From: Rhizophagus irregularis
Lineage: Eukaryota
Length of the DNA stretch: 64,000 nt
Direction of reading: 5' to 3'
Assembly: GCF_026210795.1 (NCBI RefSeq)
Contig: NC_089432.1
Span: 682,001-746,000 of the forward strand
In this document: one piece after another, positions 1-64,000 of the stretch
Layout of the letters: every line of letters starts with the position of its first letter
Numbering within the stretch: the stretch's first letter is position 1
Made by a program: the position numbers and the translations under genes
Notes under the pieces: model-generated
Told to the model about the DNA's origin: nothing
Database searches by the model: none
Seen by the model: the letters and a program-made list of their open reading frames with translations, nothing else

Positions 1-1376
1 TGGTCGTTCTGAAATATCAATTTGTCATCAGCGATCAGTTTGCCACAATTAGAAAAATATTCTTTTCCAATTCCGGTTCATAGTACTAAACATACTGCCG
101 GTTCAACTAGCTCAGCTGATAATTCACCGTTAAAATACGCTTCATTTTCTAAATTTGTGGTACCGCCTCCCAAGAAGTTTCGTAAGGCACCCCCTCCTTC
201 AACAACCTTTTCAGCCGACGCGTTCGATTCTTTTACGGACAAGTTAGCTCGTCAATTTACTGATTACTATAAATTTATGAAAAAACATGACCTACGGCGT
301 ACTGTCTTGGCGCGCCAACGTGAAGCACGTATCGCTTCATCCACGCAACACCCACCTATAGCGTCTGAGACATGTGTCTCAACTCCAGATTTTTACGCAG
401 ACATCTCGTCATCAGATGGTTACGAATCCGCGCGTTCGTCCATAAGCACTGCCAGCACTTACTGTACATACCTGAAGGCTTTAAAATAAATAGTTTTACT
501 TCGGAGGATGCTGAAGTTAAAGAATTCTCTCATATTCCTATCACTCATTTACCGAACCTTTTTGAATCAAGTACTCCTATTTTGGAGGATTCTAAAGAGG
601 AAGTTGCACCAATGATACCTGGTTCAACTTACAACCACAACATTCCTATAACTTACATACCTGACCTTTTTAATACAAAAGACTCCACATCAAAGGGACT
701 CAAAGCATCGAATACTGCTTTAGATTATGATACTGCGATCATGCCTGACGCATTTAGCGATATCGCCTCCTTATCGGAGGGTTACGAAACCGCCGCCTCC
801 TCGTTGGACGAATTACCGCCAACATTCCAATTATTCACATTCCCGATCTCTTTCAATAGGGTGCCTTCCTGGTGGAGGGCATTTATGAAATTTTTGTTTT
901 TTTTTATTATTATTTTTTTACTATTCTACTAGTTTTATTATTCATTGACCCATAGTAGTATAGATTTTTCTTAATTTTGTAATTGGGTTATTAACATCAT
1001 TTAAATTGTCCGTATTTAGCATCTCAGATGCATATTCTACTTTTTTCCTTTTTTATTATTTTGAACAATTAAAAATAGTGTGAACCATTCTGCCTATGAC
1101 AGTATTTACAGGCAGCAACTCGAATGAGTTGAAAGAAAAATACGGGTCATTTTCTTTTTTTTTGGCTGTTAGAACCTTTCACGACTTAGGTTATGTCTGG
1201 GTTGTTCTTTTAAATAATCAGGCAGGACAACTTCTTCAGGCTCCTCCCGAGAGGTTGGGTTTTATCATTAATTTAGGATTAATTAGGCCTTTAGTTTATG
1301 TTTATCCTTATGTAACGTTATACTTCAGTCGTGTCTATATTTTAAAAATAAAAATAAAATAAAAATAAAAATAAAA
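1..1376 (+). mobile_element. Probable 3' end of a retroposed element (GC-richer degenerate ORF, T-rich 3' region, TAAAAA-repeat tail)
   Basis: GC content is visibly above the flanks. Two overlapping ORFs (22-489, 372-932) look like one frameshifted ORF. The segment ends in TAAAAA/TAAAA repeats at ~1344-1376, the same tail type as the LINEs at 48-56 kb. No RT or endonuclease motif is visible and the 5' part lies outside the window. Confidence 0.4.
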
Positions 1377-1514
1377 TTATTCTCGTAACCTTTTGTCAAA
1401 TAAAATCTGTGCTTGTGTAAATCATTTTTTTTTTCGTGAAGAATATCAACGGATATGTGGCGTAGTAACATGTGATTTGTTTGTGAACTGAGTTCACGAG
1501 TGTCCTTAAAATAG

Positions 1515-1623
1515 ACCGGGGTTCAGGTTCTTATCCTAGACCGCAACTGTATTAATCACGTGACGATTACTCTGAAAAAACTTATTTATATAGGGGTTTA
1601 GGATAAAGAACCTGGACCCCGGT
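1515..1623. repeat. Short inverted-repeat element (MITE-like)
   Basis: Arm ACCGGGGTTCAGGTTCTTATCCTAGACC (1515-1542) is nearly the reverse complement of GGTTTAGGATAAAGAACCTGGACCCCGGT (1595-1623). A related motif recurs at ~11226-11288. Confidence 0.65.
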
Positions 1624-1654
1624 TCAGGATAAATTTGTCCCTGAGAACTGAGTT

Positions 1655-3009
1655 TATACTTGCCGCCCATATAAATGGGATTGGGAGAATCCCATATCCC
1701 ATCCCACCCATATCCCATCCCATATCCCATTTATCCCATCCCATTTGTCATAATCCCATTCCAATCCCAAATCCCAATCCCATTCCAATCCCATATCCCA
1801 TTAATCTTATACATGTATATTGTGTAACCTTACTCCCATTGGTCTATCTATCACGTGATGTTACACAAAATTCCAAAAAAGGAAATTTTTCTTCCCACAA
1901 AAAATGAGAGATTTGGTTTCACAAGCATTCCTAAAAAGGATATTTTTATGCCGATCATATAATTCCGGCCAGAATTACAGCTCTAGTATTACGGTCCTTT
2001 TTCAAATTAGTTTTTTGCGATTTTCTCAATATCCAGTGATCCAATTTTGATAAACTTTTTTTTAATTTGTAACTAATATTAAGCTCTATAAAATAAAAAT
2101 ATTTTTTGCAAGAAATAATAAAAAAAAAAGAGCAGATTAGGTTAATTTTTGCAAAAAGCCATTATGAATTCTATAATAGATGTCTGAGGTCCTGTAATAT
2201 CAATTAAATAAGAAATATTTGGAATTAATTTTTTATTGTTGCATTTGCCTTTTTATTATAAAAAAACATTACAAAATTATAAATTTTTTATAACAAAAAT
2301 GTAATATTTTAACTTTATTTTAACCTATCTATTAAAATAATAAAAAATTTATCTATAAAATAATAAATAATAATTCATTAACATCAAATGCTTAGTATTT
2401 AATTAAAATGGCTTGGTATTCAATAAAAATGGATTTAGTTTTCTAATTTTTTTAATTTAAATTTAAATTATTAGCATATACAGTATAAGATATAATATCT
2501 TTAAAGAGATTTATTTATAATTTTTTGTATATTTAATTATTTGTAAAGTATTAACCTATTAAGCATTCATATTATTATCATATAATCTGTAATTAATCAA
2601 TTCTTAGATTAAAGAGTATTATATTTGAAAAAATTTTATGTTAAAAAAAAAGGAGTTTGCTATTTATCGCCGGAGTCACGTAATTTTTAATTTTGGCCGG
2701 AATTAAGTGATCGACATATAATTTCCTTTTTTGGATTATTGTGTAACTCATTTCCCCGTTTTTGATGAGAATCAAAATTGCCTTTTTTGGATTGTGTAAC
2801 GTTACTCAAGTGCCCAAAAAGGAAATTTTGGCCGGAATTATAAAATTTGGCTGAAATTATAGGAAATGGGATTTGGGATGGGATTTGGGATTTAGGATGG
2901 GATTGGGATTGGGATTTGGGATTGGAATGGGAATGGGATTTGGGATTTGGGATGGGATGGGATGGGATGGGATGGGACTCCCATCCCATTTAAATGGGCG
3001 GCAAGTATA
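1655..3009. mobile_element. Non-autonomous hAT-like DNA transposon
   Basis: ~30-bp TIRs TATACTTGCCGCCCAT(A/T)TAAATGGGA. Exact 8-bp TSD ACTGAGTT at 1647-1654 and 3010-3017. Subterminal (ATCCC)n repeats on the left and (GGGAT)n on the right; AT-rich non-coding interior. Confidence 0.9.
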
Positions 3010-3249
3010 ACTGAGTTCACAGTCTCTTCACGTGACTTTTAACACGTTCCCCGAGGAAATCGAAATTTTTTAGCGTTTTATATCATATCACAGAAGGATG
3101 CTGATATCAACAACAGAGCAATGGATACAGAAATAGATTAGTAATTGAGTAGCAACATAGGATAGCATCATCGTTCCTTCTGAATTATTCCTATTGTGAA
3201 GCAATGTCTCCTTCTGTAGAAAACTAATTAGTATTGGACAATAACGAAA

Positions 3250-3880
3250 ATATAGAAGCCATAAAAAAGAAGACTATTTGTAATCCAGCATAATACTTGT
3301 TTAAACAATATGAATACAAGAAATGATTTTTTTTTTCTTTACCAAAAGGTAAATTGTTTGTAATAAAAGTACCTTCAATAGAAGGAATCTCTCCTTCAAT
3401 TTTATATAATTTTCAAAATTAAAAAAGTTTAAAAGAACTTTTCCCAATCCGGGGTTGCAAGTATTATCTTAAATTTATTCCTAAAAATACGATAAAAATT
3501 TAATTTTTTTTACAATCACAAGTAATGATAAACAATATTAATTATACTTACTTTTCGTTAATTAAAGCATAATGAATATTAATTTCATTATTTTCGTCAT
3601 TATCTACTTGGTTTATTTGATTTTGATCCTCCTAAACAAAAAAAATTTTTTTTAATTTTACTTTTATAATTTTTATAAGGAAATAAATTCCGAGAGACAA
3701 ATTTCTTACTTGATATTTCATAAACTTTATAAGTACGAAATTCATCGAATTCTTGGTTAATTTTATTTTTAATTAAATAAAGTTTTAAATTTACCAGTCC
3801 GAGATTTTTTTAACAATAGAGTCAATAGATCAATATGGTATAATGGATACAAAAAAATTTTCTGGGATTTTTTTAATACA
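3250..3880 (-). pseudogene. Degraded intron-containing gene relic of unknown family
   Basis: Minus-strand exon-like pieces (QEFDEFRTYKVYEIS; DQNQINQVDNDENNEINIHYALINE; IEGEIPSIEGTFITNNLPFG), some bounded by GTAAG donors, interrupted by stops and frameshifts. Confidence 0.3.
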
Positions 3881-4884
3881 ATAGGTTGGTAAAAATAATA
3901 GAAAGCAAAAATAAGTTTTCTATCAGAATATAATAGATGGAAAATTCTTTGTATTTTTTTAATAATAGATTTTTATTAACATGGAATTGGCTGTAAAAAC
4001 CAACATGAAATTTGCTGTGAAATCGATAAAATTAAATTATTTGTATTATTTTTAAAATGATAAAAGACAGACAAAAGTATTTTACAATATTTTTATTCTT
4101 ATTTCATTATTGTGAATTCATGAGGATGTAATCTTAAATACGTGTTAATTAGATATTATCGATATTTTGGCAAAAATAAAAACATTGAATTGTACTTAAA
4201 ATCTGCTATTATATGTAGTGATAACTGATAATTGTACGAGAGCAAAGTTACTGAATTTGATATAAAGCTGGTTTTCTTTTCGGTTTTTTTTAGGTTTAGG
4301 AGAGTTACTGCGGTACTACGATAAACACCGAGTTTTGTATTGCGTAACTTTAGTTTCGTCATTTTTTTTTATTTAAAATTATTATTCATTAAAAAAATTT
4401 TCTTCTTTTTAGTTCCAAATCGGGTTCAGCGAGTTTAAACAGAGTAAGTTGATTTTTCTTATTGGCTATATATGTATAGTCTAAAGTTTTAACCTCTTAC
4501 GAAATATCTATAAGAAAAAGCAAAAAAGAATATTCTTGCAAGTTTATAAATAAAGTTGCATGGAAAATGACAATCTTAATATGTATTGCTATTTATTAAT
4601 AATTTGACGTTCAAACTTGACTTTCTGAAATAAATTTTCAACAACTTATTTAGTATCAGTAATGTCGAATCATGAAGTTAGCTGGTGACGCACGTCAGAT
4701 GTCAATCAAATGACGCAAATCGACACCTGAGGCACATCATTCAGCGGACGTGATCTACATACATCTACATACAGTAGTACTACCAGTACTACTGTACACA
4801 AAATAACGGAATTTTTTTCTTTTTACTTTTCCTACAATAATTATTTTGTTTACTGTTGGTTCACAATATCTAATAAAACTGAAA

Positions 4885-5868
4885 ATGCAGATTATTAAGG
4901 AATCAGATGAGATAAATATATCAAATAGTTTAAATAATAATCATCCAAATATTCAAAATTTCAATAAAATAAATATAAATGAAATAGAACCTACAGTACA
5001 AAATATTTCTCTTGGAGAGAATTTAAGTATTTTAATTAATCAATTGGTTAATCATATTTTAAAGGAATTAAATAAAGGAAAAGAAAAAAAGGTGATAAAA
5101 AGTTATGTTCTTGATTATATTAAAATTTTTAAGATAAATTTACAAGAAATTCCTTATTTGTTAATAGATGATTCAGATTTTATTTTTTTACTTGGATATA
5201 TTAATTATAATGGAATTGAAACTAATGTTAATAAACAAAAGGCATTTGAATTATATCAAAAAGCGGCAGAGTTAGGGAATATTATTGCCCAATTAGAACT
5301 TGCTGATATATATATTCATGGAAAGGGTATTGGAAAAAATTATATAAAGGCTTTTGAATTATCTGAGAAATTAGCAAAAGAAGGAATTCCAAATGCAATA
5401 AATAGGTTTGGTTATTGTTATGAACTTGGAATTGGAACAGATATTAATATGCAAAAGGCATTTGAATTATATCAAAAAGCAGCAGATTTGGGAAATATTA
5501 GAGCTCAATGTAATCTTGCTTTGATGTATAAAAATGGAACATGTACCGAAACAGATTATTATAAAGCTTTTGAATTAATAAATAAATCAGCAGCAGAAGG
5601 ACTTTCAGCTGGAATAAATTTGTTGGGATATTTTTATAATAATGGATTTGGAACTGAAATCAATATAAAAAAGGCATTCGAATTATATCAAAAAGCAGCA
5701 AATTTAGGAAATAGTATAGCTCAATTTAATCTTGCTTCTATGTATGAATATGGAGAAAATAATGAAATTGAAAAAAATATAAATAAAGCAATTTATTGGT
5801 ATAATAAATCTGCTGAACAAGGAGATATGGATGCTCAAAATAAATTAGAAAGTCTTCTTGATTTATAA
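4885..5868 (+). CDS. Sel1-like repeat (SLR) protein, single exon
   Basis: About 6 repeats of the type KAFELYQKAAxLGNxxAQxxL, ending KAIYWYNKSAEQG. First in-frame ATG at 4885. Confidence 0.9.
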   Translation: MQIIKESDEINISNSLNNNHPNIQNFNKININEIEPTVQNISLGENLSILINQLVNHILKELNKGKEKKVIKSYVLDYIKIFKINLQEIPYLLIDDSDFIFLLGYINYNGIETNVNKQKAFELYQKAAELGNIIAQLELADIYIHGKGIGKNYIKAFELSEKLAKEGIPNAINRFGYCYELGIGTDINMQKAFELYQKAADLGNIRAQCNLALMYKNGTCTETDYYKAFELINKSAAEGLSAGINLLGYFYNNGFGTEINIKKAFELYQKAANLGNSIAQFNLASMYEYGENNEIEKNINKAIYWYNKSAEQGDMDAQNKLESLLDL

Positions 5869-6539
5869 TGATGGTATTAAATTCATTTGTTAACGTTAAG
5901 TTTAAAAGTTTTATATAACATAATTTCTAAATTTCATAATTTATTTATTAGGTATATTTATAAAGAATGGTTATTGTGTTATTTTATGACTTTTTAGAAT
6001 TGGAATATTTTTTATTTTTTAGTTTTAATGTTATATTAGATTTCTATAAATATATTGAAGAACAAATGGAAAGTTGATTTGTTAGATATAAATTATTCGT
6101 TATAATTCATTAATATATTTGCTTTATATAATCAAATTTTAGTATGTAATAAAGAGACAAATATTCGTATTGTAAATTTACAGTATGAAATTGGCTGCCT
6201 AAGAATAAACATCGATACCATGAAAACTTGGCGTTTTATTTTATTTAATGTATAGAAATTTTTGATGATAATCTGATGCTTAGTCTAAATACACTGATAA
6301 ACGTAAGCGTGAATTAAAACACATTGCCTTCCTTCTTTGTTTTTTTATAATATTCGTAATGCTTCAAATGTTTATTTGTTTCGATTATTTTGATTGCCGA
6401 ATCTATGACGTAGAAATGCATGACACAATGATCGTCTATTATCATATGCAAATATTTCTATATTTGTAATCGGTGCTACTGTACTACCGCACATTAAATA
6501 AATAAGGTGAAAAAAATCCAGTATTGTTTATTATCCACA

Positions 6540-8838
6540 ATGTCAAGTAACATTGAAATGCAACAAACCAATAACTGGATCGAAGAAATTACATCTAAAA
6601 ATCAAATAAAATATTACGAATATAAAAATTTTCATAATATTGAAAAAATAGGAAACAATGATTTTAATGATTTTGGAGAAGTTTATCGTGCAAAATTGAA
6701 AAATTCGGATCAATATTTTACATTGAAATCATTTAATCTTGATAATGTCACTGTAAAAGAAATAATTTATGAGGTAATTATTACAAAAACATAATAATAA
6801 TATGTATAGTACAATATCTTTGATTTAAAAGTAAATTAAATATTATTTAATATCGATTATTGTAATTTAGTTTGAACTTCATCGTGAAGTCGATTTTCAA
6901 AAAAATATTATTCAATTTTTTGGTATTACAAATGAAGGTATAAAATATTATATAAAAAAGACGGTATTAGATATTTTGATTTATTTTGTACGTTAATTAT
7001 ATTTTGTTATTTATTTTAATTTTTTTTTAAAAAAAATTAGAAAATCAAAACGATCAATCGAGACAATATTTAATAGTAATGGAGTATGCTGATAGCGGTT
7101 CTCTTCAAAGCTACTTGAAAGAAAACTTTATTAAACTTTCATGGGAAGATAAATACAAATTAGCGTACCAACTAGCTTGTGCTGTATCATATTTACATGA
7201 TAAAGGAATTGAACATCGGAATTTGGTAATTAATATTAAATTGTTTGTTATTCTAATCATAATTTAAAACTTACTTATATTACATTTTATATTTTATACA
7301 ATAGTGCTCCAATAATATATTAATTCACCAAAATACTATCAAATTAACTGACTTTGGATTATCAAAAAGAATAAAAGTAGTATCTGAACAAAAAGAATCA
7401 GACCTATTTGAAATGATTCCTTATACTGATCCAAAGTGGCTAAATCATAATAATAATTTTATACAATCATATTCATTAAATAAAAAGAGTGATGTTTACA
7501 GTATTGGAGTAATTTTATGGGAGATATCAAGTGGCCAACCACCATTTAAAGATGAATCACATGACGCTGATTTAATTATGCGAATTGTACAAGGTTATAG
7601 AGAAATCGTTGTTTCAGATACTCCTTCCAATTATTCTATTCTTTATACTGGTAAATATAAATTTTGATTTTAATCTTTCTAATCTAATTTATCAATATTA
7701 TTAATAAAATTTATATATAGAATGTTGGGACAATGAACCAAATAACAGACCAACTATGAACCAAGTAGTTTCCAAATTAAAAGTAATTATCACTAATTCA
7801 AATATTATAATAGAAGATTATTTAATTCAATCATTAAACAAGCAACAACTTAATTTAGAAAATATCAATACATTAATTACTCATAATAATGTATTATATA
7901 AAGAAATATTTCAAGATTTTACTAAAATTTATATGAGAGAAATAGAACCTAATGCTCAAAATATTCATGATGTTATATTTGAAGAAGAATTAGGTGTTGT
8001 AGTTGATGAGTTGGTTAACCTTCATTGTAAGGAACTAAATAGTGGAAAAGAAGACAATATAAGAAAACAACATACTCTTGATCATATTAATAATTACAAG
8101 ATAAGTGTACAAGAAATCTATTATTGGTTATTAAATAATCAAAAAGATTCAAATTCTGTTTATTTATTTGGATATTTTAATTGTAAGGGTATTGGGATTG
8201 ATATTGATAATCAAAAAACATTTGGATTGTATAAAAAAGCGGCAGAATTAGAAAATATTGCTGCCCAATTAGAGCTTGCCGATATATATATTCATGGAAA
8301 GGGTATTGGAAAAAATTACATTAAAGCTTTTGAATTATCAGAGAAATTAACAAAAGAAGGAAATCCAAATGCAATAAATAGGTTAGGTTATTGTTACAAA
8401 CATGGAGTTGGAACGGATATTAATACAGAAAAAGCATTTGAATTATATCAAAAAGCAGCAAATTTAGGAAATATGAGAGCTCAATGTAATCTTGCTTTAA
8501 TGTATAAAGATGGAAGTGGTATTAATGTTGATTATAAAAAAACTTTTGGATTATTAAAAAAACCAGCAGAGGAAGAACATTCAGTTGGAATGAATTTGTT
8601 AGGATATTGTTATCATTTTGGTATCGGAACAAGCATAAATTTGCAAAAAGCGTTAGAATTATATCAAAAATCTGCAAAATTAGGAAATTGTTATGCTCAA
8701 TATAATCTTGGTGCAATGTACGAAAATGGAGAGGGAGTTGAAATAGATATTGATCAAGCAATATTTTGGTATAAAAAATCTGCTGAAAAAGGAAATGAAG
8801 GCGCTCAAATTAGATTATATTATTTACTAATAGAGTGA
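6540..8838 (+). CDS. Tyrosine-kinase-like (pseudo)kinase fused to C-terminal Sel1 repeats; ~5 exons (approx. 6540-6773, 6871-6937, 7041-7225, 7305-7650, 7721-8838)
   Basis: Kinase subdomain motifs run across GT-AG introns (FGEVYRA, LKSF, VMEYADSGSL, HRNL, KLTDFGLSK, PYTDP, KSDVYSIGVILWEISSGQPPF, CWDNEPNNRP), followed by Sel1 repeats. Confidence 0.9.
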
Positions 8839-11397
8839 ATTGACTCAAGTTGACTTGAGTAACATAAGTATGAGTTCAATGTGGATTCGCGCATATTATG
8901 ATTATCTTTATAAACTATAAGTCAAAAATTCCGGCTAAAGTATTTGCTCTAGTAACTCTTTTATTATAAATATATTGCTTAACTATAAATTAAAAACACT
9001 GTATTATTTTATTATGAAATTATAGGATTTTATCAACAAGTGTAAACATATACGACTTAAATATTATTGAACTTCTTTAATGAAAAGATTTACTTGAAAA
9101 AAATACAAATTAATCTTAAACATTTCTATGTTCAATATATATTCTGAGAAGTTTTTGTTTATTACTTATGTATAATTCTTTAATAAATTCATCTTATCTG
9201 TTATACCTTTATAAAATTTATATAAAATAGTTGGCTATAATTTCTTAATTTTTTTTTTTTGAGATAAAATTTCCGATTTTTGAGTTTTCTATTGAGTTTA
9301 GTATCTGTTTAAAACATAATTGCGTTTAGTAATAAGTGGCAACTACTAAATTATAAAAGAAGTTCATTACTTTTATATTATCACTAAAAGTTGGAAAATG
9401 CTAGTTTTGATCATATCTAAATCGAAATAAATAGGAAAATTTATTATGATCTTATTTTTAATATGAAAACCAAGTTGAATAAAGGTTAATTATGGAACTA
9501 CAGCTATTAAGCATATGGAATAACATCCTCTGTAACTTTAAATCTTTTTATAATTATGATATATACAGTATGTGTATGTATGTACAGTAATGCATTATAA
9601 TAATTTTGAGTCCGAGTTTTATATATTTCTTCGTAAGGCGAATTACTCAAATCTGTATTATATCTAATTTGTATTAACAATATGTAGTAAAACTCATGCT
9701 GTAAAACAGAAATTCCATACAACGACCTTTTATATGATACCAACTGAACTATAATTCATAAAAGTGTAAGGTTCTTCATATTTTTTAACTATATGTATTC
9801 AATCCATAGAGCCATAGACTCAATGATTTATTGACTCTCGTATCTACTGCTTTTTTATAATCTTTATAATCCCATACTCCACATTAATACTTTTTTTGCC
9901 TGTTACCCGCTGTTACCATTAATTGCTGTAAAATCTCTTCTTGTATCTTTAATTTCAAACATCTTTCCATTACCTAACGTTACATCATCAGTTTAATTGT
10001 AATTTACGCAATAATCAAATAAAACAAATTTTATTCGTGTTTTTTTTTTTAAAAAAAATAATAATAATAATTACAGTATATAAGCTGGTTTGGTAAAATT
10101 ACATTGTTGATGACTGAAACTATTTAATTATCGAAGCCAAACTTTGTTATTATTATAAAGAAACCATTAAAATACTAAATGCCGAGAAAGAAATCAAATT
10201 CAAATGAAACCTTAAAAGAAAAAAAACAGTTATCAAGAAGTCCGAGAAAATTCGTATTCTTAAAGAATTATTCTTAAGAATGTCCTTAATAGACTTTTTT
10301 TAAAAGAAAAGATAAGAAAATCTAAGTCTAGTGTTCATAAAATAAATTTTTTGATTCATAACTGCGATATTTGAAAAGAGAGTTCAGTATTAAAAACAAT
10401 GAGAAAATAAAACGTTAATGATATGCAGCAATTGATATAAGAATTTTGTTTAAAAGAAGAAACAATTAAGTTCCAATGTGTTCGGCATTCTTAAATTCCC
10501 TAATTAAAGATAAATATTTTCAAAGAAAAAACATTCCTAAAGATAATAAACATATTTCTGAAAGTGAATGAATTAAAAATTTTTTTCTTTAAAGAATAGC
10601 CTACTAAATTTATTAAAATCTGAAATACGAATTATTTAAGAAAATACTGTATATATATACTTGTGAGATTTAGATTTAGCAATTTCATTTTTTTCTTTTG
10701 TCATGTTATATTTTCGGATGTAGGTGAAACCTATGAGTTCCGTCAGATCTACAAATTTCTGAAACCTCCAAAATTTCCGTTAGAATTTATGATTATTTTT
10801 ACAATCTCAATAAAATGAATAGATGAAATTTATTAAATGAATATATATTCATATTACATGCTATTATGCTTTATACTACAATTTACAAATAATTTTCTAC
10901 TGTTAATTCTAGATCCCAATCATTTTCAGCATCAACATCAATCTCTTCATCATTTACTGTATCATCATCATTATGCATATCGGTTCACATACAGGTGGGT
11001 TCTTTTTTTTTTTTTGTTTTCTTTTTCGTTTTCTAAATTCATTTCTAACTTCTTTTCTTTTTTTTTTGTTTCTTTCTTTTCGGTCCTTCTTTCTTTTTGT
11101 TCTTTTGTTTTCTCTTTTTCGTGTTTTCACTGCGTTTTGTTTTCTTTTTTTTTCTTCAATACCCAAAGAAAAAAGAGAAAGGTGATATGAAAAAAATTAT
11201 TAAGAAAAATAAAAACTAAACGCGTCCTAGACCCCAGTTCAAGTTTCTTATTCTAGACCCCGGGGTTCAGAATTCTTATCCTAGACCCTCCTTAAATATG
11301 ATTGATTTAATCAGCCACCGAAATCCATTAGACAAGACTTATTTTTGCATAACATTTATCTGTTATCTTGGAAAATTTTTCACGATGTACTGTATAC

Positions 11398-11767
11398 CTG
11401 TGAGAAGAATAGTTGTGGAGTCCGGTGAGGATGTTGAGTGGAGTACGGTGACATTTGGCGGTGTGTAACATAAGAGTGTGAAGCGTACTCAGGTGATAAG
11501 AACTACCAAAAATAATATTTATTTTTTTTTTCAAAAAATATTAAAATATTTATTATTATTTTTATTGACATAATATCTCAAATAAATAATAATAATAATA
11601 ATAATGATTACGCCTGATACCTTGATGAATACTATCTCAGCCCGAAAATATTTTTGAGCATGCCATGTTGGTACACTCTGAATCACGTGTTTGGCCGTCG
11701 TGTTAGAGTAAACTGTCACATATGGGACCGGACTCCACACCGGACTCCACAACTTTCCATATCACTA
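11398..11767. mobile_element. hAT-like MITE (370 bp)
   Basis: 30-bp imperfect TIRs with a perfect 17-bp core AGTTGTGGAGTCCGGTG (11411-11427 and 11738-11754). 8-bp TSD CTGTATAC at 11390-11397 and 11768-11775. Confidence 0.8.
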
Positions 11768-11774
11768 CTGTATA

Positions 11775-11940
11775 CACGCGTAACAACTATAACTTTCATC
11801 TTAGAAGATTTTCATAAATTTTTTTTTTATAATATATACATTAATACGCACGTAACATTTTTATCTTAGAAAATTTTCATAAATTTTTTTTATTATACAT
11901 TATACGCTAATACGCGCGTAACATTTATAGAAATTTTTCA
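11775..11940. repeat. Degenerate ~65-bp tandem repeat, ~2.5 copies
   Basis: Recurrent ACGC(A/G)CGTAACA...TAGAA(G/A)ATTTTCATAAATTTTTTT units. Confidence 0.55.
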
Positions 11941-12809
11941 AGATTTTTAAATTAATTTTTTTATTAAAGAAATATTTTACAACGAGATACAAAGTATGAG
12001 CATTTTTCTTGGAATATTTTATGACAAAAAATTAAACTAAACCAAATATTAGAAATGTTTATCAAATGGGTAAAGAATTATCTATTATATTATTATTTAT
12101 TCTCTCCTTACAAAATAACCTTTGTATTAAAAAAATACCATTATTAAAGTGAAAACACTTCACAAATTTTCCATTGAAATTTTGTTTGTAAATATGAGTA
12201 TTCAAACAATTTTATTTTTCAACATACCAATCAAAGCCAATTAATTTAATCAGAATGCTAAAATTATACTATGAAAATCTACAAAAAGCACGTACATGTT
12301 AGTAAAATCACAAACTTTAGTTGAAAGAAGTTTCAAACAATACATAATAATTATTTAATCCAAAACTCAAAGAAACCAGAATAAACTTACCTATTGCAAG
12401 TGTTAAAGCGTAATTATTAGGGAAAGTACACTTTGTATTTATTTGATTTAAAAATTTTGAAATTTTTGATAAAAAGATTTATTTATTGTTCTAATATACA
12501 CTATTATGAAAATAATGGTAATAAAAAAATATTTAATATAAAAAAAAGAATATAAAAGAAAAAAAACCAAATGAAAGAGCAGTGTAAGAAAGAGTGTGAG
12601 CATAGCGTTTATGATTTCGTGTGAAAAAAAAAATGGACTAACACATGGTCAATAATAACATAATCAGTTTTCCCAACAGAACTAATGATAACTTTATTTT
12701 TCCGGTGCATGTAAGTTTAGTCAATAGCATAATAAATATGACAATATACAAAGTATAGACATTATTTTTATTTTATAATGTTTTACATTCGTAGTATAAA
12801 AAAAAATGA

Positions 12810-15547
12810 TTATTTAGCTTCCTCTACCCACTGATCACCCTTCTTATGAAGAACCCTACTCAACACATATGCACGTTTCCCCTGAAAAACAATTCCGCAC
12901 TCAACCAATTTTGTAGTTCTTATCCCGGTGCGGTATTTTTTCTCCTTTATCTGATCTAATGCCTCTTTAGCTTTTTTTTCCATATCTATGTTTTTCTTTT
13001 TCTTATCGTATATTTTGAAATCCATAAGTATTGATACCTCATAAATTACTTTTTCTGTATTTGGTACTATTCTAACATCAAAACGTCCTTCACCAGCTTC
13101 TCTGTTTGAAGACAGCTCATAATTATGATATCGTACTGGTGAAAGTATGCCAACCATGAGCATATGATAATTAGTTTCCGCTAAGTTATCTGGAACATCA
13201 AAATATGAAAGAGATTCCATTATCATTATTGGAAGTTCTTTCTCAAATTTCGTGAGGTTGCATTGCAAAAGCATCTCCAACATTGTATCTGGATTAAATG
13301 AAATTCTTCTATTTAACCATCCCTTCCATTCTGTGAAAACCTCTGTGTTTGGAATGTATAGATGCCCTTCTTTGTTCATGGTAAGATAACCTCCATAGTA
13401 AAGTAATGTCCATAGTGTATCATTTGCACATTGAGATAATAAATTGTAATCGATATCTCCCATAATCTCCACATTGACCGCGTCTTTTCGGAGCAACATT
13501 ATGGTTTTGTTTCTAAAGTCTTCATTTGAGTGCCAAAGTAATTGTTTGATAGTTGCGGTGCCTCCTGTTATATTTCAAGAAACCATGTTATGAAACAATT
13601 TCTAACAGGGCCAATTAATGCATGCCTTACCTGTATCTACCCAGTGTGCCTCCAAACGATTCGTGCTAATGAATTTATTGATTGACCAAGGATTGTATAA
13701 AGGTATTGTACCATTCGAAGCCATATAACCGTCATACCAATCTTTGACCTTCTTAGCTTGAGACTTTTTGTAATGTTGAAGAATAATGGAAACCTCATCT
13801 TCAGTGAAGCCAAATTTGTCAGCATACTCTTGATCGTGCATTGGGAATACTTGCATGTTGTTAAGCCCTGACAAATATCCTGATTTGGCAACACGGGACA
13901 CACCGACAAGAAGAGCTTTTTCCAAATTGTCGTCATTGCTCTGTATTTGTCAATCCAATCATTTGTTAGGTTATCGCTTGCATGATCTTACGAAGACAGT
14001 CTAAAATATGTAATAAGTGCTTACCTTGAGGAGCGCTCCAAATAGAGAAGCAAAAAAACCACGAGCTTCTTCATAATATTGATACCGATAGGCAATGTCA
14101 AGAGGATGGTCATATTCATCAATTAGGACGATACACTCTTTTCCATGATAATCTTTCAGATACCTAGAAAGGTCAACGAGAACATCATCCATGCGTTTAC
14201 AATTCTCATCTTCAGAACGTATTTGACTGAAACGTGTCTTCTCATAAGGGTCAAGTTTATCATAAACATAATTATGATTTTTGTACAGCATTGCAAACAT
14301 CCCAAATAGCTTGATTTTCATCTTTGACCAAGTTTCACAGCCATCGAAATTCTGCAAAGGAAACGTAAAAAAAAGGCAGATCAACAGAACAATTCACAGT
14401 AGCAGTCCGGATGCAAATAATGCCATACCTTCAAAGAGAGAAAGATGACTGGGTACTTGCAAAAATGTGTGTCAAAAAGGCTCTGTTTCTCCATAATTTT
14501 CATGTCTACGAACAATTCACGGCGGTATTTCTTATTGTCTGGGTGGATGGGAATCGAAAAAAAATCTCTAAGCATCGTGAGGTTAATTGTTTTTCCAAAC
14601 CGCCTTGGCCGAACGATAAGAGAGACTTTCGAATTGCACTCAATGAACTCGGAGATCAGAGATGTCTTATCAAGAAAAGTGCAACCTCCGTTCACAATTT
14701 TGCTGAAGCTGTCCCAGCCAATGGGTATGCTTTTTCCTGCGAAGAGAGTAGCAGTACCATCTAACATAATCGAAAAAGAGATTAGTCTCTATGAAAAGAA
14801 AAAAGGGAAATAAACAAAGAATAGTGCACATACATTTTATCATCTTTTGTCTTTTGCACGAAGGTGACCACGGTGGCACTAGAAAAAATGATTAGAATGA
14901 TTTTGTAAATTACAGAGAATACTAAGGGAGTATATGCCTTCTTTATTCTGCGAATATTTACCTTCCTCTTCTGTACGTGCTCTCTTCAAAGGAGGTTCTT
15001 TGGCTGAATATAGGGATAAAAGAAAAAAGAAGAAAGGAAATGCAAGTTAGTCGAAAAAGTTGTACAAGATATCCTCAAAGATAAGTATTTTCCGCCATAA
15101 CTTTTCTAATAAAACAGTATTTATACCAAACCAGTACTTACCCGGTTTCTCTATTATGATGTGAATGTGTTTATCGGGAGGATCCTCAACAAAAATGTTT
15201 TTAATATAGTCATCCGGGTTTAATGGCACACCTCCGAGTTGCTTTTTAATATCAATCCCTGCGTGAACATTTGGTACGTCTTGTAATTTTGTTAGTTTAT
15301 CGTCCTTGTCTTCTGGCTTTGTGGAAATGGACACCTTCCATAACCTTAACTCGTTGGCTATAAAGGTGTACCTGTAATATTCGCATAACAGTTTTTTGAA
15401 ATGATCAATATTGAGTTTTTCGAAACTGATTTTCTCTCGTCCTATCTTTTTTCCTTCAGTCCTACTAATATTAATCGTGAAACGGTCCTCGATACTGTCG
15501 CCTAAAACAAGACAAAAAATAATCATTATGTCGTTTAAGTTAGACAT
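12810..15547 (-). CDS. Crinkler (CRN)-type protein: CRN ubiquitin-like N-terminus + AAA-ATPase-like NTPase + PD-(D/E)XK nuclease; ~7 exons (approx. 15547-15142, 15003-14962, 14878-14834, 14760-14429, 14351-14025, 13940-13631, 13564-12810)
   Basis: CRN N-terminal motifs IFCLVLGD, LRLWKV and HIHIII. Basic linkers PPLKRAR and KRQK. Walker A RPRRFGKT, Walker B IVLIDEYD, and SGLNN, FGFTEDEV, WYDGY, YNPWS motifs. Nuclease NREAGEGRFD...MDFK...ALDQIKEKKY. GT-AG introns join the ORF pieces. Confidence 0.88.
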
Positions 15548-16804
15548 GTTTATGCGCTATTTACAGGTATATATACAAAAATATGGTTGTTAAAGGTGAC
15601 CAACGTTGATAAACGATGAATATGTTTCGAAAGAGTATAATAATGTTGCGTAACACTGAGTAAAATTCGCACGTCTGAAATGTGTGTCAGGTTGACGGCG
15701 CAATGTGGTGCAGTAATTTCAAAAAATCTTTAACTTTTTTATGTAATGCTTTCAAATTTACACATTATGTGTATTTTAATCTGTTTTACAAAATTCACTT
15801 ATAAATGGAAGGAGGTTTTGGAAGTAGATTTGACTTTAGTATATAAAAACCGATTTTATCGTTTTTGCCGATCATTTCCAAAATTGGATTTGTCAAAAAA
15901 AAGGTTTTTGTTAAATAACTCGAAAATGCACCACCGTAGGATCTTGTGTAAATATCGAAATGTCATTTTTTTGTTATGTGGTAAATAAATAATGAGGATG
16001 ATCTAGGTTAAGTTGCGCACGATGTATTGTAAATGGTTATTTATGTGGGTAGCCTAAACATAACGCCCACGTGATTGCAGTGTTTTTAAATATTAGATAA
16101 CAGTTTTTAATTGATTTAATAATTAAATGGTGTGAACCCATTTTTTATTATCTAAATCACTTAACAAGAAATGATTCATGCCATTTCTTTATTAAACCTA
16201 TTGTTTGTTATCAAATTACTAATCAAAAATGGGTTCGCACCATATTTATTATCAAATGGCTAATAATTTAATAATATAACAGTGCGAACTCTTAAAACTT
16301 CAAAGATTTTTAAAATTAATTTTAACCCTTACAATTTAAGGGATAGTTAAATAAAGTATAATGCTTAAAAGCTTACTAACTTGTACTTAGTAATTATCCT
16401 AGTTTTTCTAATAAAGATTAAAATATACATTTTATAATTTGTTAAATAAAATTTATTATATCAAATAAATTAATATGCAATACATTTTATTTCAGTGATG
16501 TTTGTCATTAATGTCAAAATATTAGCTGTAAAATTTAACTAATATACTTTGTTATATTCTATTTAAAGATTTGAATAAATGTTTTATGTAATATTTTATA
16601 ACTTACTATAAAGTTGAGTTACTAAACATTTTATGAAGTATTCTAGGAGTAGATACTAGTAAATTTCCAACAAGTATGTATCAATTTTAATTTTTTCAAT
16701 AAAAAGTTCATGAAACGAACGATTTTCTTTTTATTTAATACTTAAAAAATTTTCCAAAGTATGTTGAATAAAGCAAAAATGATATTATTAAGAAAAGTAA
16801 ATAA

Positions 16805-19800
16805 TTATAAGCTGTTAAGGATATCTTTTAAATCAAATAAATTTTCCATTTCTTTTCTTGAAAAATACTTGTCTTTGAAAGTTTCTGGAACATTTGAGAA
16901 AAATTTGTGATAATCTGGTAACAAATAACTCATAAAACTCATGTCGGGAATGTAAGTTATTGTGTTTGGATTATCAAATCGAACATATTCTATTTGCTAT
17001 GTAAATCAAAAAATATTATTATATTTTGTTCTGAAAGTAATTAATCTGAATAAGTAAATAGGAACATACCATCTCAATAGAATTTATTTCAATTGAAAGT
17101 TGAGCATTATGTAGGCCATATATTGAAATCTGATATTCTATCCAACCTAACCCCTCAAGTTTTGATACATCTTTATGTTTTAACATATAATCTTTACGAT
17201 AATTCTATAATTAAGTTAATATTAATTTAAATTTAAATAAAATAATAGAGATTTTAATCAATTAACTTACGCCATTGGGTATAAATTTTATAAAGCAATC
17301 CTTAGATAATATTTTTTTAACATTCATTTTACAAATGAGATTATCATAATAATTATTTTCTAGTTTAGGCAAAACCAAATGAAGATTTTCATTTTTAGAA
17401 GACATTACCAGTCCTGATAAACTTTAATTTTAAAATTATGATTAATTTGTATTTAAGACTATTTGATTTAAAGTATTATTATCATGAGTAAACCTTACCT
17501 GCTTATATCACTTTCTTGAAATTGACAAAGTTCACTATTCAAATTTATAAGATTTGAAACAAAATATACTCCATGTTCTAATGAGTTTAAGATATTAATT
17601 ATCATTAACTTAACTAGAAGATAATAAATAATTTGAATATTTACTTACCTTTATACATATATTTACTAAATTCATTGACAATTCCAAATTCGGTAAAATC
17701 ATTTTTGTTAATTTCACAAACTTCATATAAATATGACCAAAAATCTGGATGATCTTGTATAAAATAACCAATAAATGTAAATCCAATATAATTATTCAAA
17801 AGTGGTATTGCTTTACTATACTCTTTTAATTCAATATAAGTTTTGCATTCAATAAAATGTAGTGATTCATCTTTATAAATATGAATTTGATCGATTTTTT
17901 TTAATATATTGTTTAAATATATAGAACTATTTTTATTTAGTAAGTATTCTAGATGAAATAACTGAATCTTTGCTAAAGTATTATCAGAATTCAATAATTC
18001 TGCATACTTTTTAAATGATACTTTAGCTTTGTTATTATCATTCTTTGCATAATACGTTAAACTTTTAAGATAATATGCTGAGCTATTTAATGGATCTAAT
18101 TGTATAATTTTATCAAGATCTGATAATACTTTATCATATTCCTTAATAATACAGTATGTAATAGCTCTCCTATTCAAGTTATGAATGTTTTCTGGATCTA
18201 TAGTATAAGCTTTTGTAAAGTATGATATAGCTTTTCTATATTGTGTCATATTATATAAAATTTCTCCATAATAACATAAAACCAAAGAATCCTCGTTATT
18301 GATATTTAATAATTTATCTAATGTATCTAATGCACTCAAATAATCTACTTTTATTTCATAAATGTATGCACAATTTTTAAGACATAAATAATTATTTGGA
18401 TCATTTTTCAATGCAATATTATAATTTTCTATAGCTTTAGCTGCTCTATAAACATAATAATATGAAAAATAGCTATTTCCGAGTAATATATATAAGTTAT
18501 TTATTTTTGATTTATGTTCTAATGATTTTTTTATATTAACTATTGCTTTATCATATTTATTTTGTCTAAAAAATATTTCTCCACAAATAAAATAAGCAAC
18601 TGGTCTTTTGGGTTTTAAATCAATAGCTTCTTTTGAAAATAAGTGTGCTTGTTCATAATTGTCAAGACATCTATAAATATACGCTAAAATACATCTTAAA
18701 GAATAACTTTTAGGAAAAAAATTTATAAATTCTTTGCATAAAGATTCAGCTTTTTCATAATTTTTTTCATTTATTTCTTTTATAATATTTTGGAATGTTG
18801 GATGTTGTTTTTTTGTAATTCTTGAAAATATTGGGAATGATATTTTTGAATTTAATTTAATAATTGAATTCATAAATTCCTTTTTTTTAGTTAATATGAG
18901 TTCAACTTCCGAATTATCTGAATCATCACTGTCATATAATTGATCAGAATTTTCTAATTCAATTGAAGGTAAAATACGTCCAGATTCAAAAAATTTTGTA
19001 TACAAATTTTTATAAATTGAATTTTGTGGTAAATATCTAATATCATTATCTTCAATTTTTTCTCGACAATTAGGACATATTTTTTGCTTCAATTTTTTTA
19101 AATTGCTTAATGCTAGCATATGTTGGCATTTTAAAATACATAATTGATCCGTTGGTTCACTATTAATTGGACAAGTAATTTCATCTGCTATAACATCTAA
19201 AATGTTAAAATTTGATATTTGTTCTTTCTTTAAATATGAATTTTGATTTGAGTTTTTTCCTTTCCCCTCTTTTTCCTTTCCAGTATTATTACTTAGAATT
19301 TTTAAATCTTCAAGGTATTTCTCTTTAGCAAAAGTTAATAAATTTCGAAATTTTTCTAAAGATTCTTCCAAATTATTTTCACTTAATTTTTGCATGTATT
19401 GATCAAAATCAATTTCAATCATTGAAAACATTTTATTATCAATATTATATAAATGTAATAATAATTCAATAGATTTAAACTGAATAAAACTGCTTGGTGC
19501 TTTATTAAGTGATTCAATTGCTAAATAATAACAAAGACCATATGTTGCTATTCGAGATGATCTTTGAATAAGATTTTGTGCAAGATCTAATATTCCAAAC
19601 CACAAAATATGTGGTAGTGCTATAGGTTCATTTCCAGCAAGTTCATTTAAAAAACCTCCAACATTTTTCAAAGCTTTAGCGGCTTTATTTGATACTTCAT
19701 CAAATTTTGTTTGAGAATCTAAAATAGATTTGTCCGCAGCATCAACCCATTCTCTTTCCAAAAAGCTCCAAATATATTCCATTAATACCAATTCTCCAAA

Positions 19801-20757
19801 TTTTTTACTTATGGTCTTTTCAGAACTTCCAGACCAAATGAAAAGATTATGTTGAATTATTAACATAATTCTCCAATCTACATAATAAGATGCTACTGGA
19901 TATTTAAAACTTAAACTTTGACGTATTTGAGTAAGCATTGATAAGATTGAACTATCATTTGGAAGATTGATTCCTGCTATTGTTAGAATTCCTGGTGTAA
20001 TATTCAATGCAGTCTTAAGTAAGTCTCTAATTCTTCGTATAATTTCTTGAAACCAAGTCTCATCATCACGTAAACTATGAAGAGTATCTCGCAAATGGAT
20101 TAATAAAAAATCAATATTATAATTACGCTTTTTAATTGCAATTTGAGCATTATTTTGTTGATTGAATTGATTAAAATTTGATCTAAAATTATTATCAAGT
20201 CCTATTTCGATAACCTGAGTTGTTTTACGATGAATTTCTGCAAATTTTGCCAAAGAATTATAAACTTTATCTCGAAGTTCTTTACTAAGTACTATTGGTG
20301 AAAAACATATCCTTTCTAAAACAGTAACCAAAATTCTTAAATGTAATTCCAATCTTGCTACACTTTCTTTTGAATAATGCTTAAAAGAAGTATCAACTAA
20401 AGCTTCTAATGAATTTTCTAAAACTTGAGACGAAAACTCATTTTGTAAATTTTCAAAAAGTAATTTAAGTGCATACAAATAACTTGGTTTAGTTAGATTT
20501 TTTAAAAGTTCTTCTACTTTATCATCTGGAGTAGTGAATCCATCCTCTTCTAATTTGAGAAGGATATGATTATTGAGCATATTTTCATAAAAAATCGTTT
20601 TATATGAAACAAGGTCATTATTTTCTAAGCTACCAGAAGCAGTATTAGTAGAAGAATTTCCACTCTATTATTATATAAAGTTAATTTTAATGATATGCAA
20701 TTAATTAATTTTAATATCTTTTAAATAATAATTTACCTGACTTGAACTTCCTTCCAT
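16805..20757 (-). CDS. Large protein with helical N-terminal domain, degenerate RING/U-box-like domain and TPR repeats; multi-exon
   Basis: 979-aa ORF core (17641-20580). CPINSE...CQH...CPNCRE at 19061-19173 and multiple TPR-like repeats (e.g. KAISYFTKAYTIDPEN). A short 5' exon (ATG 20757) and several 3' exons down to a stop at ~16805 are inferred from splice signals. Confidence 0.8.
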
Positions 20758-20899
20758 ATTTTTTATTAAGAAAAAATTTTATTATACCAACCGAATTAAG
20801 TAAATTATAATCAAAATGTGTTTGTGTAATAAATATTACTAATCTATGACATATTAAATTGTTTTATTTAAATCACACAAAGTTTTGGCTCCTTTTTTT

Positions 20900-22495
20900 T
20901 CGGGCAATTACGAATGTACGAAACGGGTACGCAGGAAACATGTAGTGTCCGGTGTGCTTTGTACGTCTGTATGGTGTTGCGTATACGTTGTACACGGGTG
21001 TGACGCTTTCACGTGACTATGCATTAAAGTATTGATGTGTCATATAACATATATTTATCACGTGATTGGGAGTGTTGTTTAGCTATTTCAACTGTTACAT
21101 GTCGCACTGGACGCGACGTACATAGCTCACCGGACGATACATGTTTCTATGTGATCTTAGCAGAGACCGGATTTATTCCGATATTAAATCGCAAATTTTT
21201 ATCACGATAACGGAAAAAATTCGATTTTATTCTGATAAAAAATTACCAATTATAGTAAGAATTCAGGCCAACTTAGGTTGCGCTAGTGACACGACAATAA
21301 TTTTAGCCAAAAACTGTATAGATATTGCAAAATTGCAAAATCACATTTTTTAATGAGACTTCTATCACGAAATAAAATATGCAATAATTATTGACTAGTT
21401 GTCACGTGTCGGAATAAAATTGTTAAAAATCATAAAAATTCCGTTTTATTCCATAATACAGCAAAAATTCCGATTTATTCATTTATTATAAAAATGGAAT
21501 TTTCCCGGGTCTCCTTATGTGTAGTGTACGGTGATCTTTTGCTATGTACGTTTGATTGCACTAAGTTGCACTAAGTGTATTATTTATAATATGTACATAA
21601 ATAATATTAATTAAATCAAAACGTACGTACGTATGAAAGAAATAAGAGACCGAACGCACGTAAATAGATTATATAGAAAAGATGTTATGTATAGACACCT
21701 ATGTATGTAGTGTATAGTGATGTGCACTATACGTTGATTTTGTGATTGTACGACATGACAAACATATTTTTTGTACGTATGTACACTAACCATACGTAAT
21801 TGTTATATGTATATATAAATGTATCCAGTGGCGCAGCATATGTGAACCGGCAAATTTTGCAAACAGGGCCGTTTTACGGCGTCATGCACTAACACGTGAA
21901 AACAAAGTGACGAATAAAGGCGTGACGAATAAGTTTTTACTCACTCGAAAAAAACTAAGTCCCTCAGATAATTATAAACAGTGAAACAAGGCTCGGGCGT
22001 GACGATGTGATGAATTAAAAATAGATCACGTGACTGTGCAAAAATTGCCGGTGCGGCTGGGCTAGTACTAGTGTAGACAGTTACTGCGGCTGCGCCTTAT
22101 CATTTGTATTTACGTGCGTTTGGTCTCTTATTTCATTCATACGTACGTACGTTTTGATTTAATTAATATTTATTATTATTTATTTGCCATGTATGTACGT
22201 ACAGTACACTCAGTGCAACCATACGTACATAGCTAAATTTCACCATACACTACACACAAGGGTCTCTATACACTACATGTTTCCTAATTGCCCACGTAAA
22301 TACAAATGATAAGGCGAAGCCGCAGTAACTGTTCTACACTCGGGTTTAACTAGCCCAGCCGGCCAGCCGCACCGGCAATAATTTCACATAGCATACCTCT
22401 AAGTCATCACAACCATCAAGTTTGCGCTATTATATTTTCGTCATTGTTTACTTTCATGTGTTCTTGCATAATGTCGTAATGCCAGCCCTGTGCTA
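20900..22495. repeat. Nested/overlapping long inverted repeats (fold-back region, probably nested MITEs)
   Basis: Inverted pairs at ~20935-20965/21117-21148, ~21518-21667/22107-22258, ~22042-22117/22293-22384 and ~21862-21915/22435-22492. Confidence 0.75.
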
Positions 22496-24516
22496 TCTGA
22501 CGACAAGAAGTACTGCATCATTTGTGTGTTTCATAATCGACATTCGATTTTATCCATTAAAAATGGCAATAAATTAATTGTTTTTGGCATTTCAAAAAAA
22601 ATAAGAAAGGGTCTTCTAATCTGTTTACATTATTATGAAAATATTATCATATTATCAACAACATCTTTGTTATAGATTTTTACGTAAATATTTTAAATAT
22701 TTTGAATTTTATGGTATCACTGACTGGTCGTTGGAGTATTGGTAGCAAGAGTGTTCACTACAAGCAGTCTTCTGCAAATTTGTCAATATGGGCTTTAAAC
22801 ATAATTTCAATGATCTATTTGCTATATTTCATTTTATTGATTCTTTTTTTACGAATTAATGTTGGAAGAATTTTATTTTATTATACTATATCACCTTATT
22901 CACAAATATTAATCACATAAAATTTGGCTTTCATGTATAGATGAATAAATGTTGTGTAATATATCTTAATTAATTAGCCAACTGTTTGGAAATTTTAAAA
23001 TTTTATTTATTGCAACCATATTAGTAAAAAGGATTTTTGTTTCACAATTTGTTTCAAAAATGATGTCGAAAAAATGTTCAGGACTTCAGGGTTTGTTTGG
23101 TGATTTTTTTTAAAAAAAAACTTAAACAAAAAATAGTAGTAAATTCGCATATCCGTCGATCTGCAGAATGCATGTGCGCTGCTAGACGAGACGTTCGAGA
23201 CGTCGAGACGGGCTTTTATATAATAGCAGATCGCCAGATATGAAAAAGATAATATATAAAAGAATTTAATGGAAATGTAAGAAAATAACCCCTTTCTCTA
23301 ATTAATGGGTTAATAACTTTATGTTATAGATAACAATTTCATGCTACTTTGCATGTTTAAAATTATACTATTTAAGTTATGAGTTGTAAAGGTTTAAGAA
23401 TTAAGACTTGGGAAATTCGTATGTTTTTATTTCTTTCTTTGCTTATATCACATTTTAAAAAAATTTAAGTAATAATAATGATTTTATTATATAAAAATTA
23501 CCTTTTGTAGATCGATTTAAAATACGTAATATTTATTTGATGTATTCAGGTTAAATTAGTTCGGCATTATGAACTTTACCCTTTCAGTTTTTAATTTGAA
23601 AAAAAAAAAATGTAAATTATTTTTTTAGCATTTGTACACAATAAATTTATTACAATAAATATAAAAACAAATTAAATGAAGTTCGATTTTCCGTTAAAAT
23701 TCGTGATCAACAAAATTGCTGCGCCACTACTATTATGGTGGTTATCGACCACGATCAAAAAATTAATTTTTAAATTTTATTATCCAGAATTTCGGGTCAA
23801 ATCCGGATTAACCGAATAAAAACCGCAATTATCCGGAAAATTATCCGGTTGAACCCGGTTATGGATCGAAGCAATATTATCAACAACTCATTAATAATTA
23901 AAATTTTTATTTTGAAATATAGAAAAAGGAAGAAAAATTTTTAATAAAGTTATTACAACTTACAAAGCTTATTTATTTAACATCATGTTATATTATGGTT
24001 TTTTTTATTTTTTATTTATAATTTATCTAATTTTGGACACTAATTGATTGAAATTCAGTTGATAATCTATATTTGAGATGATCATATCTAATTGAAATTT
24101 GACTTAATAAACAATATATGTGGATCCTTTTATAATTTTGGGTTATCTACCTTGTACATACCTTTTTAAATTTATTAAATTTATTAAAATGAGAATGAAC
24201 GTAAATCGTTCATTAGTAATTGCCGATCATTTGTGACTACTTAATGATCGACATCAATTTCCTTTTTGAACGATTATATGACAATTATAGAAAGACTTTT
24301 TTGTATTTCCAAATACTTCATTAAAATTGTCAAATAAAAAAACAAGAAATATGGACAAAAAACGGAAATATGAACGGAAATATGGACAAATATGGTTAAA
24401 AAAACGGGAAATATGGAAAAGACGTTACGCTTCAAACAACCAATCATGCACATCATAAATATTCTATATAAATATGATAAATATAATGTTAAAGAAATTA
24501 AAGACTATTAATAATA

Positions 24517-27500
24517 ATGGTATTCCCGCAACATAAAAAATTATCATATTTATTAAATGATGAAGAAAAAGCAGAAATCGATTCAATTTGTTCATTTGAT
24601 TCAAAACATTTAATCTCATGTGATGACCATCAATATATTGCTGTAAGTTCAGATGGTACTCAAATAGTAACATTAAACGCAGAAACTTATCAATTAAAAT
24701 TATGCAAATTTGATAAGATAACACAATTACGTGAAATAAATTGTGCAGGATTTAAAAATATTGATATGCCTTTGGAAAAAATAAAATGGAGTTTATCAAT
24801 ATCCAACGAATTTACTTTGGCTGATGGGACTATCGATGTTCTAATTGCTGTCTCTCATTTTAAATCTGAAATAAATTATAAAAGTCATTTTGATGATGAA
24901 GAAATTGATGATATCAATAATTATAGTGATGATATGATTTATACTGAAAAAAGTTTGGCGTCTACATGGATTATTTCTGTGGCACAACAGTCAAGAATAT
25001 TTTCTAGTATCAATAATCTCGGCGGTATCGTTAAATTCTTGGATAATAAAGGTGATGATTCAACTGAAATAGTTCTTATTAATATGGATGGAATCATTAA
25101 ATATTTAATAAAACATGAAAAAATTAGAGGAATGATTAATAAAAAACATAATGATATGTTTAATTTCTTTCGCTCTAATGAATCAATTGAATATTTTAAT
25201 TTTCCAACAAAATTTTTAAACCAATTGAAAAAGTCTTCGATGAATGAAACTTGGTTTTTCGTTCAACGAAGGTTAGTGAAAGGACGGCTCGTTGTAGAAG
25301 ATTATAAAGATAAAATACAAACTGTTGAAATGTATAATTTAAAAACAAATTTATTAGAAAATACTTTTCAAAAATTTGAAAAATATGTTATGGGAAATGG
25401 TCCTTCCTGTTTTGCTATTTCAAATAATGAAACACTTTTTGCTTATTGTCATGGTGCAAATTGTATTACTATTTATTTAATGGAAAATGGTTTAAAAGTT
25501 ACTACAAGGAAATTTAATGATAAAAATATTCAAATACTTTTTTTTGATTTTATACAAGAAGATAGTAAATTATTAATTGTTATTGAGAAAGGAAGATATA
25601 ATAATGATACTGAAGAAATTGATATTATACCTATAATTGTGATCTGGGATTTATTTGATTGTTCTGATAATTGTGTTAAAAGAATAAATGATAGTTATTC
25701 ACTCTTTCCCACAAAATATGAATATCCTCAAAGATTAATAAATTCTTCTGGAAACCTTATTATTATAACAGAAGGTGGAACTATTATTTCAATATTAGAA
25801 GAATCAGAAATTATTAAATTATTAAGCTCTGAAAATAATAATATGAGAAATATTATTATACTTGATAATTCTCATTATATTAATGATACTTTTTTGTCAT
25901 CATCGTCCTCGCCTATAACAGATTATCATTTAATTTATAATTCTTTTGGAGAACGTTTATGCTTTAAACCTGAAAATAATAAAGAAATTATTATTAAAAA
26001 TCCTGAACCATGGTTACAAAACAAAAGATACAAACGTATTTCAGTATATCTTGATGATAATAAATCTATTCAATTAATTATTGGAGAATTAACTGTTCAA
26101 GTATGGCGTAAAAGAAAAAGTGGTTCAAAAGTTCTTGAATACATTTGGGCAAATAAGCACACAGAAAAACATAAGCAATTTCAAATTCATCTTTTAAAAG
26201 TCGGACTTAATGGATTCTATTTAAAATTACATATACCTTCTGGAAATTCACCTCAACTTGGAAATGAAATTGAGTTTGAATGGCCTGAAAAAGTTAATAC
26301 TCCAGTAGATGCATGTCAAACATTAGAATTCCTTGAAAAAACAAGGCGTGAATCTAATAATTTAAAGGAAAAACTTCATATTGAAAATTTAATTCAAAAA
26401 ACCGAGATTATTATCAAAAAATTTTTTGTTAAGAAATGTGGACTGTGGAGAATGTTAGATATACGTTTTGATATTATGGCAAATCTCATTCGTGGTAATC
26501 GTGTTTCTATCATCAGAAAAATTTTATCTTCTAAATCCGGTGATGGAAAAAGTAAATATCTACATATTCCAAGATGTTATTCTTGGAGCAAACAAATTAA
26601 AGAAACCGATCTTGAGATTGCTATTAAATGCACAAATAGAAGACATCGTAAATATACAATTATAATTAAGTATTTATTAGACTATTATTCAGATAATGCA
26701 ATAAAGACTTCAAATTGGATGTTTACCGTTGTTAAAGCAATTCCATTACTCTATGATAATCAATTAGCATTTTATGTTAAAGAATTATTTCAAAAACCTT
26801 GTTTTGGTTCTAATGAAGTTTGCTTGAAACGAATCAACATTTCCAGTAAGGTTATGAAAGATATTATCAAAAACAATAAGAAAAATATACATGCGATAAA
26901 AGTGGATACTTCACTTCCCAAGAAAAATAATGGGGATGGTTTTATACGAAAATTATTTTCTCGAAAACAAAGGTAATATTTGCTGTATATTAATTAAATA
27001 AAAAGTATTTGGTGAATTAACAATTTTTTTAAAAATATTTAGTGAGAAAATGACAACTTCGAACGTAATAGGGACAAAATCATCTTCTACTCCTAATCAA
27101 GTTTACGTCGTTCCTCTCCCAGATTTCACTTTGTATCCCGAAGGAATTGATGATAAAAGAAAAGAATGTTGGATGATTTTTCTTAAATTCCTAAAGTTGC
27201 TGATTTGGCCACGTGGGCATGTAATTAGAAAAGAAGAAAAAATGAGTCCATTCTTACGAATGATTAGAAATGAAAATAGTGCAGAAATTTATGATAATCC
27301 ATCAATAGCCGCAATAATAGATTTTAAGTGGAATTTGGCGAGAAGTTTTTTCTTTAGAAAAATATTATTATACTTCATATTTACAATGTGTTATGTCTTA
27401 ATGGTGTATAGTTTTGAAGGTTATAGAATTGCTCCTTTAACTGAAAATGATGAAAATGTTGCTATTCTGGTTTCGATAGTTATATATTATTCTGCAATAT

Positions 27501-28922
27501 TGATTGGATTTTTTTGGACTGGAGGTTATTTATTAAATACTGAAAGAATTCGGCTAAAATATGATGGATGGAAAAGATATTTTAATTTTTATAATTTTTT
27601 TGATTCGGTTTCAATACTTCTGCCAATGATATGTTATTTTACTGGATTTGTAAGATATAAAGCTGATTATATGACACCATTTACAATTTTGGTAATTTCA
27701 TTTGAGCATTTATTGGTAAGCTTATTTAAAATGTCTACATGCATTATAACATTTCATATGATATTATAAATTAATTATTATTAATTATACCAATTTTTTT
27801 TTAAAAAAATAGTTATTACGATATTTTGAAAAAACTGGGGCTTACATTTATATCATTGACAACATTTTGAAACAAATAATACCATTCTTACTTTTTATTC
27901 TTTTGTTTGTTTTCGGGATTGGTTTTTCAATGTTAGTTAAATTTAATTTGTGCAACCAATATTGTTCTCGTAATTATTAACTCATGAACCTTTGTATTTT
28001 ACTTGATAGGTTTGCTTTACTTAAGGATAATCATATTAAACCCGAAGGTACTACATATCAATTCGATGTAAATGGAAAAGACACTATTGAAATGAAACAA
28101 AGGATAGATGTAGATAATTATTATGCAAATTTACTTAAATCTATCGAAGCAGTTTTCTTTTGGACAAATGGTCGTTGGGATCAATTAGATCAATGGAATA
28201 TCTGGGAAGTAGATGTTATTTCTATCATTGGTAGTATTCTTCTTGTTACAATTTTACAGAATATGTTAATCGCAATTATGACGTAAGTGTTAACTTATAT
28301 TTGAATGATAATCAACTATGCAAAACTATCAACTAATTATTTCACTATTAGTTCGGCATTTGATGATGCAAAAGAAATTAGTAGACATGCCGTATTAAAA
28401 TTTCGGGCAGAAATGATTGCAGATTATGAAACAATTGAAAAATTATCTGGAAATGAAGATGGAAATCCTCGATATATATATTTTACTGCAAATTCTAATT
28501 ATATTGAAAGATGGTTAAAAAAATCTAAAAAAGCTAGAGACAATCATAAAAATTTATTAGCTAAAGTTGATGATGATGGTGATGATTCTAATGATGATGA
28601 TAATTGTGATGATGATAATTGTGATGATGATAATTGTGATGATGATAATAGTGGTGGTAATATTGTTGATAGTGATGGAGATCTGACCAATTCTCTTCAA
28701 ATTCCTTCTTCTAATACTTTTAATACTTTACAAAGTGAAGAACAAGTAATTCCATTATCATCATATTGGTTCGTTGATGAGGATGAAAATAAATCCCAAA
28801 CTTTATTAATAACTTCTTTAAAAATTCAATCTAATGATAATAATCAAATATTACAGGATAAAATTGATCAATTAATTTATTTATTACAAAATCAAAATAA
28901 TTGTTGTTCAAATAATGTTTAG
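24517..28922 (+). CDS. TRP-like cation channel (long N-terminal cytosolic region, ion-transport helices); multi-exon
   Basis: Motifs VYVVPLPDF, SPF...IYDNPSIAAIIDFKW, hydrophobic helices, pore-like FFWTNGRWDQ, and S6/TRP-box-like LQNMLIAIM...LKFRAEMIADYE. Introns near 26973-27042, 27716-27812, 27932-28009 and 28283-28350. Start codon uncertain. Confidence 0.8.
28570..28650 (+). repeat. Coding acidic repeat (GATGATGATAATTGT)n encoding DDDNC
   Basis: Three to four tandem 15-bp units in the last exon of the channel gene. Confidence 0.85.
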
Positions 28923-30563
28923 TTTTATTAATTGATAGTTAGTAACATATTACTATTTAGTACTTTTCCTTTTCTAAAACAAATTATTACGTTAAATATG
29001 TAATAAAGATTTATTATTTCTTGAATACTTTTTTCCAAATAATAATAAAATTTGAATTTGCATTATTGTATAATAACTGGTAACTTCTTTACTAATTTAC
29101 AAAATATGCAATTTTTTTCAACAGTAACACAATTTACACATATTAATATTGTACAATACTTGTTATTGCAGTATTCAAAATGATGTCTATTAAATATAGT
29201 AAGGTAGTGATAGAATAACACGCAAATAAATTGGTTCACAAAACACAAAAAAATGTATATATATAAATGTATGTAACGTAACATTTAAATTTTCGACATT
29301 TAATTCTTAATAACGGTAAATTAATTATTTCATAATATCATATTATTTATAATAATAATGTGAAAAACTTATACGGACATTTTTGTATTTGTAGTTTCGT
29401 TTAACCGTTAAGCGCTCCACATGGCCCATTTGTTTCATCGCTTCATATATTTTCTCATCTTTCAGAAAATCGTAAATCTCAAGTTACGTGATGTAAAGGA
29501 AAAATGTTTATCCAAATAGTTGCTGTTTCCGTTTTGCGGTTTTTGTGTAGCTGATTTATTTTATTTTCCATGTTTAAATTCTTTTGTTCTCCATATCAAC
29601 TCAATAAAAAGGCCAATTTTCATAAATGAAAAAATTCACAAGCAAAAAAAAAATTTTTTTTTTTTCCACATTACAATATATATAATATATATTTTTTTTC
29701 ACATTTTTTTTTGTTTTATTTTTTTCCGGTTGTTACGCTTCCGCCCAGACTTACTTCTTTTGATTCCGTTACTCGTTTCTTTTTTCTTTTCTGATTCTAA
29801 CTCCTTTTAATTCTATTTTCTAAATTAAGATATAATGGCTTCAAGTTTCTCTTTATGGCTCAATATTATTCTTCTGTTACATTTTTTAAATCAAATTCTC
29901 CAAATCACATGGTACCGAAGAATTACTGCGGCTTTCGTTGGAAAAATTTTTTTCAAGAAACAGTTTAAAATGGTTCAAAAGAGCTTTGCCGTTCCATTTT
30001 ATTATAAAAGTGCCAACCAAATATGCCTCTAAAGGTCGTTTTAATACCAATCGTGAGTATTCCTGGCTATAACTTTTCCTGCTTCCATAAAAGCGTTCGG
30101 GCCTAGCAGCTAGTTCTTTCCATTCAAAGTTGACATAATCATTCACAGTTTTTATCTTGTATATTTGTTCTAAAAACTTTTTCCTTCCAGTCCTGTAAAC
30201 TCGCTATAAAAGTCTTCCATAAATTTGCATATCAACTCTTTCTGCGTCTGTGTAATTAATATGTTTTTTGACATATTTGTATATAGTTTATACGGTTTTA
30301 TTAAATAAAAAATTGTTATTATTTCTTAATTTGGTCGGAAGATCAGCCAATCCTTCCAATTCCAATTCTTTTCAATATTCCAATAATTTTTTATTCATAT
30401 TATCTTACATATAATATATATGTAAATCTATGGTATTGAAAGCTTCCAATAGAAATTTTATTGGGTTGGAGGGTTGGAATTTGAAGAATTGGAAGTTTCC
30501 AATGTTCCAATGCACATCGCTGCACATGGGCAGTTTATAAACTAAGATGTAATGCACGCCCAC

Positions 30564-30705
30564 TAGAGGTTTGCAAACGGGACCCGGAACCCAGAAACCC
30601 TAACCCGGCCCGGACCCGGATCCGTGTTTAGGCCGGCAAATTTTCTTCAAAATTCACCCGGGCCGGGTCCGGGCCGGGTTGTAAAATAGTGGATGCAGAC
30701 CTCTA
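30564..30705. mobile_element. hAT-like MITE (142 bp)
   Basis: TIRs TAGAGGT(T/C)TGCA. Exact 8-bp TSD ACGCCCAC at 30556-30563 and 30706-30713. Internal inverted ACCCGGCCCGGACCCGG repeats. Confidence 0.9.
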
Positions 30706-30994
30706 ACGCCCACCTAGCTTAGAAACTATGTCGATTATTTGGCTGGGGTGCACCAATCAAATCTGAAATCCTTTGATGTGTGAAAACAAATAAGGTTAGT
30801 CTTGCAGATCAACTTTATTACAAATATGCATCTGCCCTTCGATGAAGTAGTGAAGTACTTTCAAATAAAACCGAATTTTCAATGGTACAATAGCGAATTC
30901 ACCGACAGAAATTTCCTTTTTTTTTTAGGGATTCGTTATAAGAATTTGAAAAACTATAAATATGTCAAGTTTCTTATACTGTAATATTATAAAA

Positions 30995-33432
30995 ATGGAA
31001 CTTTTAAAATTAAATGATGAAAATTCTTTTGATCCAACACCGAAATTAAAATCTAGTCCCGTACCGATTTTTTTTGTTTCATTTAATTGTGATGATAAAA
31101 ATTGTTTTCATTGTGGAGAAGAGTATACGGAAATGACTATTTACAGATATTGCAAAAAATGTTTATCGTATTATTTAACCAATATAACCGATACTAATAA
31201 TATATACTTGGACGTACATTTATTCACAAAGGAACTGGAGTGTAATAAACATGAAATAAGTATAACAAAAGTACCACAAAATATCCAAGAATGCTGTAGA
31301 AATTGTTTGACAATATTATGCTTTAAACAAATATCTGATTATCGATTTAACCGGGATGCGGATAGTGAATCACACATTTCATATAAAAATTTAATTGAAA
31401 GTGAAAAATATTGTAATCTATGTGGAAAATTATTATATTATGGAACAGATAAAAAGAAGATAATATTGTGTTCAAGTTGTTATCTAATATCTTCCGGATG
31501 TATCGAATCAACCTTTACTAAAAAGTTTATTTCAATTATTTATTTGCCATGGTGGGATAATGTGTCTCAGTGTTATTTTTGTGATGAGGAATTAGTATTT
31601 ACATCAAAATGTCAAAAGTATTGTATGTATTGTATTATATTTTTTATTGGGTGTAGATACTGTTTAACAACAAACATAATTTTTGGATATACAAATCAAT
31701 CGCAATGTAAAAAGTGCAAAAGAATATCAACTATTACTATTGATATTAGAAAGATTATTAGTATTAACAGTGGGAATAGTGTTTTAGATGAATTTCTTGT
31801 TAGTACAAGATCATATCAATCAACAATAGCTAAATTTGTTGATAATGTAAAAAATATTGGTAGATGGTTCTCGCCAGATATAACTGCTTTTTTATATCAT
31901 GATATTGAAACATATAAAATTATGAATTATATACCATATTCTCAATTTACAAATGTAAAAGAATTAGCGGAAGGAGGATTTAGTATTGTGTATCAAGCAA
32001 CTTGGTTAGATGGTCCAAAAAATAGTGATAAAATTGCTATTTTAAAAAGATTTAAAAATTCTCGGGACGTTAGCAGATATTTTTTAGATGAGGTAAATAC
32101 TTTAGATTAAAAAATTCGTATTTGTTGTATGAAAATTTAAATTTAATCTTGAAATTTATAGTTAAAGTCGAATTATCATTGTTATTATCGTTATTTGATT
32201 AAAACTTATGGTTTTACAAAAGATCCTCAATCAGATATTTATATATTAGTTATGCAATATGCTCCAGAAGGAGATTTGCATAAGTATTTGCAAAAGAACT
32301 TTAGAGAAATTAAATGGATAAATAAATTATATTTCCTAGAATATATTATAATTGGGTATTTATATTTTAAATATATTAGTAAATGATTAATTTATAATAC
32401 AAATTTACTAATTACTATTATTTTAGACTTACTGATATTCATAGTAAAAATTTCATACATCGAGATTTCCACAGTGGGAATGTGTTGGTAAATTCGTCTG
32501 ACGATTGTTTTGTCGGGGATCTAGGATTATCACGACCTGCAAATGATAACTCATCGGATAATGAAATATATGGAGTGATACCTTATATTGCACCAGAAAT
32601 ATTTAAGGGGTCTGCATTTTCCAAAGAAACTGATATTTATAGCCTGGGTATGATTATGTGGGAACTGACAACAGGCTGTAAGCCTTTTGCTAATTTTGAA
32701 CATGATCATAGTCTTATTTATAAAATTATTGATGGTGTACGACCTGAAATTACAAAAGATACACCAGAATCCTATGCTGATTTAATGAAAAGTTGTTGGG
32801 ATCCTGATCCCAAAAAAAGACCTTCTATAAAAGAAATTTATAATATTAGTGATAAATGGCTTCAATCCAAAAGTAAATCCGATCAATCATTCGAAAATCA
32901 ATTTGATCAAGCTGAATTAATAAGGAAAAAGTTAATAGATTCAAAGAAGCTTGGACCCGAGTTCAGTGAAAAGTCTCATCCAAAAGCTATTTATACAAGT
33001 AGATCATTAAACTCTTACATTTCCAAATGTTCATCTATATTTTCTAAATGTTCATCAATAAATTTTACATCAAATGGTATGTATTTTGCTATTTAATAAA
33101 AATTATCTTTAGATAGATAAATTAATTTTACTTTATTTTTTTATAGATTACATTTCAGAAGAATTAAAATTAGACATAGATATTGAAAGGTATTATAAAA
33201 TTTAAAATATTTGTCATTTATAATTTAATCCAGCAACGAAAGTCTATAACAAATACAATTCTATATTAGTAGTGGGCTCAATTCACTTGGAATTAAGAGG
33301 AACATTGAAGAATTAAATATTAATTCTTGTGAAAATAATGGTAAATATTTTAAAATATTATTAAAATTTGTTTGCTTATATTGTTTATTTATTTTTCTAC
33401 TTTTAAAAATAGGAAAACGCATTAAAAATTAG
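30995..33432 (+). CDS. TKL-family protein kinase with Cys-rich N-terminal region; multi-exon
   Basis: Many CxxC pairs, then EGGFSIVY, ILKRF, YGFTKDP, VMQYAPEGDL, HRDFHSGNVL, GDLGLS, YGVIPYIAPE, DIYSLGMIMWELTTG and CWDPDPKKRP. Small 3' exons end at ~33432. Confidence 0.88.
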
Positions 33433-34289
33433 TTTTATGAACTCCTCTCAAATCTCAAAAAAAAATAATAATGAAGAACTATTTATAAGGCGCAGGTAAA
33501 ATAATAACTTGAAACGATTGATAAACCGAAGTTTTTCAAAAGTGTTGTCACTTCAGCAACTTTATTCATGAAAAAAAATGTATGATTTTGTAGTCAACAT
33601 ATTTTTTTATTTATATTGTCTATTATAAAAATTTTTATTTATATTAATTATTTATATTATATATATATTGCGTCAACGAATTTTTTATTTATATTATCTA
33701 TTATAAAAATTTTTTATTTATGTTAATTTCTAAAAAATGGTCGCACATTTTACAAATTTTTCCAATAGTTTTGAATGTACATTTTGATTAAATTTAACAT
33801 ATGTCGTAAAATACAAAAAGATTTCTGCTAATGACGTACGCCTAAGAAAATTCTACTTTACACTTTGGCAATTTCTCAGATAGAGCCATCGTATAAAAAT
33901 TTTCATATCCTTTTATATTCTTTTTTTTTTAAAATAGTTTGGCAAGGAATTTTCATAAATATTGATATACTAAGTTCAATAAATATAAATTTTAATTAAT
34001 CTCATTTAGTAACACGCATATGAGAAGTCGTTACACTAGTTATAATTGCAAAATATTTTGCGTATAATTAAACTAAAAATATGTTAGCCAAATTTACTGC
34101 GTCCACTGCGGTCCACGACTGATTTTTTTTGTATGGTATTATGGCCGCAGGCGCAGTAATGAGCTCATTGATGATCGATCCAGAACTACTGCGTCTGCTT
34201 CAGCCACGTTATTATTGCGGTGTGATCTGCAACACATATAAAGCAATTATTTACGAAAATTTCTTTAACCTATTTTATTATTACTCGCA

Positions 34290-34982
34290 ATGTCCGAAAT
34301 AAAAGTTACCAATGATTCCGATAATTCAAATATATCAAATACGGCCAATTCATCTTATAGAGAATTAGCTCCAAATTATGATAATATTGATAAGATTAAT
34401 ATAAAAGAAATAAAACCCACAATTAAAAATATTAATGAAAATATATATGAAGAGGATCTAAGTTTTATAATTGAAGAATTAATTAATATTTACCTTAATG
34501 ATTTAAATAAAGGAATTAAAACTAAGACAAGAAAGAAAAATTTTCTTAATTATATTAATAATAACGAGATAAATTTACAAGAAATTTATTATTGGCTTTT
34601 AAATAATCAAAATAATCCAAATTCTATTTATTTACTTGGATATTTTAATTATCATGGAATTGTAACAAATATAAATAAGGAAAAAACATTTGAATTATAT
34701 CAAAAAGCAGCAAAATTAGAAAATATTGCAGCTCAATTGGATCTTGCAGCTATATATATGGATGAAAAGGATAAAAAAGATTATGAAAAAGCTTATGAAT
34801 TATTTAAAAAGCTAACAGAGAAGGAAAATCCAAATGCAATAAATATGTTAGGATATTGTTATGATTATGGATTTGGAATTGATGTTAACAAGCAAAAGGC
34901 AGTTGAATTATATCAAAAGGCAGCAGATTTAGGAAATTCAGATGCATTAATAAACTTAGAAGTTTATGAAATTTTTAATTGA
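34290..34982 (+). CDS. Short (C-terminally truncated) Sel1-like repeat protein
   Basis: Same N-terminal linker as the other SLR genes, but only ~3 repeats. Stops just after KAADLGNSDALINL. Confidence 0.75.
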   Translation: MSEIKVTNDSDNSNISNTANSSYRELAPNYDNIDKINIKEIKPTIKNINENIYEEDLSFIIEELINIYLNDLNKGIKTKTRKKNFLNYINNNEINLQEIYYWLLNNQNNPNSIYLLGYFNYHGIVTNINKEKTFELYQKAAKLENIAAQLDLAAIYMDEKDKKDYEKAYELFKKLTEKENPNAINMLGYCYDYGFGIDVNKQKAVELYQKAADLGNSDALINLEVYEIFN

Positions 34983-35808
34983 TCATAAAGCATTTGTGGT
35001 TATATATTTTAATTTTTGTTCTGTAATTTCCGTAATTAAACTGATATATTAATGATTTATAATTATTACTACAATAGAAAAATGAATATGCATTGAAAAA
35101 ATAATAGTAGAACAATATATGAGTAACAAAGAATTTAAAAATAAGCAAATAATTTAAATTTTAAGATCACACCATGCTGTTTTTATGCTAAATTTGTACA
35201 ACAATTATTCTTTACCAGTTATTTTAACTAAATGGTAACGAACTATTAAATTTATGTAGATGAGAAATAAATCAAAGTTCTAAAAATCTTCTTTAAAATG
35301 ATAACATCTCACAGTTTTTAATTTACATTTTTCTGTACATATAAAATATTCACCAATTTTATTCTGGCAAAATCAAAATGCGTTGCAGATAGTTGACGAA
35401 GCTAGCCATATTATTGGAATCTTATTTGATTGCACAACCACTAAATGGATACCCGAAGAATGTACTCTTGATATTTAATTGGGATGAAAAACTTTTTCTT
35501 GGCCCTATAATTATTATTTAAATAATTAAATATGCTTTTACGTCTATGATTACTTCATTATTATTTAATTTATTGTATGTGTTTCACAACTATTTTAACA
35601 ACAAATAAGCTATTATAAAAAAAATTCTTAATTTATCGTATATAAATTTAAATATTTTATTCTCGAAATTTATTCTGTAAACATTTTGATCTTTAACTTA
35701 AATTATTAAAAAAAAAAAGATTACCTTACCAAGGTCATAATATATAGGATGTTATACAAAATCTCATATGATATATTAAACTTTATATAAAATTATGATT
35801 TAAATGGT

Positions 35809-36942
35809 TCAATCTTCAATAAAATTTTCTAACACTTCTTTAGCATTCATATGTCCTTGTTCAGCAGATTTTTTATACCAATAAATTGCTTGAGTTATAT
35901 CTTTTTTAATTACATTACCATTTTCATACATCAAAGCAAGATTATATTGAGCAAAATGATTTCCCAAATTTGCTGCTTTTTGAAATAATATAAAAGCTTT
36001 TTCTTCATCAATTTCAGTTCCAATACCACTTTCATGACAAACTCCCAAGTTACATAATCCATATAAATTTCCTAAATCTGCTGCCTTTTTATATAATCCA
36101 AATGCTTTTTGTTCATTTATATCAATTCCAATTCCTTTTTCATAACAAAATCCTAAATTATTTATTCCATAAGAATTTCCTAAATCTGCTGCTTTTTGAA
36201 ATAATTCAAATGCCTTTTCTTCATTAATTTCAGTTCCAACTCCATTTTCATAACAAACTCCCAAGTTACATATTCCATTTAAATTTCCTAAATCTGCTGC
36301 TTTTTGATATAATTCAAATGCCTTTTGTTTATTAATATCAATTCCAATTCCAATATCATAACAATATCCTAACCTATTTATTGCATTTGGATTATTACTT
36401 TCTGATAATTTTTTAGATAATTCAAAAGCCATTTTATAATTTTTTTCAATACCCTTTCCATTTATATACATAGCAGAAAGTTCTAATTGTGCTACAACAT
36501 TTTCTAATTCTGCTGCTTTTTGATATAATTTAATTGCTTCTTGTTTATTTATATTTGTTACAATTCCATTATAATTAAAATATCCAAGTAAATAAATAGA
36601 ATTTGAATTATTTTGATTATTTAAAAGCCAATTATATAGCTCTTGTGGAATTATATTATGATTATCAATATAATCAAAAATATATTGTTTTCTTACATTA
36701 TCTTCATTTCCTTTATTTAAACTATTAAAAATAAGTTCAATTAATTCATCTATCATAATACTTAAATCTTCTTCATATATATTCTTATTAATATTTTGAG
36801 TTGTAGGTTTTATATCCTTTATATCTATTTTATCAAAATTTTGAATAATTTGAGTATCTTTTTTATGTGATGAATTAGAAGTATTTGATACATTCAAATT
36901 ATTAGTATTATTAACAACATGCATTTCAACATTGTTAGACAT
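35809..36942 (-). CDS. Sel1-like repeat protein, single exon
   Basis: About 7 Sel1 repeats (KAFELYQKAADLGN...NLGVCYENG), ending QAIYWYKKSAEQG. Confidence 0.92.
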   Translation of the reverse strand: MSNNVEMHVVNNTNNLNVSNTSNSSHKKDTQIIQNFDKIDIKDIKPTTQNINKNIYEEDLSIMIDELIELIFNSLNKGNEDNVRKQYIFDYIDNHNIIPQELYNWLLNNQNNSNSIYLLGYFNYNGIVTNINKQEAIKLYQKAAELENVVAQLELSAMYINGKGIEKNYKMAFELSKKLSESNNPNAINRLGYCYDIGIGIDINKQKAFELYQKAADLGNLNGICNLGVCYENGVGTEINEEKAFELFQKAADLGNSYGINNLGFCYEKGIGIDINEQKAFGLYKKAADLGNLYGLCNLGVCHESGIGTEIDEEKAFILFQKAANLGNHFAQYNLALMYENGNVIKKDITQAIYWYKKSAEQGHMNAKEVLENFIED

Positions 36943-38904
36943 TGTGATTAATAATCAAATAATTTTACTAAAGGAAAGAAAAGTAAGAAGTAAAAAAAAA
37001 AAAAAAAAAAAAAAATAGGTTATACTAAAATAGTTTACTAATTTTGTAATAATCTACTTCTATATTTATCTTGTATCCGGTAGTACAGGTAGCTGAATTC
37101 CCTAATTACGATAATGGTCACATGACTTGTACAATAGCTAAATGATAGATAAGAAATTTTCCTTTTTTGGAAATTAGCGTAAATTCACGTGATATACCAT
37201 GAAGGCATTACGAACCTGGCTGAAATTAATTTACGGCATTACGGGTATTTACGGCACGTGGCGCAACCGTAAAAATAATTCTGTAAACATGGCGGCATAA
37301 TCCATAATTGGATCAGGATTATACAATATGATTCCAAAGTATATTTTATGGACAACATACTTTATAAAATATGGTTAACCAAATCATATATTTTGACGTT
37401 ACCTAGTTATTTCATTTAACGTTTAAAATTATATTATTGAAAATTGTAAAATTATGAACTATAGCAGATAGAAGCGTATATAAAGATTATCTTCAGAATA
37501 AATAGATTATTCATTATATCAGCAATTAAATTATATTTATATCTTTAATTGATGTTAGAAAATATTAATTAATATAAAACCAGAACTTACGTCAGTAATA
37601 TGAGAATTCTACTTTTTTTCACTTAATACTAATTTCTAACATTTTCTAAATAATAATAACGATAGCTGTCATAAACTATTACTACCATTTTCAAAGTTCA
37701 TAATTATTAAATATAGAAGATTAGAAAGTTTTGTTTTAAATATACAGTATTTTCAGATTATTAAATTGAACAAAGTAATCAAATTAGTTAATCTATTTTT
37801 CAGTCGTTACTTTGTCTGATATATTTGAAATAATTTAAGGCAAATATTAAAAATTAAAGTTTATTTAAAACTACTATGTTATAAATATAAAAGACATGCA
37901 GACTTATTGAATACGCCGATACGCCGATTGGTAAACCATTTTATAAAATCTTTAATTAGCTATTTCGTACAATAACCATCATAATAATTAGGCTTTACCT
38001 ATTAAAGGTATAAAATGTTTTATTTCATGTTCACTAATTGGTCGCCAGTGATTTTTTTTTGATGATATTTTTCATGCTCGCGTGTTTTATAGTTTATCTA
38101 TATCTTTCCCACTCTTTCCCATCACTGGACGTTAGTCTCCATGAGATAAAAAAGTTATTTTACGTGTCGCATAAATATCATGACTCCCCGTGAAATAACT
38201 ATTATAATATTATTTTAACTTATCATATGCATATCCTTTACTAAAACAATGTATTAAAATTTAAAAACATTAAAAACCAAATTATTAAATTTATAATATT
38301 GTTATTTCGCAAATTTTTTTGGTTTATTAAATAAAATATAACAACTTAAAATAAGGTCTTTTAGTATATAGTACGATATTAAAATATAAAATATGAATTT
38401 ATCTTTATAATTACTAATCATGGCTATTTTAAAAGCATAAATAAGAAAATTAATCCATTAAATAAAAGGTAAAATATTAAATTCTTTAACGTGAAATGAA
38501 TTTCTTAATAATTCCTAAATTAATATATTTTTCAATTAATTATTTTCATATTTTCATTATTTTACATAGTAAAGCCATTACTATAATCTCTAAAGTAAAT
38601 GGTTTTGTGGTATACGTTTTTGTCCAACTTACAAAAAAGGACTCTAATTCTTCTGAAAGTATTTTCAAATTTTAGTTTATCTTGTTAAAATATTATTATT
38701 TCATGAATAGTACTTATTGAATATTTCACAATAGTTTCCAACAATGTATCCACATGCCCAATATGCAAATGACGTAGAACATGTCCTTTTCCTTTTCAAA
38801 GACGTAACTTCATATTCGAAGAAGGTTGGTGTGATGTCTTCTCATTTAAAAATGGACCACCACACCAAATTTTAATACTTCCAAATATCGGCTATATTGC
38901 AGTA

Positions 38905-39045
38905 TCATTAGGACACTTTTGGCAGTGATTCGCTAAATGTCTTCCCTTGTTTCCAAAATTTTTACAATAACTTTATGTTGCAGAATAATGTCCTTTTGAT
39001 TGTTTGGCGCCTTGTATCATGTGCTTATCCCAAACATCAGAAGGC
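38905..39045 (-). pseudogene. BED zinc-finger relic (hAT transposase N-terminus-like)
   Basis: Minus strand reads PSDVWDKHMIQGAKQSKGHYSAT*SYC...HLANHCQKCP: a BED-finger pattern with the first Cys position replaced by a stop and a deletion/frameshift. Confidence 0.65.
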
Positions 39046-39185
39046 AACAATCAAAATTTTCTTTTAATGTTTCTAATTTATAAATTCTATTAGAAAGTTT
39101 TCTAGGAATTGTAATGAATTATAATTCCCTCAAATTTTTTCCGTTATTTTCCAAGAAATTTATTATAATCCAATTTCTGGACATT

Positions 39186-39296
39186 CCAAAATTTTCAAGA
39201 ACTGCTACCATATCGCCTGATTCTGTTAGAAATATGGCTGTCACCTTTGTTAATTCTTTTCTGAACATCTGTTATAGTGATTTGACCATCATTTAG
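39186..39296 (-). pseudogene. Possible Helitron Rep/helicase N-terminal fragment
   Basis: Minus strand reads LNDGQITITDVQKRINKGDSHISNRIRRYG, which resembles the segment preceding the 'LRG(S/T)xx(Y/F)W' motif of Helitron-like proteins. Recognised from memory only; short. Confidence 0.4.
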
Positions 39297-40030
39297 GTAT
39301 TACATCTTCTCCATCTGTCATTGAGTTCTCATTATTATTTATTTTTTTACCTTCTATATTTTGATAATAATTAATTAATTCTTTATTATAATACATGATA
39401 TAAATTTTTAAGAAAGAAGTGGTAATTGAATTTGAACTTGTCTATTTAGTTCACTGAGATTAAGATACCAATGTTGTTACTTTGAAAATTATAATCATCA
39501 TATTTATAATAATTATATTGTCAATTAGAATTTCTTTGAGATTATTACCAGTAACAGTTCTAGTAGAATTATTAAAATACATATCTTCATTAATTTTACT
39601 AAATTTTCAAGAATTTTATAATGGTATTTATTAAGGTAAAAAATTTTTTCAATGATTGTTTTACAATGATATTCCATTACTAGGAGCCATGTTGAGAGAT
39701 TTAGAAGATTGTTGATAAGATTAAAATCCAATAAGGCTCTAGTCTATTATTGTTATATTGAAATTATTATATTTATGATAATCATATTAGAATTTTTTTT
39801 GAAATTATCACCATTCACCAGTAATAGGTCTAGTAATATTTTTAAGAATATTATAACTTGATTACCTTTTTCTCTATACATGTATAAACTTTTAAGTAAT
39901 AGAAGTGAGTTATTGAATTTGAATCACTACTTTTCGACTATTTGGTTCACTTTCTCATAATCTTCAAAAATTTTTGATAAATAAATTTAAAAATTCATGG
40001 TAATTTAAGGTTTCATTAATTTCTCCAAAT

Positions 40031-40119
40031 TAGAGGTTGGAACTGGTCTGAAAGTCTTAACTGGTTAATCGTTTTAATCAGTTAATTAACCGGTTAAGCT
40101 TAGCTGGTTCCAACCTCTA
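40031..40119. mobile_element. Minimal hAT-like MITE (89 bp)
   Basis: Perfect 13-bp TIRs TAGAGGTTGGAAC. Exact 8-bp TSD CTCCAAAT at 40023-40030 and 40120-40127. Confidence 0.9.
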
Positions 40120-40747
40120 CTCCAAATAAGCATTCTTCCTTTCAAAAATCCATATCATCCTCCAACTTCATAATTATATTATCCCATTGATGCATCACCT
40201 TATCTTGTGCCTCTCAAACCTCTTTCTGAGTTTTCGGTATTTTGTTTAGAGTTCTTTTATTCTTTTTTTTAAAAAATCTGATAAATGACAGAAATACGGT
40301 ATAATGTCAACCTCTCCTCTATAATTATCTGCTTCAGATCATACGTATAGAGGTGATAAAGGTCAGTTTTAGTGTTAAGGGTGAGGTTTTTGAAAAATAT
40401 TAAAGAATGTCTAGTTTGAGTGTGATTTGTTATTCATATAATATAATATTTTTTATTTTATTTTTTTTTTTTGAAGAAATGTGAGAGAAGAAATTTAATT
40501 TATAAGCAAAATAAAAAAATTGTCAAGATAAATATAATAATAAAGGGTGGCTTAAATATTTGTTTATTACTTTGATAGTGCCATAAATAAATTCAGGAGG
40601 AATTTTTTTTTGTTGTATTTGTGGTTTTTTTGTAAGAAGAAATCTTCTATAGAATGCTCATTAATCATTATGGCTTGGAACTAAAACAATATTTCCTAAA
40701 ATAATTATTATCATATGCATTAGAAATTATATAAGTTGAGAAAATTA

Positions 40748-41140
40748 AATCAAGTGATTCAGTATTCCAGTTTGAAAATAAAGCTGGTGGTACAGCCTAA
40801 TGGGGCTGTTCTCAAAGTTAGAATCAAGTTATTCAGTCCGAAAATAAAACTGGTAGCATAGCCCAATGAGGCTGTTCTTAAAGTTATAATCAAGTTATTC
40901 AGTTGAAAATAAAGCTGGTGACATAGCCCAATGAGGCTGTTTTCAAAGTTATGATCAAGTTATTTAGTTGAAAATAAAGTTGATAGTACAGCCCAATGAG
41001 GCTGTTCTTGAAGTTATAATCAAGCTATTCAGTTTAAAAATAAAGTTGGTAGCACAGCCCATTCTCAAAGTTATAATCAAGTTATTCAGTCTGAAAATAA
41101 AGATAGTTACACAACCCAATGAGGCTGTTCTCAAAGTTAT
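40748..41140. repeat. 65-66-bp minisatellite, ~6 copies
   Basis: Unit approx. AATCAAGTTATTCAGTCTGAAAATAAAGCTGGTAGCACAGCCCAATGAGGCTGTTCTCAAAGTTAT. One copy lacks ~9-10 bp. Confidence 0.9.
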
Positions 41141-44100
41141 TGCTGTGTTAATTTGAGTCATGTGAATTTTGAATTTAAGTAGTGAAATTAAATTTCAGTC
41201 AATATAAGAGTATATTGAATTTGCAAAATTCTCATAAAATTAAATTAAGGGTTTAAATGGATGCATAATAAAATAATCTTATGATGTCAATCACTGTCAC
41301 ATTTAGAATACCCTGTATAAATAATTTCAATTGTGTAACATTTTGTGCAACACAAGCACGTGCAACTGTAAGTCGTGTAATCTTTTGATAATACGGAAAA
41401 AATAAATAGTAAAATATATTTTTCCAGCCTCAGTAATTACTTGACATATTTTTTCTTGCTCAACCACCAGAAAAAACTCTGATAAATGAAGAAACTCAGA
41501 CACGTGATCATTTTTATTTTTCCGAAAAATTTTTTATAGGAAACTAGCTTGACAATTAACAGAAAAAAAACATAGTCTCAAGTAAATCATATTTAAAAGC
41601 TAAAAGTTTTCATGAATTGACAACAATAAAAAATTCTTCATGCTATATTCGCATTATTTTACAATAGAAAAAAATATTTCTGCTAACAAGATTATGTAAT
41701 ATTATGGGAAATTTGCAATTTAAGCTGCTATAATTTAAATAATTTGTTTTATGATATTTAGTAGAAATATAAAACTTGCTACGCTAATATAATATACTAG
41801 CAATTTCATATTGAAATATATGAATATCAAGTCGTTAAAATAAATCAAAGAAAATTTGATTTACAACAAGATAAAATATGAGTATGAATTACTTTTATTA
41901 CTGTATCATATATAAAAAAGAATTAGCTATTAAAGTTTTCTTAACTGAAGAAACATTTCTGTATGTTGTAAATTTAATAATAATATTTAGAAATTATATA
42001 CATTTTCAGTAAATGTTTAATAATTGCAAATTTTAAATGGAACTATTAAATACTAATATCTTACCAACGTACATCCGTATTTCCATTGAGTTAAAAATTA
42101 CACCTATTCTGATAGAAGACCATGAAATATGATATCTAAAGAAAATATTTAATATTTTATTGTTTCAATTGATGAAATGATTCTTCGATAATTTATAATT
42201 TTTGATTACCTTCTAAAATAATTTCTAAGAATTCCTCAATTGTAAACTCGACGCTCGATGTAAATCTGTTGTCAAAATAATTGAGAGGTTAGTTAAAAAT
42301 TACGAAAATAAATGATAATAGGTAGGATTATACTTGTTATTCCATGGATATCAATGAATAACTAAAATATTCACTGATACTTTGGTCATTGTATATATTG
42401 TGTATGGTGATGTATATATACATCAATGGATTTTATACTTTTTATACTTTTTCTTACTGGTGGAGTAATTGACAAAAAATCCTCAGTGTATACATAAAAA
42501 TAGCGATGGGATAAAATAATAATATTTGTTAATTGGGAAATATTTCATTCGACCTATAAAAATTTTCTGGGAAAAAAACTCTGATAAATGATCATAGAGC
42601 TCGAATGCATGATTAATCTTCTAATCAATTTAAATAAAGCATTAATTACTTTTATTTCTACTTACTGCAATGTATTGGCATTATTCGTATTTCATACTAT
42701 TTTATTTTACAAAGTTAGCCTGTACAACAACCAATCAAATGTTAATTATAATTAATTTATGGAAGTATACAAAAGATATTTTTTTCACTTTGTTAAAATT
42801 TCTTTCTGAGTAAGCGTAAAAAATTTTTTTTAAATAGTTTCTTGTAATTTAAAATTGAATTGAATATTGCATTGCATTTATAATTTTAACAAATTTGGAA
42901 TTATTAAAGAAGTAATTTCCTTTAATCGTCATATTAATTATCTCTTTGATGTCAATATACATATAATAAGTACAATCTAATTACTATACTAGGTTTATAA
43001 TAAGATATGGAAATAATTTTACAGAACAAATATTGACGAAATTTACACAAGCAAAAAATATTAAAAATTTAACTATTATTATTTATTTATTAAGATATAT
43101 TTTTTGAAAACATAATGCGAATGTTACATTATATTAATAACGAAAATGGGTCAATGAAATAAACGTTTATACTTAAATTAAATTCCTTAGAAATTGTAAG
43201 AGGTTAATTCATTATATTTGGTGTTTGAAATATTTTAAATTTTTTATTATAACGTCTATTAATATAAATATATATTTAGGAATTTAACAAAACTTAATAA
43301 TTTTAGAATATCAATGGGAATGAGATTTTATTAAATATCCTATTTAGTCTCATTCAAATAAATATGTAAAATATACAAAGCAAATATACTAATAATAAAT
43401 AATAAATAATTTAAAAATAGCCGTTCTGTAAAATTATATTATACTTTAATAGTAAATTAATTTTAAGCAGTTTTGGATAAGAAAAAAAATGTCCAAAGTA
43501 CCGGGACTCCAAAATTTAAAATCGTGATATTTGTTTTATGCACTTTTTTAATGGATGATGTACCTTTTTATTATTATTCATTCATGATGAATCAATTGCT
43601 TACGTAAATATAAATATTTAATTCAAATTTATTTTTTGGCTTCTTTTACTTTTTAACGGAAAATTAACATAATTCTACATTCTAAGAAAGAGAATGTGTT
43701 CATATATGAATAGAATATCGTACGATGTAATGAGTGATACTTATTACGAAATGGAATTTTTAATAAAAAATATGTTGAATTTTGGGATCAGGAACATTAT
43801 ATTATGAGAATTTTTTTGATTCATGAGACTCAATATTCTAATGATCAGTAAGTAAAGAAAAAGACATTCAAGTTATAAAGAAATAAAAAAAATATTACCT
43901 GTATTTAAAATATTTAGGACATATTTAAGAGATACTATGGTGATAATTTCGGAAAATTCTGAACTTTCAGCTTCAATTATTTATAAATTTAATTACTCTT
44001 CATATGAAACTTTGTCAATCATCTGGTTAAAATTTAAAATTAAATTTAATATTATAATAAAATAACTAGTGTACTTTTGGATATAGTGAGTGAGTTTATT

Positions 44101-44969
44101 TTTAAAAGTACACTAATAAATTAATAAAAGATTTTTTTATAACAATATGAACCTTATTAAATGTAATTATTGTTATAAAAATCTTTTATTATCATTACTT
44201 ATTATTAATATTAGTGTTACTGTGAACTAAAAAAAATCTTACTAAAAACAATTATTAACTTCAGTTAATAAGTTAATTGTCTATTACTGATATATTGTTA
44301 TTAAAAAAAATCCTAGAAAATTTTTTTATACCAAACAAGAGTCCATCATTCGTGGGGAGCTGTGAAATTCATAGCATTCTGTTCATTTTAGTTGGTTTTC
44401 AAAATACAGTAGTTGACTCAGTAATTTCGGCAGCAATTCCCGAAACTGAAACTCTGCCGAAAGTCAAAATTCAGGCCGAAATTGTCTGGCCAGCACTATA
44501 CATTCTGGCTCGCATTGTGAATTTTGTAATGTTTGCTTGATCAATGATAACTTGTCAAGTGATGAACCGACTGATTTGTAATTAAAATATGGGTTTGTCA
44601 CATGATTGCCGATCAATGTTGCGTTTTTTAAATTAACATTTTTTTAATTCTTTATTTAAAAATTATTTAATAGCAAGTTATTTTTAATTCTATTATTACT
44701 TATTTATATAATAACTACAAATGTTATAAGTTATTTATTTAATTCTATAATTACTTTATTTATATAATGTTTACATATAATTTTAACTAACTAAATTCTT
44801 TATTTAATAGATCGTAAGTTATAAGTTATTTATTATTGCTTATTTATATAATATTTACATGTAATTTAACTAAATTCTTTATTTAAAAAATTATTTATTT
44901 ATTAATTAATTCTATTATTACTTTATTATATAATATTTACATATAGTTTAAACTAACTAAAATTAACCA

Positions 44970-46706
44970 TGATAAAAAACGTTATTTTAACGTTACTTTA
45001 ATGTTTTTTTAAATTAACTATGATAAAAAAAATGGTATATAACGTTAAATAACGTTATTTTAACATGTTTTATAATAAAAAATGTTATATGACGTTAAAT
45101 AACGTTATTTTAACATGTTTTATAATAAAAAATGGTATATGACGTTAAATAACGTTATTTTAACATGTTTTATAATAAAAAATGGTATATGACGTTAAAT
45201 AACGTTATTTTAACATGTTTTATAATAAAAGAACGTTATATGACGTTAAATAACGTTATTTTAACATGTTTTATAATAAAAAATGGTATATGACGTTAAA
45301 TAACGTTATTTTAACATGTTTTATAATAAAAAATGGTATATGACGTTAAATAACGTTATTTTAACATGTTTTATAATAAAAAATGTTATATGACGTTAAA
45401 TAACGTTATTTTAACATGTTTTATAATAAAAAAATGTTATATGACGTTAAATAACGTTATTTAACATGTTTTACAATAAAAAAATGGTATATGACGTTAA
45501 ATAACGTTATTTAACATTATTTTAACATGTCTTATAATAAAAAAACGTTATATAACGTTATATAACGTTATTTTAACATGTTTTATAATAAAAGAACGTT
45601 ATATAACGTTATATAACGTTATTTTAACATGTTTTATAATAAAAGAACGTTATATAACGTTATATAACGTTATTTTAACATGTTTTATAATAAAAGAACG
45701 TTATATAACGTTATATAACGTTATTTTAACATGTTTTATAATAAAAGAACGTTATATAACGTTATATAACGTTATTTTAACATGTTTTATAATAAAAGAA
45801 CGTTATATAACGTTATATAACGTTATTTTAACATGTTTTATAATAAAAGAACGTTATATAACGTTATAATAAAAGAACGTTATATAACATTATTTAACGT
45901 TGTTTTAACATGTTTTATAATAAAAAATGGTATATGACGTTAAATAACGTTATTTTAACATGTTTTATAATAAAAAAATGTTATATGACGTTAAATAACG
46001 TTATTTAACATTATTTTAACATGTCTTATAATAAAAAAACGTTATTCTAACATGTCTTATAATGGAAAAACGTTATATAACGTTATTTTAACGTTATTTA
46101 ACATTTCTTATGATAAAAAAACGTTATTTTAACGTTATTTAACATTTCTTATGATAAAAAAACGTTATTTTAACGTTATTTAACATTTCTTATGATAAAA
46201 AAACGTTATTTTAACGTTATTTTAACATTTCTTATGATAAAAAATGTTATATAACGTTATTTTAACATGTTTTATAATAAAAGAACGTTATATAACGTTA
46301 TTTAACGTTATTTTAACATGTTTTATAATAAAAGAACGTTATATAACGTTATATAACGTTATTTTAACATGTTTTATAATAAAAGAACGTTATATAACGT
46401 TATATAACGTTATTTTAACATGTTTTATAATAAAAGAACGTTATATAACGTTATATAACGTTATTTTAACATGTTTTATAATAAAAAATGTTATATGACG
46501 TTATTTTAACATGTTTTATAATAAAAGAACGTTATATAACATTATTTAACGTTGTTTTAACATGTTTTATAATAAAAAATGGTATATGACGTTAAATAAC
46601 GTTATTTTAACATGTTTTATAATAAAAAATGTAATATGACGTTAAATAACGTTATTTTAACATGTTTTATAATAAAAAATGTTATATGACGTTATTTAAC
46701 GTTATT
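44970..46706. repeat. AT-rich satellite array of 50/51/41-bp units built from ~10-bp TAACGTTA-type subunits
   Basis: 50-bp unit AACGTTATTTTAACATGTTTTATAATAAAAAATGGTATATGACGTTAAAT, a 51-bp variant containing GAACGTTATATAACGTTATAT, and a 41-bp variant at ~46081-46240. Roughly 35 units. Confidence 0.95.
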
Positions 46707-47343
46707 TTTCCAATATCTACTGCGCCACCCAAAGTGCAATACAAGATCTTAGAGAATGCGAAATGAAAATAACAGCTAATACATAAAATATTTAAATGAA
46801 CATGAATTTTCAATCACTAAATATTACTTAAGGGTTTTATATTTAAGAATCCTTGGATAAATTAGTTTTTAACTGTAAATAAAAATATTGGCAAAATTAA
46901 ATTTTTGTTTTGTGCAAGAACAAAAATCGATCGACATAATATTAAAAAATGTGATTTATTCGTGATCTATCAAATTAACATTCATCTTTAGTAGCACAGT
47001 TAAATTCAGTGCAAAAAGTTAACATTATGATTGACTGTCTATGTACTGTACATGTACATGTACAGTACATGTTCATGTTAATGTACTGTACATGTACATG
47101 TATAAGTACATAAGTTATATAAGATTTGATGGACCTTTTTTTACCAAAAAGGAAATTTTTTTCAATTTCATGGCAATTCTGCATGTGGGTAAATATCAAA
47201 TTAAGAAACGATGTACATATATTCGAATTAATAAATTTGATAAATTTATAAAATGATTGACAAATGATTGACATAAAAATAACTACTTTTGTAAAAAACG
47301 CCCAACAAAAGATTATCTCTGTGTTAAAATAAATTAATAATAC

Positions 47344-48400
47344 GATGATAACTCTCTCTCCTTTCTCTCACTTTTCTTAATGGAAATAATATTTCACTCA
47401 TTTTAAAATACTCGTATTTAAAGAAGTTGCCCTAAATACCTGGTTAAAACACCAACTTGGTTTCCGCTACTTGTCTCTATTGGGTCCAGCGGCACTTGTT
47501 CATATGTTTTGAACGACTTTGGTTATAAGGTTGAAGATTCCAAGCTGGAAGGAAGAAATTTCCATTTCGCTCAGTGGTGAAAGTTCGCTTTCTTAATAAT
47601 AAGGGGTTGTTCCTGGTGATAGTTTGGTGAAGTTTCCCTCTTTACCTAGGTTTTTACTCCTTTGGGTTGGTTTTCCTAGGGTTATGAATTTTTCTTATTT
47701 TTTTGGTGAATTTTTCTCGTCTTTCTTTTTTGCCTTCTGCTTTTTGGAGTTTTTCTGGGGGGTAGGGGGGTATCCCAAAATTGATCGACATCAGGTGGTT
47801 TGTAGATCTTTTCTTTTGAGAGAGTTGGGTGTAATTTAAGGGGGGTGCAGATCTTGGTGATCAGTTTTTGGTCAGGTGAGGTCAAGGTGGTACATATTTG
47901 GACTATCATGGGTTTTTTTCTGCAGTTTAGTTTAGATTGGAGGGATCGTTCGAAATGAGGTGGGTGTCCTTTTGGGGATTGCACGACACTAAAAAGTTCC
48001 CCTTTAGTTTACTCTTAGGTAGTTTATTAACTCTGGTAATATAGTCACTTGGAGAATTTATTTTTATCGACCAGTGTGGGGGGATTTTTCCAACCAGGGG
48101 CTGGCGGTTCAGTTTGATAATCTGCGGGGTACGGGCTTCAACTTACCAAAACTTAGGTTTACCTAGGCGAGAGTATGGGAGGCAGTGGCGTTATCTGGGT
48201 TTTTGTGTCGTGGGGTCTAATTTTAGTATCTCACATTATACCTTCTTCCTGTTAATTGCCCACCGGTTTGAGTAGATTATTTTCGCGTGTAGTTTAGTTA
48301 GTATTTTTGTCAATTTTGACTTATATGTAATTTTCTACTTATAATCGCGTCCATGTTAGGTTTCTAACTGGAACCCATTAATAAAAATAAAAATAAAAAT
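47344..48400 (+). mobile_element. ~1.06-kb retroposed element without recognisable coding capacity (SINE-like passenger, or 3' end of a second LINE family)
   Basis: Bounded by AAATTAATAATAC at 47331-47343 and 48401-48413. TAAAAA-repeat tail at ~48379-48400. Shares 3' motif blocks with the LINE 3' UTR. G/T-rich top strand. Confidence 0.8.
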
Positions 48401-48413
48401 AAATTAATAATAC

Positions 48414-49070
48414 TGATCCTAACGTGTTTACTTTTATTGACATTATTAAAGGAATTATACCTATGTCACTTTCGGATTTGTTGAATTCTTGGACTACAAA
48501 GAAAAATGTTGTTGTTGTTTTGATTCAAATGAGACAGTTTATTTTCAATGAAATATTTGAAGAGGTTTGGATTCCACGGTGTTCGCACCTGAAGGAATTT
48601 GAACGTTCGTTAGGGTTGACTAAAAAGAAAAAATTAAAGTTTAAAAGTGTTCGTTCATTACCTAATAATAATAGTAGTAATAATAATATTATTCATTATG
48701 ATTCTTTAGATAGTGTTAGAAATTACATTTATTTTGGCAAAAATATAATAGAATTTTATACTAATCTTACTTCGTAGCGCCATTGTAGATTTTAGTAGTT
48801 GATTTATATAATTTTATAGGGTCAATTTTACTTTCTTCTGCAGGGCGGGCTTCAACTTACCAAGTTTTGGCTAGTGTATGGGAGGTAGTGGGTTAATTAA
48901 AGAAATGGTTTTTAGGTGTAGTTGGTTATATCTTTAATAGTTTCGTATTTAATTGCCCCACCGTCGAAGTAGATTCTTCTGATAGTTTAGTTCATTTTTT
49001 TATTTTACTTTTTCATTTTTGATATGTTTATAAAATTTGTTTTCGCTAACTATTACTGTTTAATAAAAAT
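48414..49070 (+). mobile_element. Heavily 5'-truncated LINE copy (ORF2 C-terminus + 3' UTR)
   Basis: Aligns with 55680-56335. Encodes DPNVFTFIDIIKG...FYTNLTS* (to 48777), followed by a short tail and AAATTAATAATAC at 49071-49083. Confidence 0.95.
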
Positions 49071-49083
49071 AAATTAATAATAC

Positions 49084-50574
49084 GGACTCTTTCAATACAA
49101 CACACAATTACCTATCGTTCAAATTGGTAAACAAGGGGCAAAGGTATCATTTTTGGATAAAGAAAAATTTGACCAATTTCTTAAAATGGAAATTGTTATT
49201 CAGGAGCAAAAAGAAGGTGATTCAGGTGTAGTGTTTAATGTGAAACTTCAACCTACCCCATTGAAGCCTGAGAAGGTGCCTACTACAAATGATAAGAATA
49301 GTGATATGTCACAAAATTCCAATAGTTGTACAATTCAAGTAATCGACATTCCTGCGTATAGGCAGGTACGCGAAATTCGTGAGTCCTTTGAAGATCTTGG
49401 TGAAATTGAGAAAATTTATACACGAGGTGCTGGTCTTTACCAAGTTGCTTTCATTACGTATAAAGATGCGAATTCTATTGATTATTTCAATGAACAATGG
49501 AGCTATCATATTAATAAAGACATAGTTAGAGTTTTACCCCTGTTATTGAGCAAGGAGGAACGCGAGAAAAGGAAGCAATTCTCGTTAAGATTATCAGGTT
49601 TACATTATCAAACTAGTGGTTATGATCTTAAGGAAGTTATGACACAATGTAAAGGGAAAACTTGTTTCATCCCAGCTGTTATGATTCGTGGTAAATATCA
49701 AAGGTGTCGATATGCTTACATTCATTTTTCTTCACAAGATGATTTGGTGGCAGCCAGACAAATGAAAATTGAATTCAAAAAGGGTAACGCAGGTACTCGA
49801 CAATTATACTGGAGTAAAGAGGAAGATCACATTTGTAATATTTGCGGTAATCCCACTCATATGGCCAAAGACTGTACCAACAAAGATATTAACAAATCTC
49901 AATCTAAACGTTTTGTTAGTGGCGCTGATAATTGGAAAAATTTGAAAAAGTCGTATGCGGATGCGACTAAATCTAAACAAAAGCCCAGAAATAGTTCTAA
50001 ATCTAATAATAATATTCCATCTGGATCATGTGATCTAGGAAAAGCTCGCAGCAATCATGATAATGATGATGACGATAGTGAAGATTTCAATAATCATCCG
50101 ATGTTTTTAAAATTCAAGGAACAAATTATTAGCACTATAAGAAAGGTGGAAGACAAAATGCTTAAAATGGAATCACTCATTGTTGACACTGGCAAGCAAA
50201 TTAGTGAAGTTGTTACTGCACAACAAGCGCTTAAATGTGATAAAGCGCATCCGGTCCCAACTAGTATGAAAAAGAAAAATCAACAATCTGTTTCTGGTGC
50301 AGAAGTTAAAGCAGCGAAAAAACGCTGTAAAAGTGACTCTGAATCAAGTGAAGATGAAGATGAACTAGCAAATAAATCCGTTCTTCAATCACAACAATTT
50401 CAGAAATCTGATCAAAATATCCAAAGCATTGTTGCACAACAAAAACAAATACAAGAAAACCACAAGGAAACTAAATCCTTACTCTCATCACTTTACAACA
50501 TGTTAGCTGGCGGCCCTTCAGCTTCATCATTATTGGGGGATAATGATGAAGTTTTTGATGATTCTGTCATATAA
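49084..50574 (+). pseudogene. LINE ORF1 of copy A (RRM-like domains, CCHC zinc knuckle, coiled coil), N-terminally truncated
   Basis: IQVIDIP...VAFITY and LRLSGL...YAYIHF RRM-like segments; CNICGNPTHMAKDC knuckle. Lacks the N-terminal ~220 aa seen in copy B. Confidence 0.85.
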
Positions 50575-50583
50575 TTATTTTTA

Positions 50584-53500
50584 ATGATGAACAATAATAT
50601 AATATCTCCCTCTAGTTCAACTTCTCAACAACAAAAAAATTTCCCCCAAATAGAAAATAACAATCCATTAATTACTAAAAATTTTTTAAAAAATTCTTCA
50701 ATAACGAAAATAGCTACTACGAATATTCGTACCCTTAGTAAAGACAAATTAATTTTCACGTTAGATGCGATGAAAAACAATGATATTGACATATATGGAT
50801 TAGCCGAGACTAATCTTTCTTATAGACAATCGAAAATATGGCAACAACAATTTGGTTTCCATGGTTATTTTGATTATTCACAACAAGGGGGTAAAAGTCA
50901 AGGTGTAGGAATTATCGTTAGCAATAAATACGATATTTTTGTTCATAAAGCGGTTGGTCATAAAGGCCGTGTTATATATCTAGACTTAAATTTTAGTCAA
51001 AAGAAAAATGTTAGGTTAATTCAGGTGTACATTAACGCTAATAAAAAAGAAAGAACACAAATTGAGGAGCTATATCAATATATCGAAAATACTATTGATG
51101 ATGCGAAAAACAAGAATATGGAAATAATCATTATGGGTGATTTCAATATTAATTATAGAAAATATTTGATGGCATTTGTTAATAATAGATGGTATTTCAA
51201 ATTGTTCAAAATGCTAGAAAACAGACACTTCTTAGATACAATTCCAATATTTAACGAAGATGACGAAAATATATATACTTATATTCCGCCTAATGATTCT
51301 AATGAAAAATCAAGAATAGATTATATTTGGGCTTCATTACCAATACTTGGCCAAAGTTTGAATAGTACTGTAATAGAAAATGATCATTTTACAACTGATC
51401 ATAATACTGTCACTTTATCGCTTGATACACAATTATTTATAGGAAAAACATTACCTAAGATTAACAAAAGTAAAAAGAAAATAACTCGTACTGTGTTTTT
51501 ATATGATGAAATGGATCAGGAAGATGATGAATTTACATGGGATAATTTCCGTGCTGGTTTGGATCATGAAATCGAAAGACTCAAACTAAAGGATCGATCG
51601 ATCACGAAAAGAAAACATGTTGATCATGTGTGGGATTCTCTTAGACAACTTATCATGAAATCTGCTAATGAAAATATAAAAAACAAAAAAGTTATAAAAC
51701 AGAAAATCAAATGTGCTCCTGAGAAAAAGTTGTCCGTTTACTTTGACTTAAGATATATTATTAATCGTATTCAAGAAATCCGCTCATGTATCACAGGATT
51801 AAGAAACTATCCAAATCAGGAAACGATCGACAAATGGATTAATTATCAAAACACGATAATTAAACTAAAAGACAAGTACGAGTTAGTTACTTCTGATACT
51901 AGTTTTAATTTCTTAAATAATGATCAGTTCCATAGTTATCTTGACGAACTTAATGAAATTAGAAAACAATTGAGAATTGTTTTTAAACTTGAACTTAACA
52001 TTATGGAACAAGAACAAATTATCTCTAACATCAAAAAGCGATGTGATAATTATAAAGATGATCAAGGGAGAATGATTCAATCTATTACAGAAAAAGAAAT
52101 GGTTTCTATTTCAATTGAAAAAATTTATAAGAAAGATCATAATGGTAATGAAGTTTTAATTACAGATGAGAATCAGGTGATGGAAGAAACAAATTGTCAT
52201 TTTCAAACAGTAGCGGGCTCTGTTAATAGAAAGAAACCAATACAAGGCAGATGGAAAGAACAATATAAACCACAGCCTCATATTAACGAAAATATATATT
52301 CTGGTATTATGGACGCTCCATCTTATGATGAATGGTTAGATATTATTCGACAACTATCTAATGGAAAAGCGACAGGACCTTCAGGCGTGTCGAATGAAAT
52401 GTTGAAACATCTAAGTGATGATTGTAATCATATTTTATATTATTTAATTTGTAAGATTATAGAATTGGGATATTTACCAAAACAATGGAAAGAAGCGACG
52501 GTCTTTCCTATTGCTAAACCTAAACCCTTTAATTGTGAATTATCAAACTCTCGCCCTATTACTCTTTTAGAAACCACTCGAAAAGCACTCATTTCTTTGC
52601 TAAATCGTCGTTTAACAATTATTTTGAAAGATAATAACGTATTAAAGGCAAACCAATTCGCGGGTCTGCCTAAACAATCAACATTTGAACCGATAAGGAT
52701 TATGAACGAAGTTATTCAAGATTCAATCGATAATAATAATGAATTATGGATACTCTCTCAGGATATGGGAAAGGCCTATGATCGTGTGAACATCTTTCAA
52801 CTCAAAAAAGCGATGGATAGAATTAAAATTCCTAACGAATTTTCATCCCTCATTTTAGAACTTTTTAAAGATAGAAAAAATCAAGTAATCACTGCGTATG
52901 GAAAAACTACACCTTATGATGTTCTTACAGGAATCGATCAAGGAGAAGTTATTTCACCGTTGCTTTGGTGTATTTATTACGATCCTCTTTTAGCAGAAAT
53001 TAATAAACAACAATTGGGATATAATATTTCTTGTATATCAAAATCAGTTGTTCAAGAAGAAGGTGTTCTTAATCAACAAAATGTTTCCATTATGGCGTAT
53101 ATGGATGATACTCAATGGATTACTGATGAAAAATCAAAATTGGAAAAAATGTTATACATCGCTGATACATTTTATCGTCTTAACGATATTCAAATTAACA
53201 AAGAAAAGTCTGAGCTTATGATGCGGTCTACAACTGAGAAGCGTAAATATTCTCATAATTACAATGATAAAATTTCAATCAAATTTGGTCGTGAAGAAAT
53301 TAATATTAAAGCCAAACATCCACACGAACCTATGCGTATCCTGGGAGTATATTTCAATATTGAATATGATGGAAATTATTTGATGTTCAAGATCAAGAAT
53401 GAAATAGACCATTTAGTTAATCTTATGTATAAAAAGAAGATTACTGATAAACATATTTTATATATATTTAATAGAATTATCGTCCCTCGAGTTGAATACT

Positions 53501-56044
53501 GGTCACAAGTTATGGCTTTATCAAAAACACAAACAGAATCTTTAATTATTCCTTTTAGAAGGATGTTTAAAAACAAACTAAAATTCGCTCGTTCAGCGCC
53601 TAACGCTATACTCGATAATCCTTATATATATGGATATAGAGATTTTTACGACAATCAACTTCAAGCCAAAATTACGGATTTTTGTATTCAACTTAACGAC
53701 AATGGTCTCTTAGGAAAAGTTACTGAAATTCGTTTAAAATCCTTACAGGATCAATTATGGACATCGCGCCCATTAATAGAAAAACTTCCTTATAATCGTG
53801 TTCCGCACACACGAAAAAATAATTATATTCTTAATATGCTTTTATTATGCTATGATAATAATATTTCGTTAGAATATTTAGATGATAATATTTTTCCATC
53901 AATTAAAGGAGGTAAAATTCCTTTGGAAGACGTGGTAGATAATGCATATTATTCTAAACATAGGAAGAGACTTCGTGAAAAGAATATCTTATTTTTAGAT
54001 CAAATTATTTCAGGTGATAAATTTCGTTTATTGTTATGGAAAGAAATACTTATTAAGGCTTATATTCCTATTTTTTCACAACGGAAAGAAACTAAATGGT
54101 ATTCAGATATTAGAAATTTAATTACTTCAGATGGTGTTCATTTGAATCATAATATAACACAATTATTTGGCGCTCGTGTTGATAATGTGGAAGAGACTCG
54201 ATCATATGATATTAATAAAAAAAATAGATCTTTAGTTGCATGTTATAATTCACAATTTAACTCTGTAGTCATTGGAAAGATTCAAAGAATAGATGAAACA
54301 AAACGACCTGTTATTAAACATTTTCATATTGATATGTCTCGATGTACCGATACACATACTTATATATATCAATGTATGGAATATGGATGTGCTGCTAATG
54401 CATCATTATCAACTCGATCACCTTGTACGTTTTCTGCTGACTGGGAATGTTTAGTACCATTATTAACAGATTCTCAATTTGCGCCTAGTCAACTTATAAA
54501 CTTAATAGAATTTAATATTTTTGACATTTTTGATTTTGCAAAAAAGAAATATGATATTATAAATCAAGCGTTAACGCAAAATCACGTGATTTCTCCTTCT
54601 TCACAATTACAAGATAATATAATTTTAGATTTATTAGATTCTTCAACTTCAAGAAATGACTTGTTAACTATACAACGAACATTAGCTCCTTTTGACAATA
54701 ACAATTATTATATTTTTGAATTTTACACTGATGGATCTTTAATCGAATTAGGTACTGAGCAGTGTAGTATCAGTTGCGCCTTCGCTCAGATTAGTGATTT
54801 GTTTGATATACCTCATGTCGAATTTTATTCTACTATTGATAAATAGCCTTCTGCATATAGAGGAGAATTGTTAGCTGTTCTTTTAGCATTAAGCGTTGTT
54901 CCAAAAAATAGTAAAGTTAGAATTAACACAGACTCGCTTAACGTGATTACTCAATTTGAAAAATTGAAGAAGTCAAGATTTTCTCAAACCTCACGTGAAT
55001 ACTTTAAGGCTAATAATAATTTCTTATGGGCTATTTTATGTAGAATCATATTAACATTGAACTTGCATGTGGAAATGTTTAAGGTTGTTGCTCATGGTGA
55101 TGATATGGGTAATAATTATGTAGATAATTTGGCGAAAATTGCACATACTGATCAAGATCGCTATATAGTTTTACGACAGAACGCTTGTATGATGAAAGTT
55201 CTTCCTTGTTGGAATGGAATTATTATTGAAAATAAGCTGCACTCATTTTTGAAAAATATATGCAACTACAAAGGTTTAGAAAAATTTATTAATTTGAATA
55301 GAAATTCTAAATATCGCACGCTAGAAGTCGACTGGACATTCACATTTAGTTGTTTAAATTGTGACATAAATAACAATGAAACTTCTGTTTCTTCTTCTAA
55401 AACGAAAGCTCAAAAAGTTCACTTGTTAATTGAAGAAATTCCTACAATTGAACAGATGAAGAAATCATTGTTTGACTTATATGATGGTTGGATGTGCCCT
55501 ATATGTGGTCTACAAGATGAAACCTTTAATCATGTCTGGACGTGTAGTGGTCATTATGATATTATTAACAACATTCGAGATAAGACTATTAATCATCTCT
55601 TAACTTGGATATTAGAATATAATGATAATATACAAGATTTTAATGCTCTTATGGCACTTGATATATGGGATATATCTTATGATCCTAACGTGTTTACTTT
55701 TATTGACTTGATTAAAGGTATTATACCTATGTCACTTTCAGAATTATTGAATTCCTGGACTACAAAGAAAAATGTTGTTGATGTTTTGGTTCAAATGAGA
55801 CAGTTTATTTTTAATGCTATATTCGAAGAAGTTTGGATTCCAAGGTGTTCGCATTTGAAGGAATTTGAACATTCTATAGGATTAACTAAAAAGAAAAAAA
55901 TTAGAATTCAAAAGCGTTCGTTCATTACCTAGTAATAATAGTAGTTATACTAATAATATTCATTATGATTCTTTAGATAGTGTTAGGAATTACATTTATT
56001 TTGGTAAAAATATAATAGAATTTTATACTAATCTTACTTCGTAG
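50584..56044 (+). pseudogene. LINE ORF2 of copy A: AP endonuclease - reverse transcriptase - RNase H - CCHC finger; disrupted
   Basis: APE motifs TTNIR, GLAET, MGDFN, SRIDYIW, TDH. RT motifs KATGPSG, RPITLLE, QDMGKAYD, GIDQG, YMDD. RNase H motifs YTDGS, ELLA, NTDS, AH...GNNYVD. C-terminal CPICGLQDETFNHVWTC. In-frame TAG at 54844-54846 (TGG in copy B) and an extra A at ~55895-55899. Confidence 0.93.
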
Positions 56045-56476
56045 CGCCATCGTAGATTTTAGTAGTTTGATTTATATAATTTTATAGGGTCAATTTTACT
56101 TTCTTCTGCAGGGCGGGCTTCAACTTACCAAGTTTCGGCTAGTGTATGGGAGGTAGTGGGTTAATTAAAGAAATGGTTTTTAGGTGTAGTTGGTTATATC
56201 TTTAATAGTTTCGTATTTAATTGCCCCACCGTCAAAGTAGATTCTTCTGATAGTTTAGTTCATTTTTTTATTTTACTTCTTCATTTCTGATATGTTTATA
56301 AAATTTGTATTCGCTAACTATTACTGTTCAATAAAAATAAAAATAAAAATAAAAATAAAAAATAAAAATAAATTAATAATACTAAAATGATTATCTGGGT
56401 GTTAATTCACATAAAAATATGGCAAATTGTTAAAATCGCTTAAAATCCGCAGTAAATATTTAACAATTTATAGAAA

Positions 56477-58625
56477 ATGTCTGGAAACGCTAAACGAGGT
56501 GGTAGAGGTGGTAGACAAACACGTAGCTCAAGCCGTAATTCCCAAGCAGGTGGAAGTAGGCCAACTAGTCCTGAAAACCAGTTCACCTTCAGTGCACCGA
56601 AGGAAACTGCTTCTCATCATGAGAGTATTTGGAATACCTATCGGAAAAAGCCGCAGCCAACTTCTGACAAAAAACTGACAGAAACCATGGAAGCTGAACG
56701 TGCTATGGACATGGAAAAAGAAATTGTTCAGGATACTTATGGTCCAAACTCCAAATCTTCTTCTGGTAACAACTAAGGGAAAGCTACTGAAAAGTCCAAG
56801 CCGGTCGCGAAAGATTTGTCACGTGACCCTCCCTTACCTCCGCAGAATATTGTTAACAACGTGAATGGAACCAATAAGATTCCGACTCTTAACAAAGAAA
56901 TTACTTCAACTCCTCATAAAGATCAACAACAATCTGTTGTATTGCCTAATCAGGAAAAGATTAATCTGCAAGTTGATCAAGGGTCCCAGCCCATGGATGT
57001 TGATCCTAGTACTTCTAACAAAGACCCGTCGATCATCACTATAGAAAAAGTAAAAGAACACATTGCACTTGTTCCATATGGTGAGCTTATTGGAGGAAAA
57101 AATCTGAAAACTACTAAAATTAAAAAGGCACTACAAACCTATAATATCCAATATAACAAACAACTTCCAGTTACCCCGTTGGGGAAACAAGGGGCCAAGG
57201 TATCATTTTTAGATAAAGAAAAATTTGACCAATTTCTCAAAATGGAACTAATTATTCAGGAGCAAAAAGAAGGCGATTCGGGTGAAGTGTTTAATGTGAA
57301 ACTCCAACCTACCCCATTAAAACCTGAAAAGGTGGCTACTACAAACGACAATAATAATGACATGTCACAAAATTCCAACAGTCGTACAATTCAAGTGATC
57401 GATATTCCTGCATTTCGACAGGTACGCGAAATTCGTGAGTCCTTTGAAGATCTTGGTGAAATTGAGAAAATTTATACGAGAGGTGCTGGTCTTTACCAAG
57501 TTGCCTTCATTACGTATAAGGATGCTACTTCTATTGATTACTTTAAAGAGCAATGGAGCTATCATATTAATAAAGACATAGTTAGAGTCTTACCTTTGTT
57601 ATTGAGCAAGGAGGAACGCGAGAATAGGAAGCAATTCTCGTTAAGATTGTCAGGATTACATTATCAAACTAGTGGTTATGATCTCAAGGAAGTTATGACA
57701 CAATGTAAAGGGAAAACTTGTTTTATCCCAGCTGTTATGATTCGTGGTAAATATCAAAGATGTCGCTATGCTTACATCCATTTTTCTTCGAGAGATGATT
57801 TGGTGGCAGCCAGACAAATGAATATTGAATTTAAAAAAGGCCACGCTGGTACTCGACATTTATATTGGAGCAAAGAAGAAGACCGCATTTGTAATATTTG
57901 CGGTAATCCCACTCATATGGCCAAAGACTGTACTAACAAAGATATTAACAAATCTCATTCCAAACGGTTTGTTAGTGGTGCTGATAATTGGAAAAATTTA
58001 AAAAGTCGTATGCAGATGCGGCTAAATCTAAACAAAATTCCAGAAATAATTCTAAATTTAATAAAAATATTCCCTCTGGATCACGTGATCAAGGAAGACC
58101 TCGCAGTAATCATGATAATAATGACGACGATAGTGATGATTTTAATAACCATCCGATGTTTTTAAAATTCAAGGAACAAATTATTAACACTATAAGGAAG
58201 GTTGAAGATAAATTGCTCAATATGGAGTCGCTTATTAGCGATACTGGCAAGCAAATTGGTGAAGTTGTTACGGCTCAACAAGCGCTTAAATGTGATAAAG
58301 CGCATCCAGTTCCGATTAATAAGAAAAAGAATAATCATCAATCTGGTAATAATACAGAAGTTAAAGCGAAAAGACGCTGTAAAAGTGATTCTGAATCAAG
58401 TGAAGATGAAGATGAACTCGCGAATAAGTCCATTATTCAATCACAACAATTCCAAAAATCTGATCAAAACATTCAAAGTATTGTTGCTCAACAGAAGCAA
58501 ATACAACAAAATCACCAGGAAACTAAATCCTTACTTTCATCTCTTTACAACATGTTAGCTGGTGGCCCTTCAGCTTCGTCATTATTGGGGATAATGATGA
58601 AGTTTTTGAGGATTCTGCCGTATAA
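56477..58625 (+). pseudogene. LINE ORF1 of copy B, disrupted
   Basis: Starts MSGNAKRGGRGGR. In-frame TAA at 56774-56776. Single-base deletions relative to copy A at ~58000 and ~58588. RRM-like and CCHC domains as in copy A. Confidence 0.88.
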
Positions 58626-58633
58626 TTATTTTT

Positions 58634-61600
58634 ATGATGAACAATAATATAATTTCTCCTTCTAGTTCGAACATTCAACAACAAAAAAATTTCCCCCAAA
58701 TAGAAAATAACAACCCAATTATTACAAAAGATTCTTTAAAAAATTTTTCAATAACGAAAATAGCTACTACGAATATTCGTACCCTTAGTAAAGACAAATT
58801 AATTTTTACGTTAGATGCGATGAAAAATAATGATATTGACATATATGGATTAGCTGAGACTAATCTTTCTTATAGACAATCGAAAATTTGGCAACAACAA
58901 TTTGGTTTCCATGGTTATTTTGATTATTCACAACAAGGGGGTAAAGGTCAAGGCATAGGAATTATCGTTAGCGATAAATACGATATATTTGTTCATAAAG
59001 CGGTTGGTCATAAAGGCCGTGTTATATATTTAGACTTAAATTTTAGTCAAAAGAAAAATGTTAGGTTACTTCAGGTGTACATTAACGCTAACAAAAATGA
59101 AAGAACACAAATTGAGGAACTTTATCAATATATCGAAAATGTTATCGATGACGCGAAAAACAAAAATATGGAAATAATCATTATGGGTGATTTCAACATT
59201 AATTATAGAAAATATTTGATGTCATTTGTTAATAATAGATGGTATTTCAAATTGTTCAAAATGCTAGAAAACAGACACCTTTTAGATACAATTCCGATAT
59301 TCAACGAAGATGACGAAAATATATATACTTATATTCCGCCTAATGATTCTAATGAAAAATCAAGAATAGATTATATTTGGGCTTCATTACCAATACTTGG
59401 CCAAAGTTTGAATAGTACTGTAATAGAAAATGATCATTTTACAACTGATCATAATACTGTCACTTTATCGCTTGATACACAATTATTTATAGGAAAAACA
59501 TTACCTAAGATTAACAAAAGTAAAAAGAAAATAACTCGTACTGTGTTTTTATATGATGAAATGGATCAGGAAGATGATGAATTTACATGGGATAATTTCC
59601 GTGCTGGTTTGGATCATGAAATCGAAAGACTCAAACTAAAGGATCGATCGATCACGAAAAGAAAACATGTTGATCATGTGTGGGATTCTCTTAGACAACT
59701 TATCATGAAATCTGCTAATGAAAATATAAAAAACAAAAAAGTGATAAAACAGAAAATCAAATGTGCTCCTGAGAAAAAGTTGTCAGTTTACTTTGATTTA
59801 AGATATATCATTAATCGTATTCAAGAAATCCGCTCATGTATCACAAAATTAAGAAACCATCCAAATCAGGAAATGATCGACAAATGGATTAATTATCAAA
59901 ATGCGATAATTAAATTAAAAGACAAGTATGAGTTAGTTACTTCTGACAATAATTTTAATTTCTTAGATAATGATCAGTTCCATAGATATCTTGATGAACT
60001 TAATGAAATTAGAAAACAATTGAGAATTGTTTTTAAACTTGAACTTAATATTATGGAACAAGAACAAATTATCTCTAACATCAAGAAGCGATGTGATAAT
60101 TATAAAGAAGATCAAGGAAGAATGATTCAATCTATTACAGAAAAAGAAATGGTTTCCATTTTTATTGAAAAAATTTATAAGAAAGATCATAATGGTAATG
60201 AAGTCTTAATTACAGATGAGAATCACATGATAGAAGAAACAAATCGTCATTTTCAAACAGTGGCAGGCTCTGTTAATCGAAAGAAACCAATACAAGGCAG
60301 ATGGAAAGAGCAATATAAACCACAGTCTCATATTAACGAAAATATATACTCTAGCATTATGGACGCTCCATCTTATGATGAATGGTTAGATATTATTCGA
60401 CAACTATCTAATGGAAAAGCGACAGGACCTTCTGGCGTGTCGAATGAAATGTTAAAACATCTAAGTGATGATTGTAATCATATTTTATATTATTTAATTT
60501 GTAAGATTATAGAATTGGGATATTTACCAAAACAATGGAAAGATGCGATGGTCTTTCCTATTGCTAAACCTAAACCCTTTAATTGTGAATTATCAAACTC
60601 TCGCCCTATTACTCTTTTAGAAACCACTCGAAAAGCACTTATTTCCTTGCTAAATCGTCGTTTAGCAATCATTTTGAAAGATAATAATGTACTAAAGGCA
60701 AATCAATTCGCTGGTCTGCCTAAACAATCAACATTTGAACCGATAAGGATTATGAACGAAGTTATTCAAGATTCAATCGATAATAATAATGAATTATGGA
60801 TACTCTCTCAGGATATGGGAAAGGCTTATGATCGTGTGAACATCTTTCAACTCAAAAAAGCGATGGATAGAATTAAAATTCCTAACGATTTTTCATCTCT
60901 CATTTTAGAACTTTTTAAAGATAGAAAAAATCAAGTAATCACTGCGTATGGAAAAACTGCACCTTATGATGTTCTTACAGGAATCGATCAAGAAGAAGTT
61001 ATTTCACCGTTACTTTGGTGTATTTATTACGATCCTCTTTTAGCAGAAATTGATAAACAACAATTGGGATATAATATTTCTTGTATATCAAAATCAGTTG
61101 TTCAAGAAGAAGGTGTACTCAATCAACAAAATGTTTCCATTATGGCGTATATGGATGATACTCAATGGATTACTGATGAAAAATCGAAATTGGAAAAGAT
61201 GTTATACATTGCTGATACATTTTATCATCTTAATGATATTCAAATCAACAAAGAAAAGTCTGAGCTTATGATGAGAACTACAACTGAGAAGCGTAAATAT
61301 TCTCATAATTACAATGACAAAATTTCAATCAAGTTTGGTCGTGAAGAAATTAATATTAAAGCCAAACATCCACACGAACCTATGCGTATCCTGGGAGTGT
61401 ATTTTAATATTGAACATGATGGAAATTATCTAATGTTCAAAATCAAGAATGAAATAGACCATTTAGTTAATCTTATGTATAAAAAGAAGATTACTGATAA
61501 ACATATTTTGTATATATTTAATAGAATTATCGTTCCTCGAGTTGAATACTGGTCACAAGTTATGGCTTTATCAAAAACACAAACAGAATCTTTAATTATT

Positions 61601-64000
61601 CCTTTTAGAAGGATGTTTAAAAACAAATTAAAATTCGCTCGTTCAGCGCCTAACGCTATACTTGATAATCCTTATATATATGGATATAGAGATTTTTACG
61701 ACAATCAACTTCAAGCCAAAATTACTGATTTTTGTATTCAACTTAATGATAATGGTCTATTAGGAAAAGTTACTGAAATTCGTTTAAAATCCTTACAGGA
61801 TCAATTATGGACATCGCGCCCATTGATAGAAAAACTTCCTTATAATCGTGTTTCGCATACACGAAAAAATAATTATATTCTTAATATGCTTTTATTATGT
61901 TATGATAACAATATTTCGTTAGAAAATTTAGATAAATTTATTTTTCCATCAATTAAAGGAGGTACAATTCCTTTGGAAGACGTGGTTGATAATGCATATT
62001 ATTCCAAATATAGGATGAGACTTCGTGAAAAGAATATTTTATTTTTAGATCAAATTATTTCAGGTGATAAATCTCGTTTATTGTTATGGAAAGAAATACT
62101 TATTAAGGCTTATATTCCTGTTTTTTCACAACGGAAAGAAACTAAATGGTATTCAGATATTAGAAACTTAATTACTTCAGATGGTGTTCATTTGATTCTT
62201 AATATAACACAATTATTTGGCGCTCGTGTTGACAATGTGGAAGAGGCTCGATCATATGATATTGCTAAAAAAAATAGATCTTTAATAGCCGTTTATAATT
62301 CACAATTTAACTCCGTAGTTATTGGTAAAATTCAAGGAATAGATGATACACAACGACCTGTTATTAAACATTTTCATATTGATATGTCTAGATGTACCAA
62401 TACACATACTTATATATATCAATGTATGGAATATGGATGTGCTGCTAATGCATCATTATCAATACGATCACCTTGTACGTTTTCTGCTGACTGGGAATGT
62501 TTAGTACCATTATTAACAGATTCTCAATTTGCACCTAGTCAACTTACAAACTTAATAGAATTTAATATTTTTGACATTTTTGATTTTGCAAAAAAGAAGT
62601 ATGATATTATACATCAAGCGTTAACGCAAAATCACGTGATTTCATCACAAGTGCAAGATAATATAATTTTGGATTTATTAGATTCTTCAACTTCAAGAAA
62701 TGACTTGTTAACTATACAACGCACATTAGCTCCTTTTGACAACAACAATTATTATATTTTTGAGTTTTACACCGATGGATCATTAATAGAATTAGGTACT
62801 GAACAATGTAGTATTAGTTGCGCTTTCGCTCAGATTAGTGATTTATTTGATATACCTCATGTAGAATTTTATTCTACTATTGATAAATGGCCTTCTGCAT
62901 ATAGAGGAGAATTATTAGCAGTCCTTTTAGCATTAAGCGTTGTTCCAAAAAATAGCAAAGTTAGAATTAATACAGATTCGCTTAACGTAATTACACAATT
63001 TGAAAAATTAAAGAACTCAAGATTTTCTCAAACTTCACGAGAATACTTTAAGACTAATAATAATTTCTTATGAGCTATTTTATGTAGAATTATATTAACA
63101 TTGAACTTGCATGTGGAAATGTTTAAAGTTGTTGCTCATGGTGATGATATGGGTAATAATTATGTAGATAATTTGGCAAAAATTGCACATACTGATCAGG
63201 ATCGCTATATAGTTTTTCAACGGGATGCTTGTATGATGAAAGTTCTTCCTTGTTGGAATGGGATTATTATTGAAAATAAGCTGCGTTCATTTTTGAAAAA
63301 TATATGCAACTACAAAGGATTGGAAAAATTTATTAATTTAAACAGAAATTCTAAATATCGCACGTTAGAAGTTGACTGGACATCCACATTTAGTTGTTTA
63401 AATTGTGATATAAATAACAATGAAACTTCTGTTTCTTCTTCTAAAACGAAAGCTCAAAAAGTTCACTTGTTAATTGAAGAAATTCCTACAATTGAACAGA
63501 TGAAGAAATCATTGCTTGACTTATATGATGGTTGGATGTGCCCTATATGTGGACTACAAGACGAAACTTTTAATCATGTCTGGACGTGTAGTGGTCATTA
63601 TGATATTATTCACAACATTAGAGATAAGACTATTATTCATCTCTTGACCTGGATTTTGGAATATAATGATAATATACACGATTTTAATGCTCTTATGGCG
63701 CTTGATATATGGGATATATCTTATGATCCTAACGTATTTACTTTCATCGATCTTATTAAAGGACTTATACCTATGTCACTTTCAGATTTGTTGAGTTCTT
63801 GGACTACAAAGAATAACGTTGCTGATGTTTTAATTCAAATGAGGCAGTTTATTTTTAATGAGATATTTGAAGAGGTTTGGATTCCAAGGTGTTCGCATTT
63901 GAAGGAATTTGAACGTTCTTTAGGGTTGACTAAAAAGAAAAAATTAGAGTTTAAAAGCGTTCGTTTATTACCTAATAATAATAATAGTAATAATAATATT
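58634..64000 (+). pseudogene. LINE ORF2 of copy B (APE-RT-RNaseH-CCHC), disrupted, incomplete at the window edge
   Basis: Same motifs as copy A. In-frame TGA at 63071-63073 (TGG in copy A). RT motif reads GIDQE instead of GIDQG. Confidence 0.93.

Follow-up and report, generated by a model that had tools for sequence, protein, structure and literature searches.

Head-to-tail LINE copies in Rhizophagus irregularis separated by a recurrent 18-bp motif, a probable target-site duplication

Introduction

To our knowledge, repeated insertion at one and the same site by LINEs with an APE-type endonuclease has so far been described mainly in animals. Among APE LINEs, target specificity has been described as largely limited to the Tx1 and R1 clades (PMC4640811). 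In Drosophila, tandem R1 copies in the 28S rDNA are separated by a target-site duplication (TSD) of 14 bp and have non-templated bases at their 5' junctions, and an array gains copies when a new element inserts into the TSD at the 5' end of one already in place (PMC2718515). In Xenopus Tx1L and the Tx1 clade, an APE domain is combined with a fixed site in repeated sequence (PMC1950540, PMC4640811), and ORF1 in this clade carries an RRM and a zinc knuckle (PMC5203782). General background is given in PMC3956500 and PMC5203782.

In fungi, the targeted non-LTR elements described in the sources consulted are R2-like and telomeric (PMC12810828). These include Cryptococcus CNL1 and Magnaporthe MoTeR, which form arrays at preferred sites; the TSDs of CNL1 are 0-13 bp long (PMC12810828). 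Grem-LINE1 of Mucor is a two-ORF APE LINE of a Mucoromycota fungus that is concentrated at particular loci. Its published domains are Zf, AP, RVT and zf-RVT, RNase H is not listed, and the available part of that source makes no mention of a fixed TSD (10.1101/706580). A transposable element library for R. irregularis lists LINE/L1-Tx1, L1-R1 and LINE/I families, and the family described below is probably already present in it under one such label (PMC11075540). The available text of that paper contains no occurrence of 'target site', and the motif described below is absent from the one supplement searched. No report of a site-specific LINE in Glomeromycotina was found in a literature search that missed most subscription journals, Repbase and the library of PMC11075540, which may describe one.

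Here we describe an array of retroelements at the right end of a 64,000-nucleotide stretch of the R. irregularis genome (NC_089432.1, positions 682,001 to 746,000), referred to as the window. All coordinates are positions within it.

Results

Anatomy of the array

The array consists of four retroelement copies, E1 to E4, arranged head to tail on the + strand, with lengths of 1052, 652, 7281 and at least 7618 bp (the window end cuts E4). It is preceded by a left flank (46709..47325) that is AT-rich, contains no RNA gene and follows a 51-bp satellite. E2, E3 and E4 are 91-94% identical in their overlapping parts and, judged on sequence, are members of one two-ORF LINE family. E2 (48414..49065) is a 5'-truncated copy made up of the last 120 codons of ORF2 (48415-48774), the 3' UTR and a minimal tail. 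Its coding part is open and differs at one of 120 residues from P0182, an intact public copy of ORF2. E3 (49084..56364) is truncated in ORF1 and comprises seven extra bases (49084-49090), ORF1 codons 224-717, ORF2 (50587-56044), the 3' UTR and a tail (56330-56364); a stop at 54844 and a frameshift near 55890 disable its ORF2. The seven extra bases are not ORF1 sequence. The start of E3 reads GGACTCTTTC, which resembles the motif ACTCT(T)TCC considered below, and the extra bases could possibly stem from a template switch from the 5' end of an RNA. E4 (56383..64000) has a 94-bp 5' UTR, ORF1 from 56477, and ORF2 from 58637 with APE, RT, RNase H and CCHC domains. A preliminary description, drawn up from the letters of the window, had called E4 apparently full-length. 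It is near full length but disabled by three changes, namely a stop at 56774 and a frameshift near 58000 in ORF1, and a stop at 63071 in ORF2.

The tails of E1, E2 and E3 contain three, one and six AAAAAT-type units, respectively. Self-blast of the window revealed no LTR-like repeat, and a consensus fold of the 3' UTR blocks, built from three sequences only, has no covariation support.

E1 (47344..48395) has six copy-specific bases (47344-47349), a shared start at 47350, LINE-like 3' motifs and an (AAAAAT)n tail (48380-48395). Unitigs of E1 start at 47350 in three read runs, so the six preceding bases are specific to this copy. Its description as a 1-kb non-coding element stands, in that its longest open frame is 108 codons, but E1 is not unrelated DNA: the final 300 bp have motif blocks in common with the LINE 3' UTR, at a score of 65 compared with 35 for the best of 500 shuffles. 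E1 begins with ACTCTCTCTCC. A motif like it, ACTCT(T)TCC, is present 90-280 nt ahead of the start of ORF1 in 7 of the 12 metagenome loci examined, compared with 0.1 per kb overall, and this resemblance suggests that E1 is likely to be complete. Having no ORF, a 3' end shared with the LINE, the same kind of tail and the same presumed TSD, E1 is likely a non-autonomous, SINE-like partner of the LINE. A classical SINE with a tRNA, 5S or 7SL head was rejected on the absence of any Rfam or ARAGORN match over E1.

Proteins encoded by the LINE

ORF1 encodes 717 aa with weak Pfam matches to an RRM and a CCHC zinc knuckle, and is intact in the public copy P0242. ORF2 spans 1816 aa in P0182 and contains APE, RT, RNase H and a C-terminal CCHC. 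The Pfam families Exo_endo_phos and RVT_1 match ORF2 above cut-off, RNase_H matches the intact P0182 with an E-value of 7e-13, and zf-RVT has no Pfam match on ORF2. With APE followed by RT in ORF2, an ORF1 of nucleic-acid-binding type, an A-rich tail, 5' truncations and no LTR, the family is by its sequence features an APE-type non-LTR retrotransposon. Identity of ORF2 to NCBI proteins is 96-98% for R. irregularis and 63-64% for R. clarus.

The APE domain of E4 lies at 58727..59506 (+ strand), and its catalytic residues are invariant in 42 aligned relatives. The model (pLDDT 87) matches L1-EN and cellular ExoIII/APE1 equally well, with tied Z scores of about 25. A single-sequence fold (pLDDT 39) was left out of the structure comparison. 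The hairpin loop has 10 residues between anchors compared with 7 in a high-copy family, and loop length is not diagnostic of specificity, since R1Bm (short) and Tx1L (long) are both specific. The RT match to human L1 is weak (E 2e-12) and equal to the match to R2. Clusters combining APE, RT and RNase H exist in the Atlas, where they are given without taxa.

An 18-bp motif at every element boundary

The window contains exactly four copies of the 18-mer AAAATAAATTAATAATAC, one at the left border of the array and one at each of the three internal junctions, all of them element boundaries. The left copy (47326..47343) is the presumed target site and first TSD, and exact matches follow at 48396..48413, 49066..49083 and 56365..56382. 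All four lie on the + strand, with the 13-mer within them starting at 47331, 48401, 49071 and 56370; exact searches of both strands found neither word on the - strand of the window. Allowing one mismatch to the 18-mer returns the same four sites only. Shuffled windows contain a mean of 0.01 matches and none of 100 shuffles reaches four, while a third-order Markov model predicts 0.0008 18-mers and 0.09 13-mers per window. The preliminary description had placed the motif at the left border and at each internal junction, each time followed by a different element in the same orientation; these positions are confirmed, and the window contains no further copy.

On the bottom strand, the sequence TTTT/AA coincides precisely with the 18-bp edge at the left border. 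All four copies end at AATAC, and the sequence 3' of the motif is different at every junction. The last tail unit overlaps the motif, which gives a duplication length of 13 to 18 bp. It had also been proposed that the same TSD is regenerated each time. At this array, the proposal is well supported by a fixed motif at four of four junctions that flanks E1 on both sides, follows tails of differing length in two element types, and is succeeded by a different 5' end each time. That the motif forms the terminus of the element is unlikely, because it comes after a variable tail in two element types whose 3' ends differ and because its left copy has no element upstream. We consider it probable that the motif is a TSD arising from repeated insertion at one nucleotide.

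The left 37 kb of the window contain genes with Sel1, kinase, TPR and Crinkler domains, followed by about 10 kb with no ORF of 150 aa, plus the satellite. Similarity between the left flank and the LINE 3' end was not detected by blastn. An RNA gene as target was rejected: the window contains no tRNA and nothing that reaches the Rfam gathering score, and microRNA matches below threshold fall on palindromic repeats. A telomeric array of the HeT-A/TART type was rejected because the array has genes on its 5' side and its copies are separated by a host motif.

Evidence for separate insertions at a partly bridged locus

We compared the LINE copies with one another and with read-derived contigs. Over 1793 codons of ORF2, E3 and E4 differ with dS 0.177 and dN 0.023 (dN/dS 0.13), which points to divergence under selection between active sources and not to decay after a duplication. 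Together with the unequal tails and the different truncation points, these diverged sources argue for separate insertions, in agreement with the initial view that the copies are not a simple tandem duplication.

Contigs of run X1 span the left flank, motif and start of E1 (46720-47379) and the E2 tail, motif and start of E3 (49044-49392) with no differences; X1 may be the window's own source. Read-derived contigs thus bridge two of the four junctions, and the E1-E2 and E3-E4 junctions are without an independent bridge. This comparison left out the tails at 48373-48414 as repetitive sequence. One read-derived contig starts at the first base of E2, and the public gene model P0162 runs from E2 into E3 at 99% identity. 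Depth in X1 is 1049 for the E2-motif-E3 contig and 131 for the flank, an 8-fold ratio that does not represent copy number. In runs X9 and X10, E3-type ORF1 has nearly the depth of the flank. The flank contig, for its part, is about 4-5 times as deep as long low-depth contigs, a ratio that likewise is no copy number.

Other loci and relatives

Accession order was used as a proxy for adjacency: gene calls of the family that share a contig and are no more than 15 accession numbers apart were treated as near. Among the listed members, 3 of 19 near-accession groups are distinct neighbouring copies, 14 represent isoforms or fragments of a single copy, and 2 are ambiguous. In CAB4376944/45, a gene model extends from the C-terminal end of one copy into ORF2 1132-1223 of a second, the two copies differing at 14 of 102 residues; a single model implies the same strand and a head-to-tail order, probably with another truncation point. 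The neighbouring copies CAB4403612/13 differ at 44 of 567 residues, and those within CAB5392153-63 have 41 differences in ORF1. These public gene calls suggest that stacking recurs at other loci. Three further gene models (P0196, P0160 and P0100) run from the LINE end into unrelated exons, and the translated tail-plus-motif is absent from all retrieved proteins.

The family is present on at least 15 contigs of the DAOM 181602 GBC/GET records and, in the OCT59 records, on at least 10 chromosome-scale contigs; a fixed target, if there is one, must therefore occur at many places. An exact 18-mer is expected by chance about twice per 150 Mb, and the target must therefore be a repeat or be looser than 18 bp. 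No repeat serving as such a target was identified.

An RT-motif scan covered at least 119 metagenome stretches, with flanks for 80 of them, and 38 prokaryote stretches; 109 of the 157 loci match ORF2 by tblastn. Among the matches listed, none of these 109 loci of the wider group has the 18-mer within two mismatches and none represents the window's family with a readable flank, the nearest 3'-end-bearing locus (L030) belonging to a sister family. Six of the 18 loci shown end in plain poly(A) followed by unrelated AT-rich DNA, and these six are about 30% identical at the protein level. In a FastTree RT tree of 156 rows of retrieved relatives, the metagenome loci fall outside the seven-row Rhizophagus clade of the window's family. 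Viral contigs gave no RT-motif match and one unrelated match to the 3' UTR motif, and scans of metagenome, viral and prokaryote contigs with the C-terminal alignment A2 yielded no confirmed locus. A search for TSDs in 11 distant loci found only short AT-rich words. Head-to-tail joins are present in distant families too. The gene model P0038, from the high-copy family, contains two ORF2s, and at L033 and L061 a 3' end is joined to the next 5' end via a different 56-nt linker, distinct from the motif of the array. Adjacency alone is thus no proof of specificity.

Comparison with described elements

The array resembles Drosophila R1 in being APE-type and head to tail, in its fixed TSD, in combining full-length with 5'-truncated copies, and in the extra bases between TSD and 5' end. 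It differs in its AT-rich, non-genic target, where R1 uses rDNA, in a duplication of 13-18 bp, in its fungal host, and in a stack that includes a non-coding partner. The likeness to Tx1L and the Tx1 clade lies in an APE domain with a fixed site and in the domains of ORF1; in contrast, the ORF2 described here has RNase H, and no host DNA transposon was identified around the site. With human L1, the family shares the TTTT/AA nick context, an A-rich tail and a matching EN model (Z 25.3, rmsd 2.6, 227 aligned residues, tied with cellular ExoIII). Human L1 TSDs are variable in length. L1 differs further in being promiscuous (PMC1950540) and in having no RNase H.

Among the fungal elements, Grem-LINE1 shares the two-ORF APE architecture and the concentration at particular loci. 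The window's family has RNase H and no zf-RVT, and the window is gene-rich up to 37 kb; identity as Grem-LINE1 was rejected on domain content as published in the available part of 10.1101/706580. CNL1 and MoTeR share the formation of fungal non-LTR arrays at preferred sites, but are R2-related and telomeric and are not two-ORF APE elements (PMC12810828).

Discussion

The evidence that the 18-mer is a TSD is strong at this locus, and family-wide specificity is plausible. Of the explanations considered, we lean towards repeated insertion at a family-wide sequence target, with the 18-mer as the TSD regenerated at each event. The APE domain would nick the bottom strand where the motif's edge reads TTTT/AA. 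The T-rich end thereby released would pair with the AAUAAAAAU end of the RNA and prime reverse transcription, slippage would give rise to the (AAAAAT)n tail, and the top strand would be cut 18 bp away, after AATAC. Priming of the second strand may add a few extra bases (6 at E1 and 7 at E3). E1 likely borrows the ORF2 of the LINE. Each event would leave an intact motif at both ends, which the next event could reuse. By analogy with Drosophila R1, reuse of the upstream copy is likely, and the close similarity of E2 to the sole intact ORF2 found, with E3 and E4 disabled, weakly fits addition on the upstream side. At its other loci, the family would likely target the same sequence or a less strict version of it. 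Human L1, which is promiscuous, has the TTTT/AA nick context too (PMC1950540), and this counts against the specificity reading.

The main rival holds that the family returns to its own copies, drawn by the 5' end, the tail or local chromatin, and cuts with a fixed stagger, so that the TSD would be constant within an array and different at each locus, the 18-mer being peculiar to this array. We regard this as rather unlikely, though it would account for stacks elsewhere without a common motif. The A-rich tail offers L1-type nick sites, Cryptococcus CNL1 has been reported to insert into its own copies (PMC12810828), and the left flank at 47311-47327 resembles the E4 5' UTR at 15 of 17 bases, a match reached in 3 of 1000 shuffles between stretches chosen after the fact. 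However, the several equivalent nick sites in (AAAAAT)n, combined with a fixed stagger, would vary the end of the TSD, and all four copies end at AATAC. The sequences on the 3' side also differ at every junction, which leaves a returning enzyme only the motif and its upstream flank in common.

It is improbable that the motif was carried by RNA, with transcripts that extend past the tail to include the 18-mer, and an RT that either jumps between templates, producing one concatemer, or uses the read-through end to pair with the target. R1 transcripts do extend into target sequence downstream, which may anneal at the nick (PMC2718515), and the high X1 depth of the E2-motif-E3 contig relative to the flank would fit composite transcripts or copies, depth being no copy number. 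Against this, three RNAs (from E1, E2 and E3) must all end at the same base behind unequal tails, and the left copy of the 18-mer has no element upstream. Annealing of a read-through RNA is compatible with insertion at a family-wide target as a helper step. An origin of the array by DNA-level duplication or recombination, or by repeat misassembly, is very improbable given the dN/dS of E3 and E4, the different truncation points and tails of the copies, and the bridging of two junctions in read-derived contigs and of one in a separate public gene model. In its favour, the depths of the contigs at the flank and the junction hint that the locus may in part be multi-copy, and two junctions have no such bridge.

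If each locus proves to have its own TSD, the finding shrinks to a habit of self-stacking. If insertion at a family-wide target is correct, a fixed 18-bp duplication in a fungal family with APE and RNase H would provide an independent case for how an L1-like endonuclease gains specificity. Tentatively, and with slightly more doubt than confidence, we propose a third independent origin of sequence specificity among APE LINEs, beside Tx1 and R1: an RNase H-bearing family of arbuscular mycorrhizal fungi that, with its non-coding partner, would insert genome-wide at an 18-bp non-genic motif, renew its own landing pads, and constitute a natural site-specific integration system in these fungi. A family with a fixed duplication of this kind would account for the local stacking of LINEs and for differences between strains of R. 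irregularis. R. irregularis is hard to transform, and the motif, if its role is as proposed, would point to a harmless landing site in this fungus.

Genes and tandem repeats left of the landing site

The left part of the window (4807-36954) encodes four Sel1-repeat genes, one kinase and one TPR protein. It also holds a PD-(D/E)XK nuclease at 12810-13574 and, at 15047-15556, a Crinkler N-terminal domain. This gene set consists of expanded families typical of R. irregularis. Four further long open frames, of 824 (24502-26976), 255 (27002-27769), 205 (28305-28922) and 386 amino acids (30950-32110), have no Pfam match.

Tandem repeats lie between these genes and the landing site, the 18-bp motif whose left copy is at 47326-47343. 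A 65-bp repeat is present at 40763-41140, and an 82-bp repeat precedes an AT-rich, partly palindromic 51-bp satellite with 33.7 copies (45026-46708). The satellite ends upstream of the landing site, separated from it by 620 bp. A palindromic hexamer microsatellite, (ATGTAC)n, occupies 47041-47111, 215 bp upstream of the target. Palindromic (TTGCTA)n-like repeats are also seen right behind the 3' end of a sister-family LINE copy in a metagenome locus (L030:4464-4543).

Sequence around the motif copies

Upstream of the motif is an imperfect inverted repeat (47125-47310) with its arms about 160 bp apart. Both arms are matched by a contig of sequencing run X1 with differing sequence in between, at a depth of 607, which is no measure of copy number. 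The inverted repeat is possibly a MITE family adjoining the target. The stretch leading up to the motif (47311-47327) is identical at 15 of 17 bases to the 5' UTR of the fourth element of the array, the LINE copy E4 (56389-56405), a likeness reached in 3 of 1000 shuffles for stretches that were selected post hoc.

The contig across the junction between LINE copies E2 and E3 (49044-49392) has 8 times the depth of the flank in run X1, with no such excess in X9 or X10. Amplification, read-through transcripts or library bias could each account for the excess.

5' motif and candidate stacked copies in related LINEs

Distant members of the LINE group share ACTCT(T)TCC upstream of ORF1 at seven metagenome loci (L013:102, L040:1776, L047:110, L056:170, L002:210, L033:6395 and L061:5355), and this motif is likely the 5' terminus or initiator of these LINEs. 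At two loci of a distant family (L033:6189-6788 and L061:5149-5911), the 3' UTR runs, without poly(A), into a 56-nt pyrimidine-rich linker, and beyond the linker follows what seems to be a second copy, starting with its 5' end and ORF1. Three public gene models (P0318, P0275 and P0038) contain a section of ORF1 or ORF2 more than once, a hint that copies are nested or stacked in the genomes of R. irregularis and R. clarus.

Follow-up and report, generated by a model that had tools for sequence, protein, structure and literature searches.

A multicopy, non-coding retroposon with LINE-type ends and a foreign body, probably copied in trans into a conserved LINE target site of Rhizophagus irregularis

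In this study we analysed a stretch of 64,000 nucleotides from the root-symbiotic fungus Rhizophagus irregularis (NCBI RefSeq assembly GCF_026210795.1, contig NC_089432.1, positions 682,001 to 746,000 of the forward strand), which is called the window throughout and to which all coordinates refer. It holds an element, here named A, that we consider with good confidence to be a multicopy, non-coding, full-length non-autonomous retroposon of 1.03 kb, which joins LINE-type ends to a foreign body of 0.75 kb, is likely made as one transcript and is likely copied in trans by the LINE family of the window, or by a close sister of it, into a conserved LINE site. A does not qualify as a classical Pol III SINE, and it is probably not a long 3' UTR either.

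The window is A+T-rich eukaryotic DNA in which Sel1, kinase and TPR genes are present. From position 47326 onwards its plus strand reads 18-mer, A (47344-48400), 18-mer, B, 18-mer, L1, 18-mer and L2, with the flank lying before 47326, and B, L1 and L2 being LINE copies. The 13-mer AAATTAATAATAC occurs exactly at 47331, 48401, 49071 and 56370; with one mismatch allowed, 2.64 matches are expected and four or more were obtained in 32 of 100 shuffles, so that this count alone is not above chance. All four matches widen to the 18-mer AAAATAAATTAATAATAC, starting at 47326, 48396, 49066 and 56365, for which a base-frequency model expects 0.0003 occurrences per strand, and every copy marks an element junction (4/4). 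We interpret them as four plus-strand copies of a target site duplication (47326..47343, 48396..48413, 49066..49083 and 56365..56382), the first of which starts at a TT/AAAA step, in agreement with the published nicking consensus of LINEs (PMC2848041). The junction repeat spans 13-18 nt, as its first letters overlap the tail, and its right edge is identical at all four junctions, though the sequences behind it differ; the position of the second cut would therefore depend on distance or on sequence lying upstream. A is thus framed, as originally proposed, by the junction sequence of the LINEs, the 18-mer being present without mismatch to its left and right as well as at every LINE junction, and the LINE-type TAAAAA tail that had been ascribed to it is found as a (TAAAAA)n tract on the plus strand (48380..48395) which runs into the duplication.

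The three LINE copies, all on the plus strand, differ in completeness. B (48414..49065) is a 5'-truncated, 657-nt LINE 3' end comprising the ORF2 C-terminus, the 3' UTR and a short tail, and it is 94% identical to 55680-56338. L1 (49084..56364) contains a shortened ORF1 and an ORF2 with APE endonuclease, RT and RNase H domains, a stop at 54844 and a frameshift near 55888, while L2 (56383..64000), the longest copy, carries stops in ORF1 and ORF2 and is cut by the window end. Both long copies thus carry stops and the window holds no intact LINE of this family. In one of its two readings, the original prediction had named the ORF2 of the window as the mobilising enzyme; the partner may instead belong to a sister family that has the specificity in common. 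ORF1 gave weak RRM and zinc-knuckle matches, the best solved relative found with the profile is human L1 ORF2p (E 3e-38), with R2 at 1e-23, and ORF2 relatives at 91-95% identity are named Rhizophagus irregularis. As the three copies are 88-91% identical over a common stretch of 277 nt, they represent separate insertions. The protein P0007 from another strain spans two head-to-tail LINE pieces, which is consistent with stacking at other places. The start of L2, GATTATCTggGTGTTAA (56383-56405), is a diverged copy of the sequence upstream of the target (47312-47327) and was possibly carried over from a source element residing in another target copy.

The sequence in front of this series is a conserved non-coding target flank (46938..47325, plus strand), which ends in GATTATCTCTGTGTT, includes an ACATGT tandem repeat (47041-47111, plus strand) and matches, in three colinear blocks, the upstream flank of the metagenome contig L001. 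This contig contains an intact LINE (ORF1 of 655 aa, ORF2 of 1796 aa, 42% ORF2 identity, same tail), which sits directly after TTATCTGTGTGTT/AAAATA of the homologous non-coding flank. The 400 nt before the L001 LINE are colinear with 46938-47331 of the window, the ACATGT repeat included, and the flank blocks reached local scores of 75 and 47, with none of 200 shuffles as high for either. Since a related LINE with 42% ORF2 identity lies at the homologous point of a homologous flank, the target is conserved, and the four window junctions together with that of L001 characterise these elements as sequence-specific APE-LINEs with Tx1-like behaviour; the visible duplication is about 6 nt in L001 versus 18 in the window. 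The site specificity of A itself is seen at one full junction and one partial junction, in which the 18-mer is not displayed. Record 12 of sequencing run X7 shows a different upstream end, then flank pieces and then a LINE 3' piece; judged from the lengths, as the row of the joint is dropped at the repeat, it would be a target paralogue with the 18-mer and a LINE fragment and without A. Searches for tRNA genes and Rfam families in the window, L001, L002, L003 and L005 gave no identity for the target, and no full second copy of it is present within the window. Minisatellite arrays lie upstream of the target both in the window (45026-46708, 34 copies of a 51-bp unit) and in L001 (1-780, 1310-1690 and 2000-2460), where the units are unrelated to those of the window. 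ACATGT palindromes also occur just behind the tails of two related LINEs (L002:6930-6975 and L003:7325-7336), which may be chance.

A proper (47350..48379, plus strand) is a T/G-rich, non-coding sequence of 1030 nt with 24 runs of T4 or more. According to the original prediction it aligns with the LINEs only in short 3' blocks; this stands for the 5' part, but the common 3' region proved to be larger. BLASTN of A against the LINE copies recovered one 73-nt block and the tail as the only common sequence, whereas alignment to the LINE 3' UTR yielded several colinear blocks over about 200 nt (48121-48322), with a local score of 94 versus 22.6 +/- 3.4 for shuffles, as high in 0 of 200. The blocks of A are nearer to L1 than to L001 or L002, against whose UTRs the 3' domain scored no better than shuffled sequence (its score was reached by 102 and 37 of 200 shuffles, respectively), and a pattern built from the two best common 3' blocks had no match in viral, metagenome and prokaryote collections. 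The 5' 730 nt of A align neither to the LINE 3' UTR, the LINE 5' end or the LINE body nor, more broadly, to L1, L2 or any of 80 related loci; an unseen sister LINE may still match this part. In agreement with the earlier statement that the segment has no convincing ORF, no trace of ORF1 or ORF2 was detected in A: tblastn with 120 ORF2 relatives gave a best E of 0.002 on the minus strand, compared with 39 matches for segment B as positive control, and profiles of ORF1 and ORF2 scored nothing in six frames. Three ORFs were absent from the protein collection by exact look-up, and a Pfam search produced nothing below E 0.1.

Several dispersed copies of A could be recovered through its longest antisense frame, a spurious ORF of 75 aa (47685..47909, minus strand) that is called as a hypothetical protein in public assemblies. 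This frame led to five protein clusters among six candidates, the 12 members of which include eight different gene models on seven contigs of one assembly, named DAOM 181602=DAOM 197198, one gene model from strain A5 and three contigs of 981, 1038 and 1176 nt, which corresponds to unit length. A is therefore not single-copy, the count being a lower bound as it is seen through gene calls alone, with flanks not included. The members map to 47480-47984 and switch reading frame against each other, and because near-identical copies are frameshifted in this way, no ORF is kept in A. A protein-coding role was accordingly rejected, given the frameshifted relatives of the antisense ORF and the empty Pfam search and exact look-up; public annotations nevertheless call spurious antisense proteins on A. 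The two outcomes that the original prediction had set against itself, a single-copy segment and a segment forming an internal part of an unrelated element, were both not observed. Furthermore, A was found in 20 runs from 14 studies, 0-12 differences from the window were counted in its contigs over about 1 kb, and in several runs it is represented by one unbranched contig. Such breadth and uniformity would also be expected if A were a host lncRNA, possibly derived from a LINE by domestication and serving a separate function, that is produced from one or a few master loci and is retrocopied occasionally owing to its LINE 3' domain. We regard this explanation as unlikely, as there are at least eight near-identical dispersed copies of A, both of its ends carry LINE-type motifs and it lacks a stable whole-length fold as well as an Rfam match, while a young age explains the high identity equally well.

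In record 13 of run X7, position 47350 is joined to a different upstream sequence. Two features of the target flank recur there, namely the ACATGT repeat and a 26-nt landmark, with a spacing that, as estimated from piece lengths, is about that of the window. This flank is diverged and mostly unaligned at 80%, whereas A differs at five places in 622 nt, and A is therefore younger than the divergence of the flanks. The same comparison bears on the idea that A was inserted only once or twice and that its copies spread passively within duplications of a target-bearing repeat: although the target flank has paralogues and adjoins minisatellite arrays in both the window and L001, which would suit a unit of DNA that is mobile or repeated, the contrast between diverged flank and near-identical A leaves this course of events very little probability.

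At its 5' end, A begins with the motif AACTCTYTC (47350..47358, plus strand), followed by a pyrimidine tract, which together form a candidate internal initiator. The motif was defined after inspection of A and the related loci. The ORF1 start could be placed in 14 of the 80 related loci, representing nine families, and AACTCTYTC lies within 200 nt upstream of it in seven of these 14 loci and six of the nine families, being absent from three families and from L2; seven of nine plus-strand matches in 311,524 nt of related loci fall into the 200 nt before ORF1. Three loci of one family (L034, L035 and L037) diverge just upstream of the motif. On the plus strand of the window there are two matches, one of them at 47350, six letters after the duplication. 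These six additional letters (47344..47349, plus strand) are probably outside the element, as the homology in X7 record 13 ends at 47350, and the element originally drawn as 47344..48400 therefore probably begins at 47350. L1 starts with GGACTCTTTC (49084-49093), in which the larger part of the 5' motif immediately precedes sequence from within ORF1; L1 may have been shortened internally instead of being simply truncated.

The contigs of A in eight sequencing runs, chosen by their A content and with depths that are not expression levels, all reach the tail. In five of the eight runs they end without a loose end at 47358, 47354, 47358, 47354 and 47353, 3-8 nt from the motif; in two others they end further in, at 47397 and 47422, and in X7 the match ends at 47350 and is followed by 479 other letters. 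The contigs show neither strand, start nor level of RNA, and RNA is on record for X15 and X17 only, the other six runs being guessed RNA or unlabelled, so that the ends at 47353-47358 give a weak hint at a transcript start. The upstream flank is without cover in seven of eight runs and the L1 ORFs are almost without cover in the four runs compared, a lack that carries no weight on its own.

A second sequence type, A2, which has a different upstream part, joins A within 47942..48002 (plus strand) in three of the eight runs (X17 record 11, X7 records 14-15 and X2 record 3), with a 28-nt duplication. The X17 contig measures 738 nt, of which 643 upstream letters are unmatched, and the 30 letters visible upstream of the joint have a stop in all three frames. 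A2 could represent another passenger, or it could be the end of the sister LINE from which the 3' module of A came. Contig breaks at 47943/48003 and depth steps that could have been taken for a second RNA as abundant as A are mostly explained by a variant bubble at 47973. A further contig, X7 record 17, is about 85% like the LINE 3' UTR over window positions 48763-48883 and has foreign upstream letters; it might represent yet another passenger, the third, or a sister LINE in decay.

These variants are relevant to the second reading offered by the original prediction, the long 3' UTR of a diverged sister LINE, under which A would be what is left after 5' truncation of an autonomous element whose 3' UTR exceeds 1 kb. 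Sister families do exist in R. irregularis (P0013, 74% identity), A is T/G-rich like a LINE UTR along most of its length, and the 643 unseen upstream letters of A2 could be counted in its favour. Yet 3' UTRs in this clade measure 140-286 nt in the seven families with a visible tail, compared with 1030 nt for A; A begins with the 5' motif of the clade; its 5' end is common to two contexts and to five of eight runs; three contigs of unit length exist; and the 30 letters before the A2 joint carry stops in every frame. We therefore assign a small chance to this reading and favour the non-autonomous passenger on the grounds of copy number, 5' motif and length.

Regarding the class of RNA to which A belongs, the original term SINE-like is appropriate in the loose sense of a non-autonomous passenger, but the tests for a Pol III SINE failed. 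A has no tRNA, 5S or 7SL head, ARAGORN reported 0 tRNA genes, simple A and B box patterns had no match in A, and the 24 oligo(T) runs together with the lack of boxes make transcription by Pol III unlikely; on these sequence features, A is likely transcribed by RNA polymerase II. An Rfam search found no match within A up to E 10, and telomerase RNA, a ribozyme or another known RNA was rejected on this search. The 5' windows of A fold no better than shuffles and gave no Rfam match, which argues against an HDV-like 5' ribozyme, and no stable fold was obtained for the whole length (z 0.07). When folded singly, the 3' regions of A, B and L1 are predicted to adopt a similar two-helix shape, and the 3' domain (48121..48322, plus strand) is a candidate recognition element for ORF2p; its fold z-scores are weak (-1.7 for A and -0.6 for L1), and hardly any variation occurs in helix 1, which lacks covariation among the three sequences, whose automatic alignment for the 3' structure put the last block in the wrong place. 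With its duplication and simple-repeat tail, lack of coding capacity and several dispersed copies, A has several properties of a non-autonomous LINE passenger, and its 3' homology to a LINE places it in the stringent type, although the exact partner family could be another. A SIDE, which would consist of only 5' and 3' parts of the partner LINE, does not describe A, as the 730-nt 5' part is foreign to L1, L2 and the 80 loci.

For such a passenger the following mechanism can be proposed. RNA polymerase II would start at the AACTCTYTC motif and pyrimidine tract, and ORF2p would bind the 3' domain of the transcript. The APE endonuclease would nick the bottom strand at GTGTT/AAAA, after which the (UAAAAA)n tail could pair with the freed T-rich end and prime reverse transcription. 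A second nick 18 nt further on would create the duplication and rebuild the site upstream of the new copy. Because the site would be rebuilt upstream of each new copy, elements would stack head to tail, and A, which lies nearest to the flank, would be the latest arrival.

Elements of this kind are known from other organisms, and one of the closest by description is Sadhu of Arabidopsis, which is about 900 bp long, non-coding and of low copy number, with duplications of 7-18 bp that start with adenines after T (PMC2848041). Sadhu shares with A the lack of coding capacity and of Pol III boxes as well as a 5' motif with a pyrimidine patch, and its transcription sets in at, or close to, the element start (PMC2848041). 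However, Sadhu ends in poly(A) and A in (TAAAAA)n, and the passages of PMC2848041 consulted give neither a 3' domain common with a named LINE nor a specific target, both of which A has. The R2 and R2/R1 SIDEs of Drosophila resemble A in being non-autonomous, not Pol III-driven and equipped with 5' and 3' signals of a LINE, and they insert, as A would, at the specific site of the partner with its duplication (PMC3414825). They are internal deletions with a 5' ribozyme and a 28S rDNA target (PMC3414825), whereas A has a 0.75-kb body without LINE similarity and, at the 5' end, only the motif of 9 nt; it lacks a ribozyme match, and its target is not rRNA. In crocodilians, SINEU-3 with its Tx1 partners is, like Tx1L in Tx1D, a passenger with strong target preference, there inside another repeat; tandem SINEU-3 copies likewise sandwich a duplication and internal oligo(T) argues against Pol III (PMC4494074). 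SINEU elements have an snRNA head and are below 500 bp (PMC4494074), whereas A is without snRNA similarity and has a target in which no transposon was recognised. EhSINE1 of Entamoeba histolytica can be likened to A in being transcribed and polyadenylated, in having no ORF and a 3' overlap with its partner LINE, and in that no small-RNA precursor was found, but it is 500-600 bp long with internal repeats, overlaps by about 70 bp and inserts randomly at T-rich sites (PMC2996970). Among fungi, the SINE-like Eg-R1 of Blumeria is comparable in its Pol II transcription, internal poly(T) and target duplications, but it codes for the ROPIP1 peptide, its copies in the genome carry no A tail and no site specificity is described in the sections consulted (10.1101/242271). 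Target-specific LINEs with passengers have been described mainly in animals (PMC4494074; PMC3414825), and in the literature searched, including the accessible parts of PMC11075540, PMC8647823 and PMC11952901, none was found for R. irregularis or other AM fungi. SINE and L1-Tx1 families are reported for R. irregularis in PMC11075540, with SINE counts among the expressed families, and its passages and supplementary tables covered here give no SINE structure or target; A may already be contained, unnamed, in that repeat library. The kind of element is thus known, and what is new is the fungal setting, the foreign body and the conserved non-coding target.

A passenger with a foreign body indicates what in an RNA probably suffices for mobilisation in trans, namely the 3' domain of about 200 nt and the tail. 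Through A, these cis requirements can be tested directly, and a path towards site-directed insertion is suggested for AM fungi, for which we know of no stable transformation. In a wider and tentative reading, which we consider possible but rather doubtful, AM fungi carry a clade of sequence-specific LINEs, each with a different multicopy target (the conserved non-coding site here, the DLGLC codons of kinases in a sister family), and A is a currently mobile, strictly site-specific passenger out of a modular set in which different heads are attached to one 3' module. If this were true, nature would provide a system by which foreign cargo of about 1 kb is written into a single fixed site of a fungus.

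Further elements were noted among the related loci and elsewhere in the window. The LINE family of L008, L012, L013 and L014 and the L046 family (67% identity) lie antisense at the DLGLC codons of protein-kinase paralogues in five loci (L008:1111, L012:6327, L013:87/114/7826, L014:580 and L046:285). In L013, CATAATCCTAARTCAC is found on both sides, and the 3' flank in L014 is not kinase sequence; these are likely kinase-gene-specific LINEs. Window positions 1-1376 hold the 3' end of another element comprising two fragments of ORFs, a 3' region rich in T and a (TAAAA/TAAAAA)n tail, which is without the 18-mer and had no tblastn match to the 120 ORF2 relatives. Inverted ATCCC/GGGAT arrays at 1689-1801 and 2867-2977, about 1.1 kb apart, resemble the ends of a non-autonomous DNA transposon. 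Finally, the minus strand at 12810-15556 carries a PD-(D/E)XK nuclease ORF and an ORF with a Crinkler N-terminal domain, which are typical of this fungal group.

Follow-up and report, generated by a model that had tools for sequence, protein, structure and literature searches.

A 3' motif shared by a LINE and a likely non-autonomous retroposon in Rhizophagus irregularis is probably a recognition tail of the stringent type

Several described systems, cited here from passages of the papers named, come close to the pair of elements reported below. Stringent LINEs depend on a 3' stem-loop of their own, the cognate one, which is bound by the region between their endonuclease and reverse transcriptase (RT) domains (PMC4176376), and SINEs borrow such LINE tails, two fungal pairs being among the cases described (PMC3747384). 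R2 of Bombyx mori relies on a multi-stem 3' UTR RNA to choose the template that is copied by target-primed reverse transcription (PMC11194090). A SINE-like element of Blumeria graminis, Eg-R1, is taken as being transcribed by RNA polymerase II (pol II) (PMC6022598). As for the root-symbiotic fungus Rhizophagus irregularis, SINE and several LINE groups have been listed, SINEs are reported to be upregulated in colonised roots (Oliveira and Corradi 2024, PMC11075540), and about two-thirds of the repeats of Rhizophagus were unclassified (PMC11075540). Neither tail sharing nor RNA structure is described for the SINE/LINE families of this fungus in the passages, section 5 or supplement of PMC11075540, and the passages of PMC11952901 describe no analysis of SINE/LINE tails. 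Our literature search found no description of the LINE/passenger pair presented here, nor the strings of its motif in literature text or in one supplement; a consensus library on GitHub may already contain the family.

The window, by which we mean the whole 64,000-nt stretch of R. irregularis DNA that was analysed, is AT-rich and eukaryotic in character, with genes bearing Sel1, kinase and TPR domains, and roots, rhizosphere and soil are among the sources of the read runs in which it occurs. From position 47344 on, it holds an array of four head-to-tail units with 17 identical bases at every junction (Table 1): a passenger of 1.07 kb in which no gene is recognisable, a LINE end of 670 bp, a LINE of 7.3 kb that is cut within ORF1, and a further LINE. 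The four exact copies of the 17-bp repeat start at 47327, 48397, 49067 and 56366, all of them at unit junctions; with two mismatches permitted, 0.92 copies are expected by chance, and four were reached in 2 of 100 shuffles. Since the sequence 3' of 56383 is similar to that 5' of 47327, the first three units probably lie in one A-rich site that was hit three times, and their ending at one 17-bp duplication (47327-56382) suggests repeated insertion with one nick and a fixed second cut. Targeting would not be strict, because other copies of the passenger carry other flanks. Elsewhere in the window, we noted that units of 50-51 nt, each with inverted symmetry inside it, form a satellite-like array immediately 5' of the insertion site (44977-46710), and we also noted two minus-strand frames (12813-13574 and 15050-15556) with matches to a PD-(D/E)XK nuclease family and to the Crinkler N-terminal domain, and another G+T-rich stretch with a terminal (TAAAAA)n tail (~1150-1378), where a further LINE or passenger family may have its end.

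Table 1. Coordinates of the array, of the shared motif with its predicted helices, and of the helix in a distant LINE group
Feature	Position	Strand	Basis
First of four 17-bp direct repeats, AAATAAATTAATAATAC; probably a target-site duplication	47327..47343	+	exact-copy count
Passenger: body of ~1.04 kb, (TAAAAA)n tail and downstream duplication	47344..48413	+	
63-nt piece inside the passenger, common to other repeats	47941..48003	+	cover and flanks
Motif, passenger copy	48117..48280	+	
Passenger P1	48117-25/48272-80	+	prediction
Passenger P2	48132-34/48263-65	+	prediction
Passenger P3	48135-39/48179-83	+	prediction
Passenger P4	48144-46/48173-75	+	prediction
Passenger hairpin P5	48152-67	+	prediction
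Passenger variable arm P6	48185-48263	+	prediction
Fifth shared block TAGTTTAGTT, 3' of the motif	48290..48299	+ (passenger)	
Passenger (TAAAAA)n tail, then 17-bp repeat	48380..48413	+	
5'-truncated LINE copy: last 124 ORF2 codons, 3' UTR, short tail, 17-bp repeat	48414..49083	+	
Motif, LINE copy A	48837..48975	+	
LINE copy A P1	48837-41/48969-73	+	prediction
LINE copy A P2	48844-48/48961-65	+	prediction
LINE copy A P3	48849-53/48882-86	+	prediction
LINE copy A P4	48858-60/48876-78	+	prediction
LINE copy A P5	48863-72	+	prediction
LINE copy A P6	48889-48900/48949-60	+	prediction
LINE copy cut within ORF1; ORF2 with APE endonuclease, RT and RNase H	49084..56382	+	domain matches
Motif, LINE copy B; P5 loop UUCG	56105..56243	+	
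Target-like sequence resumes, then apparently full-length LINE copy (ORF1 ATG 56477), leaving the window before its UTR	56383..64000	+	
Helix loci of the distant LINE group	L007:6661-6826, L019:1356-1522, L027:705-875, L030:850-1015, L033:1444-1608, L038:1250-1409, L039:414-574		

LINEs of the I group (I/R1/Tad1) have an ORF1 with RRM and CCHC domains and an ORF2 with APE, RT and RNase H domains. The LINE of the array presents this domain set, the ORF1 matches being weak (E 0.004-0.007, below Pfam cut-offs), and its RT matches those of R2 and L1 in the PDB with similar scores. The copy cut within ORF1 carries a single in-frame stop (54844-54846) plus a shifted end, and the short copy upstream is 93.6% identical to its end over 669 nt. 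Among 1373 candidates, the C-terminal 361 aa of ORF2 have 43 relatives, the best being an R. irregularis protein with 94% identity over 98% of this part and others coming from R. clarus, R. diaphanus and Glomus cerebriforme. Unlike this two-ORF element, R2 has a single ORF and inserts in 28S rDNA, according to the passages of PMC11194090.

The passenger has the build of a non-autonomous retroposon in full length, its 5' end being fixed. It codes for neither RT nor endonuclease, ends in a (TAAAAA)n tail followed by a 17-bp duplication, and is interspersed with different flanks; contigs of three DNA-type runs start at 47347-47350, with different 5' flanks in runs X1 and X2. Cover of the passenger is far above that of its left flank in X3 and X1, and in X3 reaches 430-1160 over most of the body versus ~29 on the flank, read depth being no copy number. 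Its composition is G+T-rich (63%), with 24 T runs of at least 4 nt, and its longest stop-to-stop frames measure 108 and 78 aa; for the frame spanning the motif, which alone was compared, no homologue was found among proteins of 41-133 aa. Searches of the passenger gave no tRNA (ARAGORN), no Rfam match up to E 10 and no box B on its + strand. It therefore has none of the heads of a classical SINE (SINE1/2/3), which derive from tRNA, 7SL or 5S RNA and carry pol III boxes. Since it has many T runs and no box B, and has an AATAAA before the tail, its RNA would be made by pol II. In a polyA library, one 978-nt contig spans 47422-48372, which as a contig cannot prove transcription; it shows 11 differences from the passenger and none within the motif (chance of none 0.12). 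The LINE part and left flank have no cover in polyA run X17, which we did not count as absence, and five further RNA runs share 0.42-0.52 of words.

These properties make the passenger more like Eg-R1 than like a tRNA SINE, insofar as the passages of PMC6022598 describe Eg-R1: it too is SINE-like, lacks pol III boxes, has internal T runs and an AAUAAA signal, and was found as polyA RNA. The two also differ, since Eg-R1 insertions are described there without a genomic A tail and with no partner-LINE tail named, whereas the passenger ends in (TAAAAA)n and carries a motif that comes from a LINE, and no peptide is shown for it. The passenger looks composite, with one piece in common with another repeat, because 63 nt inside it (47941-48003) have several-fold deeper cover and occur elsewhere between other flanks and as tandem subunits of ~30 nt.

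Beyond the 3' UTR and tail, the passenger has no similarity to the LINE, the LINE ORFs included. Because it stands between other flanks elsewhere, has a (TAAAAA)n tail and a LINE-like 17-bp duplication and matches neither tRNA nor Rfam, it most likely rides the neighbouring LINE. Judged from the sequence, its dependence on that LINE is well supported, since tail repeat and duplication are the same in both and a stretch of the 3' UTR is common to them. It is this stretch that a sequence-only reading of the window had singled out, proposing four blocks conserved in order in the passenger and the two LINE UTRs. All four lie where that reading had placed them, and a fifth block follows 3' of the motif (Table 1). 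The similarity is far above chance, the local score of passenger against LINE UTR being 146, compared with 59.9±7.6 (maximum 88) for 500 dinucleotide shuffles, while an 18-nt block occurs three times in the window with up to three mismatches versus 0.02 expected. The stretch 5' of the motif is unrelated in passenger and LINE (1628 of 2000 shuffles as good). As for the spacers, which had been described as entirely different, the middle one shows no significant similarity (248 of 2000 shuffles as good), but the UTRs 3' of the motif are weakly similar (20 of 2000).

How block-like this conservation is bears on a rival explanation, which we consider unlikely, namely plain descent: a whole LINE 3' UTR would have been captured once, mobilisation would need the tail only (relaxed), the blocks would be remnants left by drift, and the pairings would be those that any G+U-rich sequence allows. 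The weak similarity that runs on downstream to the tail agrees with such a history. So does the borderline result for block-like against uniform conservation (P 0.05-0.06), for among 1500 simulations of uniform divergence 5.7% equalled the observed run in length and 5.1% equalled all four; identity in the simulations was 73% against a real 76%, a gap that flatters block-likeness. Conversely, LINE copies A and B have diverged much less in the motif (143 of 145 identical) than in the ORF2 end (332 of 365; Fisher p 0.0014), which speaks against drift, although recombination between subfamilies could also explain it. Conservation of the motif does not exceed that of the remaining UTR (2 differences in 145 versus 6 in 141; p 0.17).

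The motif lies 87-100 nt 5' of the tail, with a U-rich tract 3' of it and an AATAAA before the tail. Classic small stem-loops sit nearer the tail than this. A 3' UTR sequence common to LINE and passenger is one feature of tails of the stringent type, others being a conserved fold that shows compensatory changes and a cognate ORF2p that binds the tail and requires it for retrotransposition, and our analysis suggests that the motif is probably a 3' recognition tail of this LINE/SINE-like kind. We read it as an inherited recognition handle because stringent LINEs, SINE tails and the R2 3' UTR offer precedents. As a separate observation, the LINE UTR at 48822-48843 resembles a 3' splice site (pyrimidine tract, CAG|G) right at the start of the motif, the AG being missing in the passenger.

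Next, we modelled the fold of the motif (Table 1). The pairings that had been proposed by eye all proved possible: P1 between the outer blocks (9 bp long in the passenger and 5 in the LINE), GCUUC with GAGG(C/U), where the C/U difference leaves a G-C or G-U pair, a long stem in the LINE (13 positions, one mismatch), and a hairpin of the passenger's own (6 bp). Two helices had been overlooked: a short one, CGG/CCG, closes a three-way junction, and beneath the variable hairpin lies an irregular stem made of C-G, U.U and UAC/GUA. In the predicted topology, P1 is followed by an internal loop, P2 and a three-way junction bearing two arms, the stem P3-P4-P5 and the long variable P6; the conserved irregular stem runs from P3 through an AA/G loop, the C-G pair, the U.U and P4 to the hairpin P5 as its cap. 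When trimmed to the motif and folded independently, each of the three copies has this topology as its lowest-energy fold, with boundaries that were picked after the motif had been seen. An alternative register (CUUACC/GGGAGG), which fits two changes in one old copy, was rejected as it costs 3.9-5.8 kcal/mol.

The sequence-only reading had proposed a multi-helix element under selection, and our folding tests bear this out in part. In joint folding of passenger and LINE, the observed score was reached by 15 of 511 column shuffles, the total score by 4 and the number of shared pairs by 90, so that the joint fold beats 496 of 511 shuffles, which argues against mere descent. By contrast, folding of single sequences was no better than shuffles (z -0.19 for the passenger, -1.36 for the LINE), nor was RNAalifold on the pair against 1000 shuffles (z -0.17 and -0.19; core arm 0.06), and the z values near -0.2 are in line with plain descent. 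Flanking sequence also weakens the prediction. For the LINE copies set within their natural flanks, the probability of P1-P3 is 0.00-0.11 and that of P6 0.7-1.0, and the three-way-junction model lies 1.5-3.1 kcal/mol above the minimum energy; in a fold that extends to the tail, the passenger retains P3-P5 and loses P1-P2, and in a fold of the whole element P5 alone remains. With all helices imposed in the LINE register, the passenger model lies 2.6 kcal/mol above its minimum. A common multi-helix fold has modest support, and the three-way junction is a plausible form of it.

We also explored how the motif varies, using contigs of four runs, mostly at about single-copy depth, and leaving out changes near the ends of aligned pieces. 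The LINE motif variants comprise at least 17 substitutions and at least six indels, which were assigned to the structure by hand. Of the 17 substitutions listed, 11 affect a loop, a bulge or the variable arm, whereas two keep or strengthen a P5 pair: one at 48870 and one at 48865, seen in all four runs, where contigs turn U-G into C-G with loop letters also altered. One more is at the last P6 pair (48900), whose partner is uncovered in most contigs, and none falls within P3 or the core of P6. The remaining three (48859, 48876 and 48963, each in one contig per run) disrupt core pairs, and one motif copy, again one contig per run, is without 11 nt of the core; such single copies with core-breaking changes are to be expected under plain descent, and no double-sided change in P1-P4 or P6 occurs among the listed variants. 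P5, on the other hand, is a hairpin in all versions observed, with 3 bp in the LINE and 6 bp of unrelated letters in the passenger, and a hairpin kept in spite of unrelated letters speaks against drift alone. Two short-arm variants, known from 30-letter loose ends and assumed to be homologous, have a 4-bp hairpin with a C-G or U-A closing pair at the position of 48876, and both changes in one diverged 3' block, also a loose end, are compatible with P6 if the 5' strand is unchanged. Our data therefore support the view that hairpin P5 can be exchanged, while the core is conserved and free of double-sided changes among these variants.

A multi-helix junction with invariant unpaired letters could also be a self-cleaving ribozyme of an undescribed class, which would trim the read-through transcripts to be expected from a head-to-tail array. 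We regard this as very improbable. No known RNA family had been recognised by eye, and the search of Rfam 15 agreed, giving no match up to E 10, while custom descriptors (used with no positive control) located neither a core of the HDV-like, hammerhead or twister type nor, within the motif, the loop of a hairpin ribozyme. In addition, one RNA-library contig crosses the entire motif, and a cut 90-250 nt before the tail would presumably remove the priming end. Likenesses to U1 snRNA, 5S rRNA and the telomerase template were dropped, Rfam being without a match.

The same lack of an Rfam match counts against the idea that a selected structure serves RNA metabolism rather than ORF2p binding, acting in 3'-end formation, in protection from decay or small-RNA silencing, or in export, to the benefit of both LINE and passenger. 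Its place ~90-100 nt 5' of AATAAA and tail, the U-rich tract after it and the presence of the passenger in a polyA library contig would all suit such a role. The 3' ends of distant relatives, described below, differ in their motifs, a pattern that agrees more with lineage-specific recognition between protein and RNA than with a host pathway, and we think a role in RNA metabolism quite unlikely.

In a protein-led metagenome scan, at least 40 of 592 stretches were confirmed as related LINEs, all distant (29-50% aa identity). The motif is absent from the 40 loci listed (best local scores 28-35), 22 of which extend more than 250 nt beyond the protein match, and its absence there also agrees with plain descent. 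A motif model, weak and built on two independent sequences, matches its own three training copies only (next E 1.3). Pattern scans of DNA found the motif in no viral contig and no prokaryotic genome contig, with no match in phages; 19 viral matches to a shorter 16-letter pattern were discarded as chance, none fitting the model at E<=1. Protein-led scans confirmed none of 79 viral and none of 83 prokaryotic stretches.

One distant LINE group has a 3' UTR helix of its own, with 16 pairs starting near the ORF2 stop and a sequence unrelated to the motif (Table 1). We aligned seven UTRs chosen by eye, excluding near-duplicates (L006, L008, L015) and doubtful cases (L014, L017). In this alignment, 89% of cells are paired and double changes occur at 7 of 16 pairs, a count attained by 71 of 500 shuffles; the covariation score, for a structure taken from the same alignment, was reached by 1 of 500 shuffles and was lower at every slide. 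The loop of the inner arm is often UAGG. Covariation is better in this helix than in the passenger/LINE motif. From the helix it follows that structured 3' UTRs peculiar to a lineage can be maintained among these LINEs; for the motif, this amounts to indirect support only. A second distant group (six UTRs) aligned poorly. The UTR of a further relative (L002:1043-1134 and L010:1304-1395) ends in a (TAAAAA)n tail and appears by eye to have two overlapping helices and a possible pseudoknot; a likeness of the motif to this UTR, and to the tailed repeat at 1150-1378, was also noted by eye and is not significant, nor is that repeat significantly similar to L002/L010.

Taken as a recognition tail, the motif would work as follows. 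Through template switching or recombination, an unrelated RNA would have picked up the tail of the LINE, giving the passenger. In its RNA, P1 and P2 are predicted to close the junction, from which branch the irregular stem P3-P4, capped by the exchangeable P5, and the long variable arm P6. ORF2p may bind the conserved stem of the shared 140-165-nt stretch, nick an A-rich target and prime on the tail ~90-100 nt 3' of the motif, as in target-primed reverse transcription. That the passenger is a non-autonomous retroposon with a diverged LINE 3' UTR, whose motif lets ORF2p take up both RNAs, is the reading we favour and hold to be reasonably likely. In the relevant passages, the ZfL2-1/ZfL2-2 pair (PMC4176376) has the same arrangement, a non-coding passenger with a structured part of the partner-LINE 3' UTR and the tail repeat, the structure being a prediction in our case; fungal Mg-SINE/MgL and SINE2-1_BG/Tad1-24_BG and maize ZmSINE-type tails (PMC3747384) show the same likeness. 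Unlike those LINE/SINE pairs as described there, which have a small terminal stem-loop, ours has a predicted three-way junction of 140-165 nt at ~90-100 nt from the tail, and its passenger is 1 kb long and has no tRNA head.

A bolder version, which we put forward tentatively, is that an RNase H-bearing fungal LINE lineage picks its templates via a large, lineage-specific three-way junction 90-100 nt from the tail, and that a 1-kb pol II-type, root-expressed non-coding RNA became a full-length passenger by grafting of this module, with hairpin and long arm exchanged. The module would then be a portable address label.

Together, these findings indicate a real motif tail of a known kind, which probably has a function. 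The principle itself is textbook; what is unusual here is the large motif, its distance from the tail and the headless 1-kb cargo. For a SINE-like family of Rhizophagus, it is now possible to name a LINE as partner, together with a candidate signal for recognition. As a natural pair with an identical core and exchanged arms, LINE and passenger offer a ready-made design with which the choice of RNA by an APE-RT-RNase H enzyme can be mapped, and the pair suggests that a LINE enzyme can carry an unrelated cargo of 1 kb.
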